From Candidatus Scatosoma sp. (GTDB lineage: Bacteria; Bacillota; Clostridia; Christensenellales; Borkfalkiaceae): a DNA stretch of 64,000 bases. Positions within the stretch are counted from its first letter, which is position 1. Each line of letters starts with the position of its first letter. Position numbers and translations under genes: made by a program. This document shows, piece after piece, positions 1 to 64,000 of this stretch. The notes under the pieces were generated by a model, which saw only the letters and a program-made list of their open reading frames with translations, ran no database searches and was not told the DNA's origin. The DNA lies in contig JAZOLI010000092.1 in the NCBI GenBank assembly GCA_045652965.1, positions 3,524 to 67,523 of the forward strand, read 5' to 3'.

Positions 1-1
1 A

Positions 2-448
2 GGGCTTACCGCAAGCGAAATTGCGCGTGGCGTGCAAAAAATTCAGCCCGTTTCGCATAGGCTGGAACTTATTGAAAGCGGCGGGGCGTATATTCTCGAC
101 GACGGATATAACGCAAATATCGTGGGCGCAAAGGAAGCTTTAAATGCGCTTGGTCGCTTTACGGGCGGCAAGTGCGTGGTGACCCCGGGGATTGTGGAAT
201 GTGGCGTTTTGGAACAAGAAATCAACGGTGAGCTTGGAAAAGAAAGTGCAAAGGCGGGGCTTGATAAAGTGGTGCTTGTGGGCGAAACGCTTGTGGGCGC
301 GGTGAAAGATGGGTATATGCAGGCAGGTGGCAATCAGGAAAAACTCGTGGTTTTAAAAACGCTTGAAGAAGCGAAAGCGGTGCTTGCAAGTTGGCTTAAA
401 ACGGGCGATTGCGTGTTGTTTTTAAACGATTTGCCTGACGTTTTCTAA
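2..448 (+). CDS. murF: Mur ligase (MurF-type UDP-MurNAc-pentapeptide synthetase), C-terminal fragment; 5' end lies outside the window
   Basis: The frame is open from the window edge. The translation HRLELIESGGAYILDDGYNANIVGAKEAL...CVVTPGIVE fits a Mur-ligase C-terminal domain. The gene is directly followed by ddl. Confidence 0.7.
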   Translation, partial: GLTASEIARGVQKIQPVSHRLELIESGGAYILDDGYNANIVGAKEALNALGRFTGGKCVVTPGIVECGVLEQEINGELGKESAKAGLDKVVLVGETLVGAVKDGYMQAGGNQEKLVVLKTLEEAKAVLASWLKTGDCVLFLNDLPDVF

Positions 449-530
449 GTGGCGTGACATCGCCCTGTAAATTTATGAATTACACACGAAACACCAAAGC
501 GGAAAAATATTTTTGCAGAGGTGTTTTTTT

Positions 531-1655
531 ATGCGCAAAGTGGTGGTGATCTTTGGGGGGAAGTCTTGCGAGAACGAAATATCCGTGCTTACGGGTGTGT
601 TCGTGATGAATATAATCGATCGGGAAAAATATGCGATCGTTCCCGTGTATATACATACCGACGGCATGGCGTATACGTCGCCTAAAATGACAAACCTCGA
701 CACGTTCAAGCAAAAAGATTATCGCGATTTTGTGCGTGTCATTTTTGATAATGGGTATCTTTACGCTTTGCAGGGGGAGAAAAAGCGGCTCAAACGGCTT
801 GCCAAAATTGACGTTGCGCTCAACTGTTGCCACGGCGGCTTGGGGGAGAGCGGCGGTGTTTCCGCGCTTATGGAATGGAATGATATTCCGCTCGCTTCTC
901 CCGATCTCACCGCATCGGGCGTGTTCATGGATAAATGTATGACGAAAACGATCATGCGTGGGTTGGGTGTGCCGACGGTCGATTACGTGCGAGCGAGTGA
1001 AAGCGATTATAAAAAGCGTGGTGCTTTTTTGCTGAAAAGGATTGAGGGACGGCTTAAATATCCCGTTGTGGTAAAACCTGCGCATTTGGGCTCTTCTATC
1101 GGGATCGCGCTTGCTAAAAACGAAACGGAAGTGAAAGCGGCGATTGAAAACGCCTTTCTTTTGGACGATCAAGTGATTATAGAAAAATATCTTTCTAAAA
1201 AGCAAGACGTAAACTGCGCCGCCTGCCAGGTGAAAGGTGAAATTTGCGTTTCCGAGCCTGAGGCTGCGTTTGGCGCAGGCATTTATTCGTTTGAAGAAAA
1301 ATACGTAAAAAGAAAAGCCGATGCATCGAGTCAATCGGGAAAGAGTGGGGGCAGGGTTGCAATCAAGGGGGAAATTCGCGATAAAATAAGGGCGTATACG
1401 CGCACCGTTTATAAGCGAATGAATTTGCGCGGCGTCGTGCGTTTGGATTTTCTCGTGTCGGATAGGGACGTGTATCTTTGCGAAGTGAACACCGTGCCCG
1501 GCTCGCTTGCTTATTATCTGTTTTGTGAACGGATTATGGATGCGCGCGCGTTCTTTTCCGATATCTTGGAAGAAGCGGTGCGATCACACACGGAAAACAA
1601 AAAAAGGATCGTTTCCACAGGGATCTTGCGCTCCGTTTCCTGGCAAACAAAATAA
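531..1655 (+). CDS. ddl: D-alanine--D-alanine ligase
   Basis: The N-terminus is MRKVVVIFGGKSCENEISVLTG, followed by an ATP-grasp body and a C-terminal EVNTVPG motif. ATG 531 is preferred over the upstream in-frame ATG 513. Confidence 0.9.
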   Translation: MRKVVVIFGGKSCENEISVLTGVFVMNIIDREKYAIVPVYIHTDGMAYTSPKMTNLDTFKQKDYRDFVRVIFDNGYLYALQGEKKRLKRLAKIDVALNCCHGGLGESGGVSALMEWNDIPLASPDLTASGVFMDKCMTKTIMRGLGVPTVDYVRASESDYKKRGAFLLKRIEGRLKYPVVVKPAHLGSSIGIALAKNETEVKAAIENAFLLDDQVIIEKYLSKKQDVNCAACQVKGEICVSEPEAAFGAGIYSFEEKYVKRKADASSQSGKSGGRVAIKGEIRDKIRAYTRTVYKRMNLRGVVRLDFLVSDRDVYLCEVNTVPGSLAYYLFCERIMDARAFFSDILEEAVRSHTENKKRIVSTGILRSVSWQTK

Positions 1656-1658
1656 AAA

Positions 1659-1688
1659 AAGCGACGCGTTTTGTATAACGCGTCGCTT
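1659..1688. terminator. Bidirectional stem-loop between the convergent ddl and SGNH hydrolase genes
   Basis: Perfect 12-bp stem aagcgacgcgtt / aacgcgtcgctt with a 6-nt loop, flanked by an A-run upstream and T-rich sequence downstream. Confidence 0.7.
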
Positions 1689-1703
1689 AGATTTTTGCAA
1701 AAC

Positions 1704-2780
1704 TTATTTAGATTTTTTAAGTGCTTTTTTGAGCACGGGGGCAATGTTTTGCGCCATGCGATAAAAGCCTAAATCGTTGGGGTGTACGCCGTCGACAGTG
1801 CAGGCGGAGCGTTCGTGCTTGCCGTATAACTTTTCGCCGTCGATAAACCACACGAGCTTATCACCCTGCTTTTTCGCTTGTTTATACGTTTGATAAATCA
1901 CGCTTCTGCGCTTTGCTCTATCGTTTTTATCCCTGTCGAAATCGGGGGGGGAAATGAGCACGATGGGGGTTTTGGGGTTGGCTTTTCTCACTGTTTCGTA
2001 AAGGTTAAAATGGGTGTTTTTTAGATGCTCAACGTTGGGCGCGTTGTGGTCGTAATCTAAAACGAACACGGAGCAATCGAGCGAAGCAAGGTAATCGCAC
2101 ATTGCTTCTTCGCCTTTCGCATTTCCTGAAAAACCGAGATTGACAAAATCGAAATTGAGCTTTCTAGAAAGGAAAGATTGATAATCGTTCCCGGGGTGCG
2201 AAGCGCAACCGCCTTGCGTAATCGAACTGCCGTAAAAGACGACGGGCTTTTCATAAGCGTAGGGCTTGGGCTCTTGCACGACACTACCTTTTTTTAACCC
2301 GATATACATTTTATGTACGTAGTTGTAAAGGGGCATATGGATCGTGATTTCTTCGAGTGAAAGCGTGGGTAAATGAAGTATGCCTTCGAACGCGAATTTA
2401 TTGTCTACGACGTTTAGATCGTTTGGACGAGAAGAAATAATGCCGCGACATTCGCCGCCACTATAAACGCTAAAACCGCACGAGCCGATCCAGGGCATAT
2501 TCCACATAGCAGGCATCGCCCTTTCCACGAATTTTATCGCAACGTAAGGGGAGTTGGTCATAAAGCGTACTCTTCCGCCTGCACTGCAAAGACTGCCCCA
2601 AGCAACGCCCTTGTTTACAGATTCTGCGGCTTGTTGCGGCATACGGCGAAACCAACCGTCCGCTTCGTCGTAATAGACGCCGTGCAGGGCAAAGGGGGCT
2701 TGTGGAATTTCGAACCATTCTACGTCCGGTTCTTCAATCGGTTTAATTTCAAAGGCTTTATCAACTTGCGTTATATCCAT
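1704..2780 (-). CDS. SGNH/GDSL-family hydrolase (esterase) with an N-terminal beta-rich domain
   Basis: Block I VFYGSSITQGG, block III GFSGNAKGE and block V DGVHPNDLGF (D-x-x-H). RBS aggtga lies upstream of ATG 2780. Confidence 0.75.
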   Translation of the reverse strand: MDITQVDKAFEIKPIEEPDVEWFEIPQAPFALHGVYYDEADGWFRRMPQQAAESVNKGVAWGSLCSAGGRVRFMTNSPYVAIKFVERAMPAMWNMPWIGSCGFSVYSGGECRGIISSRPNDLNVVDNKFAFEGILHLPTLSLEEITIHMPLYNYVHKMYIGLKKGSVVQEPKPYAYEKPVVFYGSSITQGGCASHPGNDYQSFLSRKLNFDFVNLGFSGNAKGEEAMCDYLASLDCSVFVLDYDHNAPNVEHLKNTHFNLYETVRKANPKTPIVLISPPDFDRDKNDRAKRRSVIYQTYKQAKKQGDKLVWFIDGEKLYGKHERSACTVDGVHPNDLGFYRMAQNIAPVLKKALKKSK

Positions 2781-2810
2781 TTTCGTTCACCTATTTTTTA
2801 AGTTAAGGAA

Positions 2811-3698
2811 TTATGCAAAGAAAGGGGGAAGCACGAGCGTGGCGATAACGAGCGCGCCAAGCGCGATACGATACCAACCGAACACTTTAAAATCGTGCTT
2901 TTGTACGAACTTCATCAAGAATTTGATGGCGATAAGGGAAATGGCGAAGGCTACGATTGCGCCGATTGCAAGATAGCCGATTTCCGCGCCCGTAAAGCCA
3001 CCGCTTGCCATCAAGAATTTGAGAAGCTTAATCGCGCTCGCGCCTGCCATCACGGGAATGGCAAGGAAGAAGGTGAATTCCGCACCGGCAGGACGAGCCA
3101 CGCCGATAAGGAGCGCGCCTAAAATGGTTGCGCCCGAACGCGACGTGCCGGGGATGAGCGAAAGAATTTGGAATGCGCCGATAATCAAAGCGTGTTTATA
3201 CGTGATCTCTCCCGTCGTTTTTAAGGGCAGTTCCTTGTTCTTGTTATAATTTTCTACGACGATAAACGCTACGCCGTATATAATCAATGTCAAGGAAATG
3301 ACGAGCGGCGTATGTAAATGCGCTTCCAACATATCGTCGAACAAAATGCCGATCACACCTGCAGGCACGCAAGCCACAAGCACTTTGCCCCAAAGGGATA
3401 AAATGTTTTTATCGGTGACGATGCGTTGTTGCACGCCGCTGGGCGTTTCTGAATTTTCGGCAACCGTTTCCTTTTTCCAAGGGAAAAGTTTGTTCCAAAA
3501 AAGCACCACCACAGCAAGGATTGCTCCAAGCTGAATGACCACGAAGAACATTTCTTTAAACGCTTCGCTTGCGTTTAAGGTGAGCGCAGGGATCGCATCT
3601 ACAAGGAGCATATGCCCCGTACTCGACACGGGCAACCATTCGGTGATGCCTTCCACGATACCAAGCAAGATAACTTTGAGAATTTCAATGAGTTCCAT
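2811..3698 (-). CDS. uppP: Undecaprenyl-diphosphate phosphatase
   Basis: EGITEWLPVSSTGHMLL and PGTSRSGATI motifs in a polytopic membrane protein. ATG 3698 with RBS GTGGAG 9 nt upstream is preferred over GTG 3713. Confidence 0.9.
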   Translation of the reverse strand: MELIEILKVILLGIVEGITEWLPVSSTGHMLLVDAIPALTLNASEAFKEMFFVVIQLGAILAVVVLFWNKLFPWKKETVAENSETPSGVQQRIVTDKNILSLWGKVLVACVPAGVIGILFDDMLEAHLHTPLVISLTLIIYGVAFIVVENYNKNKELPLKTTGEITYKHALIIGAFQILSLIPGTSRSGATILGALLIGVARPAGAEFTFFLAIPVMAGASAIKLLKFLMASGGFTGAEIGYLAIGAIVAFAISLIAIKFLMKFVQKHDFKVFGWYRIALGALVIATLVLPPFFA

Positions 3699-3853
3699 AA
3701 AGTTTTTCTCCACTTTTTCAAAATTTCGAACAGATACATTATATCATAAAAAAGAGGGAATGTCTATTGAATTGAGACGAAAAGTTTTTTAGAAAGAAAA
3801 TCAAAAAAAATGCAAAAAATGCACACAAAAAGCAAAAAAATATGTTTAAAATA

Positions 3854-3882
3854 TTGCATTTTTAAAAATAATGTGCTATAAT
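3854..3882 (+). promoter_or_regulatory. Sigma-70-type promoter of the cold-shock gene, giving a 5' UTR of about 105 nt
   Basis: TTGCAT (3854-3859), 17-nt spacer, TGc-TATAAT (3877-3882). An A-rich UP-like tract lies upstream. Confidence 0.6.
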
Positions 3883-3993
3883 AATAGCGTAACGGATAAA
3901 AATCGCGCTTTTGACGCGGTAGGTTGTGTTCGGTTTGGCTTGCTTGGGGGGTTGCGGTTTTGTCGGGGACAAAACTTGAAGGAGGGAGAGAAG

Positions 3994-4206
3994 ATGAGTC
4001 AGGGAACTGTGAAATGGTTCAACGCAGAAAAAGGATATGGCTTTATCGCAAATGAAGAAGGCGGCGAAGACGTATTCGTACATTTCTCCGCGATCGTTAT
4101 GGACGGTTACAGACGTTTAAAAGAAGGACAAAAAGTGTCGTTCGAAACCGAACAAGATCCTAAAAATCCTGAAAAGCTTCGCGCGATCAACGTGCAAGTG
4201 CTTTAA
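3994..4206 (+). CDS. csp: Cold-shock protein (CspA family, 70 aa)
   Basis: [18 protein letters not shown]...DVFVHFSAI carries the RNP1/RNP2 motifs. RBS GGAGGGAG lies upstream of ATG 3994. The ORF-track start 3871 is a spurious extension through the 5' UTR. Confidence 0.95.
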
Positions 4207-4231
4207 GGTAAAAAAGTTCGAAAAGAAAAAT

Positions 4232-4267
4232 CCGCGCCTCAAAAGCAGGGCGTGGGTTTTCTTTTTT
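4232..4267 (+). terminator. Intrinsic terminator after csp
   Basis: Stem ccgcgcc / ggcgtgg with a 9-10 nt loop, followed by ttttctttttt. Confidence 0.6.
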
Positions 4268-4298
4268 GCTCTTTTTACGTCAACAGACGGCTTAAGGT

Positions 4299-4327
4299 TT
4301 GACAAAAGCGCGGTGGTGGTGTATAAT
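4299..4327 (+). promoter_or_regulatory. Sigma-70-type promoter of galK
   Basis: TTGACA (4299-4304), 17-nt spacer, TATAAT (4322-4327). Confidence 0.6.
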
Positions 4328-4362
4328 GATTTTACCAATTATAAAACGTGAGAGAAAGTGTT

Positions 4363-5523
4363 ATGGAAAGTATGCAAGCAAGAGAAACTTTTTTAAAGAC
4401 GTTTGGCGCGGAAGCGGAAGATTTGTTCACCGCCGCAGGGCGCATTAACGTGATTGGCGAGCACGTGGATTATTGTGGGGGCAAGGTGTTTCCTGCCGCG
4501 CTTAATTTGTGTTGCAACGTATATGCTAAAAAGACGGGCGGAAACATCATGCGTCTTGCCTTTAACGGCATCGACGGCGTTGTAGAGCTTGATATTCATT
4601 CGCTTAACAGCTATCGCGGTTTGAAAATTGGCAATTATCAGGCAGGCGTTGCGCTCGAAATGCAAAAAACGGGGGTGAAGCTGGTTGGGTGCGATCTTTA
4701 TTATGATTGCACCGTGCCCTTTGGTAGCGGACTTTCATCGTCGGCGGCGATTGAAGTGGCAACCGCCGTTGCGCTTTATACCTACGCGGGCGTGCCCTAT
4801 GATAAAGTGGAGATTGCTAAACTTTGTCAAAAGGCGGAAAACGAATATGCAGGCGTAAATTGTGGAATTATGGATCAATTCGCTTCGGCAATGGGAAAAA
4901 AGGATTGTGCCGTGTTGCTCGATTGTTCCACCCTCGCCTACGAATACGTGCCTTTAAAGCTTGGCGATTATGCGCTCGTGGTGGCGAATTGCAATAAGCC
5001 CCATTCTCTTATCGAGAGCAAATATAACGTGCGCCGTCAGGAAGTGGAAATTGCTTTAAAAACTATTCAGGAAACGAAAAACATTTCCTGCCTTGCCGAG
5101 CTTTCGCCTAAGGATTTTTCGGAAATGAAATATCTGCTTTCGGGTGTGGTGGCAAAGCGCACCGAACACGTGGTGATGGAATGTGATCGCGTGCAAAAGG
5201 CGGTGGAAGCGCTCAAAGCAGGGGATATCGTGGAATTGGGTCGTTTGCTGAACGAAAGCCATGATAGCTTGCGCGATTTGTATGAAGTGACGGGCAAAGA
5301 ACTTGACACCCTTTCCGCGCTTGCGAGAAAGGAAACCGATTGCTTGGGCTCGCGTATGATCGGCGGCGGCTTTGGCGGTTGTACCATTTCCATCGTGAAA
5401 AAACCGGCGGTGGAAGGCTTTATCCGTAGAGTAGGCGCGGCGTATGCCGAAGAGATTGGCTACAAGGCAAGCTTCTACGAAACGTCGATTGAGGACGGCA
5501 TCACCGTTTCTAAATTGTCATAA
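4363..5523 (+). CDS. galK: Galactokinase
   Basis: GRINVIGEHVDYCGG signature, GHMP-kinase motif PFGSGLSSSAA, and GGGFGGC near the C-terminus. No galT or galE lies adjacent. Confidence 0.9.
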   Translation: MESMQARETFLKTFGAEAEDLFTAAGRINVIGEHVDYCGGKVFPAALNLCCNVYAKKTGGNIMRLAFNGIDGVVELDIHSLNSYRGLKIGNYQAGVALEMQKTGVKLVGCDLYYDCTVPFGSGLSSSAAIEVATAVALYTYAGVPYDKVEIAKLCQKAENEYAGVNCGIMDQFASAMGKKDCAVLLDCSTLAYEYVPLKLGDYALVVANCNKPHSLIESKYNVRRQEVEIALKTIQETKNISCLAELSPKDFSEMKYLLSGVVAKRTEHVVMECDRVQKAVEALKAGDIVELGRLLNESHDSLRDLYEVTGKELDTLSALARKETDCLGSRMIGGGFGGCTISIVKKPAVEGFIRRVGAAYAEEIGYKASFYETSIEDGITVSKLS

Positions 5524-5535
5524 TTAAAATAAAAC

Positions 5536-5570
5536 TTGCCGCCGACTGCGGGGCAGTCGGCGGTTTTTTA
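5536..5570. terminator. Bidirectional terminator between the convergent galK and cca genes
   Basis: Stem ccgccgactg / cagtcggcgg with a 4-5 nt loop, followed by tttttt. Confidence 0.7.
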
Positions 5571-6914
5571 AATCTTGAAAGCGAGTTTGATAAGCCGCTC
5601 TTTTTTATTGTCTTTGGGATTGCAAACAGCGTGATATAAAAGGGTTTGTAAAATTTCGGAAATGCGGCTAGGCGTTATGCTTATATTTAACAAATCTTTA
5701 CCCGAAATTGCGAGTTCTTTTAGCGTGAGTGGAGCGTGCTCGGCGCGTAATTTTTGAAGGAGCGCAAGCCAACGCGCGCAGGTGGGGGCGATCGAGAGAT
5801 CGTCGGTGCAAGCGGAAAAGTCCGCTTGTTTTAAAAGGAGCAGTTTTTCCAAACTTGAAAAATGTTTTACAAAGAAGCGGCGAAGTTTGTTTTCGCTTGT
5901 TTTACAATTAAAATCGTACATGTGCAAGGCGACGAGCTTTGCCGTTTCGTCTATCGTCTTTGTCGGCGCTTTCAGCCGCGTTAAAATGGCTCTAGCGAGT
6001 TTCTCCCCTTCTTCGGAGTGCGCGTGCGCGTTGCCGTCTCGCTTCATGCAAAGTGGTTTTCCTACGTCGTGCAAAAGGGCGGTAAGCCGAACGCTTTTGT
6101 CGGCGTATAACACGGCGCGAAGAGAATGTTCTAACACGTCGTATTTATGAAAATCGGCGCGTTGGGCAAGATCTCGTCCTGCTGAAAGCTCAGGTAAAAT
6201 ATAATCAAGCACACGCGTTTCGTCAAGCAATTTTAATCCTGCGTAATGCCCGTTTTTCACGCCGTATTTTTCGTCGGCGGCAAGGATAGCGCAAAGCTCG
6301 GTGTAAATGCGTTCGGGGGAAATGTCGGCAATGAGCGCCGCGTTCGTTTTCGCGCCCAAAAGACAATCGTCATCGGGGGTAAAGCCCAAACACGCCGCTT
6401 GCCGAGCAAGCCGCATAAGACGAAGCCCGTCTTCGGAGAACACCTTTTTTGCGGGCGCAACCGTCGTTAAACGCCTTTCCTTGATCGCTTGTATGCCGCT
6501 CAGCGGATCAAGATATTTCCCTGCTTTGATATCATAATATATTGCGTTGCAGGTGAAATCGCGACGGCGCGCATCGAGATGGATATCGGTCGTGAACGTC
6601 GTTTGAACGGGTACATGGGTGCCGCGGACGTATTCGTCGGAGCGGAAACAGCTATATTCATAATCTACGCCCGCTTCGTCTTGAAGCTTTACCGTGCCCG
6701 TGTTTTTAAAGGTTGCTTTTACGATAAATCCGCTTTTTTTCGCGCTCTCTACGAACGTTTCGACGGGGGTGGGGGAGCTTAAATCAAAATCGGGCTCGCC
6801 TGTCTTTTGCGTAAGGTTTGCCAAGTGGTCGCGCACGCTTCCACCTACCACGTATAACGGATTTTTGCAATTTTCGGCAAGATTGAACAAATTTTTGGGC
6901 AGTATTTCCCGCAT
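5568..6914 (-). CDS. cca: CCA-adding enzyme / poly(A) polymerase-family tRNA nucleotidyltransferase with an HD domain
   Basis: VVGGSVRD nucleotidyltransferase motif, RRDFTCNA motif and HD motif LLHDVGKP. RBS AAGGA lies upstream of ATG 6914. Confidence 0.8.
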   Translation of the reverse strand: MREILPKNLFNLAENCKNPLYVVGGSVRDHLANLTQKTGEPDFDLSSPTPVETFVESAKKSGFIVKATFKNTGTVKLQDEAGVDYEYSCFRSDEYVRGTHVPVQTTFTTDIHLDARRRDFTCNAIYYDIKAGKYLDPLSGIQAIKERRLTTVAPAKKVFSEDGLRLMRLARQAACLGFTPDDDCLLGAKTNAALIADISPERIYTELCAILAADEKYGVKNGHYAGLKLLDETRVLDYILPELSAGRDLAQRADFHKYDVLEHSLRAVLYADKSVRLTALLHDVGKPLCMKRDGNAHAHSEEGEKLARAILTRLKAPTKTIDETAKLVALHMYDFNCKTSENKLRRFFVKHFSSLEKLLLLKQADFSACTDDLSIAPTCARWLALLQKLRAEHAPLTLKELAISGKDLLNISITPSRISEILQTLLYHAVCNPKDNKKERLIKLAFKI

Positions 6915-6967
6915 AACGCATCCTTTTACAAAATTTTTTATAATAACAGTATATCAAAATTAAAAAT

Positions 6968-6989
6968 AAATTGCAATTAAATTGCAATT
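6968..6989. promoter_or_regulatory. Two tandem 10-bp palindromes (AATTGCAATT x2), operator-like, in the cca / lipid-kinase divergent region
   Basis: aaattgcaatt repeats head-to-tail at 6968-6978 and 6979-6989. The second copy overlaps a putative -35 TTGCAA (6982-6987) paired with TATAAT at 7005-7010. Confidence 0.35.
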
Positions 6990-7043
6990 CTTTGAAAAGT
7001 GTTATATAATATATTTAGCGAAAATTTTTAAGCGAGTTTACGA

Positions 7044-7919
7044 ATGAAGAAATTTCATATCATTTCCAACCCTGTGGCAGGAAAAAAGAAAGATAAAACG
7101 AAAAACGCGTTAGAGCTCGTGGAAGGCGTGTTTTTGAAAAACGGCGTGGATTTTCAAACGCATTTCTCTCAAGGCGAAAAGGATGCGACGCGGATCGTGC
7201 GCGAACTCACGCTCGCGGGGGAAACGGAGATTGTTGCTCACGGCGGCGATGGTACGCTACACGAAGTTTTGAACGGCATCGTTGATCCATCTGTTTGCAA
7301 CCTTGGGTTGATCCCGTCGGGTACGGGCAACGATTTTGCTGAAAAGGTCGGCTTGCCCCTTGATCCCGTGAAAGCCGCCGAGTTTATCTTAAACGGAAAA
7401 GCAAAACCCACCGACTTTTTAGAAGTGGGCGGCGTGCGCTGTATGAACGTGGCAGGGCTTGGCATGGACGTGGACGTGTTAGAGCGTTGCCAAAAGGGCA
7501 AAAACAAAGGCAAGGCGAAATATCTTTTATCCCTTTTGCAAAGCTTGTTCGCTTATAAGGGGATCAAAGTGCAAATTGAAAGCGAAGGGGTGCAGGAAGA
7601 GCGCGACGTGCTCATTGCCGCGGCATGCAACGGCTCGCAATTTGGCGGCGGCATTCGCATTTGTCCCGTGGCGGACGTTGCCGATGGTAAGCTTGATGCC
7701 GTGATTGTGGATTGTATCGGCGGAAAGATGAAAATCATCAAGGCGTTTATGCAGCTGATGAAAGGTAAAATTTTAGAATATCCCAGCGCAAAGCATTTTA
7801 CGTGCGATAAATTGAAATTTGCGCCTTTCTCGCCTTGCACCGTGCAACTCGACGGCGAGCTTTATAAGGGCTTGGATTTCACCGTGCAGGTTTGTAGCGG
7901 TTTGAAATTTTATAGATAA
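7044..7919 (+). CDS. Diacylglycerol/lipid kinase family protein (DAGK catalytic domain)
   Basis: HGGDGTLHEVLNG and PSGTGNDFA motifs in a 291-aa protein, matching YegS/DagK-type proteins. Confidence 0.8.
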   Translation: MKKFHIISNPVAGKKKDKTKNALELVEGVFLKNGVDFQTHFSQGEKDATRIVRELTLAGETEIVAHGGDGTLHEVLNGIVDPSVCNLGLIPSGTGNDFAEKVGLPLDPVKAAEFILNGKAKPTDFLEVGGVRCMNVAGLGMDVDVLERCQKGKNKGKAKYLLSLLQSLFAYKGIKVQIESEGVQEERDVLIAAACNGSQFGGGIRICPVADVADGKLDAVIVDCIGGKMKIIKAFMQLMKGKILEYPSAKHFTCDKLKFAPFSPCTVQLDGELYKGLDFTVQVCSGLKFYR

Positions 7920-7947
7920 GTTTTACATATAATTTTATAGGCAAAAA

Positions 7948-9033
7948 ATGACAAGTGGAACGTTTAAAAAACTGTTTGACAAGCTGCCCCAAGGGGTGTT
8001 TGTGTTTGACGATAAGCTGCGCGTGAAATTCACGAACGCGGCGTTTCGGCGTTCCTTTCCCGATCAGGCAAAACCCAAAGGCACGCTTGCGCAGACGCTC
8101 GCTTGCGGCGAGAGCCGCGGTTGCGGTTTGGGCTCGGCTTGTGATTTTTGCGCCTTTTTTAAAGTGATGAAAGCTGCGGCGAGCGAAAACGCGGAAAAAA
8201 CGGAAACGTTCAACACCACCGTTCGCCGTGAAAATAGAACGGATACGATTTCCGTGCGCATTCGTATTCTTCCTATGGACGAAAAAGGCAAACTCTTTTT
8301 AGGGCTTACGGATGGTAGTTTTCAATCGGAAATGGAAAGGGAAATGCTTTCGGCAAAACAGCTTCAACAACGGCTTTTGCCTGCGGGCAAAAACATGGGG
8401 GGCGTGCCGTATGCCTATACCTACATTCCCTGTCTTGGCGTGGGGGGCGATTTGCCCGACGTTTACGAGCTCGATGGAAAAACTTACGGCGTGCTTGCCG
8501 ACGTTTCAGGCAAAGGTGTGTCTGCTGGTATGCTTTCGGCGTTTGTCAAAGCGGGGTTTGATCGCAAAGAGCCCGATCTTGCTAAGGCACTTACAAAGTT
8601 GAACGCGAAATTTAACGAGCTGGGGCAGGACGAGCGTTCGTATATCACCGTTGCTGCCGTTCGTATCGACAAACAAAACGGTCGGCTTGGCTACGCTTCG
8701 GCAGGGCACAACGCGCCTATTTTGCTCAAAACGGGGGACGGCATACACGAGATTGAAAGCCCTGCACCGCCTATTTCTAATTGGATGGATGGGTTTGTGT
8801 ATAAGGAAAACGAGCTTCCGTTTGAGCATGGCGATTTGCTCGTGCTTTTAACCGATGGCGTGACCGAATGTGCCAATGGCAAAGGAGAACTTTTCGGTAT
8901 TGAGCGTGCGGAAAGCGTGCTCTTGCAATCGCACGGCGCGGAAGATTTTATCGGTAAACTGAAAAACGCTTTAACCGTGTTCTGCAGCGGGAAATATTCC
9001 GACGACGTGACGGCGATTGCATTCGATTTATAA
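7948..9033 (+). CDS. PAS-like sensor domain fused to a PP2C/SpoIIE-family serine phosphatase
   Basis: The C-terminal half carries GGDLPDVYEL...ADVSGKGVSAGM...AGHNAPILL...LLTDGVTE...DDVTAIAF (SpoIIE/RsbU-type). The N-terminal ~110 aa look PAS-like and contain a 4-Cys cluster. Confidence 0.75.
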   Translation: MTSGTFKKLFDKLPQGVFVFDDKLRVKFTNAAFRRSFPDQAKPKGTLAQTLACGESRGCGLGSACDFCAFFKVMKAAASENAEKTETFNTTVRRENRTDTISVRIRILPMDEKGKLFLGLTDGSFQSEMEREMLSAKQLQQRLLPAGKNMGGVPYAYTYIPCLGVGGDLPDVYELDGKTYGVLADVSGKGVSAGMLSAFVKAGFDRKEPDLAKALTKLNAKFNELGQDERSYITVAAVRIDKQNGRLGYASAGHNAPILLKTGDGIHEIESPAPPISNWMDGFVYKENELPFEHGDLLVLLTDGVTECANGKGELFGIERAESVLLQSHGAEDFIGKLKNALTVFCSGKYSDDVTAIAFDL

Positions 9034-9090
9034 GATAAGGCTTTACCCCGTCACTTGGTTGATTTTTGAAATGAATAAGGAGTTTAGGTT

Positions 9091-10050
9091 ATGGAAAACA
9101 AGAAATATTACGTTGGTATCGACTTGGGCGGTACGTTCATCAAGGGCGGTATCGTAGACGAAGATGGCAATATTTTAATCGTGGATAAAACGCCCACTGA
9201 AAAGAAAAAAGGTCATGACGGCGCGGATGGCGTGGCGGCGAACATTGCCGCGCTTGTGAAATCGCTCCTTGAAAGACAGGGGCTTACGGCGGCGGACGTC
9301 GTGGGGATTGGTATGGGCGCGCCCGGTATGATTGATAGCGGCACGGGCGTGGTGCTTTATTGGAGCAACATGGGTTGGAAAGATTTTGCGCTCGGTGCAA
9401 AATTGGAAGAATTGACGGGTTTGCCCGTGAAAATCGCAAACGATGCCAACGTGGCAGCTATCGGTGAAGTGAAATTTGGCGCGGCGAAACAGTTTAATAG
9501 CGCCGTGATGATTACGCTTGGCACGGGCGTGGGCGGCGGTGTCGTCGTGGATGGAAAGCTCGTGGAAGGCAACAAGGGCGCAGGCGCGGAGCTTGGGCAT
9601 AGCGTGGTGGAATTTGGCGGTCAGCAATGCTCTTGCGGAAGGAAGGGTTGCTTGGAAGCTTATGCATCGGCAACCGCTTTGATCCGCGACACCAAACGCG
9701 CAATGGAAGCGCATAAGGATAGCAAAATGTGGGAGATCGGTGCGCTGGATAAAGTGGATGGCAAAACGGCGTTCGATTATCAAGATAAGGACGTGCAGGC
9801 AAAGGCGGTTGTGGAGAACTATATCGCGCATCTTGGTTGCGGACTTGTCAATTTCGCCAACATCTTCCGTCCCGAAGCAATTATTTTGGGCGGCGGCGTG
9901 TGTGCGCAAGGGGATAACCTTGTGAAACCTTTACAGGAAATTATGGATCGCGAAATCTTCGCAGGGAAAATTGGACCGCAAGTGCCTATTTTGGTTGCCG
10001 AGCTTGGCAACAGCGCAGGGCTTTTGGGTGCGGCGGCACTTTTAATGTAA
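9091..10050 (+). CDS. glcK: ROK-family glucokinase
   Basis: GIDLGGTFIKGG N-terminus and the ROK zinc motif GHSVVEFGGQQCSCGRKGCLEAYAS. RBS AAGGAG lies upstream. Confidence 0.85.
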   Translation: MENKKYYVGIDLGGTFIKGGIVDEDGNILIVDKTPTEKKKGHDGADGVAANIAALVKSLLERQGLTAADVVGIGMGAPGMIDSGTGVVLYWSNMGWKDFALGAKLEELTGLPVKIANDANVAAIGEVKFGAAKQFNSAVMITLGTGVGGGVVVDGKLVEGNKGAGAELGHSVVEFGGQQCSCGRKGCLEAYASATALIRDTKRAMEAHKDSKMWEIGALDKVDGKTAFDYQDKDVQAKAVVENYIAHLGCGLVNFANIFRPEAIILGGGVCAQGDNLVKPLQEIMDREIFAGKIGPQVPILVAELGNSAGLLGAAALLM

Positions 10051-10083
10051 GGCTCTGACACAGCCTAATGCAAAAGAATGGCG

Positions 10084-10107
10084 TGCGGCGGCACTCGTGC
10101 CGCCGCA
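10084..10107 (+). terminator. GC-rich stem-loop after the glucokinase gene (no clean U-tract)
   Basis: Stem tgcggcggcac / gtgccgccgca of 11 bp, followed by taaaaagatttt. Confidence 0.45.
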
Positions 10108-10151
10108 TAAAAAGATTTTCCTATGAAATCGTGAAAAATCGCGCAAAAACA

Positions 10152-10180
10152 GTTGACAAAAAAAGAAAAACATTCTATAC
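10152..10180 (+). promoter_or_regulatory. Sigma-70-type promoter driving the tRNA-Arg locus
   Basis: TTGACA (10152-10157), 17-nt spacer, TATACT (10175-10180). Confidence 0.6.
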
Positions 10181-10221
10181 TATATAAGCACTTTGAGAAA
10201 AGCGCAAAAAATTTAACGTTT

Positions 10222-10248
10222 GCACTGTTAGCTCAACTGGATAGAGCG
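10222..10248 (+). repeat. Duplicate of the 5' 27 nt of tRNA-Arg (acceptor 5' strand plus the whole D-arm), not continued as a tRNA
   Basis: 27/27 identity to 10411-10437 (gcactgttagctcaactggatagagcg). The sequence then diverges into a long hairpin. Confidence 0.85.
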
Positions 10249-10254
10249 ACGAGA

Positions 10255-10293
10255 TTGCCTGTTGAAAAAGCATTGATAATGCTTTTTAGGCAA
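10255..10293 (+). other. Long hairpin directly after the tRNA 5'-half copy
   Basis: Outer stem ttgcct/aggcaa and inner perfect 10-bp stem aaaaagcatt/aatgcttttt with a 3-nt loop. Confidence 0.6.
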
Positions 10294-10410
10294 GCGAGAT
10301 GAGTGAGCGCATAAATCCGCGCGAACGGTGACCGAGAACAACGAAAACCTTGCGTTGTTCGAGAAAGTCTACGGAACGTAGAGCGACGCAACGTTAAAAA
10401 CTGAATATAA

Positions 10411-10487
<77 letters not shown>

Positions 10488-10489
10488 GG

Positions 10490-10524
10490 AAATACCCCTG
10501 CGACATTGGTCGCGGGGGTATTTT
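10490..10524 (+). terminator. Intrinsic terminator after tRNA-Arg
   Basis: 14-bp stem aatacccctgcgac / gtcgcgggggtatt with one G-U pair, loop attg, followed by tttt. Confidence 0.75.
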
Positions 10525-10528
10525 CCTG

Positions 10529-10548
10529 CCGAAGGGGTTCGAACTCCT
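10529..10548 (+). repeat. Degenerate fragment resembling the anticodon-stem 3' strand / T-arm of tRNA-Arg
   Basis: ccgaaggggttcgaactcct compared with ccgaaggctaggagttcgaacctc in the intact tRNA. Confidence 0.5.
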
Positions 10549-10617
10549 ATGTGACAAGGAAGCTGTTGAACCGTAAGGAGCGCGAAGCGCGACGGAATAG
10601 CGAGCCTGCGAGCGTCA

Positions 10618-10630
10618 GGCTAGGAGTTCG
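10618..10630 (+). repeat. Second fragment identical to the variable-loop / T-arm part of tRNA-Arg
   Basis: ggctaggagttcg shows 13/13 identity with 10456-10468. Confidence 0.6.
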
Positions 10631-10721
10631 GGTTGACGCTTGCGCAACCCTGCGCCTTGCGCGCAGTAGCTTTTGCTGTATTTATAGAAAGGTTTGCGTT
10701 GTATCAACAAAACCCCGTATT

Positions 10722-11270
10722 CTATTTGAATAAGTTAATTAGTTCCTTTTTCTTTTGGGTTGCGTATTTATAAGCGAGTTTCGTTCCGCTTTTTGGTTGA
10801 TATGTCGATAATGCGTTGCGGCATGGTTTTCTTAAAGGTGGGGTGTATTCTTCGTTATAGTAAAACACGCAAAAATCGCTATCGTCAATCATTGCTTGAT
10901 TTCGCTTAACATATTGCGCTTTTCCCGAAGTCCATTTTGTTTTATGTTCAACTTCTTCTTCAATGCCGAGCAAAACTGCGGGACAGTTCTCTAAACGTGA
11001 ATAGATTTTTTCCCAATAGGCGCGTTCTTTTTCTAACGTACACGTTTCGCTTCGACACGTATAAGCACGTCTTTGTATATGCGGATAGTGGCTTTCTTTT
11101 AGTTCGGTCACGATAGCGTGGCAAAGGGAATTGAAATCGCTTCTGCTTCCAAACAAGAACGCTTCAACTTTTTCATTTTCTATAAGATGGGTAATCACGG
11201 ATTTTAACCGACTTTTAAGATCTTCCGTTTCTTCAATTTTTCTATGCCCAAAAAAGCTGCAAGTTTTCAT
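10722..11270 (-). CDS. SLOG-superfamily protein, DUF1273/YpsA-like
   Basis: MKTCSFFGHRK N-terminus, FLFGSRSDFNSLCH and YVKRNQAMIDDSDFCVFYY blocks. ATG 11270 is used; the ORF-track start 11489 adds 73 aa of AT-rich read-through. Confidence 0.65.
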   Translation of the reverse strand: MKTCSFFGHRKIEETEDLKSRLKSVITHLIENEKVEAFLFGSRSDFNSLCHAIVTELKESHYPHIQRRAYTCRSETCTLEKERAYWEKIYSRLENCPAVLLGIEEEVEHKTKWTSGKAQYVKRNQAMIDDSDFCVFYYNEEYTPPLRKPCRNALSTYQPKSGTKLAYKYATQKKKELINLFK

Positions 11271-11665
11271 AGCCGCTCCCGATAAACAAAAAAGCCGTTT
11301 GAAAACAATTTTTTTGTTTCCAAGCGGCGCTTTACCTTTGATTGAATTGACATAAAATAAGATGCCGCATACCTTACGATATACGGCAAATATAGAATAT
11401 ACCTTTCTCGTAAGTTTGCGACAACTCTTTTCCCAATAACACGTTTTAGCAACGGATTGTAAAAACGATAATAGATATAATCCTACCAAGATTATATCCG
11501 TCGCTAACGCTTATTATAACTATTGGGAAATTTTACCTTTTTACACAAAAAGACTAAAAGAATTGTCGCATACTTATTATAAGCGATTATTTTTAAAAAG
11601 TCAATAAAAAATCAGACTCCTTAACGGAATCTGATTATTTTTCTTTAAAATGCAAAATGTAAGCC

Positions 11666-13054
11666 TTATTTTTGTTTGCTCTTTCTTTTGAAGATAAAGC
11701 GGCGGAACAAAATAAGGTTCATAACAAGGAAGAAACCAACCAAGATGATAAGCGTAAAGATCGGTTGTTTGGGCGCGAGCGTTGCCAAAAGCATAAGCGG
11801 GAAGCCAAACACCATGGCAGGGAAATTTTGATAAACCAAGTTTTCCGCGGTGGGGGTGACGAAATCGCCGTCCACTTCACGCAAAAGAATAATCCCCGTG
11901 CTCGCCGTTCCCGTGAGCATGCCGTACATTGCCAAAAATTGCTCTTCCGCATAGTTTTTAAACAGCGTTCTTGCCACGAAATAGTTGTAAAAATAAGTGG
12001 AGATTAAGCCGACAACGCCAAGGATGAGAAGAATTGACCAATAAGATGCGACAACGTCCAAATTGATGGCGGCGATTCCTGCAACGACCATGATGTCAAA
12101 GAAGAAATTGCAAATGCGATCCATTAAAAAATCGTTGGTGTATTTAAATTTCATGATGCCTGTTTTGTTTAAGAAATTTAACACCAATTTCACGAGCGTT
12201 GCCATCAACACGCCGATAAGGAAGTTGAAACCGTAAACAATCGATCTTGCGCCGGGGAGAAGTGTGCCGATGCCGAGCATAAGCAAATAAGTCAAGAAAT
12301 AAGCAAGCGCGATCAAGGCAAGTTGCACGGTCAATTTATCCATGCCACCGTTCATCGGGATTTCGTCTTTATCTTGAATGGCGTTTTCCGTTAAAACTTC
12401 CGCGCCCTGCATTTTGGACGGGAAACGGTTTTTGCGTTTTATGATGTTCAAATGAATGACGCCGCCGATGCTTGCGCTTAAAAAGCCGAGCGCAGCGATT
12501 GTAAGACCGAAGCTTTTGCCACCGATAAAGCCATAATCCGCTTCGTAAATGCTTCCATAGTTGAGTGCTTGTCCCGTGCCTTGACCATAGCCAAAGGGGA
12601 GCAACACACCTGCCGCCGCAAAGAAATCTTGAATGATAAGAGATGCCACAATGGTGATGCCCAAGCCCAAAACCGCTTGCAATAAATAGGTGGAAACGGT
12701 CGTCACGCCCGTGTTAAAAATTTCGACGGAGCGTTCTTTGGTGAGCTTATGTTTTTTGCCCTTAAAGGAAACGGCGATAAAGCCAAGTGCAAGGGTGTGA
12801 TAGGTGATCATTTCAAGCACGCTGTTTCCATTTCCACAGAAAAATTCGGTGTTCCAAATGGAAACGTTTGTGATCGATTTATAAACAATGTTCAAGCCGA
12901 ACAAGATCAAACCGCCGAGAACGGACGTGGGGATCAACGATTTTTTTAAAAAGCCCACCCGTCTTTTGAGCATGTTTGCAAAAAGTAAACTGATAAGGAG
13001 CACGGCGACTAAGCTGAAAGTGCCCCAAACTTTAAAGTCCCAAAAATTTTCCAT
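11666..13054 (-). CDS. gltS: Sodium/glutamate symporter (GltS/ESS family)
   Basis: Polytopic membrane protein. FLKKSLIPTSVLGGLILFGL, GYGQGTGQALNYG and GMLTGTASTGIILL align with remembered E. coli GltS blocks. RBS GGAGTGG lies upstream. Confidence 0.7.
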   Translation of the reverse strand: MENFWDFKVWGTFSLVAVLLISLLFANMLKRRVGFLKKSLIPTSVLGGLILFGLNIVYKSITNVSIWNTEFFCGNGNSVLEMITYHTLALGFIAVSFKGKKHKLTKERSVEIFNTGVTTVSTYLLQAVLGLGITIVASLIIQDFFAAAGVLLPFGYGQGTGQALNYGSIYEADYGFIGGKSFGLTIAALGFLSASIGGVIHLNIIKRKNRFPSKMQGAEVLTENAIQDKDEIPMNGGMDKLTVQLALIALAYFLTYLLMLGIGTLLPGARSIVYGFNFLIGVLMATLVKLVLNFLNKTGIMKFKYTNDFLMDRICNFFFDIMVVAGIAAINLDVVASYWSILLILGVVGLISTYFYNYFVARTLFKNYAEEQFLAMYGMLTGTASTGIILLREVDGDFVTPTAENLVYQNFPAMVFGFPLMLLATLAPKQPIFTLIILVGFFLVMNLILFRRFIFKRKSKQK

Positions 13055-14330
13055 TTTCCACTCCTGCCTTTATGTTTTTATAATGGTGATAAAATTGCAC
13101 GTATTTTAAAGCGTTGAAACGCTTGTTTCCTTTCACTTGATACACCTTTTTGTTGTTGTCGAGATAAACGTTGAGCTTGTTTTTCCCTAGCACCGTGACG
13201 GCGGAAACTTCGTCCAAGGAAAACACGGTTTTTTCGTCCTTGTCAATAAATTCAAAACGATCGTTAAACGCGCACATGGTTATGTCTTTTTTCAAAAGAT
13301 GCTTTCTCTTGTAAAAAGTCACTTTAGAAAGAGAAACGTTTTCGTCTACGTAAGCAGGCGTGTGCGCGAACGGGGAAATGTCCAGCTTGGAGATAAAATC
13401 CGTTTGATAATCGTACCACTCGCCGACGTGTTTAAAGGGGAAATCACAGCCTATGCCTTTGAGCTGTTTGCTCGGTAGATATCGGATTTGTTTATGGCAG
13501 GTTTTACACTCAATCACGTCGTTTTTGCTCTCGAAAACGGACAAGCCGCAATCGGGACAAACGTAGATGGCGCGCTCTAAATATTCCGCGCTCTTCGTGT
13601 GCAAAAATTCCTCGGTGGAAACGTTTTCGTCTACAAACAATTCGCTTTGAATCACGCTATAAAGCTCGTCCGCGGAATAGGTTGCAATTTCTTCCGGTTG
13701 CATCACGCGCGAAACGTAGGCGCGCATTTTGCCCTTGCGAACCACGTCGCTCCATCTCGGCTGTACGCCATAGCCGCCTTCAATGCGCATAAAAGCGATG
13801 GGGATTTTCAGCATCAAAGCAAGCTTTGCAATCGACGGGTTGATATATTCGGTTTTACCACTATACGTTCTATTGCCCTCGGGGAAGATGGCGATCGAGC
13901 CGCCTTCTTTCGCCACGCGCAGACAATTGAGAACCGCGCCCCTGTCGTGTGTGTTTTTCTTGATGGGGATAGGGGCGATGAAAAAGCGCAAAAGCTTAGA
14001 AACAAATCCTGCGGAGAAAATGTCTTCAGAAGCTACGATATAAACAGGGCCTTTAAAAATCATGTCGACGAAAAATTGATCGTAGCCCGTTTGGTGGTTC
14101 ATAAGGATCAAATAAGGCCGTTTTTCTTGTCCTTTAAATCGCTCTAAAGATATTCTCGTTTTCACTTTTACGTAAGTGCCTAAAAAAGGAGCAACAATTG
14201 CCTTTACGATTTTATGGCGAAGCTTGATCCATTTTTTGCGCTTTTTGTTTTTCGTTTCTTTCTCTTGCATAAATTTTTCTATCTTTTGTCGTTCTAGCTT
14301 AATTTTCTTTTTGCCCAGCGGTTTGGACAT
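13032..14330 (-). CDS. Lysophospholipid (1-acyl-sn-glycerol-3-phosphate type) acyltransferase family protein with a C-terminal zinc-ribbon-containing extension
   Basis: H(X)4D motif LMNHQTGYDQF, IFPEGNRT block, and a CPDCG...CKTCH ribbon. The 3' end overlaps the gltS start by 23 nt. Confidence 0.7.
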   Translation of the reverse strand: MSKPLGKKKIKLERQKIEKFMQEKETKNKKRKKWIKLRHKIVKAIVAPFLGTYVKVKTRISLERFKGQEKRPYLILMNHQTGYDQFFVDMIFKGPVYIVASEDIFSAGFVSKLLRFFIAPIPIKKNTHDRGAVLNCLRVAKEGGSIAIFPEGNRTYSGKTEYINPSIAKLALMLKIPIAFMRIEGGYGVQPRWSDVVRKGKMRAYVSRVMQPEEIATYSADELYSVIQSELFVDENVSTEEFLHTKSAEYLERAIYVCPDCGLSVFESKNDVIECKTCHKQIRYLPSKQLKGIGCDFPFKHVGEWYDYQTDFISKLDISPFAHTPAYVDENVSLSKVTFYKRKHLLKKDITMCAFNDRFEFIDKDEKTVFSLDEVSAVTVLGKNKLNVYLDNNKKVYQVKGNKRFNALKYVQFYHHYKNIKAGVENGKFLGL

Positions 14331-14458
14331 TTTGATTGCTAGTTATATTATACTATTTTTTGGGGGTGCTGGTCAAAACAATTTCATGCCATTTTTGTGA
14401 AAAATGTATAAAAGTTTAAATTTTATGCCTATTTTTTTATTTTTCGTTGATTTGGCGT

Positions 14459-14484
14459 GAAAAAAGCCCACACTTGTGTGGGCT
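14459..14484 (-). terminator. Intrinsic terminator of the 14521-15435 gene
   Basis: Stem agcccacac / gtgtgggct. A T-run follows on the minus strand. Confidence 0.65.
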
Positions 14485-14520
14485 TGGTCGTTTTGGATAA
14501 GAGCAAAATCGGGTATGGCG

Positions 14521-15435
14521 TTATTTTTTTATGTCGGTGATTTTGCCGTTAACTATGCTTACCGCGGAGTTTTCGATTCCAAAAAGGCGTCCAGATTTTT
14601 TATACACGAGTCCGCAAACGTTGGGCTTGTCGGTGAGCGTGACCGAGCAAAATTCACCCAAATATCCTTTCAGCTTTTCCGCTTGACTTGCTAAATCGTC
14701 GGAAAGGAAAGAAAGATAGTTGGCGCCAAGCAAAACGCTTTCAAAAAACGCAAAGGGCAAAAGTTCGGCTTTAAGCGTTTCGGGATCGTTTTCGCCGTTT
14801 CGCGTTCTTTTTTGCGACAGGGTGCATTTCGTTTGCGTTAAGCCCTGCTCGCTCATCTCCCACTCGCAATCGGCAACACGCCCCAAGCTATCCAAAAGGG
14901 GGAGTGTGGCTTGTAGCTTGCCTGCTTCCACCGAGCAAGAAATTGTGTTTTCCAAAAGCACTCTCTCGCCAAAAAGGGTGTAAACGGCGAGCATGCTCGG
15001 GGCTTTTAAAAGCAGCAATCCGCTCTCAAAAATCAGCTCGGAATTTTCAAACGTAGGGGGCAGGGTTGAGATGAAAAATCCTTTTTCCGTTTGTAGGGAT
15101 AGCTGCAACTCTCCTTGATAAAAGAGCGTTGCAACGTTTTTCTCGAAGCGGTGTTGCGTGAGAATTTTAAGCGTGAGATCGCTTGGGGGAAAATCGCGAG
15201 CAAAAATTGCAATCGCGTTTTCAAGCAAATAAACTTCGCAGCCTGTAGGCGGTGTGTGGCGCACGTTTTCATTTAAGAAAAAGCCGATCGGTTGTGCGTT
15301 TTCGGGGGAAAAGCGAACGAAAACGTTGTCCTTTAACGAGATTTCCGCAAATCGTTCAAAGCGGTCGGTGAGCCCGAAATAGGCATCGTTTAAAGTGAGC
15401 GCGCAAGGGCGCGCGGATAAAAAATAAATTTTCAT
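14521..15435 (-). CDS. Hypothetical protein (about 304 aa), no recognisable motif
   Basis: Long ORF with a terminator downstream. The start is uncertain (ATG 15435 or TTG 15459), and neither has a clear RBS. Confidence 0.5.
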   Translation of the reverse strand: MKIYFLSARPCALTLNDAYFGLTDRFERFAEISLKDNVFVRFSPENAQPIGFFLNENVRHTPPTGCEVYLLENAIAIFARDFPPSDLTLKILTQHRFEKNVATLFYQGELQLSLQTEKGFFISTLPPTFENSELIFESGLLLLKAPSMLAVYTLFGERVLLENTISCSVEAGKLQATLPLLDSLGRVADCEWEMSEQGLTQTKCTLSQKRTRNGENDPETLKAELLPFAFFESVLLGANYLSFLSDDLASQAEKLKGYLGEFCSVTLTDKPNVCGLVYKKSGRLFGIENSAVSIVNGKITDIKK

Positions 15436-15539
15436 AAAATATTCTATGCTTTTTTTCAAAGGAAAAGTATAAAATGAAAAAATCCGTCAATAATTTAGGC
15501 TGACGAGAATTGAATCGCAACAATATTGGAGGAATGGTT

Positions 15540-16178
15540 ATGAATAAAATCAACGGCTATACGGAAGAAGAAGCGAGAAATTTGATTGAATATATAAAAG
15601 ATGGCAAAAGCAAAGGAAAAACACTTACCTATCTTTTTGAAACCTACGGTTTAAAGCGTGGGCGCGCAAAGGGGAGCGTGCGAAATTATTATTATGCGCT
15701 TATGAAAAACGAGAAAAACGACGAGCGGATCGTGCACCTTTTGGACGGCTCGCGCCTTTCCGTGGAAAAGATCCGTGAATTTACCGAAGAAGAAACCGAC
15801 CAAGTTTTGAAAGATATTTTAACGGAAAAGAGCAAGGGGTTATCGGTGCGCCGCGCCATTTTTAACCTTTCGGGCGGCGACGATAAGCTCATGCTTCGCT
15901 TGCAAAACAAATATCGCAATACGCTCAAAAAAGAGCCGCAGCGCATTGCGGCGATGGCGGAAAAGCTTGGATTTGACGAAGAAGTTCAAAAGGTGCGCAC
16001 GCGCGCGAGCGGAGAAAAAAGCGAACGCCCCGCGCTTCCCGATAAGGATTTTTTGCGTCGTCGTTTGGAAAACGAAATCAACGCCCTCTACGATCGCCTT
16101 GCCTTGTCGCTCAAAGCCGAAAATGAACGCCTGCGCACGGAAAATCAAAAACTCAAAGACGAACTTTTGGCAAAGTGA
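15540..16178 (+). CDS. Hypothetical protein with a Myb/SANT-like (RsfA-like pattern) N-terminus and a C-terminal coiled coil
   Basis: RBS GGAGGA lies 6 nt upstream of ATG 15540. YTEEEARNLIEYIKDGKSKGKTLTYLFETYGL..RGRAKGSVRNYYYAL loosely follows the RsfA/Myb repeat pattern. The tail ENERLRTENQKLKDELL is coiled-coil. Confidence 0.45.
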   Translation: MNKINGYTEEEARNLIEYIKDGKSKGKTLTYLFETYGLKRGRAKGSVRNYYYALMKNEKNDERIVHLLDGSRLSVEKIREFTEEETDQVLKDILTEKSKGLSVRRAIFNLSGGDDKLMLRLQNKYRNTLKKEPQRIAAMAEKLGFDEEVQKVRTRASGEKSERPALPDKDFLRRRLENEINALYDRLALSLKAENERLRTENQKLKDELLAK

Positions 16179-16228
16179 GTGAAAAAAAACAGCCCCGACC
16201 GTTTCACGATCGGGGAGTTTTTTTGTTG

Positions 16229-16465
16229 TTATTTCGCGGAACGGGATCTGCGAGATTTCGTTTCCGCATCGGAAGTTTTTTCTTCTTTTTCTTCCGATTT
16301 GCCTTTCTCTTCAAACATACGGAGTTTTTCATCCATCAGTTCGTCGAGCTTCGATTGCACTTCTTCTTGACCTTTTCTAACCAGCATGCGCATTTTATAA
16401 TTGTTTGCCGTAAGCAAAGCGCCGCATACGCCGCCGAGCAAAAGCCCTGCCACGAATTTTTCCAT
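16229..16465 (-). CDS. YtxH-domain-like small membrane-associated protein
   Basis: MEKFVAGLLLGGVCGALLTA hydrophobic N-terminus followed by a charged helical region. Confidence 0.55.
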   Translation of the reverse strand: MEKFVAGLLLGGVCGALLTANNYKMRMLVRKGQEEVQSKLDELMDEKLRMFEEKGKSEEKEEKTSDAETKSRRSRSAK

Positions 16466-16544
16466 ATTTTCCTCCTCAAACAAAACGCCGAAGGGCGTTT
16501 TTTGCTTGTAGGAACAGTATGTGAAAGAATTAGAAAATTATGCG

Positions 16545-17306
16545 TTATTCAAGATCCATTGCTTCGTCGCTATCTTCAAATTGTTCATATTGATGGCAAA
16601 ATTCCGCAAAAACTTCGTCCATAAGCTGTTCGTCGTCAAGCGCGGCAAGGCGTTTGTCGTCGCCTTCGCCTTCCAAACGGAACATCACCACTTCGTCTTC
16701 TTCCTCTTCGGTTTCAGGCTCTGCTTTTTGGAAGAAGCAATACCATTCGCCGCGATATTCAATCGTGCCGATGTGCCAAAATTTTTCAGCGTTGCCTTCT
16801 TCGTCTTCAAGCTCTATGATACGATCTTCTTCTTCGTATTCTTCCGTTTTCACTTCGTTTTTCATGGTTTTCTCCTTTTCTTGGTTTTTTATTTTCTTGA
16901 GATAACTTTCGAGAATAAACGACGCGGCGATCGAATCAATCGTTTGTTTGCGCCGATCGCGCTTGACACCGCTCATCATTTGCGTTTCGCGAGCTTCGGC
17001 GGTGGTAAACCGCTCGTCTTCCGTTTCAATGGGAATGGAAGTTTTTTCTCGGAGTGCATCGATAAAACGGCGCGTTTTTTCCGTTTGTTCGCTTTCCGTG
17101 CCATCGGTGCTTATAGGCAAGCCGCACACGATCACGCCCACGCCCTTGTCTTCGGCAATTTTAGCGATCGCTTGCACGTCTAATTGAAAATTGCGCGTGC
17201 GAAAATAGGTATCGCAAGGCATAGCGTATTCATTGAACGGGTCGCTCACGGCAACGCCGATTCGTTTGTCGCCTATATCAAAGGCTATTGCTCGTTTGGT
17301 TATCAT
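16545..17306 (-). CDS. ruvX: Holliday-junction resolvase-like RuvX/YqgF fused in frame to a DUF1292-like acidic domain
   Basis: The N-terminal ~140 aa read AIAFDIGDKRIGVAVSD...VCGLP...ERFTTAEA...DSIAASFILESYL (YqgF). The C-terminal ~105 aa read IIELEDEEGNAEKFWHIGTIEYRGEWYCFFQ...VVMFRLEGEGDDKRL, matching the DUF1292 pattern. No stop codon separates the two parts. Confidence 0.8.
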   Translation of the reverse strand: MITKRAIAFDIGDKRIGVAVSDPFNEYAMPCDTYFRTRNFQLDVQAIAKIAEDKGVGVIVCGLPISTDGTESEQTEKTRRFIDALREKTSIPIETEDERFTTAEARETQMMSGVKRDRRKQTIDSIAASFILESYLKKIKNQEKEKTMKNEVKTEEYEEEDRIIELEDEEGNAEKFWHIGTIEYRGEWYCFFQKAEPETEEEEDEVVMFRLEGEGDDKRLAALDDEQLMDEVFAEFCHQYEQFEDSDEAMDLE

Positions 17307-17411
17307 GACATTATTATACCACAAAACTAGCCTTCCGTCTATCGTTTGAAAGGGGATAAACGGGAAAATAAAAAATCCCAAGCAAAAAGCTTGGGATAAT
17401 TTTCATTTAGC

Positions 17412-17660
17412 TTACTCGCCTTTGAAGGGGAGAAGTGCTGCGATTCTCGCGCGCTTGATAGCGGTTGCGAGAAGTCTTTGATGCGCCGCGCACGTGCCGC
17501 TCATTCTACGGGGGAGAATTTTTCCGCCTTCCGTGATGAATTTCTTTAAACGGTTTACGTCTTTATAATCGATTGCGTCGAGTTTTTCTTGGCAGAATGC
17601 GCATACCTTTTTACGGGGTGCTTTTTTGAATACCTTTTTTAAGGGTGCTTTTTCTTCCAT
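17412..17660 (-). CDS. rpsR: 30S ribosomal protein S18
   Basis: [42 protein letters not shown]. Confidence 0.95.
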
Positions 17661-17699
17661 TTCCGTTTTACTCCTTTTTCAATTTTCTTTCCCTATGTC

Positions 17700-18119
17700 T
17701 TAGAAGGGAATGTCGCTGTCGTCGTCCATTGCTTGCAACACAGGCTTACGCTTGGGCGCGTTTGCTCTGGGTGCTTCGTCCATTTCGTCGAAACCATCAG
17801 CTGTTTTCGGCGTCAAGAATTCAACGTCTTGCACGATGATGTCAACCGCAGTGCGTTTCACACCTTGATTATCTTCATAGTTGCGAAGCTGAACGCTTCC
17901 GGTTACGGCAACTTTATTGCCTTTCTTGGTGTAGCGCGCGATCGTTTCCGCCAAAGAACGCCAAGCCGTGCAGTTGAAGAAATCCGTTTGTCTTTCCCCG
18001 TCTTGTCCAGCATAGTTGCGGTTTACGGCGATTGCAAAGTGGCATACAGCCACGCCCGAAGCCGTTTCCGTGAGCTCGGGATCACGCGTTAAGTTTCCGA
18101 TTAAAAACACTTTGTTCAT
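17700..18119 (-). CDS. ssb: Single-stranded DNA-binding protein
   Basis: MNKVFLIGNLTRDPEL OB-fold N-terminus and acidic tail DDDSDIPF. ATG 18119 is used. Confidence 0.95.
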   Translation of the reverse strand: MNKVFLIGNLTRDPELTETASGVAVCHFAIAVNRNYAGQDGERQTDFFNCTAWRSLAETIARYTKKGNKVAVTGSVQLRNYEDNQGVKRTAVDIIVQDVEFLTPKTADGFDEMDEAPRANAPKRKPVLQAMDDDSDIPF

Positions 18120-18136
18120 ATTTTTCTCCCTACTTA

Positions 18137-18421
18137 TCAATCGAGTTTCGTGATCAAACGACGAACAACGTCCGCGTCGATGCCCGCAACACGTTTCAAC
18201 TCTTCAACAACTTTGCCGTCAGCTTCGAACGTCATAAGCACGTAGTAAGCTTCGTTTTTGAAGTTGATAGGGTATGCGGTTTTCTTTGCGCCCCACTTAT
18301 CCGTGGATACAACGGCACCGCCCATCGTTTTAACGACGTCTTCATACTTCGCAAGCTTCGCTTCCTTTGCTTCATCCGTAAGATCGTTGTTGATCAGATA
18401 GAGCATTTCGTATTTAGCCAT
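18137..18421 (-). CDS. rpsF: 30S ribosomal protein S6
   Basis: MAKYEMLYLINNDL... in a 94-aa protein at the head of the rpsF-ssb-rpsR arrangement. Confidence 0.95.
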   Translation of the reverse strand: MAKYEMLYLINNDLTDEAKEAKLAKYEDVVKTMGGAVVSTDKWGAKKTAYPINFKNEAYYVLMTFEADGKVVEELKRVAGIDADVVRRLITKLD

Positions 18422-18502
18422 ACTTTTTTACCTCCTGGTCTTATTCGGCATACCTTTTCGATATGCAAGGTTTTAAGCGCCTTTTTCAAGCCGCGTAGAA
18501 TC

Positions 18503-18531
18503 ATTATAGACTATTTTGTGTGATTAGTCAA
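18503..18531 (-). promoter_or_regulatory. Sigma-70-type promoter of rpsF-ssb-rpsR, giving a structured leader of about 75 nt
   Basis: On the minus strand: TTGACT, 17-nt spacer, TATAAT. Confidence 0.55.
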
Positions 18532-18574
18532 TCAATTTTGAGCGTTTTTAAAAGAATTTCTTTCTTTTTTTGCG

Positions 18575-20890
18575 TTAGGAGAGTTGGTCAATCACTTCGA
18601 GCATTGCGCCCATGTAAAGCATCAGCTGTTCAACCGTTAAATCGCCGATGTGGTCTTCGTCTGTCAAATCGCCGTCGAGATTATCCACGCGAACGAGCTC
18701 GTCGTCTTGTTTGATCTTGATTTCCGTCACGCCGATTTTTCCAACGATCACTTTGTTGAGCGTTTCGTCGGGAAGGTTTTTAACGATATCGTCAAGTTTG
18801 AGTTCGCGAATGGTTGCCGCGTGTACGTTGTTGGAAAGATAATCCATCATGCCGTCCATTTCCGTGATTGTGTGCTGGTGGTTGATGGTGAACGTGCCGT
18901 CTGCCTTGCGTTCCATGAGCAAATATTTCCAAGTGCCCGTGAGCGCTTTATCCGCTTCTTCGCGCGAGATAATGCCATCGCCATTATAATCCACGCTGTT
19001 GTTGTTGAGGTCCACCATGTACGCACCTTCCACAATCTCGCCGTTTGCATCGATGGGGTTATGGTTGCCGTCTTCACGATAGCTTACGTATTTACCCGTC
19101 GCAGGGTTATACGTTCTATAAAGGAAATGTTCGCCGAACACGTCGTCGATGGAGAGCGAGTTGATTGCATCGGGAAGCGTGTTGATCGTTTCTTCGCCCA
19201 AATGCTTTAAAATTTTATGTCCGTTTACGTCCATCACGTCTTTTAAGCACAATCTACCCGTCAAATTAGAAAGCACTTCCCCGTTTTGCATATCCCCGAT
19301 CGTGGTGGACTCGTAATATAATTTTTCGCCTTGATAGCTTACGTAGAAAAGGGGAGCGTCGTGTTTGGTCGTGGTAGAGCCGTTCGTCACTTCCACTTTT
19401 ATCGTGCCTAATCCTGCGTCCGTGAGATCATAAGTGTTTAAACCGTCGCGATAGCTCGTTGTGCCGTATGCCGTTGCGTTTTTAATCAGTTCGCCATATT
19501 CGTTATACACTTTTCCGTTATACACCGCCACCCGCTTTTGCAAGTGAAAGATTTGGTGGGTGACAGGGTCGATAGAATAGTGCACGTTTTCCCTGCCGAA
19601 GAGCAGATACATAATGATGCTGTCGTCGGCGTCGGCGGGTATGATGCTAGAGAGAGCAACGCCGTTGATCAGCTCGTTGCCTTGTTCGCGAAGATGCTTT
19701 ATCGTGCGTTTTTCGCCGTTTTCATCGTATACGATGGATTTTAAAATGGCGTGGGAATTTTCGTTCACGTTCAAAGCCGCTTCGAGCGTGATAGAGTTGA
19801 TCAAATCGTTTGCGTTGCCTTTCAAATCCCCAATCGTCGTTTTCTTATAGCGGATAATTTGCTTATCTTCATCGGCGGAGAAAGCATAATATTTTCCGTC
19901 TTTTCCAAGCTCTACGATTTGCTGAGTGCCACTTTTAAAGGTCAAAAGATAAGCGTCGTTTTGTTCGGAAAGGGCGGTCACTTTCGAAAGAGAAAGGTTT
20001 TCGCCTTTGTCGTTGTAGAAATTAACGCCATCGTAGGTATAGAAAACTTGGTTCATTTCCACGTCGTCTTCTGCTATCGTGTAGCGGTGTTCCGCGCCGT
20101 AGAACAAGGTGCGCATAATCTCGTCGCTAGGGGTGCCCATCACGGCATCCAAGGGCAATTTTTCAATGCGCTTATCCAGCTCTTTGCTCATAAATCCGCC
20201 AATCGTGAGCGCCACGCTGTTGCCGAGCATAACGTATTCTCCGTCAACGATTTCATAATCAATCCCTTCAATGCCATAGCAAAGCGTGGTGATCATGGGG
20301 CTTCCTTCAAAGCCAACAGAATCAATGAGTTTTGCAAAGGGGATTTCGTTGATTTTTAAAAGCAAAAAGTCGCTTAAATAGCGATCGTCGTAATCCTTCG
20401 TTTCCACTGTTTTGTTGACGATTTTGCTCATCAATTCTTCGGCGGTGGTTTCAATGCCGTAGCCTTTGAGCAAATCCAAAACGCTGCCTTCCTTTTCAAG
20501 CAACGTTTTGACAAACGGGGAAATTTCGTTCAGATCGCCGAGCGTACCCTTGCCGTCTTTCACGTTGGTTGCCGTGTCGGCAATCGTTTTGATTAAATCC
20601 ACGAGCGTTTTTTCACTGCTACTATCCGAAAGGTAATCGGAAAGGGGGATTTCAAAGCCCGAAAGATTGGTGACGGTGCTTGCTACGTCCTTGATTTGCA
20701 TTTTCGTAGCCACGTAGTAGCCTGCGCCGACCACTCCGCCTGCCCCTGCAGCAACACCTATCACGATACCGAGAAAAAGCGCAACGATTTTGCCAAGCCA
20801 GCCGCTTTTGGTCTTTACCCTTTCTCGCACGTTTTTGGCTTCGACGGCGGTTACGTCGTCGTATTCATAATCTTTTTCTATGCGTGCCAT
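18575..20890 (-). CDS. Large N-terminally membrane-anchored hypothetical protein (771 aa)
   Basis: One TM helix with a Gly-rich stretch (IVALFLGIVIGVAAGAGGVVGAGYYV), then about 700 aa with no motif I recognise. Confidence 0.6.
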   Translation of the reverse strand: MARIEKDYEYDDVTAVEAKNVRERVKTKSGWLGKIVALFLGIVIGVAAGAGGVVGAGYYVATKMQIKDVASTVTNLSGFEIPLSDYLSDSSSEKTLVDLIKTIADTATNVKDGKGTLGDLNEISPFVKTLLEKEGSVLDLLKGYGIETTAEELMSKIVNKTVETKDYDDRYLSDFLLLKINEIPFAKLIDSVGFEGSPMITTLCYGIEGIDYEIVDGEYVMLGNSVALTIGGFMSKELDKRIEKLPLDAVMGTPSDEIMRTLFYGAEHRYTIAEDDVEMNQVFYTYDGVNFYNDKGENLSLSKVTALSEQNDAYLLTFKSGTQQIVELGKDGKYYAFSADEDKQIIRYKKTTIGDLKGNANDLINSITLEAALNVNENSHAILKSIVYDENGEKRTIKHLREQGNELINGVALSSIIPADADDSIIMYLLFGRENVHYSIDPVTHQIFHLQKRVAVYNGKVYNEYGELIKNATAYGTTSYRDGLNTYDLTDAGLGTIKVEVTNGSTTTKHDAPLFYVSYQGEKLYYESTTIGDMQNGEVLSNLTGRLCLKDVMDVNGHKILKHLGEETINTLPDAINSLSIDDVFGEHFLYRTYNPATGKYVSYREDGNHNPIDANGEIVEGAYMVDLNNNSVDYNGDGIISREEADKALTGTWKYLLMERKADGTFTINHQHTITEMDGMMDYLSNNVHAATIRELKLDDIVKNLPDETLNKVIVGKIGVTEIKIKQDDELVRVDNLDGDLTDEDHIGDLTVEQLMLYMGAMLEVIDQLS

Positions 20891-20915
20891 GATTTGCGTA
20901 TACTCCTGAATAAAA

Positions 20916-21455
20916 TTAAAGGAAAATGGGGATTTGCGCGAGGAAGATCACGTCTTTTCTGTTCGCCGCTTCGTCTTCTGCGAGCACGAACGCCTTTTTA
21001 TGTACCGTGCCGCCTGCCTTTTCTACAAGCGCTTCCAAGCCTTTGAGCGATGCGCCCGTCGATACAACGTCGTCCACGATCCCAACTTTTTTGCCTTTCA
21101 AAAGATCGGCGTCGTGCTTGGAAAGATAGAACGTTTGCGCTTTGCCTGTTGTGATCGAAGATTCGATGGTGAGCTCAATGCCGTCTTGCATATATAATTT
21201 TTTGCTTTTTCTTGCTACCGCATAATAGCGCATGCCAAGCTCGCGCGCAACGCAGTGCGTAAGTTGTAAGCCTTTCGATTCGGCGGTTAAAAGCACATCG
21301 CAATCGGTGAGCTGCTCGGCAAGTTTTTTGCCGCAATGCTCGGTGAGCGCGCTGTCGCCGTGCAAATTGAAAAATGCAATCGAAATCCCGCTCGGAAGCG
21401 GAAGAATAGGCAAGTTTGCTTCAAAGCCTTTTATGTCGATGGTATGATATTTCAT
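20916..21455 (-). CDS. Phosphoribosyltransferase-family protein (purine/adenine PRT-like)
   Basis: PRPP-binding motif KKVGIVDDVVSTGASL. RBS AAGGAGTG lies upstream of ATG 21455. Confidence 0.7.
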   Translation of the reverse strand: MKYHTIDIKGFEANLPILPLPSGISIAFFNLHGDSALTEHCGKKLAEQLTDCDVLLTAESKGLQLTHCVARELGMRYYAVARKSKKLYMQDGIELTIESSITTGKAQTFYLSKHDADLLKGKKVGIVDDVVSTGASLKGLEALVEKAGGTVHKKAFVLAEDEAANRKDVIFLAQIPIFL

Positions 21456-21468
21456 AACGATACACTCC

Positions 21469-21486
21469 TTTGGGGAATTCCCCAAA
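21469..21486. promoter_or_regulatory. Perfect 18-bp palindrome TTTGGGGAATTCCCCAAA at the predicted 5' end of the PRT mRNA, abutting its RBS
   Basis: Read directly from the sequence. It lies 4 nt downstream of the predicted -10 (21491-21496, minus strand), and its last bases run into the SD AAGGAG. Confidence 0.5.
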
Positions 21487-21490
21487 ATCT

Positions 21491-21519
21491 ATTATATCAC
21501 ATTTTTTTTAAAATGTAAA
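21491..21519 (-). promoter_or_regulatory. Sigma-70-type promoter of the PRT gene
   Basis: On the minus strand: TTTACA, 17-nt spacer, TATAAT. Confidence 0.5.
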
Positions 21520-21551
21520 CGGATTGAAAAGAAATTTCGGCATTTTCTAAC

Positions 21552-21881
21552 ATGGTTTTATTTGCATATTTCTTTTGCGCGAGCGCATATATTGATTATA
21601 TGTTAAAGGCGGAGCATAGAAAAATTTATCGGGTGCAGGCAGGGCAAACGCTGAAAGAGATCGCTTGCTTTTTTGGCGTGTCGGAATTTTTGCTTGCAAA
21701 ATGCAACCATTTAAACGCACCGCCGAAAGCAGGGCAAATTCTTTTTATCCCCAACGAACGTGGGAACGCCTACGTCGTCAAGGCAGGGGATACCAAAGCC
21801 TTGCTTTGCGGCAGCGTTGAAAATTTTGAGCGCAAAAACGGAACGGATATTTTATACCTTGGTATGCGCGTGATTTTGTAG
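21552..21881 (+). CDS. LysM-domain protein (small, hydrophobic N-terminus)
   Basis: YRVQAGQTLKEIACFFGVSEFLLAKCNHL is a LysM pattern, and a second degenerate LysM-like stretch reads YVVKAGDTKALL. Confidence 0.6.
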   Translation: MVLFAYFFCASAYIDYMLKAEHRKIYRVQAGQTLKEIACFFGVSEFLLAKCNHLNAPPKAGQILFIPNERGNAYVVKAGDTKALLCGSVENFERKNGTDILYLGMRVIL

Positions 21882-21943
21882 AACACTTTCGTTCGTCGCG
21901 CCATATAATGTAATAAGTAATTACGACAATTAGGAGGTATACT

Positions 21944-22609
21944 ATGTCCTTTTATTCCAACTTTCAATCGGATAAATGCCCCTGCCAAATCACGGGGAAT
22001 CCGATCAATGGTTTGACGGAGAAAGTGTGTATCCAAGCGGAAAAGATTTTCGATGCGGCAATTAAGCAAACGCAGCTGGAAAATTATTCGCTCACGCTCA
22101 CCGATCTTTGCCCTGCCAACCCTACATATCCTTTAACTTTCATTAGCGCGCGCTCGACGACCGCCGAAGCCACCGTCACCAACTTAAACGTTGATCGCCA
22201 AGCGGATAAACATTGCGCAAGAGTGCAAGCCACCCTTTCCGTGCCTTTGGAAGTGCTTTACACCGACGCCAACGGTGTGGAAGGTAGCGCAACGGCGATC
22301 GTTTCCATCAATCAAGACGTACTCTTATACGTGCCTGCGCCGTCGATTATGCCTTTTACCGTGCAAGCGGTAGTAAGCGCCGTCGTGCCCGAAGGTACGT
22401 TCAATCCCGAAACGGGTGGTTTTACCGTAACCGTTTGCGTGACGGTTATCTTGAAAATCGCTATGTCCGTGGAAATTTTAATTCCCACCTACGGCTATTG
22501 CGCGATTCCGCCTGCGCAGGATTATTCGCAAGAGATTTGCGCGGGGTTCTTCGAACTGCCCTTGTATCCCCAAGGGAGAAATGGTTGCCCAACGGGCGGG
22601 TGTAAATAA
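21944..22609 (+). CDS. Hypothetical Cys-containing beta-rich protein (221 aa)
   Basis: Strong RBS AGGAGG lies upstream. No motif is recognised with confidence. Confidence 0.55.
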   Translation: MSFYSNFQSDKCPCQITGNPINGLTEKVCIQAEKIFDAAIKQTQLENYSLTLTDLCPANPTYPLTFISARSTTAEATVTNLNVDRQADKHCARVQATLSVPLEVLYTDANGVEGSATAIVSINQDVLLYVPAPSIMPFTVQAVVSAVVPEGTFNPETGGFTVTVCVTVILKIAMSVEILIPTYGYCAIPPAQDYSQEICAGFFELPLYPQGRNGCPTGGCK

Positions 22610-22683
22610 GTGAAATGAAAGCAAAGCGTTCGTGAATTGAAATGCGTTCGTGTTTCGTTATAGGAATATTTAAAAAAATTTTT

Positions 22684-22716
22684 GCGCCCTGCGTGAGTAG
22701 GGCGCTTGCTTTTTTA
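22684..22716 (+). terminator. Intrinsic terminator after the 21944-22609 gene
   Basis: Stem gcgccct / agggcgc followed by ttgctttttt. Confidence 0.55.
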
Positions 22717-22734
22717 TAAAAAAAGCGCTATAAT
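22706..22734 (+). promoter_or_regulatory. Promoter of the metallophosphoesterase gene; the ATG lies 6 nt after the -10 (leaderless)
   Basis: TTGCTT (22706-22711), 17-nt spacer, TATAAT (22729-22734), ATG at 22741. Confidence 0.5.
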
Positions 22735-22740
22735 AAGGAC

Positions 22741-23436
22741 ATGAACGTTTATGCGATTAGCGATTTGCACCTTTCCACCACCGCGGACAAGCCCATGGAT
22801 ATCTTCGGCGGAAATTGGGAAGGGCATTTCGAGAAAATTAAATCCGATTGGCTTTCAAGCGTAAATGAGGACGACGTGGTGCTCATTTGCGGCGATATCA
22901 GTTGGGCGATGAAGATGGAAGAGGCACTAATCGACTTAAATTCGCTTGCCGATTTGCCGGGGAAAAAGGTGTTCGTTCGCGGCAATCACGATTATTGGTG
23001 GAACGGCATTACGCGGCTTCGCGATAGCGCACCCAACGATAGCTTTATCTTTTTGCAAACCGATTCGATTAAAATCGGCAATTTTATCTTCGTTGGCTCG
23101 CGCGGTTGGACGTGTCCCGGTAGCCCCGATTTCACCGAGCAGGACCAAAAGCTTTATCTTCGCGAAGCGGAGCGTTTTCGCCTTGCCTTTTTGTCGGCGG
23201 ATAAGCTTTTTGAAGAGGGGGATGAAAAGATCGCGCTCATGCACTATCCGCCATTTTCGCTTAAAAACGAGAATACTCTTTTCACCGAAACGTTTGAGAA
23301 AAACGGCGTGAAAAAGGCGGTGTTTGGGCATATTCACGGCGCGGCGTATTTTCCTTTGAAAACGAACAAGAACGGGATTGATTATATTCTCACTTCTTGT
23401 GATAAAACGGCTTTTAAATTGATAAAAATTGTTTAA
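22741..23436 (+). CDS. Metallophosphoesterase
   Basis: Motifs SDLHLS, CGDISWA, GNHDYWW, and GHIHG near the C-terminus. Confidence 0.8.
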   Translation: MNVYAISDLHLSTTADKPMDIFGGNWEGHFEKIKSDWLSSVNEDDVVLICGDISWAMKMEEALIDLNSLADLPGKKVFVRGNHDYWWNGITRLRDSAPNDSFIFLQTDSIKIGNFIFVGSRGWTCPGSPDFTEQDQKLYLREAERFRLAFLSADKLFEEGDEKIALMHYPPFSLKNENTLFTETFEKNGVKKAVFGHIHGAAYFPLKTNKNGIDYILTSCDKTAFKLIKIV

Positions 23437-23484
23437 AATTTCTGCTTGCGGGCGGAAATTTTTTTATAGGCGCATTTTTCTTCT

Positions 23485-23512
23485 TTACAAGATAGAAAAA
23501 AGATGTTATAAT
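23485..23512 (+). promoter_or_regulatory. Sigma-70-type promoter of the pyr operon
   Basis: TTACAA (23485-23490), 16-nt spacer, TGt-TATAAT (23507-23512). Confidence 0.55.
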
Positions 23513-23552
23513 TATAAGGATAGCTTGTTAAAGCTACACGGGAGAAAGATTT

Positions 23553-24482
23553 ATGCTCAAAAGAAAAGATTTGCTCGGCTTGATCGACACGACTGCTGAG
23601 GAATTAACGGAAATCCTTGACGTTGCCGCAGAGATGAAACAGCGGCTCAAAGTCGGGGATAAAAATTTGTCCTATCTCAAAGGCAAAACGGCAACCATTC
23701 TCTTCTACGAGAACAGCACGAGAACGAGAACGAGCTTTGAGCTTGCCGCGAAATATTTAGGCGCAACGGTGATCAATATCGCCGCTGGCAGTTCGTCGGT
23801 GGCAAAGGGCGAAACGCTCGTCGATACGGGTAAAACGCTCGATGCGCAGCTCAACGATTTCTTGATCATGCGTCATCCCATGGGCGGTGCGCCTTATCTT
23901 CTTGCCAAAGTGGCAAAGGCAGGCGTGCTCAACGCAGGCGACGGCATGAACGAACACCCCACGCAAGCACTTCTCGATATGCTTACCATGCGTGAAACGT
24001 TTGGAAAGCTCGAAGGCTTGAAAGTGGCGATCGTGGGCGACATCAAACACTCGCGCGTGGCGAAATCCAATTTATTCGGTTTGAAAACGATGGGGGCGGA
24101 AGTTTGCATGTATGCACCCGAAACGCTTATCCCTAAGGGCATAGACAAGCTCGGTGCAAAACTTTGCAAATCGAAGGAAGAAGCACTCGACGGGGCAGAC
24201 GTTGTCATGGGGTTGAGAATTCAACTCGAACGCCAACAGGCAGGCAACTTCCCTTCGCTGAACGAATACGCCGCCTTTTACGGCGTAGATGCAAAATCGC
24301 TTAAATATGCTAAACCCAACGCGATCGTAATGCACCCTGGCCCTGTGAACCGCGGCGTGGAGCTTACGGGCAAGGTGATCGATCACGAAAAGAGCCGCAT
24401 TGAAGAGCAGGTGTTTTCGGGGATTGCCGTGCGTATGGCGGTGCTCAAACTTTTAAACGATTATAGAGAATATACGAAATAA
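23553..24482 (+). CDS. pyrB: Aspartate carbamoyltransferase catalytic subunit
   Basis: FYENSTRTRTSFE and HPTQALLD motifs in a 309-aa protein. Confidence 0.95.
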   Translation: MLKRKDLLGLIDTTAEELTEILDVAAEMKQRLKVGDKNLSYLKGKTATILFYENSTRTRTSFELAAKYLGATVINIAAGSSSVAKGETLVDTGKTLDAQLNDFLIMRHPMGGAPYLLAKVAKAGVLNAGDGMNEHPTQALLDMLTMRETFGKLEGLKVAIVGDIKHSRVAKSNLFGLKTMGAEVCMYAPETLIPKGIDKLGAKLCKSKEEALDGADVVMGLRIQLERQQAGNFPSLNEYAAFYGVDAKSLKYAKPNAIVMHPGPVNRGVELTGKVIDHEKSRIEEQVFSGIAVRMAVLKLLNDYREYTK

Positions 24483-24493
24483 GGAGAAGAGAT

Positions 24494-25786
24494 ATGATTA
24501 TCGGAAAAATCAGAAAAAAAGGCACGATTATTAGAAACGGTAATTTGGTTTTGCAAGATAAAGTGGTGAAAGGCGATATTCTTATCGAAAACGGAATGAT
24601 CGCTTCCATTGAGGAGAATATTCCTGCAAACGGCGAAAAAGAAATTGATGCGGCTGGAAAATTCGTCTTCCCCGGGCTTATCGATATGCACGTACATTTG
24701 CGCGAACCGGGCTATGAATATAAAGAAGATATCGAAAGCGGCACAAAGGCGGCGGTGAAAGGTGGGTTTACGCAAATTTGCTGTATGCCCAACACCGATC
24801 CCATTGCCGATAACAAAGTGGTGGTGAGCTATATCAAACAACGCGCAGCGGAAGTGGGGGTTTGTAAAGTGCATCCCATCGGCGCGATCACCAAAGGTGA
24901 AAAGGGCGAACAACTTGCGCAAATTGGCGAAATGAAAAAGGCGGGCGCGGTGGCAATTTCCGACGACGGCGTGAGCGTGAACAGCTCTCGTCTTATGCGC
25001 CTTGCTATGGAATATGCAAGCGGTTTCGACATCAAATGTCTTTGCCATTGCGAAGACAAAGAACTTGTCGACGGCGGCGTGGTGAACGAAGGGTTAAATT
25101 CCACGATCGCAGGCTTAAAAGGTATCCCCAGAGCGGCGGAAGACATCATGATTGCGCGCGATCTCGCGCTTGCGGAAAGCTTGGACGTGCCCGTGCACAT
25201 TTGTCACGTTTCCACCCATAGTGGCGTGCGCTTAATCCGCGATGCGAAAAAAGCAGGCGTGAAAGTGACGGCGGAAACTTGCCCGCATTATTACGCGGTG
25301 ACCGACGACGTGATCACGGGCTTTGATACGAACACGAAAGTAAATCCCCCCATTCGTGAAGAAATGGATAGACAGGCGATTTTGGCAGGCTTGAAAGACG
25401 GCACGCTCGATTGTATCGTGACCGATCACGCTCCCCACCATATCAACGATAAAAACGTGGAATATAACCTTGCGGCGTTTGGCATCAGCGGCATTGAAAC
25501 GTCGTTTGGGTTTGCTATCACCTATCTTTATAAAACGGGCGCGTTGACCTTGCCCGAAATTGCGGAAAAAATGTCCGCCGCACCTGCTCGTATCTTGGGC
25601 TTGCAAGGCGGTAAAATTGCAGTGGGCGAAGTTGCCGATCTTATGATTGCGGATCTTAACGAAAAGTGGATCGTCGATCCTAAAAACTTCGTGTCCAAAG
25701 GCAAGAACAATCCGATCGGCGGTTATGAACTCTATGGCGCGGTAAAATACACGATTGTAGACGGCGAAGTGAAGTATCAAGCGTAA
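24494..25786 (+). CDS. pyrC: Dihydroorotase
   Basis: PGLIDMHVHLREPG motif and DHAPH motif in a 430-aa protein. Confidence 0.95.
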   Translation: MIIGKIRKKGTIIRNGNLVLQDKVVKGDILIENGMIASIEENIPANGEKEIDAAGKFVFPGLIDMHVHLREPGYEYKEDIESGTKAAVKGGFTQICCMPNTDPIADNKVVVSYIKQRAAEVGVCKVHPIGAITKGEKGEQLAQIGEMKKAGAVAISDDGVSVNSSRLMRLAMEYASGFDIKCLCHCEDKELVDGGVVNEGLNSTIAGLKGIPRAAEDIMIARDLALAESLDVPVHICHVSTHSGVRLIRDAKKAGVKVTAETCPHYYAVTDDVITGFDTNTKVNPPIREEMDRQAILAGLKDGTLDCIVTDHAPHHINDKNVEYNLAAFGISGIETSFGFAITYLYKTGALTLPEIAEKMSAAPARILGLQGGKIAVGEVADLMIADLNEKWIVDPKNFVSKGKNNPIGGYELYGAVKYTIVDGEVKYQA

Positions 25787-25804
25787 AATATCAGGAGAAT
25801 TAAA

Positions 25805-26713
25805 ATGATTACGGATAAACTTATAGAAAAAATTATCGATTTACAAAACCCCACGTGCGTGGGCTTGGATACGCTCTTTGATTATTTGCCCGACGATATG
25901 AAAGCGGGGGTAAACTCGTTTGAGGGCGTTGCGGAACGCGTGTTCGATTTTAACAAGAAATTGATTGATACGCTCTACGACGTTGTTCCCTCGGTGAAAG
26001 TGCAAATCGCTTATTATGAAATGTACGGCGTGGCAGGCATGAAAGCTTATGAAGAAACGCTTAAATACGCAGCGGAAAAAGATCTTGTCGTGATTGCCGA
26101 CGCAAAGCGCAACGATATCGGCTCGACGGCGGCTTGTTATGCAAAAACGTTCCTTGGCGAAACGGACGTGAACGGCATCAAAAAACAAGCGTTTCCTGCC
26201 GATTACGTGACAGTGAACGGTTATTTGGGCACGGACGGCATCAAACCGTTCGTAGACGAATGTGAAAGCAAGGACAAGGGCATTTTCGTGCTCGTGAAAA
26301 CGTCCAACCCCTCGGGTGCGGAAATCCAAAACCAAGTGCTTGAAAACGGTGTGCCTATGTATGAATATATGGGCGGACTCGTAGAAAAATGGGGCGAAAG
26401 CACCATCGGAGAATATGGCTATTCGGCGGTGGGTGCGGTGGTTGGCGCAACCCATCCCACGGAAGCGGCAAGGCTTAGAAAGGTGCTTCCCCACACCTTT
26501 TTCTTGATCCCCGGCTACGGCGCGCAAGGGGGCAACGCGGAAATGCTTAAAAGCTGCTTCGGCGCAAACGGGCTCGGTGGCGTCGTCAACAATTCTCGCG
26601 GCATTTTGTGCGCGTATAAAAAGCTTGGCGGCACGTTCTACGAAGCGGCGCGCGCGGCTACGGTGGCTATGCAAAAAGATTTATCAAGCGTAATCGGGGT
26701 TATGAAAAAATAA
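25805..26713 (+). CDS. pyrF: Orotidine-5'-phosphate decarboxylase (long, type-2 form)
   Basis: VGLD..., VIADAKRNDIGST and LIPGYGAQGG blocks in a 302-aa protein. Its stop overlaps the pyrK start (TAATG). Confidence 0.85.
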   Translation: MITDKLIEKIIDLQNPTCVGLDTLFDYLPDDMKAGVNSFEGVAERVFDFNKKLIDTLYDVVPSVKVQIAYYEMYGVAGMKAYEETLKYAAEKDLVVIADAKRNDIGSTAACYAKTFLGETDVNGIKKQAFPADYVTVNGYLGTDGIKPFVDECESKDKGIFVLVKTSNPSGAEIQNQVLENGVPMYEYMGGLVEKWGESTIGEYGYSAVGAVVGATHPTEAARLRKVLPHTFFLIPGYGAQGGNAEMLKSCFGANGLGGVVNNSRGILCAYKKLGGTFYEAARAATVAMQKDLSSVIGVMKK

Positions 26714-27468
26714 TGAAAGATTATATTGCAACGATCGTAAAAAACGAACAAATTGCGGAAAACATCTTCGCCGTCACCTTTGATTTGGGTGAAGAAGCGA
26801 AAGTGCGTGCAGGGCAATTTGGCAACATCGCGGTGGGGGGCACGCACTTGTTGCGCCGTCCCATTGCCATTTGTAAGGCGGAGAAAAATTTCGTCACCTT
26901 TTGCTATCAAATCAAGGGCGAAGGCACGCAAATGCTCAAAAATATGGGGGCAGGTACGAAATTAAACGTTTTAATGCCGCTTGGCAACGGATTTTTCGTG
27001 GAAGAAAACGAGAAGAAGGTTGCGCTTGTCGGCGGCGGCGTGGGCACGTTCCCTTTGATTTCCGTTTTGCGTGAATATGGCGAGAAAAAAGAAATTTCCG
27101 CCTACATCGGCTATCGCAACAAAGGCGCGGTGTGCGGTTTGGAAGAATTTGAAAAGGCGGCGAAATTCGTTGGCGTGACCGACGATGGTAGCTATGGCGA
27201 AAAAATGAACGCCGTGCAAGCGTGTGAAGCCGATTTGAAAGCGGGAAATCGCCCCGACGTGGTGCTTGCTTGCGGACCTACGCCTATGCTTCGCGCGCTC
27301 AAAGCACTCGTTGAAAGAGAAAGCTTAAACTGCTACGTTTCGTTGGAAGAGCGCATGGGTTGCGGTTTCGGTGCGTGCGTGGTTTGCGTGTGCGAAAAAA
27401 CCAACGGAGCGCGCGCAAGAGTGTGCAAAGACGGACCTGTGTTTAACGTGAATGAAGTGAAATTATAA
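26713..27468 (+). CDS. pyrK: Dihydroorotate dehydrogenase electron-transfer subunit
   Basis: FAD/NAD-binding domain RRPIAIC and C-terminal 2Fe-2S cysteines CGFGACVVCVC...CKDGP. Confidence 0.9.
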   Translation: MKDYIATIVKNEQIAENIFAVTFDLGEEAKVRAGQFGNIAVGGTHLLRRPIAICKAEKNFVTFCYQIKGEGTQMLKNMGAGTKLNVLMPLGNGFFVEENEKKVALVGGGVGTFPLISVLREYGEKKEISAYIGYRNKGAVCGLEEFEKAAKFVGVTDDGSYGEKMNAVQACEADLKAGNRPDVVLACGPTPMLRALKALVERESLNCYVSLEERMGCGFGACVVCVCEKTNGARARVCKDGPVFNVNEVKL

Positions 27469-27479
27469 GGAAAAAGATT

Positions 27480-28397
27480 ATGGCGAATTTATCGGTGAAT
27501 ATTTGCGGCGTGGAATTGAAAAACCCCGTGATCGCGGCAAGCGGCACGTTCGGGTTTGGGCGTGAATTTAACGAATTATACGATATCGGCGTGCTTGGCG
27601 GCGTGTCCACCAAAGGCTTGACGATGGAGCTTCGCGCAGGCAACCCCGTGCCGAGAATTGCGGAGAGCCGCGGCGTGATTTTAAACGCGGTGGGCTTGCA
27701 AAACCCTGGCGTGGAACATTTCCTTGAAAAGGATTTAGCATGGCTTAAATCCACGGGCACGTGCGTGATTGCAAACGTGGCAGGCAAAACGCTCGACGAT
27801 TATTTTGCTATTTGCGAAAAGCTCGATGGCAAGGTGGATATGATCGAACTCAACATTTCCTGCCCTAACGTCAAAAGCGGCGGCATGGCGTTTGGTATCA
27901 AGCCTGCATCGGTGGAAGAAGTGACTTCCGTTTCCAAAAGCGCGCTCAAGAAAACGCCTTTGATCGTTAAACTTTCCCCCAACGTCGAAAGCATTGCAAC
28001 GAACGCGGAAGCGGCGGAAAACGGCGGCGCGGATTGTGTTTCTTTGATCAACACGCTCACGGGCATGGCGATCGACATTGAAAGAAGAAGACCCATCATT
28101 GCCAACAACACGGGCGGCGTTTCGGGTGCAGGCGTGAAACCCATTGCCGTGCGCATGGTCTACGAAGCTTCGCAGGCGGTGAAAATCCCCGTGATTGGTA
28201 TGGGCGGCATCACTTGCGCAGAAGATGCGATTGAATTTTTGATGGCAGGGGCGTGCGCCGTACAAGTGGGAACGGCAAACTTCACCGATCCCTTTGCAAT
28301 GCCGAAGATCATCAAGGGTTTGAACGATTGGTGCGATAAGCACGGCGTTGAAAACGTGAGCGACCTTACAGGCACCTTACAGTTAAACGGAAAATAA
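27480..28397 (+). CDS. pyrD: Dihydroorotate dehydrogenase B catalytic subunit
   Basis: LKNPVIAASGTFGFG, ELNISCPNVK and GGVSGAGVKPIA blocks. Confidence 0.95.
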   Translation: MANLSVNICGVELKNPVIAASGTFGFGREFNELYDIGVLGGVSTKGLTMELRAGNPVPRIAESRGVILNAVGLQNPGVEHFLEKDLAWLKSTGTCVIANVAGKTLDDYFAICEKLDGKVDMIELNISCPNVKSGGMAFGIKPASVEEVTSVSKSALKKTPLIVKLSPNVESIATNAEAAENGGADCVSLINTLTGMAIDIERRRPIIANNTGGVSGAGVKPIAVRMVYEASQAVKIPVIGMGGITCAEDAIEFLMAGACAVQVGTANFTDPFAMPKIIKGLNDWCDKHGVENVSDLTGTLQLNGK

Positions 28398-28411
28398 TTA
28401 GGAGAAAGATT

Positions 28412-29077
28412 ATGGAATATACGTACAAACAGGAATTTATCAGATTTATGGTATCCAACGGCGTGCTCAAATTTGGCGAGTTTACGCTCAAAAGCGGAAG
28501 AAAAGCTCCCTATTTTATCAACACGGGGAACTATAAAACGGGCAAACAGCTTGCAAAACTTGGCGAGTATTACGCGGCTTGCATCCAAGAAAACAAGCTG
28601 GAAGCGGACACGCTCGTAGGGCCTGCGTATAAAGGCATTCCCCTTTCCGTTGCAACGGCGATTGCTATGTATCATGGTTATGAAAAGGAAATCAACTATT
28701 GTTTCGATAGAAAGGAAGTGAAAGACCACGGCGAAGGTGGGCTTTTCGTAGGCAAAGAGCTTCAAGACGGTGAAAAGGTGATCATCATCGAAGACGTGAT
28801 GACGTCGGGAAAGGCGCTTCGCGAAATTTTGCCCAAACTCCAAGCTGCGGCAAACGTGGAAATCGTGGGCATGATCATTTCCGTAGATCGCAGAGAAAAG
28901 GCGCTTGATAGCGAGCTTTCCGCTGTTGCCGAAGCGAAAAAACAATTCGGCGTGGACGTTTATTCGGTTGTGACGATGGACGATATCATCGCGGCGATTG
29001 AAGACGGCGTAATCGACGGCAAGGAACACCTTTCCGCGATGTATAAATATCGCAACACCTACGGCGCGAGCCTGTAA
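28412..29077 (+). CDS. pyrE: Orotate phosphoribosyltransferase
   Basis: FGEFTLKSGRKAPYFIN and the PRPP motif VIIIEDVMTSGKA. Confidence 0.9.
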   Translation: MEYTYKQEFIRFMVSNGVLKFGEFTLKSGRKAPYFINTGNYKTGKQLAKLGEYYAACIQENKLEADTLVGPAYKGIPLSVATAIAMYHGYEKEINYCFDRKEVKDHGEGGLFVGKELQDGEKVIIIEDVMTSGKALREILPKLQAAANVEIVGMIISVDRREKALDSELSAVAEAKKQFGVDVYSVVTMDDIIAAIEDGVIDGKEHLSAMYKYRNTYGASL

Positions 29078-29238
29078 ATGCGTTTTTCGCCCCAAACGGG
29101 CGCGGACGGACGGTTTTTATAAGCTTGCATATTGCGCGTTTCAAAAGCAAGGGCGGCGATTGCGCAAGCAAAACAAAACGCCACAACGGCTAAAAATATA
29201 CGTTTCATAAAAACAGTATGCGTTAAAATGGAGAAATT

Positions 29239-30282
29239 ATGAAAAACATTATTCTTACGGGCGATCGCCCTACGGGGAAATTGCATATCGGGCACTACGT
29301 GGGCTCGTTAAAGCGCCGCGTGGAGTTGCAAAACAGTGGTAAATTTGACGAAATTTACGTGATGATTGCCGATGCGCAAGCGCTCACCGACAATTTTGAC
29401 AACCCCGATAAGGTGCGCGCGAATATCACGGAAGTTGCGCTTGATTATCTTGCGTGTGGGCTCGATCCGAAAAAATCAACGATTTTCGTGCAATCGCATA
29501 TCGAACAACTCACGGAACTTACCTTCTATTATATGAATTTAGTCACGCTCGCGCGGCTCGAGAGAAACCCGACGGTGAAAGCGGAAATAAAGCAAAAGAA
29601 TTTTGAACATTCGTTGCCCATGGGCTTTTTAACATATCCCGTGTCGCAAACGGCGGATATCACGGCGTTTAAAGCGAACGTCGTGCCTGTGGGCGAAGAT
29701 CAACTTCCCATGCTTGAACAGGCGCGCGAGATCGTGCGTAGCTTTAACGGGTTATACGGCGAAACGCTCGTAGAGCCCAAAGCCGTGCTTCCCGACAACA
29801 AATCGTGTTTGCGTTTGCCTGGCACGGACGGCATGGCAAAGATGAGCAAATCGCTTGGGAATTGTATCTACCTTTCCGATAGCGCCGACGAAATCAAGCG
29901 CAAAGTGATGGGTATGTACACCGATCCTAACCATATCATGGTTTCCGATCCCGGCGACACGAAGAACAACCCCACGTTTATTTATTTGGATGCGTTTTCT
30001 TCGAAAGAGCATTTTGAAAGATATTTACCCGAATATGCGAATTTGGATGAGCTCAAAGCGCATTACCAGCGCGGCGGGTTGGGCGATATGAAAGTGAAGA
30101 AATTCCTAAACGCCGTGATGCAGGAAACGTTAGAGCCGATCAGGTTGCGTAGAGAAGAGCTTGCAAAGGATATACCTGCCGTTTGGGCGATGCTCAAAAC
30201 GGGAAGCGAAAAGGCAAGAGAAGTTGCCGCGCAAACGCTTAGCGAAGTGAAACGGGCGATGAAAATCAATTATTTTGAATAA
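29239..30282 (+). CDS. trpS: Tryptophan--tRNA ligase
   Basis: [15 protein letters not shown] (HIGH region) and KMSKS in a 347-aa protein. Confidence 0.9.
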
Positions 30283-30289
30283 GAAAAAA

Positions 30290-30328
30290 CGCGGACTGTT
30301 TGAAAACAGTCCGCGAAATTTTTTTTTG
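30290..30328. terminator. Bidirectional terminator between the convergent trpS and aminopeptidase genes
   Basis: Perfect 11-bp stem cgcggactgtt / aacagtccgcg, flanked by an A-run upstream and a T-run downstream. Confidence 0.8.
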
Positions 30329-30339
30329 TTTTGGTTTTG

Positions 30340-31620
30340 TTACGCGATGGTAAAGCCGTCCTTTTCTGCGATAAAATCGGAAGAATAGAACGCCGTCAAG
30401 CCGCTTACAAGCTCCGCATAATCGGAAGAAGCAAAACATTCGCAAGCGGAATGCATAGCAAGTTGCGCAAGCCCGATGTCCGCGCCTGCAATCCCTAAAC
30501 GCGTTAAAGCGGAAACGCCGAGCGTTGAGCCGCTGCGCACGTCCGAGCGGTTGAAAAAGTTTTGATAGGAAACGCCTGCCTTTTCAAACACCCTTTTCAC
30601 CACGGCGGAAGAGATGGCGTCCGTCACGTATGCGCCGCAAGCGTGCGATTTAATCACCACGCCGCCGCCAAGCAACGTCTTGTTGGTGGGATCGCTCTTT
30701 TCGGGGTGGTTGGGATGCAACGCATGCGCGTTATCCACCGAAAGGAAGAAAGAAGTTGCGAGCGCTTTGTAAAATTCGTTGTCGTCGAAGTGGAATGCAT
30801 AAGCAATGCGACGGAGCACGTTTTCAAGGAAATCGCCACCTGCGCCTTGCGTGGAATGGCTGCCGATTTCTTCGTGATGCATAAGCGCCGCCACGCAAAC
30901 GCCGTTGCCATCCGCTTTGTTTTCAAGCGCTTCCAAGCTCGCGAAAACGCTCGTTAAGTTGTCGATACGGGGGGAAGAGAGAAACTCGTCGTTGACGCCG
31001 AACGTGTAAGGTTTTTCCGCGTTTACGACAAATAAATCGTGAGAGAGTACGCGCGTTTCACCTGCGATTTTTTCCAGCCATTCACCTTCGCTGCCGGCAA
31101 GCGACAAAAGGGGCAAAAGGTCGATTTGCGCGTTCACGGCAAAGCCTTCGTTTACGCCACGGTTTTGGTGCACGGCAAGCGATGGAATGCATACGTTAAA
31201 AGGCGATTCCACGATTTGCGCGAACACTTTGTCTCCGTCCTGTTTCACCACTCTACCTGCAATTTTCAAAGGGCGGTCGAAGAAAGAATACCAAACGCCG
31301 CCGCCATAGGGCTCTACGTTCAAAACGGCGCAGTTTTCCGTTTTTTTCACCGGATTTTCCTTAAGTTTGAGTGCGGGGGAATCAACGTGGGAAGCCACGA
31401 TTTTATAAGAAAAACGATCAAGCCCACCAACGGTAAACGCGATCAAGCTCGCGCCGCGTTCTACAAAATATTTCCCACCTTCTAAAAGCTCGAAATCTTC
31501 CGTTTCCAAAAGGGGAACGAAGCCGTTTTTCAAAAGCTCGTCGCGCGCGTTTTCCTTTGCGTGATAAGCTGTGAGTGAATTTTCCAAAAAGCTAGTTAAA
31601 CGTTGCATTTTTTCCGTCAT
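30340..31620 (-). CDS. M18-family (aspartyl) aminopeptidase
   Basis: ASHVDSPALKLK, HHEEIGSHSTQGA and HSACE blocks. ATG 31620 is used; the ORF-track start 31767 runs through the divergent promoter region. Confidence 0.8.
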   Translation of the reverse strand: MTEKMQRLTSFLENSLTAYHAKENARDELLKNGFVPLLETEDFELLEGGKYFVERGASLIAFTVGGLDRFSYKIVASHVDSPALKLKENPVKKTENCAVLNVEPYGGGVWYSFFDRPLKIAGRVVKQDGDKVFAQIVESPFNVCIPSLAVHQNRGVNEGFAVNAQIDLLPLLSLAGSEGEWLEKIAGETRVLSHDLFVVNAEKPYTFGVNDEFLSSPRIDNLTSVFASLEALENKADGNGVCVAALMHHEEIGSHSTQGAGGDFLENVLRRIAYAFHFDDNEFYKALATSFFLSVDNAHALHPNHPEKSDPTNKTLLGGGVVIKSHACGAYVTDAISSAVVKRVFEKAGVSYQNFFNRSDVRSGSTLGVSALTRLGIAGADIGLAQLAMHSACECFASSDYAELVSGLTAFYSSDFIAEKDGFTIA

Positions 31621-31752
31621 AATTTTACACCTCGCTTCTATTCTATCATTTTTTTTATGCTTTGACAAGTGTTTTCGACAAGTTTCGTTTGGCAAAAACA
31701 AATGAAAAAATGAAAATATACTGAAAATAAAAGGAAGGCGATAATTTTCCAC

Positions 31753-31780
31753 TTGACAAAAGCGCAAAATCGCGTATAAT
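31753..31780 (+). promoter_or_regulatory. Sigma-70-type promoter of the ABC transporter gene
   Basis: TTGACA (31753-31758), 16-nt spacer, TATAAT (31775-31780). Confidence 0.6.
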
Positions 31781-31836
31781 TATATTTGAGAAATTATAGA
31801 TAAAATTAAGCGAAAAAGTATCGGGAGAAAGAACGT

Positions 31837-34734
31837 ATGTTGCAACTTAAAAACGTTAAAAAAGATTACGTGACGGCAGGGAACGTCGTGCAAGCGCTCC
31901 GCGGCGTGTCACTTAGATTTCGCAAAAACGAGTTTGTGTCCATTCTCGGCGCATCCGGTTGCGGAAAAACCACCCTTTTGAACATTATCGGCGGCTTGGA
32001 TCATTATACGTCGGGCGATCTTGTCATTTGTGGCAAATCCACCAAAGATTATAAGGATCACGATTGGGACGTTTATAGAAATCACCGCATTGGGTTCGTG
32101 TTTCAATCGTATAATTTAATTCCCCACCAAACGGTGCTTACGAACGTGGAGCTTGCGCTCACGATTGCAGGCGTTTCCAAACGAGAAAGAAGACGTAGAG
32201 CGACGGAAGCACTTATCAAAGTGGGGCTTAAAAGCGAACTCCACAAACGCCCTAACCAACTTTCGGGTGGACAAATGCAACGTGTGGCAATTGCTCGTGC
32301 GCTTGTAAACAACCCCGAAATTTTGCTTGCTGACGAGCCTACGGGCGCGCTCGACACGACGACAAGCGTGCAAATCATGGAGCTTATCCGTGAAATCGCA
32401 GGTGAGCGGCTCGTGATTATGGTCACGCACAACCCCGAACTTGCGGAAGAATATTCTTCGCGTATCGTGCGCCTTCAAGATGGTTTGCTCGTTTCTGATT
32501 CTAACCCTTATAACGGGATTGAAGAGTTGGACGGCGACGAGCGAGCTTTCAACCCTAAGGTAAATTATCAAGACGTGGAAGTGAATTGCCCCAAATGCGG
32601 TACTCGTTTATTCCTTTGCGGCGTGCACCCCATGCGCGGTTCGAAAGCGACTTGTCCCATTTGTGATGAAAATTTTAGCCTGAAACCAAAGCCTAAAATG
32701 GTAGAAAAGCCTGCACCTACGATTGAGCCTAAAAAATCGAGAAAGGAACGCAAAAAAGAAGCAAAGCGCAAGAAAAAAGAAAACGCTTCCATGTCGTATG
32801 CAACGTCGCTCGGGCTTTCCGCTCGCAATTTGGCAACCAAAAAAGGCAGAACGGCGGTCACGTCGGTGGCAGGAAGCATCGGTATCATCAGCGTATGCTT
32901 GGTGCTTGCGCTCTCCAACGGCTTTAACGGATATATCAAAAAAACGCAGGAAGATATGCTCTCTTCCTATCCCCTTGAAATCACCGAAACTACGCTCAAC
33001 GTGGAAGCGATTATGTCGGGTATGACCGCCGCAACCGATTTGCCCGATTTGGACAAAATCAAAGATCGCGTCTACGTCAACTCGTTTTTGACGAATATCG
33101 CGCAGGGCATGACGGTGACGAACAATCTTTCCGATGACTATATCGAATATTTGGAAAGCATGGACGAAAGCTTATATACGGCGATCGTATACGGCACGGG
33201 CATGTCCTTATCCAACAACCTTTACACGCAAGTGCAGGTGGAAGAAAACGGAAAGACGGTGGAAAAGGTAATGTCCCTTTCCGAGCTTAAATCCTATTAC
33301 ACTTTCCAACTTACCCAGCAGGAAGAAAAGTATGCTAGCCTTGCTTATCTTGTCGATTATCTGGGTAGTGTTTATGGCAAAATGCCCGGCACGACGGATG
33401 TAAGCAGCGATAAATTTGGCGATTACGTGCTCTCTCAATACGACGTAATTGAAGGGGATTTCCCAAAAGAAGCAAACGAAGCGGTGCTAGTTGTGGGAAG
33501 CAACAACGACGTGACCGATTTGACGCTTGCACAGCTTGGCTTTATCGGTGAAAAGGAATTTTTAGCACTCTTCCCGCAGGAAGGCGAAGACGTTGGCGAT
33601 AGCAAAGATTATGAAACCATGATCGGCTTTAACAAGATTGTTGGCAAAAAGTTTATGCTCAATTATAACGACGCTATTTACACGCCTTCTGATGATAGCT
33701 CCGCTTATTTATACGATTATCAAAAATCGAGAACGGAGATTGGAAAGGATGGGGAAGATGGCAAGCTTATCACCATTTCGGGCATCTTGCGTTTGAAAGA
33801 CGGATATAACTACGGATGCCTTACAAGCGGTTTATATTTGACGGAACAGGTATGCAATGAATATTTAGAAGTGAATATGAAATCCGAGCTTTCCACAACG
33901 ATTTTAGAGCAATCGGGCAGCGCGAACAAGTTTGGCACGCTCGTGCAAGAGCTTGCTTCGCTTACCCAAGGCTCGCCAGAATATATGCAAAAGATCATGG
34001 AGCTTATGAGCTTTTTGAAAACGTGTAAGCCTGCCGCGGAAAATTTGTTGGAATATTATATCGCAGGAGATGCTATGGCAGGAGATGAAAGCGGCAACAT
34101 GGCGGATGCGCTTAAAGGATACTATTTCTTATACGGCGACACGGCGATACGCGCGGTTGGCGGCAAAGATACCGTCAATTCCATTCAAATTTACACCGAC
34201 GATTTCGATTCCAAAGAGCAAATCCTTTTATGGCTGGATACGTGGAACGACGAACACGAAACGGGCGATCAAGTGAAATATACCGACACGGTTGGCATGA
34301 TGATGACGATGGTGGAAACGATTTTGAACGCGATCACCTACGTGCTCGTGGCGTTCACGGCAATCTCGCTCGTCGTGTCGTCGGTTATGATCGGGATCAT
34401 CACTTACGTATCGGTGGTGGAGAGAACGAAAGAAATTGGTGTGCTTCGCTCGCTTGGCGCAAGAAAGAAAGATATTAAAAACCTTTTCAATGCCGAAACG
34501 TTTATCATCGGGCTTTCTTCGGGTGTGTTCGGCGTTGTGGTGACGTATGCGCTTCAATTTGCGGTCAATGCAATCTTGGGCACGCTTACGGGCATTTCTA
34601 CGCTCGCCGCGCTTCCCATCACTTCGGCGCTTATTATGGTTGCCGTGAGCATTGTCTTAACGCTCATCAGCGGTTTGATCCCTGCTTCGGCAGCGGCTAA
34701 GAAAGATCCTGTGATTGCGCTTCGCACCGAATAA
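31837..34734 (+). CDS. MacB/FtsX-type ABC transporter, with ATPase and permease fused in one 965-aa polypeptide and a zinc-ribbon insert
   Basis: Walker [10 protein letters not shown], signature [15 protein letters not shown], Walker [15 protein letters not shown]...CPICD ribbon and a Lys-rich linker follow. The protein continues through a TM helix and a large extracytoplasmic domain to a C-terminal FtsX-like 3-TM bundle ([15 protein letters not shown]). Confidence 0.8.
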
Positions 34735-34838
34735 GCAAAATTCGTATAGCACGGCGTTTTAAGGTATAGAAGAAGAGAATAAATCTCCTCTGCATAAATC
34801 CCAAAATGCGAAACATACTGTTTTCAGGAGGGAAAATT

Positions 34839-35066
34839 ATGCGAGTGATCAACGTTATCTCTTATATTTTGGTAATCGTCGGTGCGATCAACTGGGGTTT
34901 GTTCGGTTTGTTCGATCTCAATCTCGTTTCGCAAGTGTTTGCGGGTGCGAGAACGGTTGGCTCGATCATCACCTATTCGATTATCGCGCTTGCGGCGCTT
35001 TGGCTGATTCTTTCGCCGTTTATCACGGACGGCGTGCTTTGGCTCAAAAGCAGACGCGCAGAGTAA
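34839..35066 (+). CDS. DUF378-family small membrane protein
   Basis: VGAINWGLFGLFDLNLV signature, two TM helices, 75 aa. Confidence 0.7.
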   Translation: MRVINVISYILVIVGAINWGLFGLFDLNLVSQVFAGARTVGSIITYSIIALAALWLILSPFITDGVLWLKSRRAE

Positions 35067-35187
35067 GTAAATGAAAGAAAAGCGGATTTTCCTGCAAAAG
35101 GAAGTCCGCTTTTTTTTGTTAAGCATATTGACATTTCACTTTCTATATAGTATAATAAGTTTAGAAAAATCTCAAAGGAGAGAAAAA

Positions 35188-35793
35188 ATGATGTTAAACG
35201 GATTGCTTATGAGCACAGGCGGTTGGATCGCTATCGTGGCGGTTATCGTGGTGGTTTTGGCGATTGCCTTGCTCGCTTGGTGGATTGGCACGCGCAACGA
35301 TTTCGTGCGCCTGAAAAACAAAGTGGAAGAAGCTTGGGCGACGATCGACGTGTTTTTGAAAAAACGTTATGATTTGATCCCCAACCTTGTGGAAACGGTG
35401 AAAGGGTACGCCAAGCACGAAAATGAAACGCTCAAAGAAGTGGTGGCGGCGAGAAACGTTGCTATGAACGCAAAGACGGCGGCGGAAAAAGTGAACGCGG
35501 AAAACGGCTTAACCAATTCCCTTCGCACCTTCTTCTCAGCAGTTTCTGAAAGCTATCCCGATTTGAAAGCAAATTCTAATTTCTTGGATTTGCAAAATCA
35601 ACTCAAATCGATTGAAAGCGAACTTGAAAGCTCCCGTCGCTATTATAACGGCGTTGTTAAAACGTTCAACACTAAGCTTGAAATTTTCCCTGCGAATATC
35701 GTGGGTAGCCGCATGGGTGAAGATTATAAAAAGCGTCCCTATTTCGAGCTGGATAGCGCGGAAGAGAGAAAGAACGTGAAAGTTCAGTTTTAA
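35188..35793 (+). CDS. LemA-family protein
   Basis: N-terminal TM helix followed by RNDFVRLKNKVEEAWATIDVFLKKRYDLIPNLVETVKGYAKHE and RRYYNG. RBS AAAGGAGAG lies upstream. Confidence 0.85.
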   Translation: MMLNGLLMSTGGWIAIVAVIVVVLAIALLAWWIGTRNDFVRLKNKVEEAWATIDVFLKKRYDLIPNLVETVKGYAKHENETLKEVVAARNVAMNAKTAAEKVNAENGLTNSLRTFFSAVSESYPDLKANSNFLDLQNQLKSIESELESSRRYYNGVVKTFNTKLEIFPANIVGSRMGEDYKKRPYFELDSAEERKNVKVQF

Positions 35794-35796
35794 ATC

Positions 35797-37797
35797 ATGA
35801 AAAATATTTACACAAAGAAAAAGCGGCTTGTTTTTAAAGCCGCTCTGTTTCTCTTAACCCTTCTTTGCACTTTCATTTTCCCCTTTGTAGGGGGCAGGTA
35901 TAGAGCGAACGCGGTGCAAGCTTCCGCTGATGACTATCCCTACGACATCATAAAGGTGCACAGCTATCAAGTTGACGTGAACGTTCGCAAGGATAGAAAG
36001 GTAGAAGTCAAAGAGAAAATCAAGGTCGAATTTTTGGCTTCGGGGTTGAGTAGGTTTTATCGTTCCCTGCCCATCGAAAACACGCGCTATACGAACGTTG
36101 TGGCATCGTGTGCTGGAAATGACAAATTTTTCTACACGGTTGAAGATAACCCCGATATGAGCGGATTTATCGATATCAACTGTGTGGGCGGCGCTGAGCG
36201 TGGCAACGTTTGGACGTATGACATTTCCTACACGGTGGAGCGTGGCGGAAACGAAATAGAAAACGGCATGCTCATCGACGTGATAGGCTACGGTTGGTCG
36301 GTGCCCTTAAACGACGTTTCCGTCAACGTGCATTTCCCTGCGGCGGTGGAGGAAGAGAGTTTAGAGCTTTATTCGGGAGGTTATGGCGCTAGCGGCAACG
36401 ATGCGAGCGTTGTGATGCAGCTTTCCGCCGACAAGAAATCGCTTACCCTTACGGCGGAACGGTTGGAAGTCGTTTATAACGATTATTATTCTGAAAAAAT
36501 GGCGCAAGGCATCACGCTTGGGTTTGTCCTTGGAGAAGGCGTGTTAAAGGATTATACGAGCACGAGAATATTTACCGATGACATGTGGAAAATCGTGCTT
36601 GCCATGGGAATTGCAATCGGGCTTGGCTTGCTTGCGCTCTTGTTCACGCCGTCGAAAAAGGAGATTATCACAACCGTAAACATCAAAGCTCCCGATCAAA
36701 TGGATCCTATGAAAATGGGTAAATTGATTGACGGTACGGTGGATGGCGAAGACGTGACGTCTATGCTCTATTATTTCGCGCATAAGGGCTATTTGGCGAT
36801 TGATTTTGCAAACGAAGATGATCCGCGATTTATTCAAAAGGTGACAACGCTTCCCGAAACGGAATCGGTGCACGCGCGCACCCTTTTCAATGGTTTGTTT
36901 GCGCGCGCGGATAGGGAAGTGATTGCAGGAAAAACGCCTTTCGATGACGACACGGTGATTATCTCTACGCGCGTTTCGCGCTTAAAGCACAAATTCTACG
37001 AAACCGCGGACAAGGCGATCAAACAAACGACGAACGTGAAAATGTATGAGCCGAAATCGGTGGCGTTCTACGTGCTTGGCGGTGTAATCGGTTTGCTTTG
37101 CGGTTTGATCTTGCCCCTTGTTTTGAGCTTTGCAGTCGGTGGCGGATATACGTGTTTTGACGGGATTGCGTTCTTCGTGCCGATTGTGGCGATTTTGATT
37201 TTGGGTTTGCTTAAAGAAAACTATCGCTATAAATGGAAGAAATCCGCTTTGCTCGGCATGACGGCGGCGCAAATAGGCGTGGCAGCGTTGTTTGCGTTGA
37301 TTTTCATTGCCTTTTTCGCTCCTCACGTTTTGACGGGTTATGAAAAAGCGGTGGTGTGCATGGGCGCGTTGCTTCCTACCTTTTTCACGCTCGATAAACT
37401 TGCCCGAACGGAAAAATATCGTGAAACGCTTGGGCAAATTTTAGGCTTTAAGGATTTTATCGTCGTGACGGAAGAAGAGAAAATCGAGTTTATGTTAAAG
37501 GAAAATCCCGAGCTTTATTATAAAGTGTTGCCGTATGCGCAGGTTTTGGGTGTGACGGATGCGTGGGAGAAGAAATTTGAAAACATCACGCTCGCTCCGC
37601 CCGATTGGTGCATGGGCTCGCATATGACGGTGTTTGATTATATGCTCATCAATCATTCGATGACGAGAGCGATGCACACGGCGCTTGCCCGCCCTGATAG
37701 CGCGGGCGGCTCGTTTATCGGCAGAAGCGGCGGTGGTGGCGGCTTCGGTGGCTTTGGTGGCGGCGGCTTCGGCGGTGGTGGCGGCGGAGCACGGTAA
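35797..37797 (+). CDS. DUF2207-family membrane protein (usual LemA partner)
   Basis: Signal/TM N-terminus, extracellular domain, multiple TM helices and a Gly-rich tail GGGGFGGFGGGGFGGGGGGAR. It starts 4 nt after lemA. Confidence 0.75.
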   Translation: MKNIYTKKKRLVFKAALFLLTLLCTFIFPFVGGRYRANAVQASADDYPYDIIKVHSYQVDVNVRKDRKVEVKEKIKVEFLASGLSRFYRSLPIENTRYTNVVASCAGNDKFFYTVEDNPDMSGFIDINCVGGAERGNVWTYDISYTVERGGNEIENGMLIDVIGYGWSVPLNDVSVNVHFPAAVEEESLELYSGGYGASGNDASVVMQLSADKKSLTLTAERLEVVYNDYYSEKMAQGITLGFVLGEGVLKDYTSTRIFTDDMWKIVLAMGIAIGLGLLALLFTPSKKEIITTVNIKAPDQMDPMKMGKLIDGTVDGEDVTSMLYYFAHKGYLAIDFANEDDPRFIQKVTTLPETESVHARTLFNGLFARADREVIAGKTPFDDDTVIISTRVSRLKHKFYETADKAIKQTTNVKMYEPKSVAFYVLGGVIGLLCGLILPLVLSFAVGGGYTCFDGIAFFVPIVAILILGLLKENYRYKWKKSALLGMTAAQIGVAALFALIFIAFFAPHVLTGYEKAVVCMGALLPTFFTLDKLARTEKYRETLGQILGFKDFIVVTEEEKIEFMLKENPELYYKVLPYAQVLGVTDAWEKKFENITLAPPDWCMGSHMTVFDYMLINHSMTRAMHTALARPDSAGGSFIGRSGGGGGFGGFGGGGFGGGGGGAR

Positions 37798-37819
37798 AGA
37801 AAAAACGAAATAAAAACAA

Positions 37820-37850
37820 AGCCCCCCGCTCATTGCGAGCGGGGGCGTTT
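37820..37850. terminator. Stem-loop between the convergent DUF2207 and YegP-repeat genes
   Basis: Stem cccccgctc / gagcggggg followed by cgtttt. Confidence 0.65.
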
Positions 37851-37861
37851 TACGTTTAAAA

Positions 37862-39265
37862 TTATTTCGTAAGCGAAGGATCGGTTAAGATGGGGGAGTT
37901 GGCGGCGAAGCGTTGCACCGATTCTACCGCGCTTTGGCAACGGCGCTTGGTTTTATAATGTTCGCCAAGACACAAAAGCTGTCCGTTTTTGTTCAAAAGC
38001 TTGTAGATATAATCTCCGCGCTTGGTTAAAGAGATGCGGAAATTGTTTTGTTCAATGTTCGTTTTATGCGTTTGAATGCCGTTTACCGCACCAACGTAGG
38101 TCGTATATTCTTCGCTAGATAAAAGCTTTTCGCCGTTGTTTGCAAACAACTCGAAATAGAACGCGTCGCTTCCGTCGGCGTCCTTGTGGCTAGTGATAAT
38201 CCACTTTCCGTTTGCATTCTCCACAATAGGGGTGGGTTCGCCGTCCTCTTCCACGGGCACTTTCACAAGATGATCTTGCACGTTTTCATCTAAAACGGCA
38301 GTTTTTGCAAAACGCTTGGTCGATTCGATCGCGCTTTCACAACGCGTGCGAGTGGGATAGTTTTCACCCATGCAAAGGAGCATGTTTTTGCCGCTTAAAA
38401 GCTTGAAAATGTAATCGCCTTTTTTAGAAAGAGTGATTTTGAAATTGCCCTTTTCAATGTTTGCCTTGTGCGTTGCAATGCCACGAAGCGCACCGCTATA
38501 CGACGTATATTCTTCGCTAGAGAGAAGCTTTTCGCCGTTAGAAGCGTGGAGCTCGAAGAAATAAGTTTCGTCTTCTGCGCTTTCCGCCTCGTCGGTGAGC
38601 ACGCGGCAAATCGTCCATTTTCCGCTATATTTCGCCGCCTCTTCCGTTTCGTCTTCGTCGTCGCCGAGTGCTTTTTGCACGGCGGCTTGTTTTTTTGCTT
38701 TTGCCTTTTCCGCCGTAGCTTTATCTCTCTTTAATTTTTGCGCGTGTTCCTTTTGTGAACGCTCTTCCACCGCCTTTGCGATCGGGTCTTTTTCTTCGGC
38801 AGGGGTTTCGTTTGCTTCCGCTTTTGCTTCCGCTTTTGCTTCCGCTTTTTTCGCAGTCTTTTTAGATGCAGTTTTTTTAGCCGTCGCTTTTTCCTGCGCT
38901 TCTCTTTCGGCTTGCTCTTGCGCTTCTTTCGCGGCTTTTTCGGCAGCTACACGCTCTTCTTCTTCGCGCTCTTCACGCTCTAAGCGTTCCCAAACGGCAC
39001 GGCGAGCGGCTTCTTTTGCCGCCTTTTCTTCTTCCGCGCTCATGGGCTTTGATTGCGCTTGAGCAGGGAGTGGCTGTGTGGTCGCGTTATCTTTTTGTGA
39101 CTTCGCTTGTTGTTCTTGATTTGATTGATTCGCTTTCGAGCGTTTGATCGAAAGGGCAATGATCACGATAAGCAAAATCACGATCGCCGCAAGCGCTGCA
39201 ATGAGCACGTATGCAAGCATAGGATTTGCTTTTAAATAATCAATACATTGATAGATAAATTCCAT
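37862..39265 (-). CDS. Membrane-anchored protein with a Lys/Glu/Ala-rich linker and two tandem YegP/DUF1508 double repeats
   Basis: N-terminal TM helix and a low-complexity linker (KAEAKAEAKAEA). YFFELHASNGEKLLSSEEYTSYSGALRGI...GDYIFKLLSGKNMLLCMGENY then repeats as FYFELFANNGEKLLSSEEYTTYVGAVNGI...GDYIYKLLNKNGQLLCLGEHY. Confidence 0.75.
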   Translation of the reverse strand: MEFIYQCIDYLKANPMLAYVLIAALAAIVILLIVIIALSIKRSKANQSNQEQQAKSQKDNATTQPLPAQAQSKPMSAEEEKAAKEAARRAVWERLEREEREEEERVAAEKAAKEAQEQAEREAQEKATAKKTASKKTAKKAEAKAEAKAEANETPAEEKDPIAKAVEERSQKEHAQKLKRDKATAEKAKAKKQAAVQKALGDDEDETEEAAKYSGKWTICRVLTDEAESAEDETYFFELHASNGEKLLSSEEYTSYSGALRGIATHKANIEKGNFKITLSKKGDYIFKLLSGKNMLLCMGENYPTRTRCESAIESTKRFAKTAVLDENVQDHLVKVPVEEDGEPTPIVENANGKWIITSHKDADGSDAFYFELFANNGEKLLSSEEYTTYVGAVNGIQTHKTNIEQNNFRISLTKRGDYIYKLLNKNGQLLCLGEHYKTKRRCQSAVESVQRFAANSPILTDPSLTK

Positions 39266-39398
39266 AACCGACTCCTTAATTTTTATTTCTATTCGTATGC
39301 TTTACGTTGCTATATATATCTTATACGTATATTTTAATATAAAATAACAAAAATGTCAATGTTCCGTCAAAAATTTTTTCGCTAATTTTTCAAAAAAA

Positions 39399-39427
39399 TT
39401 GACATTTATCCCCAAATGCGTTAAAAT
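39399..39427 (+). promoter_or_regulatory. Promoter of the flavoprotein operon; the ATG lies 6 nt after the -10 (leaderless)
   Basis: TTGACA (39399-39404), 17-nt spacer, TAAAAT (39422-39427), ATG at 39434. Confidence 0.55.
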
Positions 39428-39433
39428 GTAAAT

Positions 39434-40687
39434 ATGGAAAAGATGAAAACGGCAATTATCGGTGGTGGCGCTGCGGGGCTCGTGCTTGCTAGCGCTTTGG
39501 AAAACAAGGAAAAAACGGTTGTGTTTGAACGCGGCGAAAGGGTGGGCAAAAAACTTGCCGCCACGGGCAACGGGCAGGGCAATGTGAGCAATCTCGGCGT
39601 GACGAGAGAAGATTATTTTTCATTTTCAGGCGGTGAAACGCTTGCAAAAGAAATCGTTTCTCGCTACGATGATAGCTCTCTTTGCACCTATTTTGAAAAC
39701 GCAGGCGTGCTTTTGATCACCGACGAGCGGGGCAGAATTTATCCTGCAGGTAGACAGGCTTCTGCGCTTGGGGACGCGCTTAGAAATTTGCTTTCCACGC
39801 GTGAGAGCGTGGAAGTGCGCACGAAAACGCGCGTTTGTGATCTTGAAAAAACAAACGGCGGCTTTATTTTGTGCGTTGAGAAAGAGAACGGCGAAAAAGA
39901 AAAGGTGTTTGCGGAAACGGTTGTGCTTTGCGCCGGCGGCTCGGCGGCAAAATCGTTCGGCACGGACGGCTCGGCTTACGCGCTCGCGCAAAAATTAGGG
40001 CATACGATCACTCAGCTTTACCCTTCGCTCGTGCAACTGAAAGCCGACACGAAAGATATAAAAACGCTCAAAGGTATCCGCGTGCCCGACGCAACGGTGA
40101 CGGCTTATTATACCGACGTTTTAGGCGGCGCGTCCTGCCAACGCTCGGTGCAAATCACGGGGGATATTATGTTCGCCGATTACGGCGTTTCAGGGGATGC
40201 AATTTTTAGGCTCTCTCCCTTTTTAACCCACCGTTTGCAAAATGGCGTTAGCCTTTCTATCGATTTTTTACCTGCGTTCACTGAGGAGCAAATTTATCAA
40301 TCGCTTTTGAAAAAGCAGGCGAAGTTCCCCCATGTTGCAACGGGCGAAATACTGTGCGGTTTTGTCAACAACCAAATTGCAAGAGTGGTGATGAAACGAG
40401 CTGGTGGCGATTTAAAGGCGGCAGCAAAGCTCGTTAAGGCGTTCACGCTTGTTATCACGGGGCATATGGGTTTTGACTTGGCGCAAGTGACCAAGGGTGG
40501 AATCCGCATGGACGAAGTGGACGAAAACTTGCAAAGTAAAAAGCAAAACGGGTTGTATTTCGCAGGGGAAATGTTAGATGTCGACGGACAGTGCGGCGGC
40601 TACAATTTGCAATGGGCGTATGCTTCCGCGCGCTGTGTGGCGGCGGCGATTGATGAAAAACAACAAAAACAAAGGGGGCAGGTATGA
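39434..40687 (+). CDS. HI0933/BaiN-like NAD(P)/FAD-dependent flavoprotein
   Basis: IIGGGAAGL dinucleotide fold and C-terminal YFAGEMLDVDGQCGGYNLQWAYASA. Confidence 0.8.
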   Translation: MEKMKTAIIGGGAAGLVLASALENKEKTVVFERGERVGKKLAATGNGQGNVSNLGVTREDYFSFSGGETLAKEIVSRYDDSSLCTYFENAGVLLITDERGRIYPAGRQASALGDALRNLLSTRESVEVRTKTRVCDLEKTNGGFILCVEKENGEKEKVFAETVVLCAGGSAAKSFGTDGSAYALAQKLGHTITQLYPSLVQLKADTKDIKTLKGIRVPDATVTAYYTDVLGGASCQRSVQITGDIMFADYGVSGDAIFRLSPFLTHRLQNGVSLSIDFLPAFTEEQIYQSLLKKQAKFPHVATGEILCGFVNNQIARVVMKRAGGDLKAAAKLVKAFTLVITGHMGFDLAQVTKGGIRMDEVDENLQSKKQNGLYFAGEMLDVDGQCGGYNLQWAYASARCVAAAIDEKQQKQRGQV

Positions 40688-42261
40688 GTTTACGCACCCT
40701 TTCGGATATAAAACTTCCGATCGGAACAAGCGAAGCGGAGCTTATCAAGATTGCAACAAAAAAGCTTGGAACAAAGCCTGCTTATTTTGCGATCAAGAAG
40801 AAATCGCTTGATGCTCGCAATAAATCGGACATAAAATATATCTATACTATTGAATTTTCAAATCAAGCTCCGCCCAAGAAACCTGCGCTTCAGCGTTTGC
40901 CGAAAAACAAACTGCCTAAAAAACAAGTGGCAGTGATCGGTGGTGGACCTGCAGGCTTGTTTTGTGCGTTGCGGCTGATTGAGCGAGGGATCGCCCCCGT
41001 TTTGTTTGAGCGCGGCGCGTGCGTGGAAGAGCGGGAAAAGGACATTCAAACGTTTATACAAACAAAAACGCTCAACGTGCAATCGAACGTGCAATTTGGC
41101 GAAGGCGGTGCGGGTACGTTTTCCGATGGCAAACTCAACACGCAAACGCATAGCCCCTTAAACCGCGAAGTGCTGGAAACGTTCGTCCGCTTTGGCGCGC
41201 CCGAAGAAATTTTATGGCTCAACAAGCCGCATATCGGCAGCGACAACTTGAAAAAGGTTGTCAAAAACATGCGCGAATATATTTTGGCGAACGGTGGAAG
41301 CGTGTGCTTTAATGCCCGCATGACGGACATAAAAATAAAAGGCGGCGCGGTGCAAAGCATCGTTGTTGAAAGCGATAAAAGCACTTTGCAGGTGGAAGTT
41401 TCCGCGCTCGTGCTCGCGATCGGGCATAGCGCAAGGGATACTTTTGAATTGCTTGCGAGCAAAAATTTAAAAATGACGGCGAAAGATTTTGCCGTGGGCG
41501 TGCGCATCGAGCATTTGCAAAACGAAATCGGCTTTTCGCAATACGGCGCTTCTTTTGGGCGGCTTCCTGCCGCCGATTATAAGCTCGTGTCGCATGCAAG
41601 CGAGCGCGCGGCGTTCACCTTTTGCATGTGCCCCGGTGGTTTGGTTATGCCTGCCACGAGCGAAGAAGGGGGCGTTGTCACCAACGGCATGAGCAATTAT
41701 GCGAGAAATGAAAAAAATGCGAACGCGGCGTTGATTGCGCAGGTGTATAAAAGGGATTTCGGGCAAGATTTTGAGAAAAATCCGCTTGCCGGCGTGGAAT
41801 TTCAACGCACGATTGAGCGAAAGGCGTTTGCGCTTGGCGGCGGTGATTATCGCGCGCCCGTACAGCTCGTCGGCGATTTTCTAAAAGGGAAAACGAGCGA
41901 TCGTTTTGGAAAGGTTATTCCTAGCTACGGCGCAGGCACGACGTTTGTGGAGCTGGGAGAAGTGTTGCCGAGTTTTATAAACGAAACGCTCAAAAGCGCG
42001 ATCGTGGACATGGATAAACGGCTCAAAGGCTTTGCCGATCCCGAAGCGGTGCTCACGGCGGCGGAAACGCGCACGAGCTCGCCCGTTCGGATCGAGCGCG
42101 GCGAAGATTTACAATCGGTGTCGACAAAAGGTGTGTATCCTTGCGGAGAAGGGGCTGGGTATGCAGGCGGCATCACTTCGTCGGCAGCAGACGGCATACG
42201 AGCGGCGGAAGCAATTTATGAGGCGTTGCTGAATGAACGTTTAAACACTTGCATTTTGTAA
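40684..42261 (+). CDS. Uncharacterised FAD-dependent dehydrogenase (COG2509-like)
   Basis: VAVIGGGPAGLFCAL, GGAGTFSDGKL and CGEGAGYAGGI blocks. Its start overlaps the previous stop (ATGA). Confidence 0.7.
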   Translation: MSLRTLSDIKLPIGTSEAELIKIATKKLGTKPAYFAIKKKSLDARNKSDIKYIYTIEFSNQAPPKKPALQRLPKNKLPKKQVAVIGGGPAGLFCALRLIERGIAPVLFERGACVEEREKDIQTFIQTKTLNVQSNVQFGEGGAGTFSDGKLNTQTHSPLNREVLETFVRFGAPEEILWLNKPHIGSDNLKKVVKNMREYILANGGSVCFNARMTDIKIKGGAVQSIVVESDKSTLQVEVSALVLAIGHSARDTFELLASKNLKMTAKDFAVGVRIEHLQNEIGFSQYGASFGRLPAADYKLVSHASERAAFTFCMCPGGLVMPATSEEGGVVTNGMSNYARNEKNANAALIAQVYKRDFGQDFEKNPLAGVEFQRTIERKAFALGGGDYRAPVQLVGDFLKGKTSDRFGKVIPSYGAGTTFVELGEVLPSFINETLKSAIVDMDKRLKGFADPEAVLTAAETRTSSPVRIERGEDLQSVSTKGVYPCGEGAGYAGGITSSAADGIRAAEAIYEALLNERLNTCIL

Positions 42262-42277
42262 AAATAAATGGTATAAT
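42249..42277 (+). promoter_or_regulatory. Promoter of the FNT-CPCC gene; the ATG lies 9 nt after the -10 (near-leaderless)
   Basis: TTGCAT (42249-42254), 17-nt spacer, TGg-TATAAT (42272-42277), ATG at 42287. The -35 lies inside the 3' end of the upstream gene. Confidence 0.55.
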
Positions 42278-42286
42278 TGTAAAGCT

Positions 42287-43222
42287 ATGATGAGATTTGA
42301 AAAAATGACGAAGAAGGACTTTATCGTGTTTTGCGTGGCGTCCGTATTCGGTGGTATTATGGTTGGCATAGGCGGCGTAGGGTTATTGCTTTCGCTTGCC
42401 ACAATGGAAGGGGCTATGGGCAAGCTTGTGGGCGCAATCGTGTTCTCGCTGGCAATGTTTGTCGTCACTACGTTTGGATTATATTTAATCACGGGGCTTT
42501 CTACGCGTATTTTAACAATGCGGATAAAGAACTTATGGTCGTTGCCTGTGAGTCTATTTTTTAACCTGATCGGAATTGCTTTTACGGCGCTACTCGTTGA
42601 ATTTTCACATTCGCACGGCGTTGTGGCTGAGGCGGCGCGAGATCTCGTTCTCACTAAGCTTTGCGAACATGATTGGGCGTTGCATTCCCTTTGTTCGGGT
42701 GTGTTGTGCGGTATGCTTATCGGGCTTTCGGTGTTTTTATCTCATTATACGTCCAAGAAAAATCTTTCGGCGACGGTTGGGGTTGTGTTTCCCGTGTTTG
42801 TGTTCGTGTTTTGTGGGTTTGATAACTCGCTTGCGAACGTCTTTTATATCTTTGCTTGTGGCGAAATCACTTGGCAAAGCATGGGTTATTGCCTGATTTC
42901 CTTGATCGGAAACTTGATTGGCGGCGTACTTGTTTCCGTCTTGCCGCTCATCAAGAAAAAGGACGAGCCGAAAAAATATAAATGCCCCTGTTGCGGCTAT
43001 TTCACCTTTGAAAAAAAGGAGCGGGCTTATGATATTTGCCCCGTGTGTTTTTGGGAAGACGATCCCGAACAGTTTAAAAATCCCACGCTTGCAGGGGGAG
43101 CAAATCACGTTTCTCTTTGTGATGCGCGTGCACATTTTAAACAGTTTGGCGCGTGCGATACGGAAATGAAAAAATATGTGCGCGGACCGAAAAAGGACGA
43201 GTTGCACGGCTACGATAGATAA
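42287..43222 (+). CDS. Formate/nitrite-transporter (FNT)-family channel fused to a C-terminal CPCC-type cysteine-rich domain
   Basis: Six TM segments with the FNT-like CGFDNSLANVFY block. The cytoplasmic tail reads KYKCPCCGYFTFEKKERAYDICPVCFWEDDPEQ. Confidence 0.65.
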   Translation: MMRFEKMTKKDFIVFCVASVFGGIMVGIGGVGLLLSLATMEGAMGKLVGAIVFSLAMFVVTTFGLYLITGLSTRILTMRIKNLWSLPVSLFFNLIGIAFTALLVEFSHSHGVVAEAARDLVLTKLCEHDWALHSLCSGVLCGMLIGLSVFLSHYTSKKNLSATVGVVFPVFVFVFCGFDNSLANVFYIFACGEITWQSMGYCLISLIGNLIGGVLVSVLPLIKKKDEPKKYKCPCCGYFTFEKKERAYDICPVCFWEDDPEQFKNPTLAGGANHVSLCDARAHFKQFGACDTEMKKYVRGPKKDELHGYDR

Positions 43223-43242
43223 AAAAACGAACAAAATAAAAA

Positions 43243-43271
43243 GCGCGAGTTGCTAAAAACAACTCGCGCTA
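43243..43271. terminator. Bidirectional terminator between the FNT gene and the dipeptidase gene
   Basis: Perfect 11-bp stem agcgcgagttg / caactcgcgct. A T-run follows on the minus strand. Confidence 0.7.
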
Positions 43272-43287
43272 AAATTTTATCAAATTT

Positions 43288-44670
43288 TTATTTTATCGGT
43301 CTTATCCAACCAATGCGGATATATTTAGGTTTTGAAATTTCCTTAATCGCTTCATAATAAATTTCGCTAAGTTTTTGGATATGTTCAAAGGTGATATATT
43401 CGTTGGGTTGGTGGATCACGTCTTCCGTTTCAGGAAGATAAGGTCCAAAGCCGCACCCGCATTTGAGCGCCCTTGCATACGTGCCGCCACCGATAGCAAG
43501 CGGAGCGCTTTCGCATCCCGTGATTTGGGCATACACCCCAGACAGGGTTGAGATCAACGCGCCGTTTGGATCGTTGTAAAGGGGATCTTTATAGCTTTCG
43601 ATTGCATATTCTAAACCAAGCGTATCAAGTTTTTCAGTGATTGTTTTAAGCTGCATCGTGGCAGGGAAACGTACGTCGGAAGTGATCTTTAAAACGCCGT
43701 TTGAAAAGCTTGCAACGTTGGGTGAAAGGGTTAAAAATCCCGTTTCGTCGCAAAGCGTTTTTAAGCCGAGCGAATCGCCGAACAAAACGTTGTAAGCCGT
43801 TTGACAGCTTTCGTTGAACGAGCCGAGAAAGGCAAGAAGCGATTCGATTGCGTTTGCACCCTTGTCGGGGGTTGACCCATGTGCGGATTTTCCACGTACT
43901 TTTAAAATGTTTGTGGTGTTATCGTAGGAAAAGGACGTGCCTGCAATTTGGTTTTCGTATCCCACGAGTTTTGCACCTGCCTTTTTTGTGAGCGTTGCGC
44001 TCGCTAAATCGCAAACCATGTTTGCTCTCTCGCCTGCTTTAAAAGCGGTGAACGGAGCGTTTTCAATGGGGAAAGACAGGGTGAAATGGAGAATGCCTTT
44101 TTCCGCGTAGATCACGGGGAAATCGGCGTCGGGGGTAAACCCTTCTTCGGGCATTGTTGCAACTTTGTTATAATGCTCAATACACTTCCACCCGCATTCT
44201 TCGTTGCAACCAACAATCAGCTTAATCGTGCGCTTAGGTGCAAAGCCCGAATCTTTCAAAGCTTTGAGCGCGTATAAGCAAATGATTGCAGGGGTTTTAT
44301 CGTCCAGCGTGCCGCGACCCCAAATTTTTTTGCCGCCCACGCCGCCATCGGATAAATCGTCGTTGATGACACCGCCAAAGGGGGGATAGTTCCAACCGTT
44401 TCCTGCGGGCACGACGTCGAGATGCGCCAAAATGGCAAAATCCTTGCCCCTGCCAAACACCACTTCGCCGATATAGTTATCATAGTTTTTCGTTTCAAAG
44501 CCAAAGCTCGAAGCAAGATCCAAGAAAAACTGCAAACAATCCGCCGTTTCTTTTCCGAACGGATATTCGCCGTTTTCCCCTGCGGCAGGCTTTAAGGAAG
44601 AATCGAATTTAAGAATATCGACCGTCGAAGATACGATCTCGTCGAAATATTTATCCATAACGTGTGCCAT
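43288..44670 (-). CDS. M20-family dipeptidase (PepV/Sapep-like)
   Basis: LAHLDVVPAG, WGRGTLDDKTP and GCNEECG blocks in a 460-aa protein. Confidence 0.8.
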   Translation of the reverse strand: MAHVMDKYFDEIVSSTVDILKFDSSLKPAAGENGEYPFGKETADCLQFFLDLASSFGFETKNYDNYIGEVVFGRGKDFAILAHLDVVPAGNGWNYPPFGGVINDDLSDGGVGGKKIWGRGTLDDKTPAIICLYALKALKDSGFAPKRTIKLIVGCNEECGWKCIEHYNKVATMPEEGFTPDADFPVIYAEKGILHFTLSFPIENAPFTAFKAGERANMVCDLASATLTKKAGAKLVGYENQIAGTSFSYDNTTNILKVRGKSAHGSTPDKGANAIESLLAFLGSFNESCQTAYNVLFGDSLGLKTLCDETGFLTLSPNVASFSNGVLKITSDVRFPATMQLKTITEKLDTLGLEYAIESYKDPLYNDPNGALISTLSGVYAQITGCESAPLAIGGGTYARALKCGCGFGPYLPETEDVIHQPNEYITFEHIQKLSEIYYEAIKEISKPKYIRIGWIRPIK

Positions 44671-44779
44671 AAATTTACCATCCTAAGCTTTTGATACTAT
44701 TATTATACACGATTTTACCGTTTAGGTAAAGAAAATGAAAGGGAAAGAACAAAAAAATTATTTTTTTTCGGGCTTGCTT

Positions 44780-44808
44780 TTGACTTTTATAAGAAATTAT
44801 GCTACAAT
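44780..44808 (+). promoter_or_regulatory. Sigma-70-type promoter of radC
   Basis: TTGACT (44780-44785), 17-nt spacer, TACAAT (44803-44808). Confidence 0.55.
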
Positions 44809-44837
44809 AAAAGGGAAATTGTTAAAGGAGAAGCAAC

Positions 44838-45527
44838 ATGGCAGGCAACGAACACAAAGGACATAGAGAGCGTTTGCGCGCTAAAGTGATCGCGGATGCG
44901 TGTTGCGAACACGAATATTTAGAAATGTTCCTTTGCTATGCCATTCCACGCAAAAACACCAACGACATTGCGCATAGGCTTCTTTCTAAATTTGGGTGTT
45001 TGCCGAGCGTGCTCTCCGCGCCCATGGAAGAATTGCAAAGCGTGGAAGGCGTTGGCGACGGCGCGGCGGCGCTTTTAAAGTGCATGGGGAAATTTTGCGA
45101 AGATTACATGGGCTTGTTCCAAGCTTCCAACGCCTTGCCTGAAACGTACGAGCGGGATAAATTTCTTGCGTTTATTAACCAAACCTACGCGAGGTTGGAT
45201 AAGGAAGTGCTCGACGTTTATTTGATGGATTCTAACAGCAAAATTTTCCGCCGTGAACGCTTTTCTTCTAATCGGGAAATGAAGGTGTGGGTGGACGGAG
45301 AAGCATTTGCTTCCCTGCTTGTCAAAACGCGACCTTCAGGTGTGATTTTGGTGCACAACCATCCGTTCGGAGAGCCTGAGCCTTCCGCATTAGACGATCA
45401 AACGACAAGACAATGCTCGCAAATTTGCAGCGTGCAAAACGTCGTTTTGTGCAATCATTTTATCTATGCGAATCGTGGAATATACGATTATTATGGTAGC
45501 GGTAAGCTCTCCAAAGCAAGGTGCTAA
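44838..45527 (+). CDS. radC: RadC-family JAB/MPN-domain protein
   Basis: HRERLRAK N-terminus, helix-hairpin-helix region LQSVEGVGDGAA, and JAMM motif ILVHNHPFGEPEPSALD. Confidence 0.8.
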   Translation: MAGNEHKGHRERLRAKVIADACCEHEYLEMFLCYAIPRKNTNDIAHRLLSKFGCLPSVLSAPMEELQSVEGVGDGAAALLKCMGKFCEDYMGLFQASNALPETYERDKFLAFINQTYARLDKEVLDVYLMDSNSKIFRRERFSSNREMKVWVDGEAFASLLVKTRPSGVILVHNHPFGEPEPSALDDQTTRQCSQICSVQNVVLCNHFIYANRGIYDYYGSGKLSKARC

Positions 45528-45572
45528 ACGAAAAGAAGTTAAGGCGATTTTAGAAAAATGGGGTAGGCAGGT

Positions 45573-46226
45573 ATGTATCAAACGGTTATTTTTGATTTGG
45601 ACGGCACGCTTTTGGATACGCTTGACGATTTGACGGCGTCGGTGAATTTTGCGCTTGCAAGTTTTTCGTTGCCTGTGCGCACGAGAGAAGAAGTGCGCGT
45701 ATTTGTGGGAAACGGCATCGTGAAACTTATAGAGCGCGCGATTGGCTATAATCATCCCCAATTTCAACAAATCTTCCAAACCTTTCGCGAGCATTACGGC
45801 GCGCATTGTAAGGATAAAACGAAAGAATACGTGGGGATCACTCCCCTTTTAAAGGCGCTCAAAGCGCAAGGCGTGCAAACGGCGGTGGTGTCGAACAAGG
45901 CGGATTTTGCCGTGAAAGCGTTGGCGGCGGAATATTTCCCCGATCTTTTAGAAGAAGCGGTGGGGGAAAACGAAGCGGCTGGCATTGCCAAAAAGCCTGC
46001 GCCCGATGCCCTGCTTGCGGTGATGAAAAATTTAAACGCCGAGAAAAACACCACGGTTTACGTGGGCGATTCGGAAGTGGATATCCAAACGGCAAAGAAC
46101 GCTGGGGTGGATTGTATTTCCGTGGTTTGGGGTTTTAAAGACGAAGAATTTTTGGTTGAAAACGGCGCAACGACGCTTGTCAAAGACCCGAATGACATTT
46201 TAGCACTTTGCAAGGAGAGAGCATGA
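45573..46226 (+). CDS. HAD-superfamily hydrolase (phosphoglycolate-phosphatase-like)
   Basis: Motif I IFDLDGTLLDT, motif II VVSNK, motif III/IV YVGDSEVDIQTA. Confidence 0.8.
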   Translation: MYQTVIFDLDGTLLDTLDDLTASVNFALASFSLPVRTREEVRVFVGNGIVKLIERAIGYNHPQFQQIFQTFREHYGAHCKDKTKEYVGITPLLKALKAQGVQTAVVSNKADFAVKALAAEYFPDLLEEAVGENEAAGIAKKPAPDALLAVMKNLNAEKNTTVYVGDSEVDIQTAKNAGVDCISVVWGFKDEEFLVENGATTLVKDPNDILALCKERA

Positions 46227-47131
46227 TGAGCGTGGAAAAATCGATAGGCAATACACCGCTTGTGGAACTTAAAAACCTGCAAAAAAAATATGCGTTAAAA
46301 GGCAAAATTTTTGCCAAGCTCGAATGGTTTAACCCCGCAGGCTCTATCAAAGATCGGGTGGCGAAAGCGATCGTGGACGACGCCGAAGCATCGGGCAGGT
46401 TGCTCCCAGGCGGCACGGTGATTGAAGCAACGAGCGGAAACACGGGCATTGGGCTTGCGTTCGTGGCGGCCGAGCGTGGATATAAAGCGGTGATCGTGAT
46501 GCCCGATTCGATGAGCGTGGAACGCCAAAAACTCATCAAAGATTATGGTGGGGAGATCCTTTTAACGGACGGCGCGCTTGGCATGCAAGGCGCGGTCGAA
46601 AAGGCGGAAGAGTTAAAAAGAGAAACGCCCAATTCGATTATCGCAGGGCAATTTGAAAATCCTGTGTGTGCAAACGTGCATTATACGACGACGGGTAGGG
46701 AAATTTACGCGCAAACGAATGGGCAAACGGACGTGTTCGTGGCAGGCGTTGGCACGGGCGGCACGATCACGGGCGTGGGGAGATATTTAAAAGAGAAAAA
46801 CCCTAAAACGAAAGTGGTGGCGGTAGAACCGCTTTCTTCGCCCTTGCTTTCCAAGGGATATGCAGGCAAGCACGCTATCCAAGGCATCGGTGCGAATTTT
46901 ATCCCATCGGTGCTGGATCAAAACATTTACGACGAAGTGGTGGGTGTTTCCAACGAAAACGCTTTTGCTTGGGCAAAAGAAGTGAACGCCGTGGAAAATT
47001 TGTTTACAGGCATCTCTTCGGGTGCGGCGCTTTGTGCTGCGATCGAGCTTGCTTGCCGCGAAGAAAACGCGGGCAAAAACATCGTGGTGATTTTTCCTGA
47101 TTCGGGAGAACGATACCTTTCTGTTTTATAA
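46223..47131 (+). CDS. cysK: Cysteine synthase A (O-acetylserine sulfhydrylase)
   Basis: IGNTPLVEL, NPAGSIKDR (PLP lysine) and ATSGNTGIGLA blocks. RBS AAGGAGAG lies upstream, and the ATG overlaps the upstream stop. Confidence 0.9.
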   Translation: MMSVEKSIGNTPLVELKNLQKKYALKGKIFAKLEWFNPAGSIKDRVAKAIVDDAEASGRLLPGGTVIEATSGNTGIGLAFVAAERGYKAVIVMPDSMSVERQKLIKDYGGEILLTDGALGMQGAVEKAEELKRETPNSIIAGQFENPVCANVHYTTTGREIYAQTNGQTDVFVAGVGTGGTITGVGRYLKEKNPKTKVVAVEPLSSPLLSKGYAGKHAIQGIGANFIPSVLDQNIYDEVVGVSNENAFAWAKEVNAVENLFTGISSGAALCAAIELACREENAGKNIVVIFPDSGERYLSVL

Positions 47132-47150
47132 AAGCGAAACAAAACAAAAA

Positions 47151-47173
47151 ACACCCTGATCGGGTGTTTTTTT
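47151..47173 (+). terminator. Intrinsic terminator after cysK
   Basis: Stem acaccc / gggtgt around tgatc, followed by ttttttt. Confidence 0.7.
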
Positions 47174-47188
47174 ATTGCTTACATTTCG

Positions 47189-48547
47189 TTATAACGCGCC
47201 TAAAATGGACACGGCGAACATGCAATAGATGGTCAAGGATAACACGTCGACGAGCGTCGTGATGAAGGGGGACGCCACCACGGCAGGGTCGAGCCGCATT
47301 TTTTTAGCGAGCAAGGGCAAAATCGCACCGATAAGCTTGGCAAACAAGATGGTGACGAACATGGAAAGGGAAATAACCAAAGCTACCATTGCGCCGTTTT
47401 GGACGGCATACAGACGATCGATAAACAGTGTTTTTAAAAAACACGCCGCCGCCAAAATTGCGCCGAGCAAAACGGAAACGCGGATCTCTTTCCAAACCAC
47501 TTTCCAAAGATCGGAAAATTTCACTTCGTTTAAGGCGATCCCGCGGATAATCATTGCGCTTGCTTGCGAGCCTGCGTTCCCGCCCGTGCCCATAAGCATG
47601 GGCATACACGCCGTGAGCACGATGCCATAAACGGGCATGTTCAGCGTGCTTTCGTTTGCCGAAATGATCAAGCCTGAAAAGGTGGACGATACGAGCAAAA
47701 TCAAAAGCCAAGGCAAACGGTTCAAGCAAATGCGCCATACGTTGGTTTTTAAATAGGGTTTATCCGTCGGCATGACGGCTGCCATTTTCGAAATGTCTTC
47801 CGTGTTCTCCTCACGCAAAACGGTCATGGCGTCGTCTACCGTTACGATACCAACCAGCCGCGATTCTTTATCAACGATGGGGAGTGCTAAAAAGCCGTAA
47901 TCGGAAATTTTGCGCGCGACCTGTTCTTTGTCGTCTTCCGTTTGTGCGAAGATCACGTTTTCGTTCATGATCTCGCCAAGCGTTGCTTGCTTTTGCGCCA
48001 GCAACAAATCTTTTGCCGTCACCAAACCTAAGAGCTTGTTCGTTTCGTCCGTCACGTAGCAAGTGTAAATGGTTTCCTTATCGATTGCCGTTTTGCGTAT
48101 GCGTTCAAACGCCTGCTCTACCGTCATTGATTTTCTAAGCGCAACGAACTCGATCGTCATGATGCTGCCTGCGCTATCTTTCGGATATTGCAAAATTTGA
48201 TTGATATATTCGCGCGTTTGTGCATCGCTTTGTGCGAGTACGCGTTTGACTACGCTTGCGGGCATTTCTTCGATCAAATCGACGGTGTCGTCCAAAAAGA
48301 GCTCGTCCATAACCGCTCGAAGCTCTTTATCGTTGAGCTTGCAAAGCAGGCGTTCTTTGATGTCACCATCCATTTCCACAAACGTTTCCGCCGCTAAATC
48401 TTTGGGCAGGATACGGAAAAGCACCGGGACGTCCGTTTCGTTTTCAATTTCTTCAAAAATACGTGCCAAATCGGTTGCGTTCATGGTGGCAACCATCGGC
48501 TTTAAAGCGGAAAATTTCCGCTCGGATAAAAGCTGTAAAATTTCCAT
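47189..48547 (-). CDS. mgtE: Magnesium transporter MgtE
   Basis: MgtE N-domain, tandem CBS region, and a 5-TM C-terminal domain with GTGGNAGSQA. Confidence 0.9.
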   Translation of the reverse strand: MEILQLLSERKFSALKPMVATMNATDLARIFEEIENETDVPVLFRILPKDLAAETFVEMDGDIKERLLCKLNDKELRAVMDELFLDDTVDLIEEMPASVVKRVLAQSDAQTREYINQILQYPKDSAGSIMTIEFVALRKSMTVEQAFERIRKTAIDKETIYTCYVTDETNKLLGLVTAKDLLLAQKQATLGEIMNENVIFAQTEDDKEQVARKISDYGFLALPIVDKESRLVGIVTVDDAMTVLREENTEDISKMAAVMPTDKPYLKTNVWRICLNRLPWLLILLVSSTFSGLIISANESTLNMPVYGIVLTACMPMLMGTGGNAGSQASAMIIRGIALNEVKFSDLWKVVWKEIRVSVLLGAILAAACFLKTLFIDRLYAVQNGAMVALVISLSMFVTILFAKLIGAILPLLAKKMRLDPAVVASPFITTLVDVLSLTIYCMFAVSILGAL

Positions 48548-48682
48548 TTCTACTCTACCTTCCTAAAATTTTTTTTTGTTTTAAGATGGCGTAGAACGCT
48601 TTTTCGTTAAAAGTACGCAAAAAAAGAAGGCTTTTTCGCGTAAAAACGAGTTAGCGGCACTACGCTTGTGCTACTATGACTA

Positions 48683-51040
48683 TCACTCATAATCGTCGCC
48701 TCCTTTTTTCTTTCGTAAAAATAGATAATCGGTTAAAATGCAAATGGCGGCAAAGCCAAGCAAGAGATAGGCAAGGCGGAACACTGAATCGTCGTCGCTT
48801 GCCTTACCCACTTCGATCGTTTCGCTTGTTTGGGGGAGCCCGTTAAAATCGGTGACGAACGCTTGGGGGATATACCCCGTTTTGATCTCTCCGTTTTTGC
48901 TTTCGTAAGATACGTGGAAATAAGCGTGGTCAAGCTCTTTAATTTCGCCAAGAACTGTCACTTGTGCGCCGCGAGCAAGCTCGCCCGATTTTAAAAGTTC
49001 GGTTAAATAGGGGAATTTATAAAGGGTGATCGCGCTCGTGATATAGCCCGTTTTTTGTTCTTCCGTGCCATATTCCGTGCGGTAAGCATCCGCTTCCATT
49101 GGCTCGCAAGAAGAAATTAAGGCGAGATAGGTGCGATACGTTCCTGCGGTTTTGTCATATTCGGCGAGAAGATAATATCTCTCCGTTTCGCCAATTTTGA
49201 GCGCCGTTCTTTCCCCGTTTGCTCGCTCAAAGCGCACGTAAGGAAAATGCTCCGCGCCGCTAAGCGTTTGCAAATCAAATTCGACAAGCAAGGCGTTTTC
49301 CGTCGTTTTTACCACGGAAAATTCCGCGCTTGCGTTTTCAAAAATTCTTTCGTCTGTGCCCTGCACTTTTATCGTTTTTACCGTGGGAAGCGAAAGGGCG
49401 GTCGATTGAATAAGATAATTGCCTTCGCATAAGATATACGTTTCATTTTCTTCCACGCCGAATGCAAAGGAAGTTAAAATCGGCGTTGCGTTTGGATCGT
49501 TATAATAAACGAGCGTGTCGTCGAAATTAAAGATCGCGCCGTCTTCGCGATAGAGCGCATCGTTTGCAAGCGCGTAGATCGTGCCGTTATAATCCACGCC
49601 AAGCTTCGTCGTTGCGGTGGGCAGGTTTTCACAAACTTTTTCCCCTGCTTCGATAGAAGAAGTGAACGCCGATTCCGTGAAAACGAACACATCGCTTCCA
49701 GAAAGGATATATAAATTGCCGTAAACGTCCGCCGTTAAAGCCTTTGGATAGCGTGTGGACGTTTTTTTCGTTTCCATTGCCACCCATGCGCCCGTTTCTT
49801 CGCTTGTTTGCAAGGTGTAGGCATAGTTGTTTTCGCTGATTAGATAATAGGTGCCATATACGCTTGCCGTGCCCACAATTTTGCCGTTGAAAGTGGAAAA
49901 TTGCCCGATTGGCTCGCCGTAGGTTTCCTTGTCAAGGCTATACAAAACCGCCTTTTCTTCGTTTGCAAGCAAGAGCGTTTTCTCGTTTGCGCTTACAAAC
50001 AAGGGGGGCAGGGTTGCGCTGATTGCTTTTTCAAACGTTTTCGTTTTGCGGTTATACACCGACACGCGCGCGTTTCCGTTGTCCGCGATAAAAAGTTTAT
50101 CGCCAAACAAGCAGGTATCCGTTGCCCCACTCAAACGGTGTGGGGAATCGGATGAAGCACTAATTTCAAAATTAGTGAAATTGTTCGTTTCCGTCGAATA
50201 TTGCAAAATGGTTGCATCGCTTGATGCAATCGTGTAAAAATATTTTCCGAAAGCACTCACGGCGGAAAATTCTTCCGCTTCCGATTTGAAGAGCATAGCG
50301 CTATCGCTTATTTGCGAGAGCGGATAGGCTACAAATTCTCCTGCCGCGTTCGTGCAAGCAAGAACGCCGTCGTTAATTGCGATATGGTTGATTTGCTTGG
50401 AAAAAATTGCGAAAGTTGCTTTACTCGGATCGGGCTCGGTTTGCGATTTCGGGTCGATCTTCATTAGATAATTGTCGGCGCGGACAAAATATAATTCCCC
50501 GTTCCAAAAAGACAAAGTGGAAACGTTGTTCCATTTTAAAGCGACGGGGGAAAGAGCTTCGCTTGCAAGCGAAAGAGTGTAAAGATCTTCTTGCGCGTTC
50601 GTAAAATATAAATCGTTTCCGTGGACCGTGAACGTGCCGCAGGCAAGGTCGATTTTCTTTTCCGCGCCCGTTTCTACGTTTAAGGCATAGAAATTGGTGC
50701 TAACCGAGCTATCTAAAAAATACAACGTGCCGTATTCGTCGAATTGGAGTTTGGTGACGGTGCTCTCGGGTGCGTTCTCTTCGCCGTGTTCAAATTTTTT
50801 ATATTCGCCGTCTTGACGATCGTAAACGTAAATGGCGTTTCCGTCGGCAATCGCCGTGTAGTTTTCAATAACCGCTACGTCCGTTGGAGAAGTTAAAGGC
50901 AAATATTCTTCGTAAGTTTGCGGGGCAATCAAGCGCTCCGTTTTTTCGCTCGCTTGCGCTTCAACCGATTGCGCCGCGAACGGCATCACCGTCGCGGTTG
51001 CTAAAAAAATGGAGAACATTGCAAGCATTTTTTTCTTCAT
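48683..51040 (-). CDS. Secreted repeat-rich (beta-propeller-like) protein with an SH3-like module and a C-terminal TM anchor (785 aa)
   Basis: Signal peptide MKKKMLAMFSIFLATATVMPFAAQSVEA and repeated Y/F-rich beta-strand segments. Near the C-terminus it reads ARGAQVTVLGEIKELDHAYFHVSYESKNGEIKTGYIPQAFV. It ends with a TM helix LAYLLLGFAAICILTDYLFL and the tail RKKKGGDDYE. Confidence 0.6.
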   Translation of the reverse strand: MKKKMLAMFSIFLATATVMPFAAQSVEAQASEKTERLIAPQTYEEYLPLTSPTDVAVIENYTAIADGNAIYVYDRQDGEYKKFEHGEENAPESTVTKLQFDEYGTLYFLDSSVSTNFYALNVETGAEKKIDLACGTFTVHGNDLYFTNAQEDLYTLSLASEALSPVALKWNNVSTLSFWNGELYFVRADNYLMKIDPKSQTEPDPSKATFAIFSKQINHIAINDGVLACTNAAGEFVAYPLSQISDSAMLFKSEAEEFSAVSAFGKYFYTIASSDATILQYSTETNNFTNFEISASSDSPHRLSGATDTCLFGDKLFIADNGNARVSVYNRKTKTFEKAISATLPPLFVSANEKTLLLANEEKAVLYSLDKETYGEPIGQFSTFNGKIVGTASVYGTYYLISENNYAYTLQTSEETGAWVAMETKKTSTRYPKALTADVYGNLYILSGSDVFVFTESAFTSSIEAGEKVCENLPTATTKLGVDYNGTIYALANDALYREDGAIFNFDDTLVYYNDPNATPILTSFAFGVEENETYILCEGNYLIQSTALSLPTVKTIKVQGTDERIFENASAEFSVVKTTENALLVEFDLQTLSGAEHFPYVRFERANGERTALKIGETERYYLLAEYDKTAGTYRTYLALISSCEPMEADAYRTEYGTEEQKTGYITSAITLYKFPYLTELLKSGELARGAQVTVLGEIKELDHAYFHVSYESKNGEIKTGYIPQAFVTDFNGLPQTSETIEVGKASDDDSVFRLAYLLLGFAAICILTDYLFLRKKKGGDDYE

Positions 51041-51048
51041 ACACTTTC

Positions 51049-51077
51049 ATTATACCACTTTTAAGAAAAAAAAGCAA
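51049..51077 (-). promoter_or_regulatory. Promoter of the 785-aa gene; the ATG lies 8 nt after the -10 (near-leaderless)
   Basis: On the minus strand: TTGCTT, 17-nt spacer, TGg-TATAAT, then gaaagtgt and ATG (51040). Confidence 0.55.
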
Positions 51078-51323
51078 GAGTTCGACAATATTTTTTATTT
51101 CTATCAGCATATTTGGAAATTTTTACCAAACAGGCACTATGTTGTCATATTTAACGATATATACTATCATCAAAAGCGAACAAATGTTCGGATTTTGCTC
51201 AAAAAGTTGAAATGGGGTGGGTTGCGAGTTTGTCAATCTATGCCATAATGCGGGAGCAAACGGCAAGGAAGATTGCTTCGCTTTGCTCGCAATGAAAGAA
51301 AGAATAAAGAACGAAGTGAGGTG

Positions 51324-51851
51324 ATGAAAGTGAAAAATTACGTCAAAGCGGTGTTGTATGGTTATCCGCTGTTGGAAACGGTGAGTGAAGATTATCAGGC
51401 GCATATTCAAAACAAGGCGGCGCTTTCCGTGAGAACGGATAAATCGGCGTTTGAGCTTGCCGTGGAGCTTGCCGGCGAAGTTTGCAAAAAAAAGAACTTT
51501 GAATGGCTGAAAGGGTGTGTCGAAACGGCTTTGGACATGCTTTCTGACGTGGAGAAAACTTTGATTGCCGCAAGATATTTTGGGAAGCGGAGAAAAATGA
51601 AAAAGGCGTTGCCTTTGGACGAGCCGTTGCCGAAAACGGAGATTGCCGCTTGGAGCGAAAGCAAATATTTTCGATTTCAAAACAGGCTTTCAAAAAAAGT
51701 GGAAGCGATTTTGCTTCGGCTTGGGTTGAGTGAAAAACTCTTTGAAGAGAAATTTGCCCAAACGGAAATTTTTGAAAAAATTTACCGCTTTGTTTGCGAA
51801 GGCAAAGATCAAAAAATTTCGCAAAGGGCAGAGCGGTGGCTCAGAGAGTGA
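51324..51851 (+). CDS. Small hypothetical protein, possibly a sigma-70 region-4 / ArpU-RinA-like transcription factor
   Basis: The N-terminal NYVKAVLYGYPLLE and the central LSDVEKTLIAARYFGKRRK resemble the pattern of small phage late-gene activators. This is pattern level only. Confidence 0.35.
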   Translation: MKVKNYVKAVLYGYPLLETVSEDYQAHIQNKAALSVRTDKSAFELAVELAGEVCKKKNFEWLKGCVETALDMLSDVEKTLIAARYFGKRRKMKKALPLDEPLPKTEIAAWSESKYFRFQNRLSKKVEAILLRLGLSEKLFEEKFAQTEIFEKIYRFVCEGKDQKISQRAERWLRE

Positions 51852-51923
51852 GAGTGAAATAGATAAAAGATAATAGAGAATAGAGAATAGAAGTGGAAAG
51901 TTTTTTAAAATAAGAAAAAAAAT

Positions 51924-52631
51924 TTATTCTTCGTTGTCGTAGGGCGAGCGTTTGGGTGGGCGTAAAATGAGCGCCGCAAGCACGGGCACGAGCAAGCAAA
52001 GCGCTATCAAAATGGCAATTTGCATGGGCGTTGATTGCTCTTCCTTGGGAGGCTCTTCCATTTTGTCTTGCTCGGCGTTTGCTTCTTGCCATTCGGCGTA
52101 TTCGGAATTTACATCATAGGTTAAATCGGCGGGCTTTGGAATGTAGCCGAACGAGCCGTCGCGAAGAATATACGAATACGTTTCAGAGCCGATGCGATAA
52201 TCGCCATAATAGGCGCAAGTGACGGTGATTTGATCGAGAAAACCTGAGCTTGGAACGTTCGCGCCGCCGATCGTATAATGCACGTCGATTAAACGATAGA
52301 GATAGGGGCGTTTGGGAACGTAGGGCACGGGGGTGAGATCACTCGTTTTTGCATAGCCGATCAATTTTTGAACGTATGTGTCGTCGTAGAGATATTCCAC
52401 TTTGCAAAATTCGCTGTCGGCTTCGAGAATTTTAACGTAGTAGGTTTTAGGCAACAGGAAAACGCCGCGCTTTTCATCGCGAGAAGAATAGAAAAACGCT
52501 TCGTCGGTTAGCACGCAGGCATACGATTCCGCCACGAGCACATCCGCTGAAACGGCAAGGGCGGTTGGTGTGAAAAAAGGGGATAAGAAAAATAAAAGCG
52601 GCATAAACGCCGATAAAATAAACTTTTTCAT
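51924..52631 (-). CDS. Secreted SH3-like protein with a C-terminal TM anchor (235 aa)
   Basis: Signal peptide MKKFILSAFMPLLFFLSPFFTPTALA. YYVKILEADSEFCKVEYLYDDTYVQKLIGYAKTSDL follows an SH3b-like pattern. It has a C-terminal TM helix IAILIALCLLVPVLAALIL and the tail RPPKRSPYDNEE. The ORF-track start 52985 is an antisense read-through into the terminase gene. Confidence 0.6.
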   Translation of the reverse strand: MKKFILSAFMPLLFFLSPFFTPTALAVSADVLVAESYACVLTDEAFFYSSRDEKRGVFLLPKTYYVKILEADSEFCKVEYLYDDTYVQKLIGYAKTSDLTPVPYVPKRPYLYRLIDVHYTIGGANVPSSGFLDQITVTCAYYGDYRIGSETYSYILRDGSFGYIPKPADLTYDVNSEYAEWQEANAEQDKMEEPPKEEQSTPMQIAILIALCLLVPVLAALILRPPKRSPYDNEE

Positions 52632-52685
52632 AGCTTTGATTATATCTGGTTTTTGGCGGTTGATTTTGCCGTTTGCAAGGGGATT

Positions 52686-54104
52686 ATGAGAGATATTGTA
52701 GAAAAAATTTTTCAAATTGAAAAGGAGATGGAACGGCGAAAGCAAAACGATTTTCTCGCCGCTTATAATACGGGGGATAAAATACATAAAAAGCAGGTTG
52801 CCTTTCATCAATGCAAAAAACGCAACCGCTGGGTGTTCGGGGGAAACCGCTCGGGAAAAACGGAATGTGGGGCGGCGGAATGCGCGTATATCGCAAGGGG
52901 GATTCATCCTTATAGGGAAAATCGAAAGGATGCTTGCGGGTGGGTGGTTTCCCTTTCTACCCAAGTGCAACGGGACGTGGCGCAAAAGAAAATTTTACAT
53001 TATCTTCGGCGCGATTGGATCGATGGCATCGTGATGCTATCGGGTAGAAAAGACAGCCCAGAAGACGGTGTGATTGATTTTATTCGCGTGAAAAACGTGT
53101 TTGGCGGCATTTCCGTGATCGGCTTTAAAAGTTGTGATCAGGGCAGAGAGAAATTTCAGGGCACGTCCCTTGATTTCGTTTGGTTCGATGAAGAGCCGCC
53201 CAAAGATATCTATGAAGAATGTCGCATGCGCGTGATTGATAAAAAGGGCGACGTGTTCGGAACAATGACGCCCCTCAAAGGCTTGACTTTCGTCTATCAC
53301 GAAATTTATCTTAACCGCAAAAATGACCCTGAAGTGTGGTATGAGTTCATGGAATGGGCGGACAACCCCTATCTGGACGAAGGGGAAATTGCGCTCATTG
53401 AAGCGTGTTTGGATGAAACTACTTTGCAAACTCGGCGATTTGGACGGTTTGCGAGCGGAGAAGGGCTCGTTTATCCTGAATTTGACGAGCGCGTGCACGT
53501 GATCGAGCCTTTTTCCGTGCCTAAGGAATGGCAGGACGTCGTGTCCATCGACCCCGGGCTTAACAATCCCTTGTCGGCGCATTGGTACGCCGTCGATTTC
53601 GACGACAACGTGTACGTGATTGCTGAGCATTTTGAAGCAGGAAAGGACGTCGATTATCACGCGCAAAAAATTAAGGAAATTTCCGCGCGGCTGGGTTGGA
53701 AAACGGATGGCTATGGCAGGGTGCGCGCTTTGATTGATAGCGCGGCAAAGCAAAGAACGCTTGCGAGTGTGAAAAGCGTTGCCGAACTTTTTTACGAGCG
53801 TGGTATTTTGGTTAATCCCGACGTGGATAAGGATATGTTTTCGGGGATTGCTAGGGTGAAAAGCTATTTAAACACCAAAAACGGGCTTCCCAATTTATAT
53901 ATTTTTAAAAATTGCACCGAGCTTATCAAGGAGCTCAAAGGGTACTATTGGGGAAGTGGCGATTTGCCCAAAAAGATGGACGATCACGCTTTGGACGAGA
54001 TGCGATATTATTTGATGACACGACCGAAAAAATCGCCTTGCAGGGTGGAAAAGACGGTGATTCAAAAGGATAAGGAACGCATGATTAAACGATTAAAACG
54101 ATAA
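52686..54104 (+). CDS. Phage terminase large subunit
   Basis: Walker A FGGNRSGKTE, Walker B LDFVWFDEEPP, and C-terminal nuclease-type DDHALDEMRYY. The start is ATG 52686, with TTG 52653 as an alternative. Confidence 0.85.
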   Translation: MRDIVEKIFQIEKEMERRKQNDFLAAYNTGDKIHKKQVAFHQCKKRNRWVFGGNRSGKTECGAAECAYIARGIHPYRENRKDACGWVVSLSTQVQRDVAQKKILHYLRRDWIDGIVMLSGRKDSPEDGVIDFIRVKNVFGGISVIGFKSCDQGREKFQGTSLDFVWFDEEPPKDIYEECRMRVIDKKGDVFGTMTPLKGLTFVYHEIYLNRKNDPEVWYEFMEWADNPYLDEGEIALIEACLDETTLQTRRFGRFASGEGLVYPEFDERVHVIEPFSVPKEWQDVVSIDPGLNNPLSAHWYAVDFDDNVYVIAEHFEAGKDVDYHAQKIKEISARLGWKTDGYGRVRALIDSAAKQRTLASVKSVAELFYERGILVNPDVDKDMFSGIARVKSYLNTKNGLPNLYIFKNCTELIKELKGYYWGSGDLPKKMDDHALDEMRYYLMTRPKKSPCRVEKTVIQKDKERMIKRLKR

Positions 54105-54119
54105 AAAAGGGGGTGTGTT

Positions 54120-54488
54120 ATGAAAGACAAAATTTCGGATGCGCTTTTAAAGGTCGCGCTCGGTTTTCAGGTGTCGGAAGTGACGGAAGAATATGCCGAA
54201 GTGGACGGGGCGCTGAAACTTACGAAGCGGAAACGAACGAAAAAGGACGTGCCGCCTGATCTTAAAGCCGTGCAAATGTTGCTTGGCGAGAGTGGGCAAG
54301 CGCTTGAAAACATGAGCGACGAAGAATTGGAAGAAGAGAAAAAACGGTTGCTTGCCGCACTTGAAAAAGCGGAAAAATCAAAAAAAGATGCAGGGCAGGT
54401 AAGAGAAGAAACGGTAAAAACGGTGAAAGCGGTGAGAAAACCACGCGCAAAACCGAGAAAAAGAGTGATTAGAAAAAAGGAGGATTAG
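54120..54488 (+). CDS. Small Lys/Glu-rich phage protein (possible DNA-binding / small-terminase-like)
   Basis: 122 aa with RBS GGGGGTG upstream. RKRTKKDVPPDLKAVQMLLGE loosely resembles small-terminase C-terminal segments. The tail is highly basic: RKPRAKPRKRVIRKK. Confidence 0.35.
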   Translation: MKDKISDALLKVALGFQVSEVTEEYAEVDGALKLTKRKRTKKDVPPDLKAVQMLLGESGQALENMSDEELEEEKKRLLAALEKAEKSKKDAGQVREETVKTVKAVRKPRAKPRKRVIRKKED

Positions 54489-54491
54489 TAA

Positions 54492-56354
54492 ATGAACGAA
54501 ACGGAAATTTCCCAAAAGGAAAAACAAGAGCGGAAGCTCGCGGAAGAAATCACCGCGGACTTTGAAAGGCGGCGCGAAGAACGCCGAAGTGTGGAGAGCG
54601 GGTGGCTTTTGAACTTGCACTTTTATAGCGGCGATCAATATTGCGACGTGTCGCCCTTTGGTGGACTCGCCGAAGAGGACAAGCGCTTTTATTGGCAATC
54701 AAGGCGTGTGTTTAACCATATCGCGCCTATGGTGGAAGCAAGACTTGCCAAGCTTGAACGTTTAAAACCCAAGCTTCGCGTGCGCGCTTTCTCCGACGAG
54801 GACGGCGATTTGAAAGCGGCAAAACTCGCAACCGGCGTGCTTCGCTACGCCCAAGAACGCGCTGATTTTGACGAAGTTGTTTCACGTGTGACGGCGTGGG
54901 CGGAAATTTGCGGGAGTGGGTTTTATAAAATCGTTTGGGATGAGAACGACGGTAGACAGGTGGCGGAAACGGAAAGCGGCGAGCCTATTTATGAAGGGGA
55001 TGCGAAAATTAGCGCGGTGTCGGCGTTTGAAATTTATCCCGATAGGCTGAACGCGGAAGATATCTCCGATTTGCAAAGCCTTATTCACGCGAAAATTGTT
55101 TCCGCGGACGATATTTACGAGCGATTTGGCGTGGAAGTGCAAGCCTCGGCGCTTTCTGAATTGACAGTGAACGCCTACGCTACTCCTTCGGCAGGGAAAT
55201 TGCCTTTGGACGTCACGGGGTATACGTCTTTGCCTTGTGAAAACGGCGTCATCTTGATTGAACGCTATACAAAACCGAACTCCGTTTATCCCAACGGTAG
55301 GGTGGAGATCGTGGCAGGCGGGAAATTGCTGTTCGTGGGGGATTTGCCCTATGAAAACGGGGAACGAAAGGAACGCATCTTTCCCTTTGTTAAACAAGAT
55401 TGTATGCGTTTGCCTGCTTCCTTCTTCGGGTCGAGCATCGTCGATCGCTTGATCCCCGTGCAAAGGGCGTATAACGCCGTGAGAAACCGTAAACACGAGT
55501 TTTTAAACAGGCTTTCCATGGGCGTTTTGACGGTGGAGGACGGCTCGGTGGATACGGACGAGCTTGCGGAAGAAGGGCTGTTGCCTGGGAAAGTGCTTGT
55601 CTATCGTCAAGGCGGAAAAGCGCCTGAAATGCTCGATTGCGGAAGCGTGCCTGCGGAATTTGCCGCGGAAGAACAATGGCTTGAAAAGGAATTTTCGTTG
55701 ATTAGCGGCGTTTCAGATCTTTTACAAAGTTCTACGCCTGCTCGCGTGACGAGTGCAACTGGTTTGCAACTTTTGCTCGCGCAGGACGAATCTCGATTAT
55801 CGGCTACCGTTTCCGCAATGGAGCGCGCAGTAAAGGACGTAGGACGGCAAATTTTACGATTATATCGCCAGTTTGCAGGGAGCGCTAGGCTTATCACCTT
55901 TACGGGGGAAAATAAGAGAACGCAAATCCATTATTTTAACGCGAGCGAGCTCGCCGTGAGCGACGTGCAATTTGAAGCGCAGGATTCGACGAGCCCCGAA
56001 GAGAAGAGAGAAACTATTTTGAAGCTTTACGAAGCAGGAATTTTGACGGATGGCGATGGGAAACTTTCGGTGGAAAATAAAAACCGAGTTTTGGACGCGT
56101 TTGGCTTTGGTAGCTTTGAAAATGCGAGGGATATTTCCGCGCTTCATATCGCAAAAGCAGGAGAAGAGAATTTGGATTTGAAAGGGGAAAAGGTGGAAGT
56201 GGACGTTTACGATGAGCACGATTTACATATCACCGAACATACGAGATTTTTATTATCGGCAGAGTTTAAGCGGTGCAAGAACAAGGAAGAAGTGAAAGAG
56301 CACTTTATCGCGCATATCGATGCGCATAAAGCGGCAATGAAAAAGGAGGTTTAA
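54492..56354 (+). CDS. Phage portal protein
   Basis: 620 aa located directly after the terminase gene. NLHFYSGDQY lies near the N-terminus and DVYDEHDLHITEHTRFL near the C-terminus. RBS AAGGAGGA lies upstream. Confidence 0.75.
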   Translation: MNETEISQKEKQERKLAEEITADFERRREERRSVESGWLLNLHFYSGDQYCDVSPFGGLAEEDKRFYWQSRRVFNHIAPMVEARLAKLERLKPKLRVRAFSDEDGDLKAAKLATGVLRYAQERADFDEVVSRVTAWAEICGSGFYKIVWDENDGRQVAETESGEPIYEGDAKISAVSAFEIYPDRLNAEDISDLQSLIHAKIVSADDIYERFGVEVQASALSELTVNAYATPSAGKLPLDVTGYTSLPCENGVILIERYTKPNSVYPNGRVEIVAGGKLLFVGDLPYENGERKERIFPFVKQDCMRLPASFFGSSIVDRLIPVQRAYNAVRNRKHEFLNRLSMGVLTVEDGSVDTDELAEEGLLPGKVLVYRQGGKAPEMLDCGSVPAEFAAEEQWLEKEFSLISGVSDLLQSSTPARVTSATGLQLLLAQDESRLSATVSAMERAVKDVGRQILRLYRQFAGSARLITFTGENKRTQIHYFNASELAVSDVQFEAQDSTSPEEKRETILKLYEAGILTDGDGKLSVENKNRVLDAFGFGSFENARDISALHIAKAGEENLDLKGEKVEVDVYDEHDLHITEHTRFLLSAEFKRCKNKEEVKEHFIAHIDAHKAAMKKEV

Positions 56355-57085
56355 TGTTTATGAAAGAAAAGGAGAACGTTTACGAAGAAACGATGCAAAC
56401 GGAGATGGGCGTTATCACGCAAGCGGGGCAGGAAAAGCAAACGATTGAAAACGCTGCGCCCGAAAAGGTCTCGACGGATTTGGGGAAGTTTCGTAGCGTA
56501 GACGCCCTTTTAAGGGCGTACGAGGCGTTGGAATCGGAATTTACGAGAAGAAGCCAACGACTCAAAGAGCTGGAACGGGAGGCGGATAATTCGCTTTCCT
56601 TGGCGGAAGGTGTGTGCGGCGAGACAAACGGGGCGGAAAAGCTTCGCAAAAACGCCGCGCAAAAAAGAGCGGAAGTGAAAGATTTTGATCGTTTTGTTTC
56701 CGAACTGGAATCGGTGCGCGCGCAAACCGAAAAAACACCAGAAAGCCAAGCGGAGCAACCCGAACCTCCTATCTTTGGCGGGCTCGGACAAGACGCTTTG
56801 GAAAGCGAAATTGGCATAGAGCAAACAATCGCAAAACCGTCCGTCGCGGGTGGGCGCGGGGAAGAATCTCTTTCCGACGACGCGCTTTACGAGCTTGTCA
56901 AAAAGGATGAAAAGGTGCGCTTGAAAATTATCGGGGAATATCTAAATTCGATAGGAAAATCGGGCGCACCTCTTATGAAAGGCGGCACGGGAACGCTTGT
57001 CGCGCCGCCCTTAAAGCCCAAAACGATTGACGAGGCGGGCAATATGGCGCTCCGTTTCTTTAAGAAAGAGAGCGCGCAGGCGTAA
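56354..57085 (+). CDS. Phage scaffolding-like protein
   Basis: Acidic, Glu/Ala-rich and helical, 243 aa, sitting between the portal and capsid genes. Its start overlaps the portal stop (TAATG). Confidence 0.55.
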   Translation: MFMKEKENVYEETMQTEMGVITQAGQEKQTIENAAPEKVSTDLGKFRSVDALLRAYEALESEFTRRSQRLKELEREADNSLSLAEGVCGETNGAEKLRKNAAQKRAEVKDFDRFVSELESVRAQTEKTPESQAEQPEPPIFGGLGQDALESEIGIEQTIAKPSVAGGRGEESLSDDALYELVKKDEKVRLKIIGEYLNSIGKSGAPLMKGGTGTLVAPPLKPKTIDEAGNMALRFFKKESAQA

Positions 57086-57119
57086 AAATCAAAGTTAAAA
57101 AAAGGAGAATTTAAAAATT

Positions 57120-58292
57120 ATGATTAGTGTTGAAACAGCGGATAACGCATTGAAATCTTTTTATTTGGACGCGGTGACGGAGGCGCTTGATCTCAAAGCA
57201 AATCCCTTGCTTGCGCAAATTGCAAAATCTTCTATCGACGTTGTGGGGAAAGACGTGAAAAAGCTCGTGAAATACGGCGTCAACGGTGGTGTTTCCGCAG
57301 GAAGTGAAACGGGTGCGTTGCCTGCTTCTTCTAATAGTGACAAGGTGGTGTTTACATCGACTTTGAAAAACCTTTACGGTACGATTGAAATTTCCGACAA
57401 GGCACTTCGCGCTGCAACAGGCAGCGAAGGCGCGTTCGTTAACCTTTTGAACGACGAAATGCAATCGCTTGTAAAAAGTGCATCCTTTAATTTTGGTCGT
57501 ATGCTTTACGGCGACGGTACGGGACTTCTCGCTACGGTGGAAGATATTGGCGACAATAACCAGCTTACCCTTTCGAGCGTGAAAGGAACTTTTGAAGGTA
57601 TGATCGTCGATTTTGCAGACGCTTCGGGCAACGTTGTCGCTTCTGCTGAAGGAAGAAAGATCGTTTACGTGGATAGAAGAAATAAGACGATCGTTGTAGA
57701 TGGTACAACTTTGGAAGGCAAAATTTCTGTTGGCGCAGGCATGTATCTTAGGGGTTCTAAAGATTATGAAATTACTGGCCTTGCCGCGATTTTCAACGAA
57801 GATAGCGATCTTTACGGCGTGGCGCGTTCGACGGCTTCCGTTATGAAACCTTATATTAAAAGAGACGTTGAATATATCAGCGAAAGTAGCATTCAAGAAG
57901 CGATTGATACAATCGAGGAGAATTCGGGAAGCAAAATCAACTTGATCGTTTGTTCTGGCGGCGTTAAGCGTGCTCTTTTACAATATTATCGTGATTACTC
58001 TATCAATATGCCCACGATCGAATGCGCTGGTGGGTATAAGGCGTTGAACTTTAACGGCATTCCCGTTGTGGTGGATAGATTCTGCCCCGAGGGAACGATG
58101 TATTTGCTCAACACCGACGATTTCAAAATTCATCAGCTTTGCGATTGGAAGTGGCTTGAAGGGGAAGACGGTAAAATCTTAAAGCAAGTGCCTGGTAAAC
58201 CCGTCTATACCGCAACGCTCGTTAAATATGCCGAGCTTATGTGTGAAAGACCGAATGGGCAAGGTATGCTCACGGGCATTTTAGAAGACTAA
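57120..58292 (+). CDS. Major capsid protein candidate
   Basis: 390 aa in the position after the scaffold gene, with RBS AAAGGAGAA upstream. A strong terminator hairpin follows directly, as is often seen after highly expressed capsid genes. Confidence 0.6.
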   Translation: MISVETADNALKSFYLDAVTEALDLKANPLLAQIAKSSIDVVGKDVKKLVKYGVNGGVSAGSETGALPASSNSDKVVFTSTLKNLYGTIEISDKALRAATGSEGAFVNLLNDEMQSLVKSASFNFGRMLYGDGTGLLATVEDIGDNNQLTLSSVKGTFEGMIVDFADASGNVVASAEGRKIVYVDRRNKTIVVDGTTLEGKISVGAGMYLRGSKDYEITGLAAIFNEDSDLYGVARSTASVMKPYIKRDVEYISESSIQEAIDTIEENSGSKINLIVCSGGVKRALLQYYRDYSINMPTIECAGGYKALNFNGIPVVVDRFCPEGTMYLLNTDDFKIHQLCDWKWLEGEDGKILKQVPGKPVYTATLVKYAELMCERPNGQGMLTGILED

Positions 58293-58334
58293 AGCGTGCG
58301 ATATCGCGTTGTGTTTAGACGATAACGCATGAAC

Positions 58335-58366
58335 GTAGCCGCCCGTTTTTTGGGCGGCTACTTTTC
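58335..58366 (+). terminator. Strong intrinsic terminator immediately after the capsid gene, inside the cluster
   Basis: Perfect 10-bp stem gtagccgccc / gggcggctac with a 7-nt loop, followed by tttt. Confidence 0.75.
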
Positions 58367-58389
58367 TCAAATTAAGGAGGTTGGTTTAT

Positions 58390-58947
58390 ATGACTGTTAA
58401 AGAAATTATATTGGCTGCGGCGTGTGAGCTTGGGATTGGGGAAGGCGTGGAAAGCTATTTGGCAGGTGGTTCTAAAGACGCGCAAGCGGAAGCAAACACG
58501 AAGGCGCTTTTGCGTTGTTTTAATCTCGTGGAGAATGAAGTGGCGCTTGATTATTTGCCTCTGCTCGCCGAAGAAGAAATGGCTTCGGATACGGGTGCGA
58601 TTGAATATGCTGCGCTATCCCGTGAAGCGGTGCGCGTGCTTAGCGTTCGCGATGAGTGGGGAAATGAAGTTCCCTTTACGCTCTTTCCCGATTATCTCAA
58701 AACGCAACCGAATAAAGTGTGCGTGCGCTATACCTATCTTCCCAAACCCAAAACGCTTGAAGATAAAAGCGATTTTACCTTGAACGCTTCCGTGCGATTG
58801 TTCGCTTGCGGCGTTGCCGCGGAATATGCCCTTGCAAGCGGTCTTTTTGAAGAAGCTGCCGTTTGGGATAAAAAATATAAGAATGCTATTAAGGCGGCAT
58901 ATTCTTCCAAGCCGGCGCGACGTATTCGTTCGCGGGGGTGGGCGTGA
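58390..58947 (+). CDS. Hypothetical phage structural protein (in head-completion/adaptor position)
   Basis: 185 aa. RBS AAGGAGG lies 9 nt upstream of ATG 58390. Confidence 0.55.
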   Translation: MTVKEIILAAACELGIGEGVESYLAGGSKDAQAEANTKALLRCFNLVENEVALDYLPLLAEEEMASDTGAIEYAALSREAVRVLSVRDEWGNEVPFTLFPDYLKTQPNKVCVRYTYLPKPKTLEDKSDFTLNASVRLFACGVAAEYALASGLFEEAAVWDKKYKNAIKAAYSSKPARRIRSRGWA

Positions 58948-60308
58948 TGAAAAAGGCTTATAAAAAACCACTGGCTTTTAAAACGGAAAAGGTTGTTCGA
59001 AGATACGATACTTTTGAAATGGCTGATCGTTTGACGAAAACAAAAACCTTTCCTATTGAGCTTGCGGATAACGCCGATATTGGCGATGGGAACGCGCGCA
59101 TGGGCGTGGGTGTCATCGTTCACGAACTTTTCGATGGGAAGGGCGTTTACTACGATTGGGATTTGGGCGCGCCGAAAAGCTTTTTCTATTGCGGTCAAGA
59201 ATTGGGTTTGTTGACTTATCAAAACAAATTTTATTTCTTCAACCGAAGCGATAAGACGTATCGCTTAGAGCACACTTTTAACGGAGAGATGAAGTTTTTG
59301 GAAGCGCAGGATAAAGAGGGCGTTTTTCATCCTTATTTTATCGGCGCGGACGGTGTGTTTTCTTACGATCAAACAAGCGGCATGAAGAAAATTTTTGAGC
59401 TTGCTTGCTTGCCCGTTGCTACCGTTTTTCAGGGTAGAATTTTTGCCGCTACCGACCATTCCATCGTTTACTGCGAACCCTTTTCTAAGGCGGTTTTTAC
59501 CGAAAGTATCGACGGCGGCGGAAAAGTCGTTTTGCCGTCGGATACCGGTGAAGTGGTGGATATGGTGGCAACGTCTAACGCCGTTTACGTGTTTTGCGCG
59601 TACGGCATTTGGAAGTTGTCGGCGGCTGGTAGCGCGCGCGATTTTTGTTTGGAAAGAGTGGGCTTTACCGGCAGGAGAATTTTAAAAGGTTCGGCTTGCG
59701 CCGTTGGCTTTTCGGGCGGAGAGAAGGTGCTCTTCTTTGATGAATATGGGCCTTGGAAGCTTGAACACTCGGGGACGATGGAGATTTGTCGAAATTTGAC
59801 GTATCCCATCCGAACTGATAAGAAAGGGTGCGAGCACGCCTGTTTGAACGGGAAAGTTATTTACAATTATGGGGCGTTAGATGGTTCGGTGAGGAACGTG
59901 GTGATTGACGTGGAAACCGATCAAGCGTATCACTCGTTTACTTGCGAAGGATTGTCCGATCTAAAAGGACAAGGCGTGGGGGTTGTGGATAGCTTTTTAT
60001 ACGCGCTTGTGGACGGGGAAACTTTGCCCATACACAAGCTTAGTGAAATCGCTTCTCCGCCCTGCGATTTTTATCTTTCGGGCGTGAAAACGCTTCGGCA
60101 ATTGAAAATTTTTGGCGAAGGGCAAGTGACGGTGAGCGTTTCGAGCGAATATGGCACGAGAACGTTTGCGTTGCAAACGCAAAACGGTGTGGCGAGCGTG
60201 GACGTGCGGCTCAAAGGAGAGCTCTTTTGCTTGCGTTTCGTCATTGGCGATCATGCCGTTTTGCGTGGTTTGGACGTGGAACTTTGCACGCTTAAAGGCT
60301 TGCGATAA
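58947..60308 (+). CDS. Hypothetical phage structural protein, beta-rich (453 aa)
   Basis: The ATG overlaps the upstream stop (TGATG). Y/F/G-rich beta-strand repeats are present, with no motif I recognise. Confidence 0.55.
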   Translation: MKKAYKKPLAFKTEKVVRRYDTFEMADRLTKTKTFPIELADNADIGDGNARMGVGVIVHELFDGKGVYYDWDLGAPKSFFYCGQELGLLTYQNKFYFFNRSDKTYRLEHTFNGEMKFLEAQDKEGVFHPYFIGADGVFSYDQTSGMKKIFELACLPVATVFQGRIFAATDHSIVYCEPFSKAVFTESIDGGGKVVLPSDTGEVVDMVATSNAVYVFCAYGIWKLSAAGSARDFCLERVGFTGRRILKGSACAVGFSGGEKVLFFDEYGPWKLEHSGTMEICRNLTYPIRTDKKGCEHACLNGKVIYNYGALDGSVRNVVIDVETDQAYHSFTCEGLSDLKGQGVGVVDSFLYALVDGETLPIHKLSEIASPPCDFYLSGVKTLRQLKIFGEGQVTVSVSSEYGTRTFALQTQNGVASVDVRLKGELFCLRFVIGDHAVLRGLDVELCTLKGLR

Positions 60309-60323
60309 GGGGGTGAACAACTT

Positions 60324-60800
60324 GTGAAAATTGACATTATTTCTTATACCGATACGCAATATGCGGCGCTCACGGAAGAGCAAATTCAAGAAGTGAAAGC
60401 GGCGCAACTGGAAAAGAATCGCTTGGAGAGAGCCCTAGCAGAAGCAAAGCTGAAAGAAAAACACCGCTTGATCGAACGCGGGATTTTCCTTTCGGGTATT
60501 TGGGAAGCTTATAAAGAAAAATTGCAAGCGGAATACGATCAAAAAATTGAAAGCTTGCGCGATTCGCTTCTCTTTTATTTGCGCTTTTCAACCAAGCCCG
60601 ATTCCTATGGGACGGGCTACAGCGTTGATTATAATTTGTCTGTGGAAGAGCGGTTTGCCATTGTAAAACAATATTATGAAATTACCTACACGAACGCGAA
60701 GGATCGTTTAAACGCCTTTAAAGAAGATAAGGTCGCCGTTGTATATCTCGAAGATCTTTATTCGGCACTGTACGATCATTTCTTAAATCAAGCTTCGTGA
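60324..60800 (+). CDS. Hypothetical phage protein with a coiled-coil segment (158 aa)
   Basis: GTG start with GGGGGTG about 9 nt upstream. EEQIQEVKAAQLEKNRLERALAEAKLKEKHRL is coiled-coil. Confidence 0.5.
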   Translation: MKIDIISYTDTQYAALTEEQIQEVKAAQLEKNRLERALAEAKLKEKHRLIERGIFLSGIWEAYKEKLQAEYDQKIESLRDSLLFYLRFSTKPDSYGTGYSVDYNLSVEERFAIVKQYYEITYTNAKDRLNAFKEDKVAVVYLEDLYSALYDHFLNQAS

Positions 60801-60814
60801 TAAGGCAAAAAAAT

Positions 60815-60845
60815 CCCGACGATTTTTCGTTCGGGGTTTTTATTT
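60815..60845. terminator. Bidirectional terminator between the capsid cluster and mazF
   Basis: Bulged 7-bp stem cccgacg / cgttcggg, flanked by an A-run upstream and tttttatttt downstream. Confidence 0.6.
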
Positions 60846-60857
60846 TGCTGGGTAAAT

Positions 60858-61208
60858 TTAGTTGTTTACGGGGAAGCCAAGGCTGATTAAGATGGCGCGA
60901 TTGACTCGGCTCATCGTGGCTGGCGGCAATTCTCCAATACGCTCCTTTAAACGCCGCTTATCTAACGTGCGGATTTGTTCTAGCAAGATTACGCTATCTT
61001 TGACAAGACCATAAGCGGACGGAAGCTCGATGTGCGTGGGCAATTTTGCTTTGTTGATTTTGCTCGTCACAGCCGCCGCGATAATCGTGGGGGAATATTT
61101 GTTGCCTATGTCGTTTTGTACGACGAGAACGGGGCGGATTCCCCCTTGCTCGCTTCCCACCACGGGGGAAAGATCAGCATAATATAATTCACCGCGTTTT
61201 ACTTGCAT
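60858..61208 (-). CDS. mazF: MazF/PemK-family endoribonuclease toxin (EndoA-like)
   Basis: [31 protein letters not shown]...AAVTSK...LPTHIEL...[17 protein letters not shown] in a 116-aa protein starting at ATG 61208. Confidence 0.85.
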
Positions 61209-61330
61209 ATCCACATACCTCTTTTGAAAACCGAACGAAGCCCTCACTTTATTATATGTAAAAAGGCACGTTCGGCGTTCGCTTTATACATTATAGCCCG
61301 ATGGATAAAACTTTATACAAAAGGGAAGAG

Positions 61331-61366
61331 AAAAAACCTGCCCGTTTCCAAAAGAAAGGGGCAGGT
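61331..61366 (-). terminator. Intrinsic terminator of pgi
   Basis: On the minus strand: cctgccc...gggcagg stem followed by tttttt. Confidence 0.7.
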
Positions 61367-61394
61367 GCGTGTTGAATTGTTTTTTAGCTGAAAT

Positions 61395-62831
61395 TTAGAT
61401 GATGTAAGCAGGGTCGCTTGCGCCTTTTGAATCGAGTTCTTGTTTCTTTGCTTCATAGCCTGCTTTGCCAAGCAATGCGAACGTTGCTTTTTTGCCTTCT
61501 TCTACGCCCGGTTGATTGAACGTGTCTACGTTTAACATTGCGCCTGCGTATGCCGTTTGCAATTCGAATAAGAACAAAAGTTGACCCAAGGTGAATGCGT
61601 TGAGTTCGGGAATCCAAAGGGTGTAGTTCATTCTGCCAGCTTTGGTGAGCGCGAACGCCGTTGCTGCGTTTTCCGCTTGGATAAGCTCTTCCATCGTGTG
61701 TCCGCCAAGGAACGCTACGTCGGGAATGTTTTCGCAACCGTGAGGGATGGTCACGCTTTGTCCATATTTTTTGAGTGAAAGGAATGTCACCACTTTATCG
61801 AAAGGTCCTTCCGTGTAAAGTTGCACTTGCGAGTGTTGATCGGTGACACCAAGCGCTTTCACGGGGGTTTGTCCTACGTTGCAGGGCGTGCCGTCAAGCG
61901 TGACGTTTTTGCCGAGCGATTCCGCCCAAAGCTGACAATACCAATCGGAAAGATATCTTAAATTGTCGGAATAGGGCATCATTACGTGAATGTTTTTGCC
62001 TTCTTCCATCGCAATCACTTGCAACGCCGCGCACATAAGCGCAGGGTTTTTATACATCGAACGATTGGTTTTGCAAAGGCGATCCATATATTCCGCGCCT
62101 GCGAGAAGCGCTTTGATGTTGATGCCGCATACCGCCGCAGGCAAAAGACCTACGGGGCAAAGTTCGGAGAACCTTCCGCCTACGCCGTCGGGGAGCACGT
62201 AGCTTTTAATGCCGCCGCATTCGTCGGAAATCTTTTTAAGGTTGCCTTTGTTTGCATCGGTGGTGAAAATTACGTTGTTCTTCACGTCTACGCCCGCTTT
62301 TTTGAGCTGGTCGAGAATGATCAAATATTGCGCCATCGTTTCGCTCGTTGCGCCCGATTTGGAAATGACGTTGAAGCACGTTTTCGTGGGATCGATTACG
62401 TCTAAAAGATCGTGCATTCTCACGGGGTCGACGTTATCTTCCACGAAGAACTTAGGGCCGCGACGAACGCTCTTGGGTAAATCGTTATAATGCAAATGGC
62501 AAAGCGCGTTGAACGCCATCGTAGGACCGAGCGCGCTGCCGCCGATACCCAAAACTACGAAATTTTGGAATTTCGAGCGAATGGTTTTCGCCGTTGCCAT
62601 GATGTCGGCGACGATTTCGTTTTGGTTATACGGAAGCTCCGTCCAACCCATATACAATTCGTCTTTGCCACGATTTTCTTGCACGTATTTCCAAGCTTTT
62701 GCCGCTCTTAAACGATAGGAAGCGAGCTTCTTGGGGGAAATGCCCTTCTCGCCGAGTGCGGCGGAGGTCATGTTGTTATAGTCTACGGTTACGCGCATGG
62801 ATTTGCGCCATGCTATGGTTTTATATGCCAT
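61395..62831 (-). CDS. pgi: Glucose-6-phosphate isomerase
   Basis: VVLGIGGSALGP, ISKSGATSET and GVTDQHSQVQLYTEG blocks. RBS AAGGAG lies upstream of ATG 62831. Confidence 0.9.
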   Translation of the reverse strand: MAYKTIAWRKSMRVTVDYNNMTSAALGEKGISPKKLASYRLRAAKAWKYVQENRGKDELYMGWTELPYNQNEIVADIMATAKTIRSKFQNFVVLGIGGSALGPTMAFNALCHLHYNDLPKSVRRGPKFFVEDNVDPVRMHDLLDVIDPTKTCFNVISKSGATSETMAQYLIILDQLKKAGVDVKNNVIFTTDANKGNLKKISDECGGIKSYVLPDGVGGRFSELCPVGLLPAAVCGINIKALLAGAEYMDRLCKTNRSMYKNPALMCAALQVIAMEEGKNIHVMMPYSDNLRYLSDWYCQLWAESLGKNVTLDGTPCNVGQTPVKALGVTDQHSQVQLYTEGPFDKVVTFLSLKKYGQSVTIPHGCENIPDVAFLGGHTMEELIQAENAATAFALTKAGRMNYTLWIPELNAFTLGQLLFLFELQTAYAGAMLNVDTFNQPGVEEGKKATFALLGKAGYEAKKQELDSKGASDPAYII

Positions 62832-62920
62832 AATAAAATCTCCTTGCCTGATTTATTTTCGCTTGGCTTCTATTGTACTCTCATTTTTCAATAAAGTCAA
62901 GGATAGAAAGGAGAAAATGC

Positions 62921-64000
62921 TTATTTTTTTTGTGTTTTTTTATTTTTTAGGGATTGAAAAGAAAATAGCTTGAAAAACCACCAAAAAAGCAGGGTGCAAA
63001 GCAAAAGACAAAACGCCGTAGCGAGCATTGCAAGCGTTTCTCCCAGCACGAGTTTAAAGCACGACGAAAGCAATTTTCCTAAAAGAGAAAGGGGAAATAG
63101 AGCGAGCGTGGCTCTTGCAAGCGTGGAGATTAGGCGAGCTCTATGCGTCTTGAATAAACCATTGAATTTTTTAAAAAGCAACCAAAGATTGAGCGCGGTA
63201 GTGATAGAAAAGCTCGCGCCCATACCGATTATATACGCGTATGCGCCGCAAAGGGGTGGCAAGAAAAGAATACAAACGAGCGTTCCTGCCGCGCCGATAA
63301 AATAGAAGAGAAAGGTTTTTTTCTCGAAGCCAAGTGCGTTGAGCATGCTTGTCGTGATCATGGAAACGCTCATAGGCAACAGAAGCGGGCAGCTTTTTGC
63401 AATCATCTCGCCTGCGAGTGCGTTGGAAAAGGCAAACCGCCCTAAATCGCCCCCTAACGCGTAGAAAAAGGGCAACAGGAAAAAGGCAACGAGCAAGGAA
63501 ACGCGCAAACCGCGTTCTACGTTTTTATAAAGTCGCGCGGTGTTTTTGCGGAAAAAATCTTCGGAAAGCTCGGGGATAAGCACGAGTGAAAGAGAACCGA
63601 TCACCGTGGCAGGTATCATTAAAATGGGGACGACCATTCCCGTCACTACACCCAAAAGCGTTAAGGATTGCTCGCTGGTTGCCCCCGCGCGAATAAGCAT
63701 GATGGGGAACAACACCGACACCGCCGAGCTGACGAGCGTCGCACTTAAACGCACACTTGTTAGGGGCAGGGTTGCGTTGAACGTCGGTTTCAAATGCTTT
63801 TTTGGGGAAGAAATTTTGCCGCCGCTGGCAAAGAAACAAACGCACGACGTCGTGAAAGAAAAGAGATAGGAAAGGACGGCAGCCCACGCCGCGCTCGTTG
63901 CGCCCAAAAGGGGCTCGGTTGCGTTTTGCAACAAAATTACCCCTGCAAGCACCATCACTGATTCTTCCGCAAGCTCTAAAATGGAAGGGGTGAGAAAGTT
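62921..64000 (-). CDS. MOP-superfamily flippase-like polytopic membrane protein (polysaccharide-biosynthesis / MurJ / SpoVB-like), C-terminal part; the N-terminus lies outside the window
   Basis: The frame stays open to the window edge. It contains at least 9 hydrophobic helices and a basic C-terminal tail. The family assignment rests on topology and pattern only. Confidence 0.5.
   Translation of the reverse strand, partial: NFLTPSILELAEESVMVLAGVILLQNATEPLLGATSAAWAAVLSYLFSFTTSCVCFFASGGKISSPKKHLKPTFNATLPLTSVRLSATLVSSAVSVLFPIMLIRAGATSEQSLTLLGVVTGMVVPILMIPATVIGSLSLVLIPELSEDFFRKNTARLYKNVERGLRVSLLVAFFLLPFFYALGGDLGRFAFSNALAGEMIAKSCPLLLPMSVSMITTSMLNALGFEKKTFLFYFIGAAGTLVCILFLPPLCGAYAYIIGMGASFSITTALNLWLLFKKFNGLFKTHRARLISTLARATLALFPLSLLGKLLSSCFKLVLGETLAMLATAFCLLLCTLLFWWFFKLFSFQSLKNKKTQKK

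Follow-up and report, generated by a model that had tools for sequence, protein, structure and literature searches.

A conserved podovirus-derived gene module in Christensenellales chromosomes is a probable GTA-like element

A set of phage packaging and capsid genes that sits among housekeeping genes raises the question of whether it is a dying prophage, a satellite, a piece of a working phage or a machine that the host has kept. We addressed this question for a 64-kb stretch of Candidatus Scatosoma sp. DNA (the window), in which the original prediction had described an intact, head-only module. All eight of its co-directional ORFs are present and intact on the + strand, from the start of TerL at 52686 to the end of the last ORF at 60800, and the overlapping junctions TAATG (56352-56356) and TGATG (58945-58949) occur in the sequence as described. 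From RBS spacing, or from the genes called on a contig that is 99% identical, we revised the starts of TerL (52686), adaptor (58390), nozzle (58947) and scaffold (56360, which has the better RBS spacing and agrees with the gene call on contig L081). The conserved unit extends upstream of the eight-ORF cluster to about 48683 and comprises the following features.

48683-51040, - strand: 785-aa exported protein (Sec signal peptide, beta-propeller-like repeats, C-terminal membrane anchor)
51324-51851, + strand: 175-aa putative dedicated regulator (motif resemblance)
51924-52631, - strand: 235-aa exported protein (signal peptide, C-terminal membrane anchor), divergent from TerL
52638-52645, + strand: candidate module promoter element GATTATAT (-10-like ATTATA; conserved position)
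52686-54104, + strand: large terminase TerL, ATPase plus RNase H-like nuclease (Pfam, PHROGs)
54120-54488, + strand: short small-terminase-like protein, 122 aa (orthologue PHROG matches)
54492-56354, + strand: portal protein, P22/SU10 type (Pfam, PHROGs)
56360-57085, + strand: acidic scaffold-like protein (position and composition only)
57120-58292, + strand: major capsid protein (MCP), podovirus type (NCBIfam, PHROGs)
58335-58370, + strand: GC-rich hairpin and T run between capsid and adaptor genes (folding energy)
58390-58947, + strand: predicted head-to-tail adaptor, T7 gp11/SU10/Pa223 type (AlphaFold2 and Foldseek)
58947-60308, + strand: predicted tail hub/nozzle, P22 gp10, Sf6 gp8, T7 gp12 class, 453 aa (AlphaFold2 and Foldseek)
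60324-60800, + strand: DUF7934-like protein, 158 aa, terminal gene of the module (profile-profile match)
60804-60849, no strand assigned: bidirectional terminator, a hairpin between an A run and a T run (folding energy)

The identities proposed for TerL, portal and capsid are backed by Pfam, PHROGs and NCBIfam profiles. TerL matches Pfam Terminase_6N (1.3e-9) and Terminase_6C (5.4e-5) as well as phrog_2 (6.6e-28); its translation contains GGNRSGKT, LDFVWFDEE and DDHALDEMRY, and every one of 61 orthologues has a Walker A motif. The portal protein matches P22_portal (4.4e-24), SU10_portal (2.6e-12) and phrog_156 (5.9e-48). By profile, the capsid protein is a podovirus MCP, matching NCBIfam NF033394 capsid_maj_Podo at 1.2e-69 (score 235, cut-off 80 bits) and phrog_14242 at 1.7e-52, and 315 GTDB species genomes carry full-length relatives of it.

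The 122-aa basic protein is present as predicted and can be read further as small-terminase-like. Its N-terminal 60 residues are conserved and its tail is basic. Of 43 orthologues, 36 match phrog_309 'terminase small subunit' (best 7.8e-9) and 30 match phrog_23444, in alignments that span only profile positions about 194-252 of 319 and lack the N-terminal part of the TerS profile. Because the copy in the window falls below the PHROG threshold, we make this assignment by orthology. Between the portal and MCP genes, an order found in P22-like phages, lies the gene for an acidic protein to which family searches gave no match; position and composition make it scaffold-like.

The head-only label proved wrong, since the cluster also encodes an adaptor, a tail hub or nozzle and the TerS-like protein. 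The first two had been counted among three unknowns. For the AlphaFold2 model of the 185-aa protein (pLDDT 90.5), the top 28 Foldseek matches in the PDB (E 2.8e-6 to 3e-2) consist almost entirely of podovirus adaptors, and the remainder are neck or connector chains of tailed phages. They include KHP30 7wmp_m (2.8e-6), Pa223 9nwi_A (1.3e-5) and SU10 7z47_B (2.0e-5), and further N4 9lc0_H, T7 gp11 7box_M and the KP32 tail tubular protein A. On its predicted structure, this protein is a podovirus head-to-tail adaptor. The model of the 453-aa protein (pLDDT 84.2) matches the Pa223 tail 9nwi_Y (4.7e-16), VP1 8zkk_O (4.2e-12) and P22 gp10 8eap_D (6.9e-12; TM 0.60/0.58), further Sf6 gp8 7sg7_S and the T7 tail 7ey7_s, and its top BFVD matches are 'Bacteriophage P22, Gp10, DNA-stabilising' (best 1.8e-18). 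Judged by its modelled fold, it is a P22 gp10/T7 gp12-type tail hub (nozzle). The third of these proteins, of 158 aa, could be placed only as a relative of DUF7934. It gave no match in a PDB sequence search, and hhalign aligned it with a family of 290-360 aa found at the module end in Christensenellaceae (probability 94.5%, E 8.1e-8), a member of which matches Pfam DUF7934 at 3.7e-70. It is a candidate tail plug or needle, or another virion component.

Both predicted terminators are real hairpins. The one after the capsid gene (58335-58361 plus the T run) has an 11-bp stem with 8 G-C pairs and folds at -22.9 kcal/mol (z -5.4); a strong hairpin of differing sequence follows the MCP gene in nearly every relative compared. 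It is likely an attenuating terminator or an RNA-stabilising hairpin that sets the capsid:tail stoichiometry. The hairpin at the module end (-21 kcal/mol, z -6.3, with 0 of 200 shuffles folding equally well) is a bidirectional terminator that closes both the module and the convergent mazF. At the other end, GATTATAT lies about 45 nt 5' of the TerL start and adjoins the divergent 235-aa gene at its start codon. Its ATTATA recurs at the same relative position 5' of TerL in nearly all loci of all branches and no good -35 element accompanies it, leaving GATTATAT a candidate module promoter.

Three upstream genes travel with the module. The 175-aa gene, whose start agrees with the one called on the 99% identical contig, lies directly 5' of the module in 41 loci (dN/dS 0.12-0.19). 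Its conserved motifs ER.L...(R/K)YF and SER.YFR.Q.RL resemble a sigma region-4 or phage late-activator helix-turn-helix, from which we infer a putative regulator; matches to the sigma factor 1l0o in the PDB (E 0.48) and to Sigma70_r4 in 1 of 34 members are sub-threshold. The 785-aa gene (dN/dS 0.15-0.19) also lies upstream in 41 loci, including a distant Christensenellaceae branch; its product matches Pfam DUF5050 (7.3e-7) and weakly NHL, and its signal peptide and C-terminal TM helix were read from the translation. The 235-aa gene (cluster c10; dN/dS 0.07-0.12) sits between the regulator-like gene and TerL in 37 loci, and Pfam and PDB sequence searches gave no match to its product.

We then compared the locus across relatives, taking for synteny the best 80 of the 315 MCP matches, from species-level genomes. 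The carriers, at least 80 species-level genomes, are Ca. Scatosoma, Borkfalkia and Christensenellaceae MAGs. In 80 of these best 80 loci the frames are intact and the order is constant: 785-aa (-), regulator-like (+), 235-aa (-), TerL, TerS-like, portal, scaffold, MCP, adaptor, nozzle and DUF7934-like. Across ten genome pairs, most with synonymous divergence above 1, dN/dS ranged from 0.00 to 0.58 over all eight module genes, and all eight are under purifying selection. Values were 0.01-0.13 for TerL (60-91% identity across 80 species), 0.04-0.10 for the portal, 0.03-0.14 for the MCP and 0.00-0.07 for the DUF7934-like gene. The nozzle diverges fastest (0.12-0.26, identity down to about 20%), followed by the scaffold-like gene, which is still constrained (0.14-0.58). 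TerL evolves as slowly as mgtE, and TerL and portal distances correlate with mgtE distances (Pearson 0.84-0.86). Because the distances of MCP and adaptor follow those of the host gene only weakly (Spearman 0.13-0.21), some exchange between lineages is possible. The host-like codon style noted by eye holds in numbers, with an RSCU r of 0.88 to the host versus 0.94 when the host gene set is split in two and its halves are compared.

These data already contradict a slowly decaying prophage stump without current function, which we regard as highly improbable. Such a stump would account for phage-derived genes without the rest of the phage genome, and in some distant relatives recombinase-bearing insertions do split TerL. 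Yet the frames are intact in the window and in the relatives compared, selection has persisted despite the synonymous divergence, 80 species-level genomes share one gene order, and the regulatory elements (ATTATA box and post-MCP hairpin) are conserved. The site is also free of a fuller prophage in all relatives examined, namely 80 + 35 loci.

The surroundings are housekeeping genes: mgtE, a PLP enzyme, HAD, RadC and an M20 peptidase on one side, and MazF and pgi on the other. Of the predicted mgtE-pgi locus, the upstream part is conserved (mgtE, 785-aa exported, regulator-like and 235-aa exported genes), whereas the downstream neighbour depends on lineage. Among the ORFs scanned in the 64-kb window, all but some small ones, we saw no gene for an integrase, for replication, for a fibre or receptor-binding protein, for ejection or for lysis, in line with the local absences first reported. 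That the locus is the structural part of a still-infectious phage, its genome split or its remainder beyond the window, is the least probable reading. The closest cultured phages, actinobacterial phages with 27-28% MCP identity, do have the order terminase, small ORFs, portal, scaffold-sized ORF and capsid in common with it. Against this, housekeeping genes extend for 47 kb on the upstream side and, as seen in the 99% identical contig, for 7 kb on the downstream side, such flanks recur in every relative examined, from GTDB and IMG/VR alike, and vertical inheritance across genera is un-phage-like.

A capsid-forming satellite (cf-PICI-like), which would make its own small capsids and borrow tails, with or without lysis functions, from a helper phage, had also been proposed; it does not fit and is very unlikely. 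The likeness of a terminase, portal, scaffold, capsid and connectors without fibres or lysis to such satellites is superficial, and IMG/VR classes the related stretches as viral. No integrase, excisionase, primase or replication gene, repressor or att repeat was found beside the cluster, in the window or in relatives, however, and neither a fixed, vertically inherited position beside the same host genes across genera nor a TerL evolving at a housekeeping rate is expected of a mobile satellite. Because the cluster encodes its own podovirus nozzle, a borrowed tail tube would not be needed.

Synteny, selection, codon usage and flanks thus support well the original view of a domesticated packaging and capsid machine rather than a recent or decaying prophage. 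Because the module is intact at one chromosomal site across a whole group of uncultured gut Clostridia, a GTA-like element is likelier than a dying prophage; this option, preferred from the start, fits best. We conclude that the module is probably a vertically inherited, podovirus-derived, particle-forming GTA-like element ('viriform') carried on the chromosome of a Ca. Scatosoma-like bacterium within the Christensenellales. In such an element, the ATTATA-box promoter upstream of TerL would be activated either by the 175-aa protein itself or, via this protein, by a host signal. Scaffold and capsid protein would build a procapsid on the portal, with the hairpin after the capsid gene cutting read-through into the tail genes. 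TerL and a truncated TerS-like protein without the usual N-terminal DNA-recognition region would fill heads with chromosomal DNA by a headful mechanism that has at most a slight sequence preference. The portal would then be closed by the adaptor and gp10-like nozzle, which together would make up a stubby tail core; the DUF7934-like protein might be another part of the virion or a plug. Genes for attachment (fibre or receptor-binding) and for release (lysis) would lie outside the cluster, or be absent, and the particles may transfer DNA to other cells.

A domesticated particle could instead benefit the host without delivering DNA into recipients, through fibre-less DNA export or protection (eDNA, nutrient, decoy) or PBSX-type killing or lysis. 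The missing fibre, receptor-binding and ejection genes agree with this, and the two linked exported membrane proteins hint at an envelope-related function. Tail-protein genes (805 aa; phrog_5302, 1.6e-30) adjoin the module in some distant relatives and would have been lost or moved in the Scatosoma lineage. For FpGTA, the podovirus-like GTA of Faecalibacterium, the authors likewise leave open DNA delivery versus PBSX-like action (PMC12946183). We nevertheless think a non-transfer role rather unlikely: adaptor and nozzle are intact and under purifying selection, as if a functional tail channel were still needed, and because fibre and lysis loci are split off as a rule in known GTAs and in FpGTA, their local absence is weak evidence.

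The GTA-like reading has a parallel in the recently described FpGTA, which forms 40-nm particles containing about 8.5-kb host DNA. Its cluster encodes TerL, portal, MCP, adaptor and a P22-gp10-like nozzle (PDB 8eap), and the genes for fibre and lysis are found at a distance of 125 kb (PMC12946183). The two modules are analogous, but their capsid families differ. The same study reported that host fragments of about 4.1 kb and about 6.3 kb from Christensenellaceae MAGs are packaged in a GTA-like way (QANA01 sp019420265 and HGM11616), and assigned no gene cluster to this packaging (PMC12946183); Borkfalkiaceae DNA makes up about 13% of a mouse VLP 'transductome' (bioRxiv 10.64898/2026.07.08.737213). 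The Scatosoma-type module is a candidate genetic basis for this Christensenellaceae packaging, to which it is linked by circumstantial evidence.

The eight co-directional open reading frames of the original prediction are all present between window positions 52686 and 60800. They form a module of 8.1 kb, or 12.2 kb when three linked upstream genes are included. Both expected overlaps between neighboring genes were found (TAATG at 56352-56356 and TGATG at 58945-58949), as was a hairpin 3' of the 390-aa gene (58335-58361, followed by a T run; -22.9 kcal/mol, z -5.4) and another that closes the cluster (-21 kcal/mol, z -6.3). Between the capsid and adaptor genes, nearly every relative has a strong hairpin, of differing sequence, and nearly all have an ATTATA, a -10-like box, ≈45 nt 5' of TerL. 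Composition is host-like, as had been claimed by eye: GC content is an unremarkable 0.477 in the module versus 0.487 in host genes, and codon usage correlates between module and host at 0.88, compared with 0.94 between halves of the host gene set.

Genes of the module in order, with assignment, basis, and range of dN/dS over ten genome pairs. Likely starts are from gene calls on L081, a 99% identical metagenome contig.
TerL, likely start 52686: large terminase; Terminase_6N/6C, phrog_2 6.6e-28; dN/dS 0.01-0.13
122 aa, basic: small-terminase-like (TerS-like), by PHROG matches of its orthologues; dN/dS 0.00-0.08
620 aa: portal; P22_portal 4.4e-24, phrog_156 5.9e-48; dN/dS 0.04-0.10
243 aa, acidic, likely start 56360: scaffold-like by position only, with no family match; dN/dS 0.14-0.58
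390 aa: podovirus-type capsid protein; phrog_14242 1.7e-52, NCBIfam NF033394 capsid_maj_Podo 1.2e-69; dN/dS 0.03-0.14
185 aa, likely start 58390: head-to-tail adaptor; AlphaFold2 model and structure matches; dN/dS 0.06-0.22
453 aa, likely start 58947: tail hub/nozzle; AlphaFold2 model and structure matches; dN/dS 0.12-0.26
158 aa: DUF7934-like; profile-profile match to a longer family; dN/dS 0.00-0.07

The module had been described as head-only, with three proteins of unknown function at its 3' end. Profile searches of these three (185, 453, and 158 aa) against PDB sequences gave nothing, and two of them were resolved by structure prediction only. The model of the 185-aa protein (pLDDT 90.5) matches mostly podovirus head-to-tail adaptors, including those of KHP30, Pa223, SU10, N4, and T7 (gp11) as well as KP32 tail tubular protein A. 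For the 453-aa protein (pLDDT 84), the best match is the hub/nozzle of Pa223 (4.7e-16), with further matches to VP1, Sf6 gp8, T7 gp12, and P22 gp10 (8eap_D; 6.9e-12, TM 0.60/0.58); in a viral structure library, it retrieves "P22 Gp10, DNA-stabilising" proteins at 1.8e-18. Because an adaptor and a hub/nozzle thus stand beside the head and motor genes, the head-only description does not hold: beyond a head and a packaging motor, short-tail core proteins are encoded as well. Portal, adaptor, and hub/nozzle of a P22/T7-type podovirus tail machine are all present, and no needle or plug, tailspike or fiber, or ejection protein was recognized in the cluster.

Matches to phrog_309 ("terminase small subunit") were found for 36 of 43 orthologues of the 122-aa protein, the best at 7.8e-9, and these align only to positions ≈194-252 of the 319-position profile. 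Since only the middle of the profile is covered, the N-terminal part appears to be missing, and we assume this part to be the DNA-binding domain. The 158-aa protein is related to, but shorter than, a 290-360-aa family (hhalign 94.5%, E 8e-8) that forms the terminal gene of the module in other lineages and belongs to Pfam DUF7934. A PDB match of this family to hemagglutinin HA2 (E ≈0.006) was rejected as compositional, being coiled-coil noise. Along the Christensenellaceae branch (L044-L080, e.g., locus L065:13189-15318), three genes stand in place of the 158-aa terminal gene. They encode a protein of ≈300 aa whose N-terminal part is a coiled coil, a protein of 74 aa, and a DUF7934 protein of ≈320 aa; no family was matched by the first two.

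Three genes upstream of TerL are always linked to the module in relatives:

48683-51040, minus strand: 785-aa exported beta-propeller-like protein with a C-terminal membrane anchor
51324-51851: 175-aa protein with conserved ER.L..RYF and SER.YFR.Q.RL motifs
51924-52631, minus strand: 235-aa exported, membrane-anchored protein

The motifs of the 175-aa protein suggest a possible late activator or sigma-region-4-like regulator. Pfam and PDB profile searches with the 175- and 235-aa proteins returned only sub-threshold noise, so this reading stays at the level of motifs. The two exported proteins, which have no detectable relationship to each other, may function in release or serve as a kin-specific receptor.

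Full-length relatives of the capsid protein occur in 315 species-representative genomes, and we compared the best 80 of these 315 matches (76-56% identity) in detail. They come from animal and human gut metagenome-assembled genomes (MAGs) assigned to Ca. Scatosoma, Ca. Borkfalkia, Christensenellaceae, and unnamed Clostridia. Conservation of the locus, proposed as a check on the original prediction, was borne out for gene order and the upstream side: gene order is identical in 80 of 80 loci as far as each contig extends, and the upstream neighbors of the module are also kept across these species-level loci. Purifying selection was found as well, with intact frames and dN/dS of 0.00-0.58, well below 1, across all eight genes. 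This selection and the synteny contradict the view that the cluster is a decaying prophage remnant, which we consider extremely improbable. The fuller prophage that such a view would place at the same site was found in none of 115 related loci (the 80 and a further 35).

TerL is conserved to a similar degree as mgtE (75-100% versus 72-99% identity), and TerL and portal distances track mgtE distances with Pearson coefficients of 0.84-0.86. Capsid and adaptor distances do so less well (Spearman 0.13-0.21), leaving room for some exchange between lineages. At shorter range, synonymous divergence between the window and L081 (47189-62798) is patchy from gene to gene despite the 99% identity. Values of dS reach 0.33 for the portal, 0.20 for TerL, and 0.17 for mgtE, and lie at 0.01-0.03 for the TerS-like, scaffold, adaptor, DUF7934-like, and 235-aa genes, which suggests recent tracts of homologous recombination between strains.

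The chromosomal context of the cluster is fixed, and its downstream neighbor varies by lineage. Most Scatosoma-type genomes have a dUTPase, trmB, and an ABC transporter after the module, Borkfalkia-type genomes have membrane proteins and phosphoglucomutase, and the window and two close relatives have mazF and pgi. No replication, integration, or lysogeny genes were found in the window, on L081, or in the loci of relatives with up to 10 kb of flank, and neither the window nor the relatives have an integrase, a replication module, or att sites beside the cluster. In a Pfam scan of the larger window ORFs outside the module and its linked genes (≈32 ORFs), all were housekeeping or unannotated. An infectious phage split between sites is unlikely, given that the flanks are housekeeping genes everywhere.

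The alternative of a capsid-forming satellite, also raised in the original prediction, has its closest parallel in the cf-PICIs, which are likewise small chromosomal clusters with their own terminase, portal, and capsid genes but no tails. The cf-PICIs, mobile and patchily distributed, come with an integrase, regulators, replication genes, and att sites. The window cluster, in contrast, has no integrase, replication genes, att sites, or sign of mobility; its site is fixed, and it has a nozzle of its own. We therefore find the satellite reading unsupported and very improbable.

Several other features of the window deserve mention. A MazF/PemK-type toxin gene (60858-61247, minus strand; Pfam 9.2e-36) is convergent to the end of the module. 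It is not preceded by a MazE-like antitoxin ORF, as the ≈150 bp to pgi contain no same-strand ORF of at least 60 aa, and the mazF-pgi pair otherwise follows the module only in L002 and L081. A 771-aa protein (18575-20890, minus strand), 32 kb from the module, has an N-terminal membrane helix and no Pfam match at 1e-5. Toward its C terminus, a 467-aa protein (37862-39265, minus strand) carries three copies of DUF1508 (1.2e-31), an unusual multi-copy arrangement for this small domain.

More distant relatives of the module are carried by 35 IMG/VR "viral" contigs, ≈30 of them with the same module order (capsid identity 46-57%). Where flanks are available, they encode a serA-like dehydrogenase, an aminotransferase, RNase J, and a type I restriction system, all housekeeping functions. 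About 30 of these records (L083-L113) are chromosomal module fragments and are likely misclassified as viruses or proviruses. Some distant relatives have two extra large genes directly 3' of the nozzle gene, encoding proteins of 805 aa (≈800) and ≈680 aa:

L091:11968-16407: extra genes after the nozzle
L093:7988-12392: extra genes after the nozzle
L098:10805-15273: extra genes after the nozzle
L095:13768-16595: extra genes after the nozzle

The 805-aa protein matches phrog_5302 (tail protein, 1.6e-30). Neither protein has a homologue in the window, and they may represent an attachment apparatus missing from its lineage. Three of the distant IMG/VR relatives have just a C-terminal portion of TerL adjoining the portal gene:

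L109:3376-6512: partial TerL locus
L112:about 640-6250: partial TerL locus
L103:2604-7140: partial TerL locus

Upstream in L109, the product of an ORF at 3376-4905 (510 aa) is a large serine recombinase, matching Resolvase at 7e-26 and Recombinase at 1.8e-25; an ORF of 536 aa comes next. In these relatives TerL seems to be split by an insertion bearing a recombinase, which could be either a gene-reconstituting switch or an inactivation. We also looked for an ancestral phage with a complete genome. Among cultured phages, the closest are actinobacterial, with a capsid identity of only 27-28%; in one of them, terminase, small ORFs, portal, scaffold-sized ORF, and capsid follow in the order seen here. 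All 35 IMG/VR relatives proved to be the chromosomal module and not phages.

Gene order, selection, host-tracking TerL and portal, and host-like codons all support the part of the original prediction that described a domesticated, gene transfer agent (GTA)-like element. The cluster consists of caudovirus-derived packaging and structural genes free of replication, integration, and lysogeny functions, and it is inherited vertically with its host under purifying selection, traits expected of GTAs and other viriforms. From these genes we infer particles, cargo, and transfer. A host or dedicated signal, possibly acting via the 175-aa protein, would turn the module on, and the portal and scaffold would seed capsid assembly. 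TerL and its TerS-like partner, which is without the usual N-terminal region, would then package chromosomal DNA by the headful. Adaptor and nozzle would seal the portal and make a short tail, with the DUF7934-like protein as a putative further virion or plug component. Fibers and lysis functions would be encoded elsewhere or be absent.

In human fecal virus-like particles (VLPs), GTA-like packaging of host fragments was reported for the Christensenellaceae MAGs HGM11616 (≈4.1-kb reads) and QANA01 sp019420265 (≈6.3-kb reads), with no gene cluster assigned to either (PMC12946183). Borkfalkiaceae DNA makes up ≈13% of a mouse VLP transductome (2026 preprint, bioRxiv 10.64898/2026.07.08.737213). 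Fragments of ≈4.1 and ≈6.3 kb are smaller than the 8.1-kb module, as expected for a GTA. The link between the cluster and the published Christensenellaceae packaging is circumstantial. Our tentative proposal, which we rate as possible in its entirety, is that the cluster is an order-wide, anciently domesticated, podovirus-derived GTA of the Christensenellales, independent of the GTA of Faecalibacterium prausnitzii (FpGTA), inherited together with a regulator of its own and two exported surface proteins, and the basis of the 4-6-kb packaging of Christensenellaceae DNA in human fecal VLPs. A domesticated particle with a function other than gene delivery is a serious alternative, consistent with both the missing fibers and the linked envelope proteins, although we judge it rather improbable.

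Under the GTA reading, the cluster provides a concrete, testable genetic candidate for packaging that has been observed but not explained in an important gut lineage. Hundreds of species of this host-associated, heritable lineage carry it in conserved form, and we found no description of it in the literature searched. Its eight genes and three linked genes amount to a minimal parts list for a short-tailed DNA-packaging particle, and they offer markers with which to detect such elements in metagenomic data, currently mislabeled as viral contigs (35 IMG/VR records).

Among known systems, the tail machines of the podoviruses P22, Sf6, T7, SU10, and Pa223 resemble the cluster, whose portal is of P22/SU10 type and whose adaptor and hub/nozzle folds match theirs; sequence identity to the solved structures is only 9-14%. 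P22 genes are ordered terminase, portal, scaffold, coat, adaptor, hub, and this order is common to the cluster and P22-like podoviruses. Unlike them, the cluster has no tailspike or fiber, ejection or internal-core proteins, recognizable needle, or lysis, replication, and lysogeny genes. PBSX of Bacillus subtilis is, like the cluster as judged from its genes, a chromosomally fixed, phage-derived particle maker of a Gram-positive host. PBSX is myovirus-like, spans ≈28 kb, has its own lysis genes and repressor, and acts as a tailocin; the cluster has none of its myovirus-like build, lysis genes, or repressor. Host fragments of 13 kb are packaged by PBSX (PMC12946183). Alphaproteobacterial RcGTA-type elements and the cluster are both domesticated head-tail clusters free of replication and integration genes, and both are vertically inherited under purifying selection. 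For RcGTA, PMC12946183 cites a TerS in which the DNA-binding domain is absent, and accessory loci elsewhere are described in PMC12946183 and PMC9662315. RcGTA is siphovirus-like, with tape measure, tube, and baseplate, whereas the cluster is podovirus-like, with adaptor and nozzle only. Beyond shared folds, we found no sequence relationship between the two, and the RcGTA neck proteins 6te8 and 6toa were nonsignificant in Foldseek (E 0.26-0.29).

To our knowledge, GTAs have been characterized genetically in only a few lineages, and almost all are siphovirus-like and alphaproteobacterial. FpGTA, published in 2026, is a podovirus-like example from a gut Firmicute. Alongside TerL, portal, capsid, and adaptor genes, its 10.5-kb operon has genes for a TerS that carries no DNA-binding domain and for a nozzle assigned to PDB 8eap; the 40-nm particles of FpGTA carry ≈8.5-9 kb of host DNA, and a second locus 125 kb away encodes a BppU-like fiber and lysis genes (PMC12946183). 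FpGTA is known from particles, DNA, and proteome by experiment, and the window cluster from genes alone. Both are chromosomal, podovirus-like, similar in size (10.5 versus 8.1 kb), and nearly ubiquitous within their host groups, and the main cluster of neither includes fiber or lysis genes. From TerL through portal, capsid, and adaptor to the P22-gp10-like nozzle, both have the same order, that of FpGTA as read from consecutive accession numbers and annotated functions (Supplementary Data 2, PMC12946183), and both nozzles match 8eap. The FpGTA TerS has no evident DNA-binding domain, and the TerS-like protein of the cluster appears not to have the N-terminal profile part assumed to bind DNA. 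The two differ in host order (Oscillospirales versus Christensenellales), in the position of the TerS gene, which follows TerL in the window, and in the gene between portal and capsid (a Prp-like protein in FpGTA, the acidic scaffold-like protein here). FpGTA has no reported counterpart of the regulator-like gene and the two exported-protein genes that always accompany the window module. The name given to its capsid is "N4-gp56 family"; that of the window, set apart by annotation as capsid_maj_Podo, does not match this family, and an NCBIfam scan at E ≤ 0.01 gives only NF033394. As the capsid families differ, an independent origin is possible, and the cluster offers a test case for whether podoviruses have been domesticated more than once.
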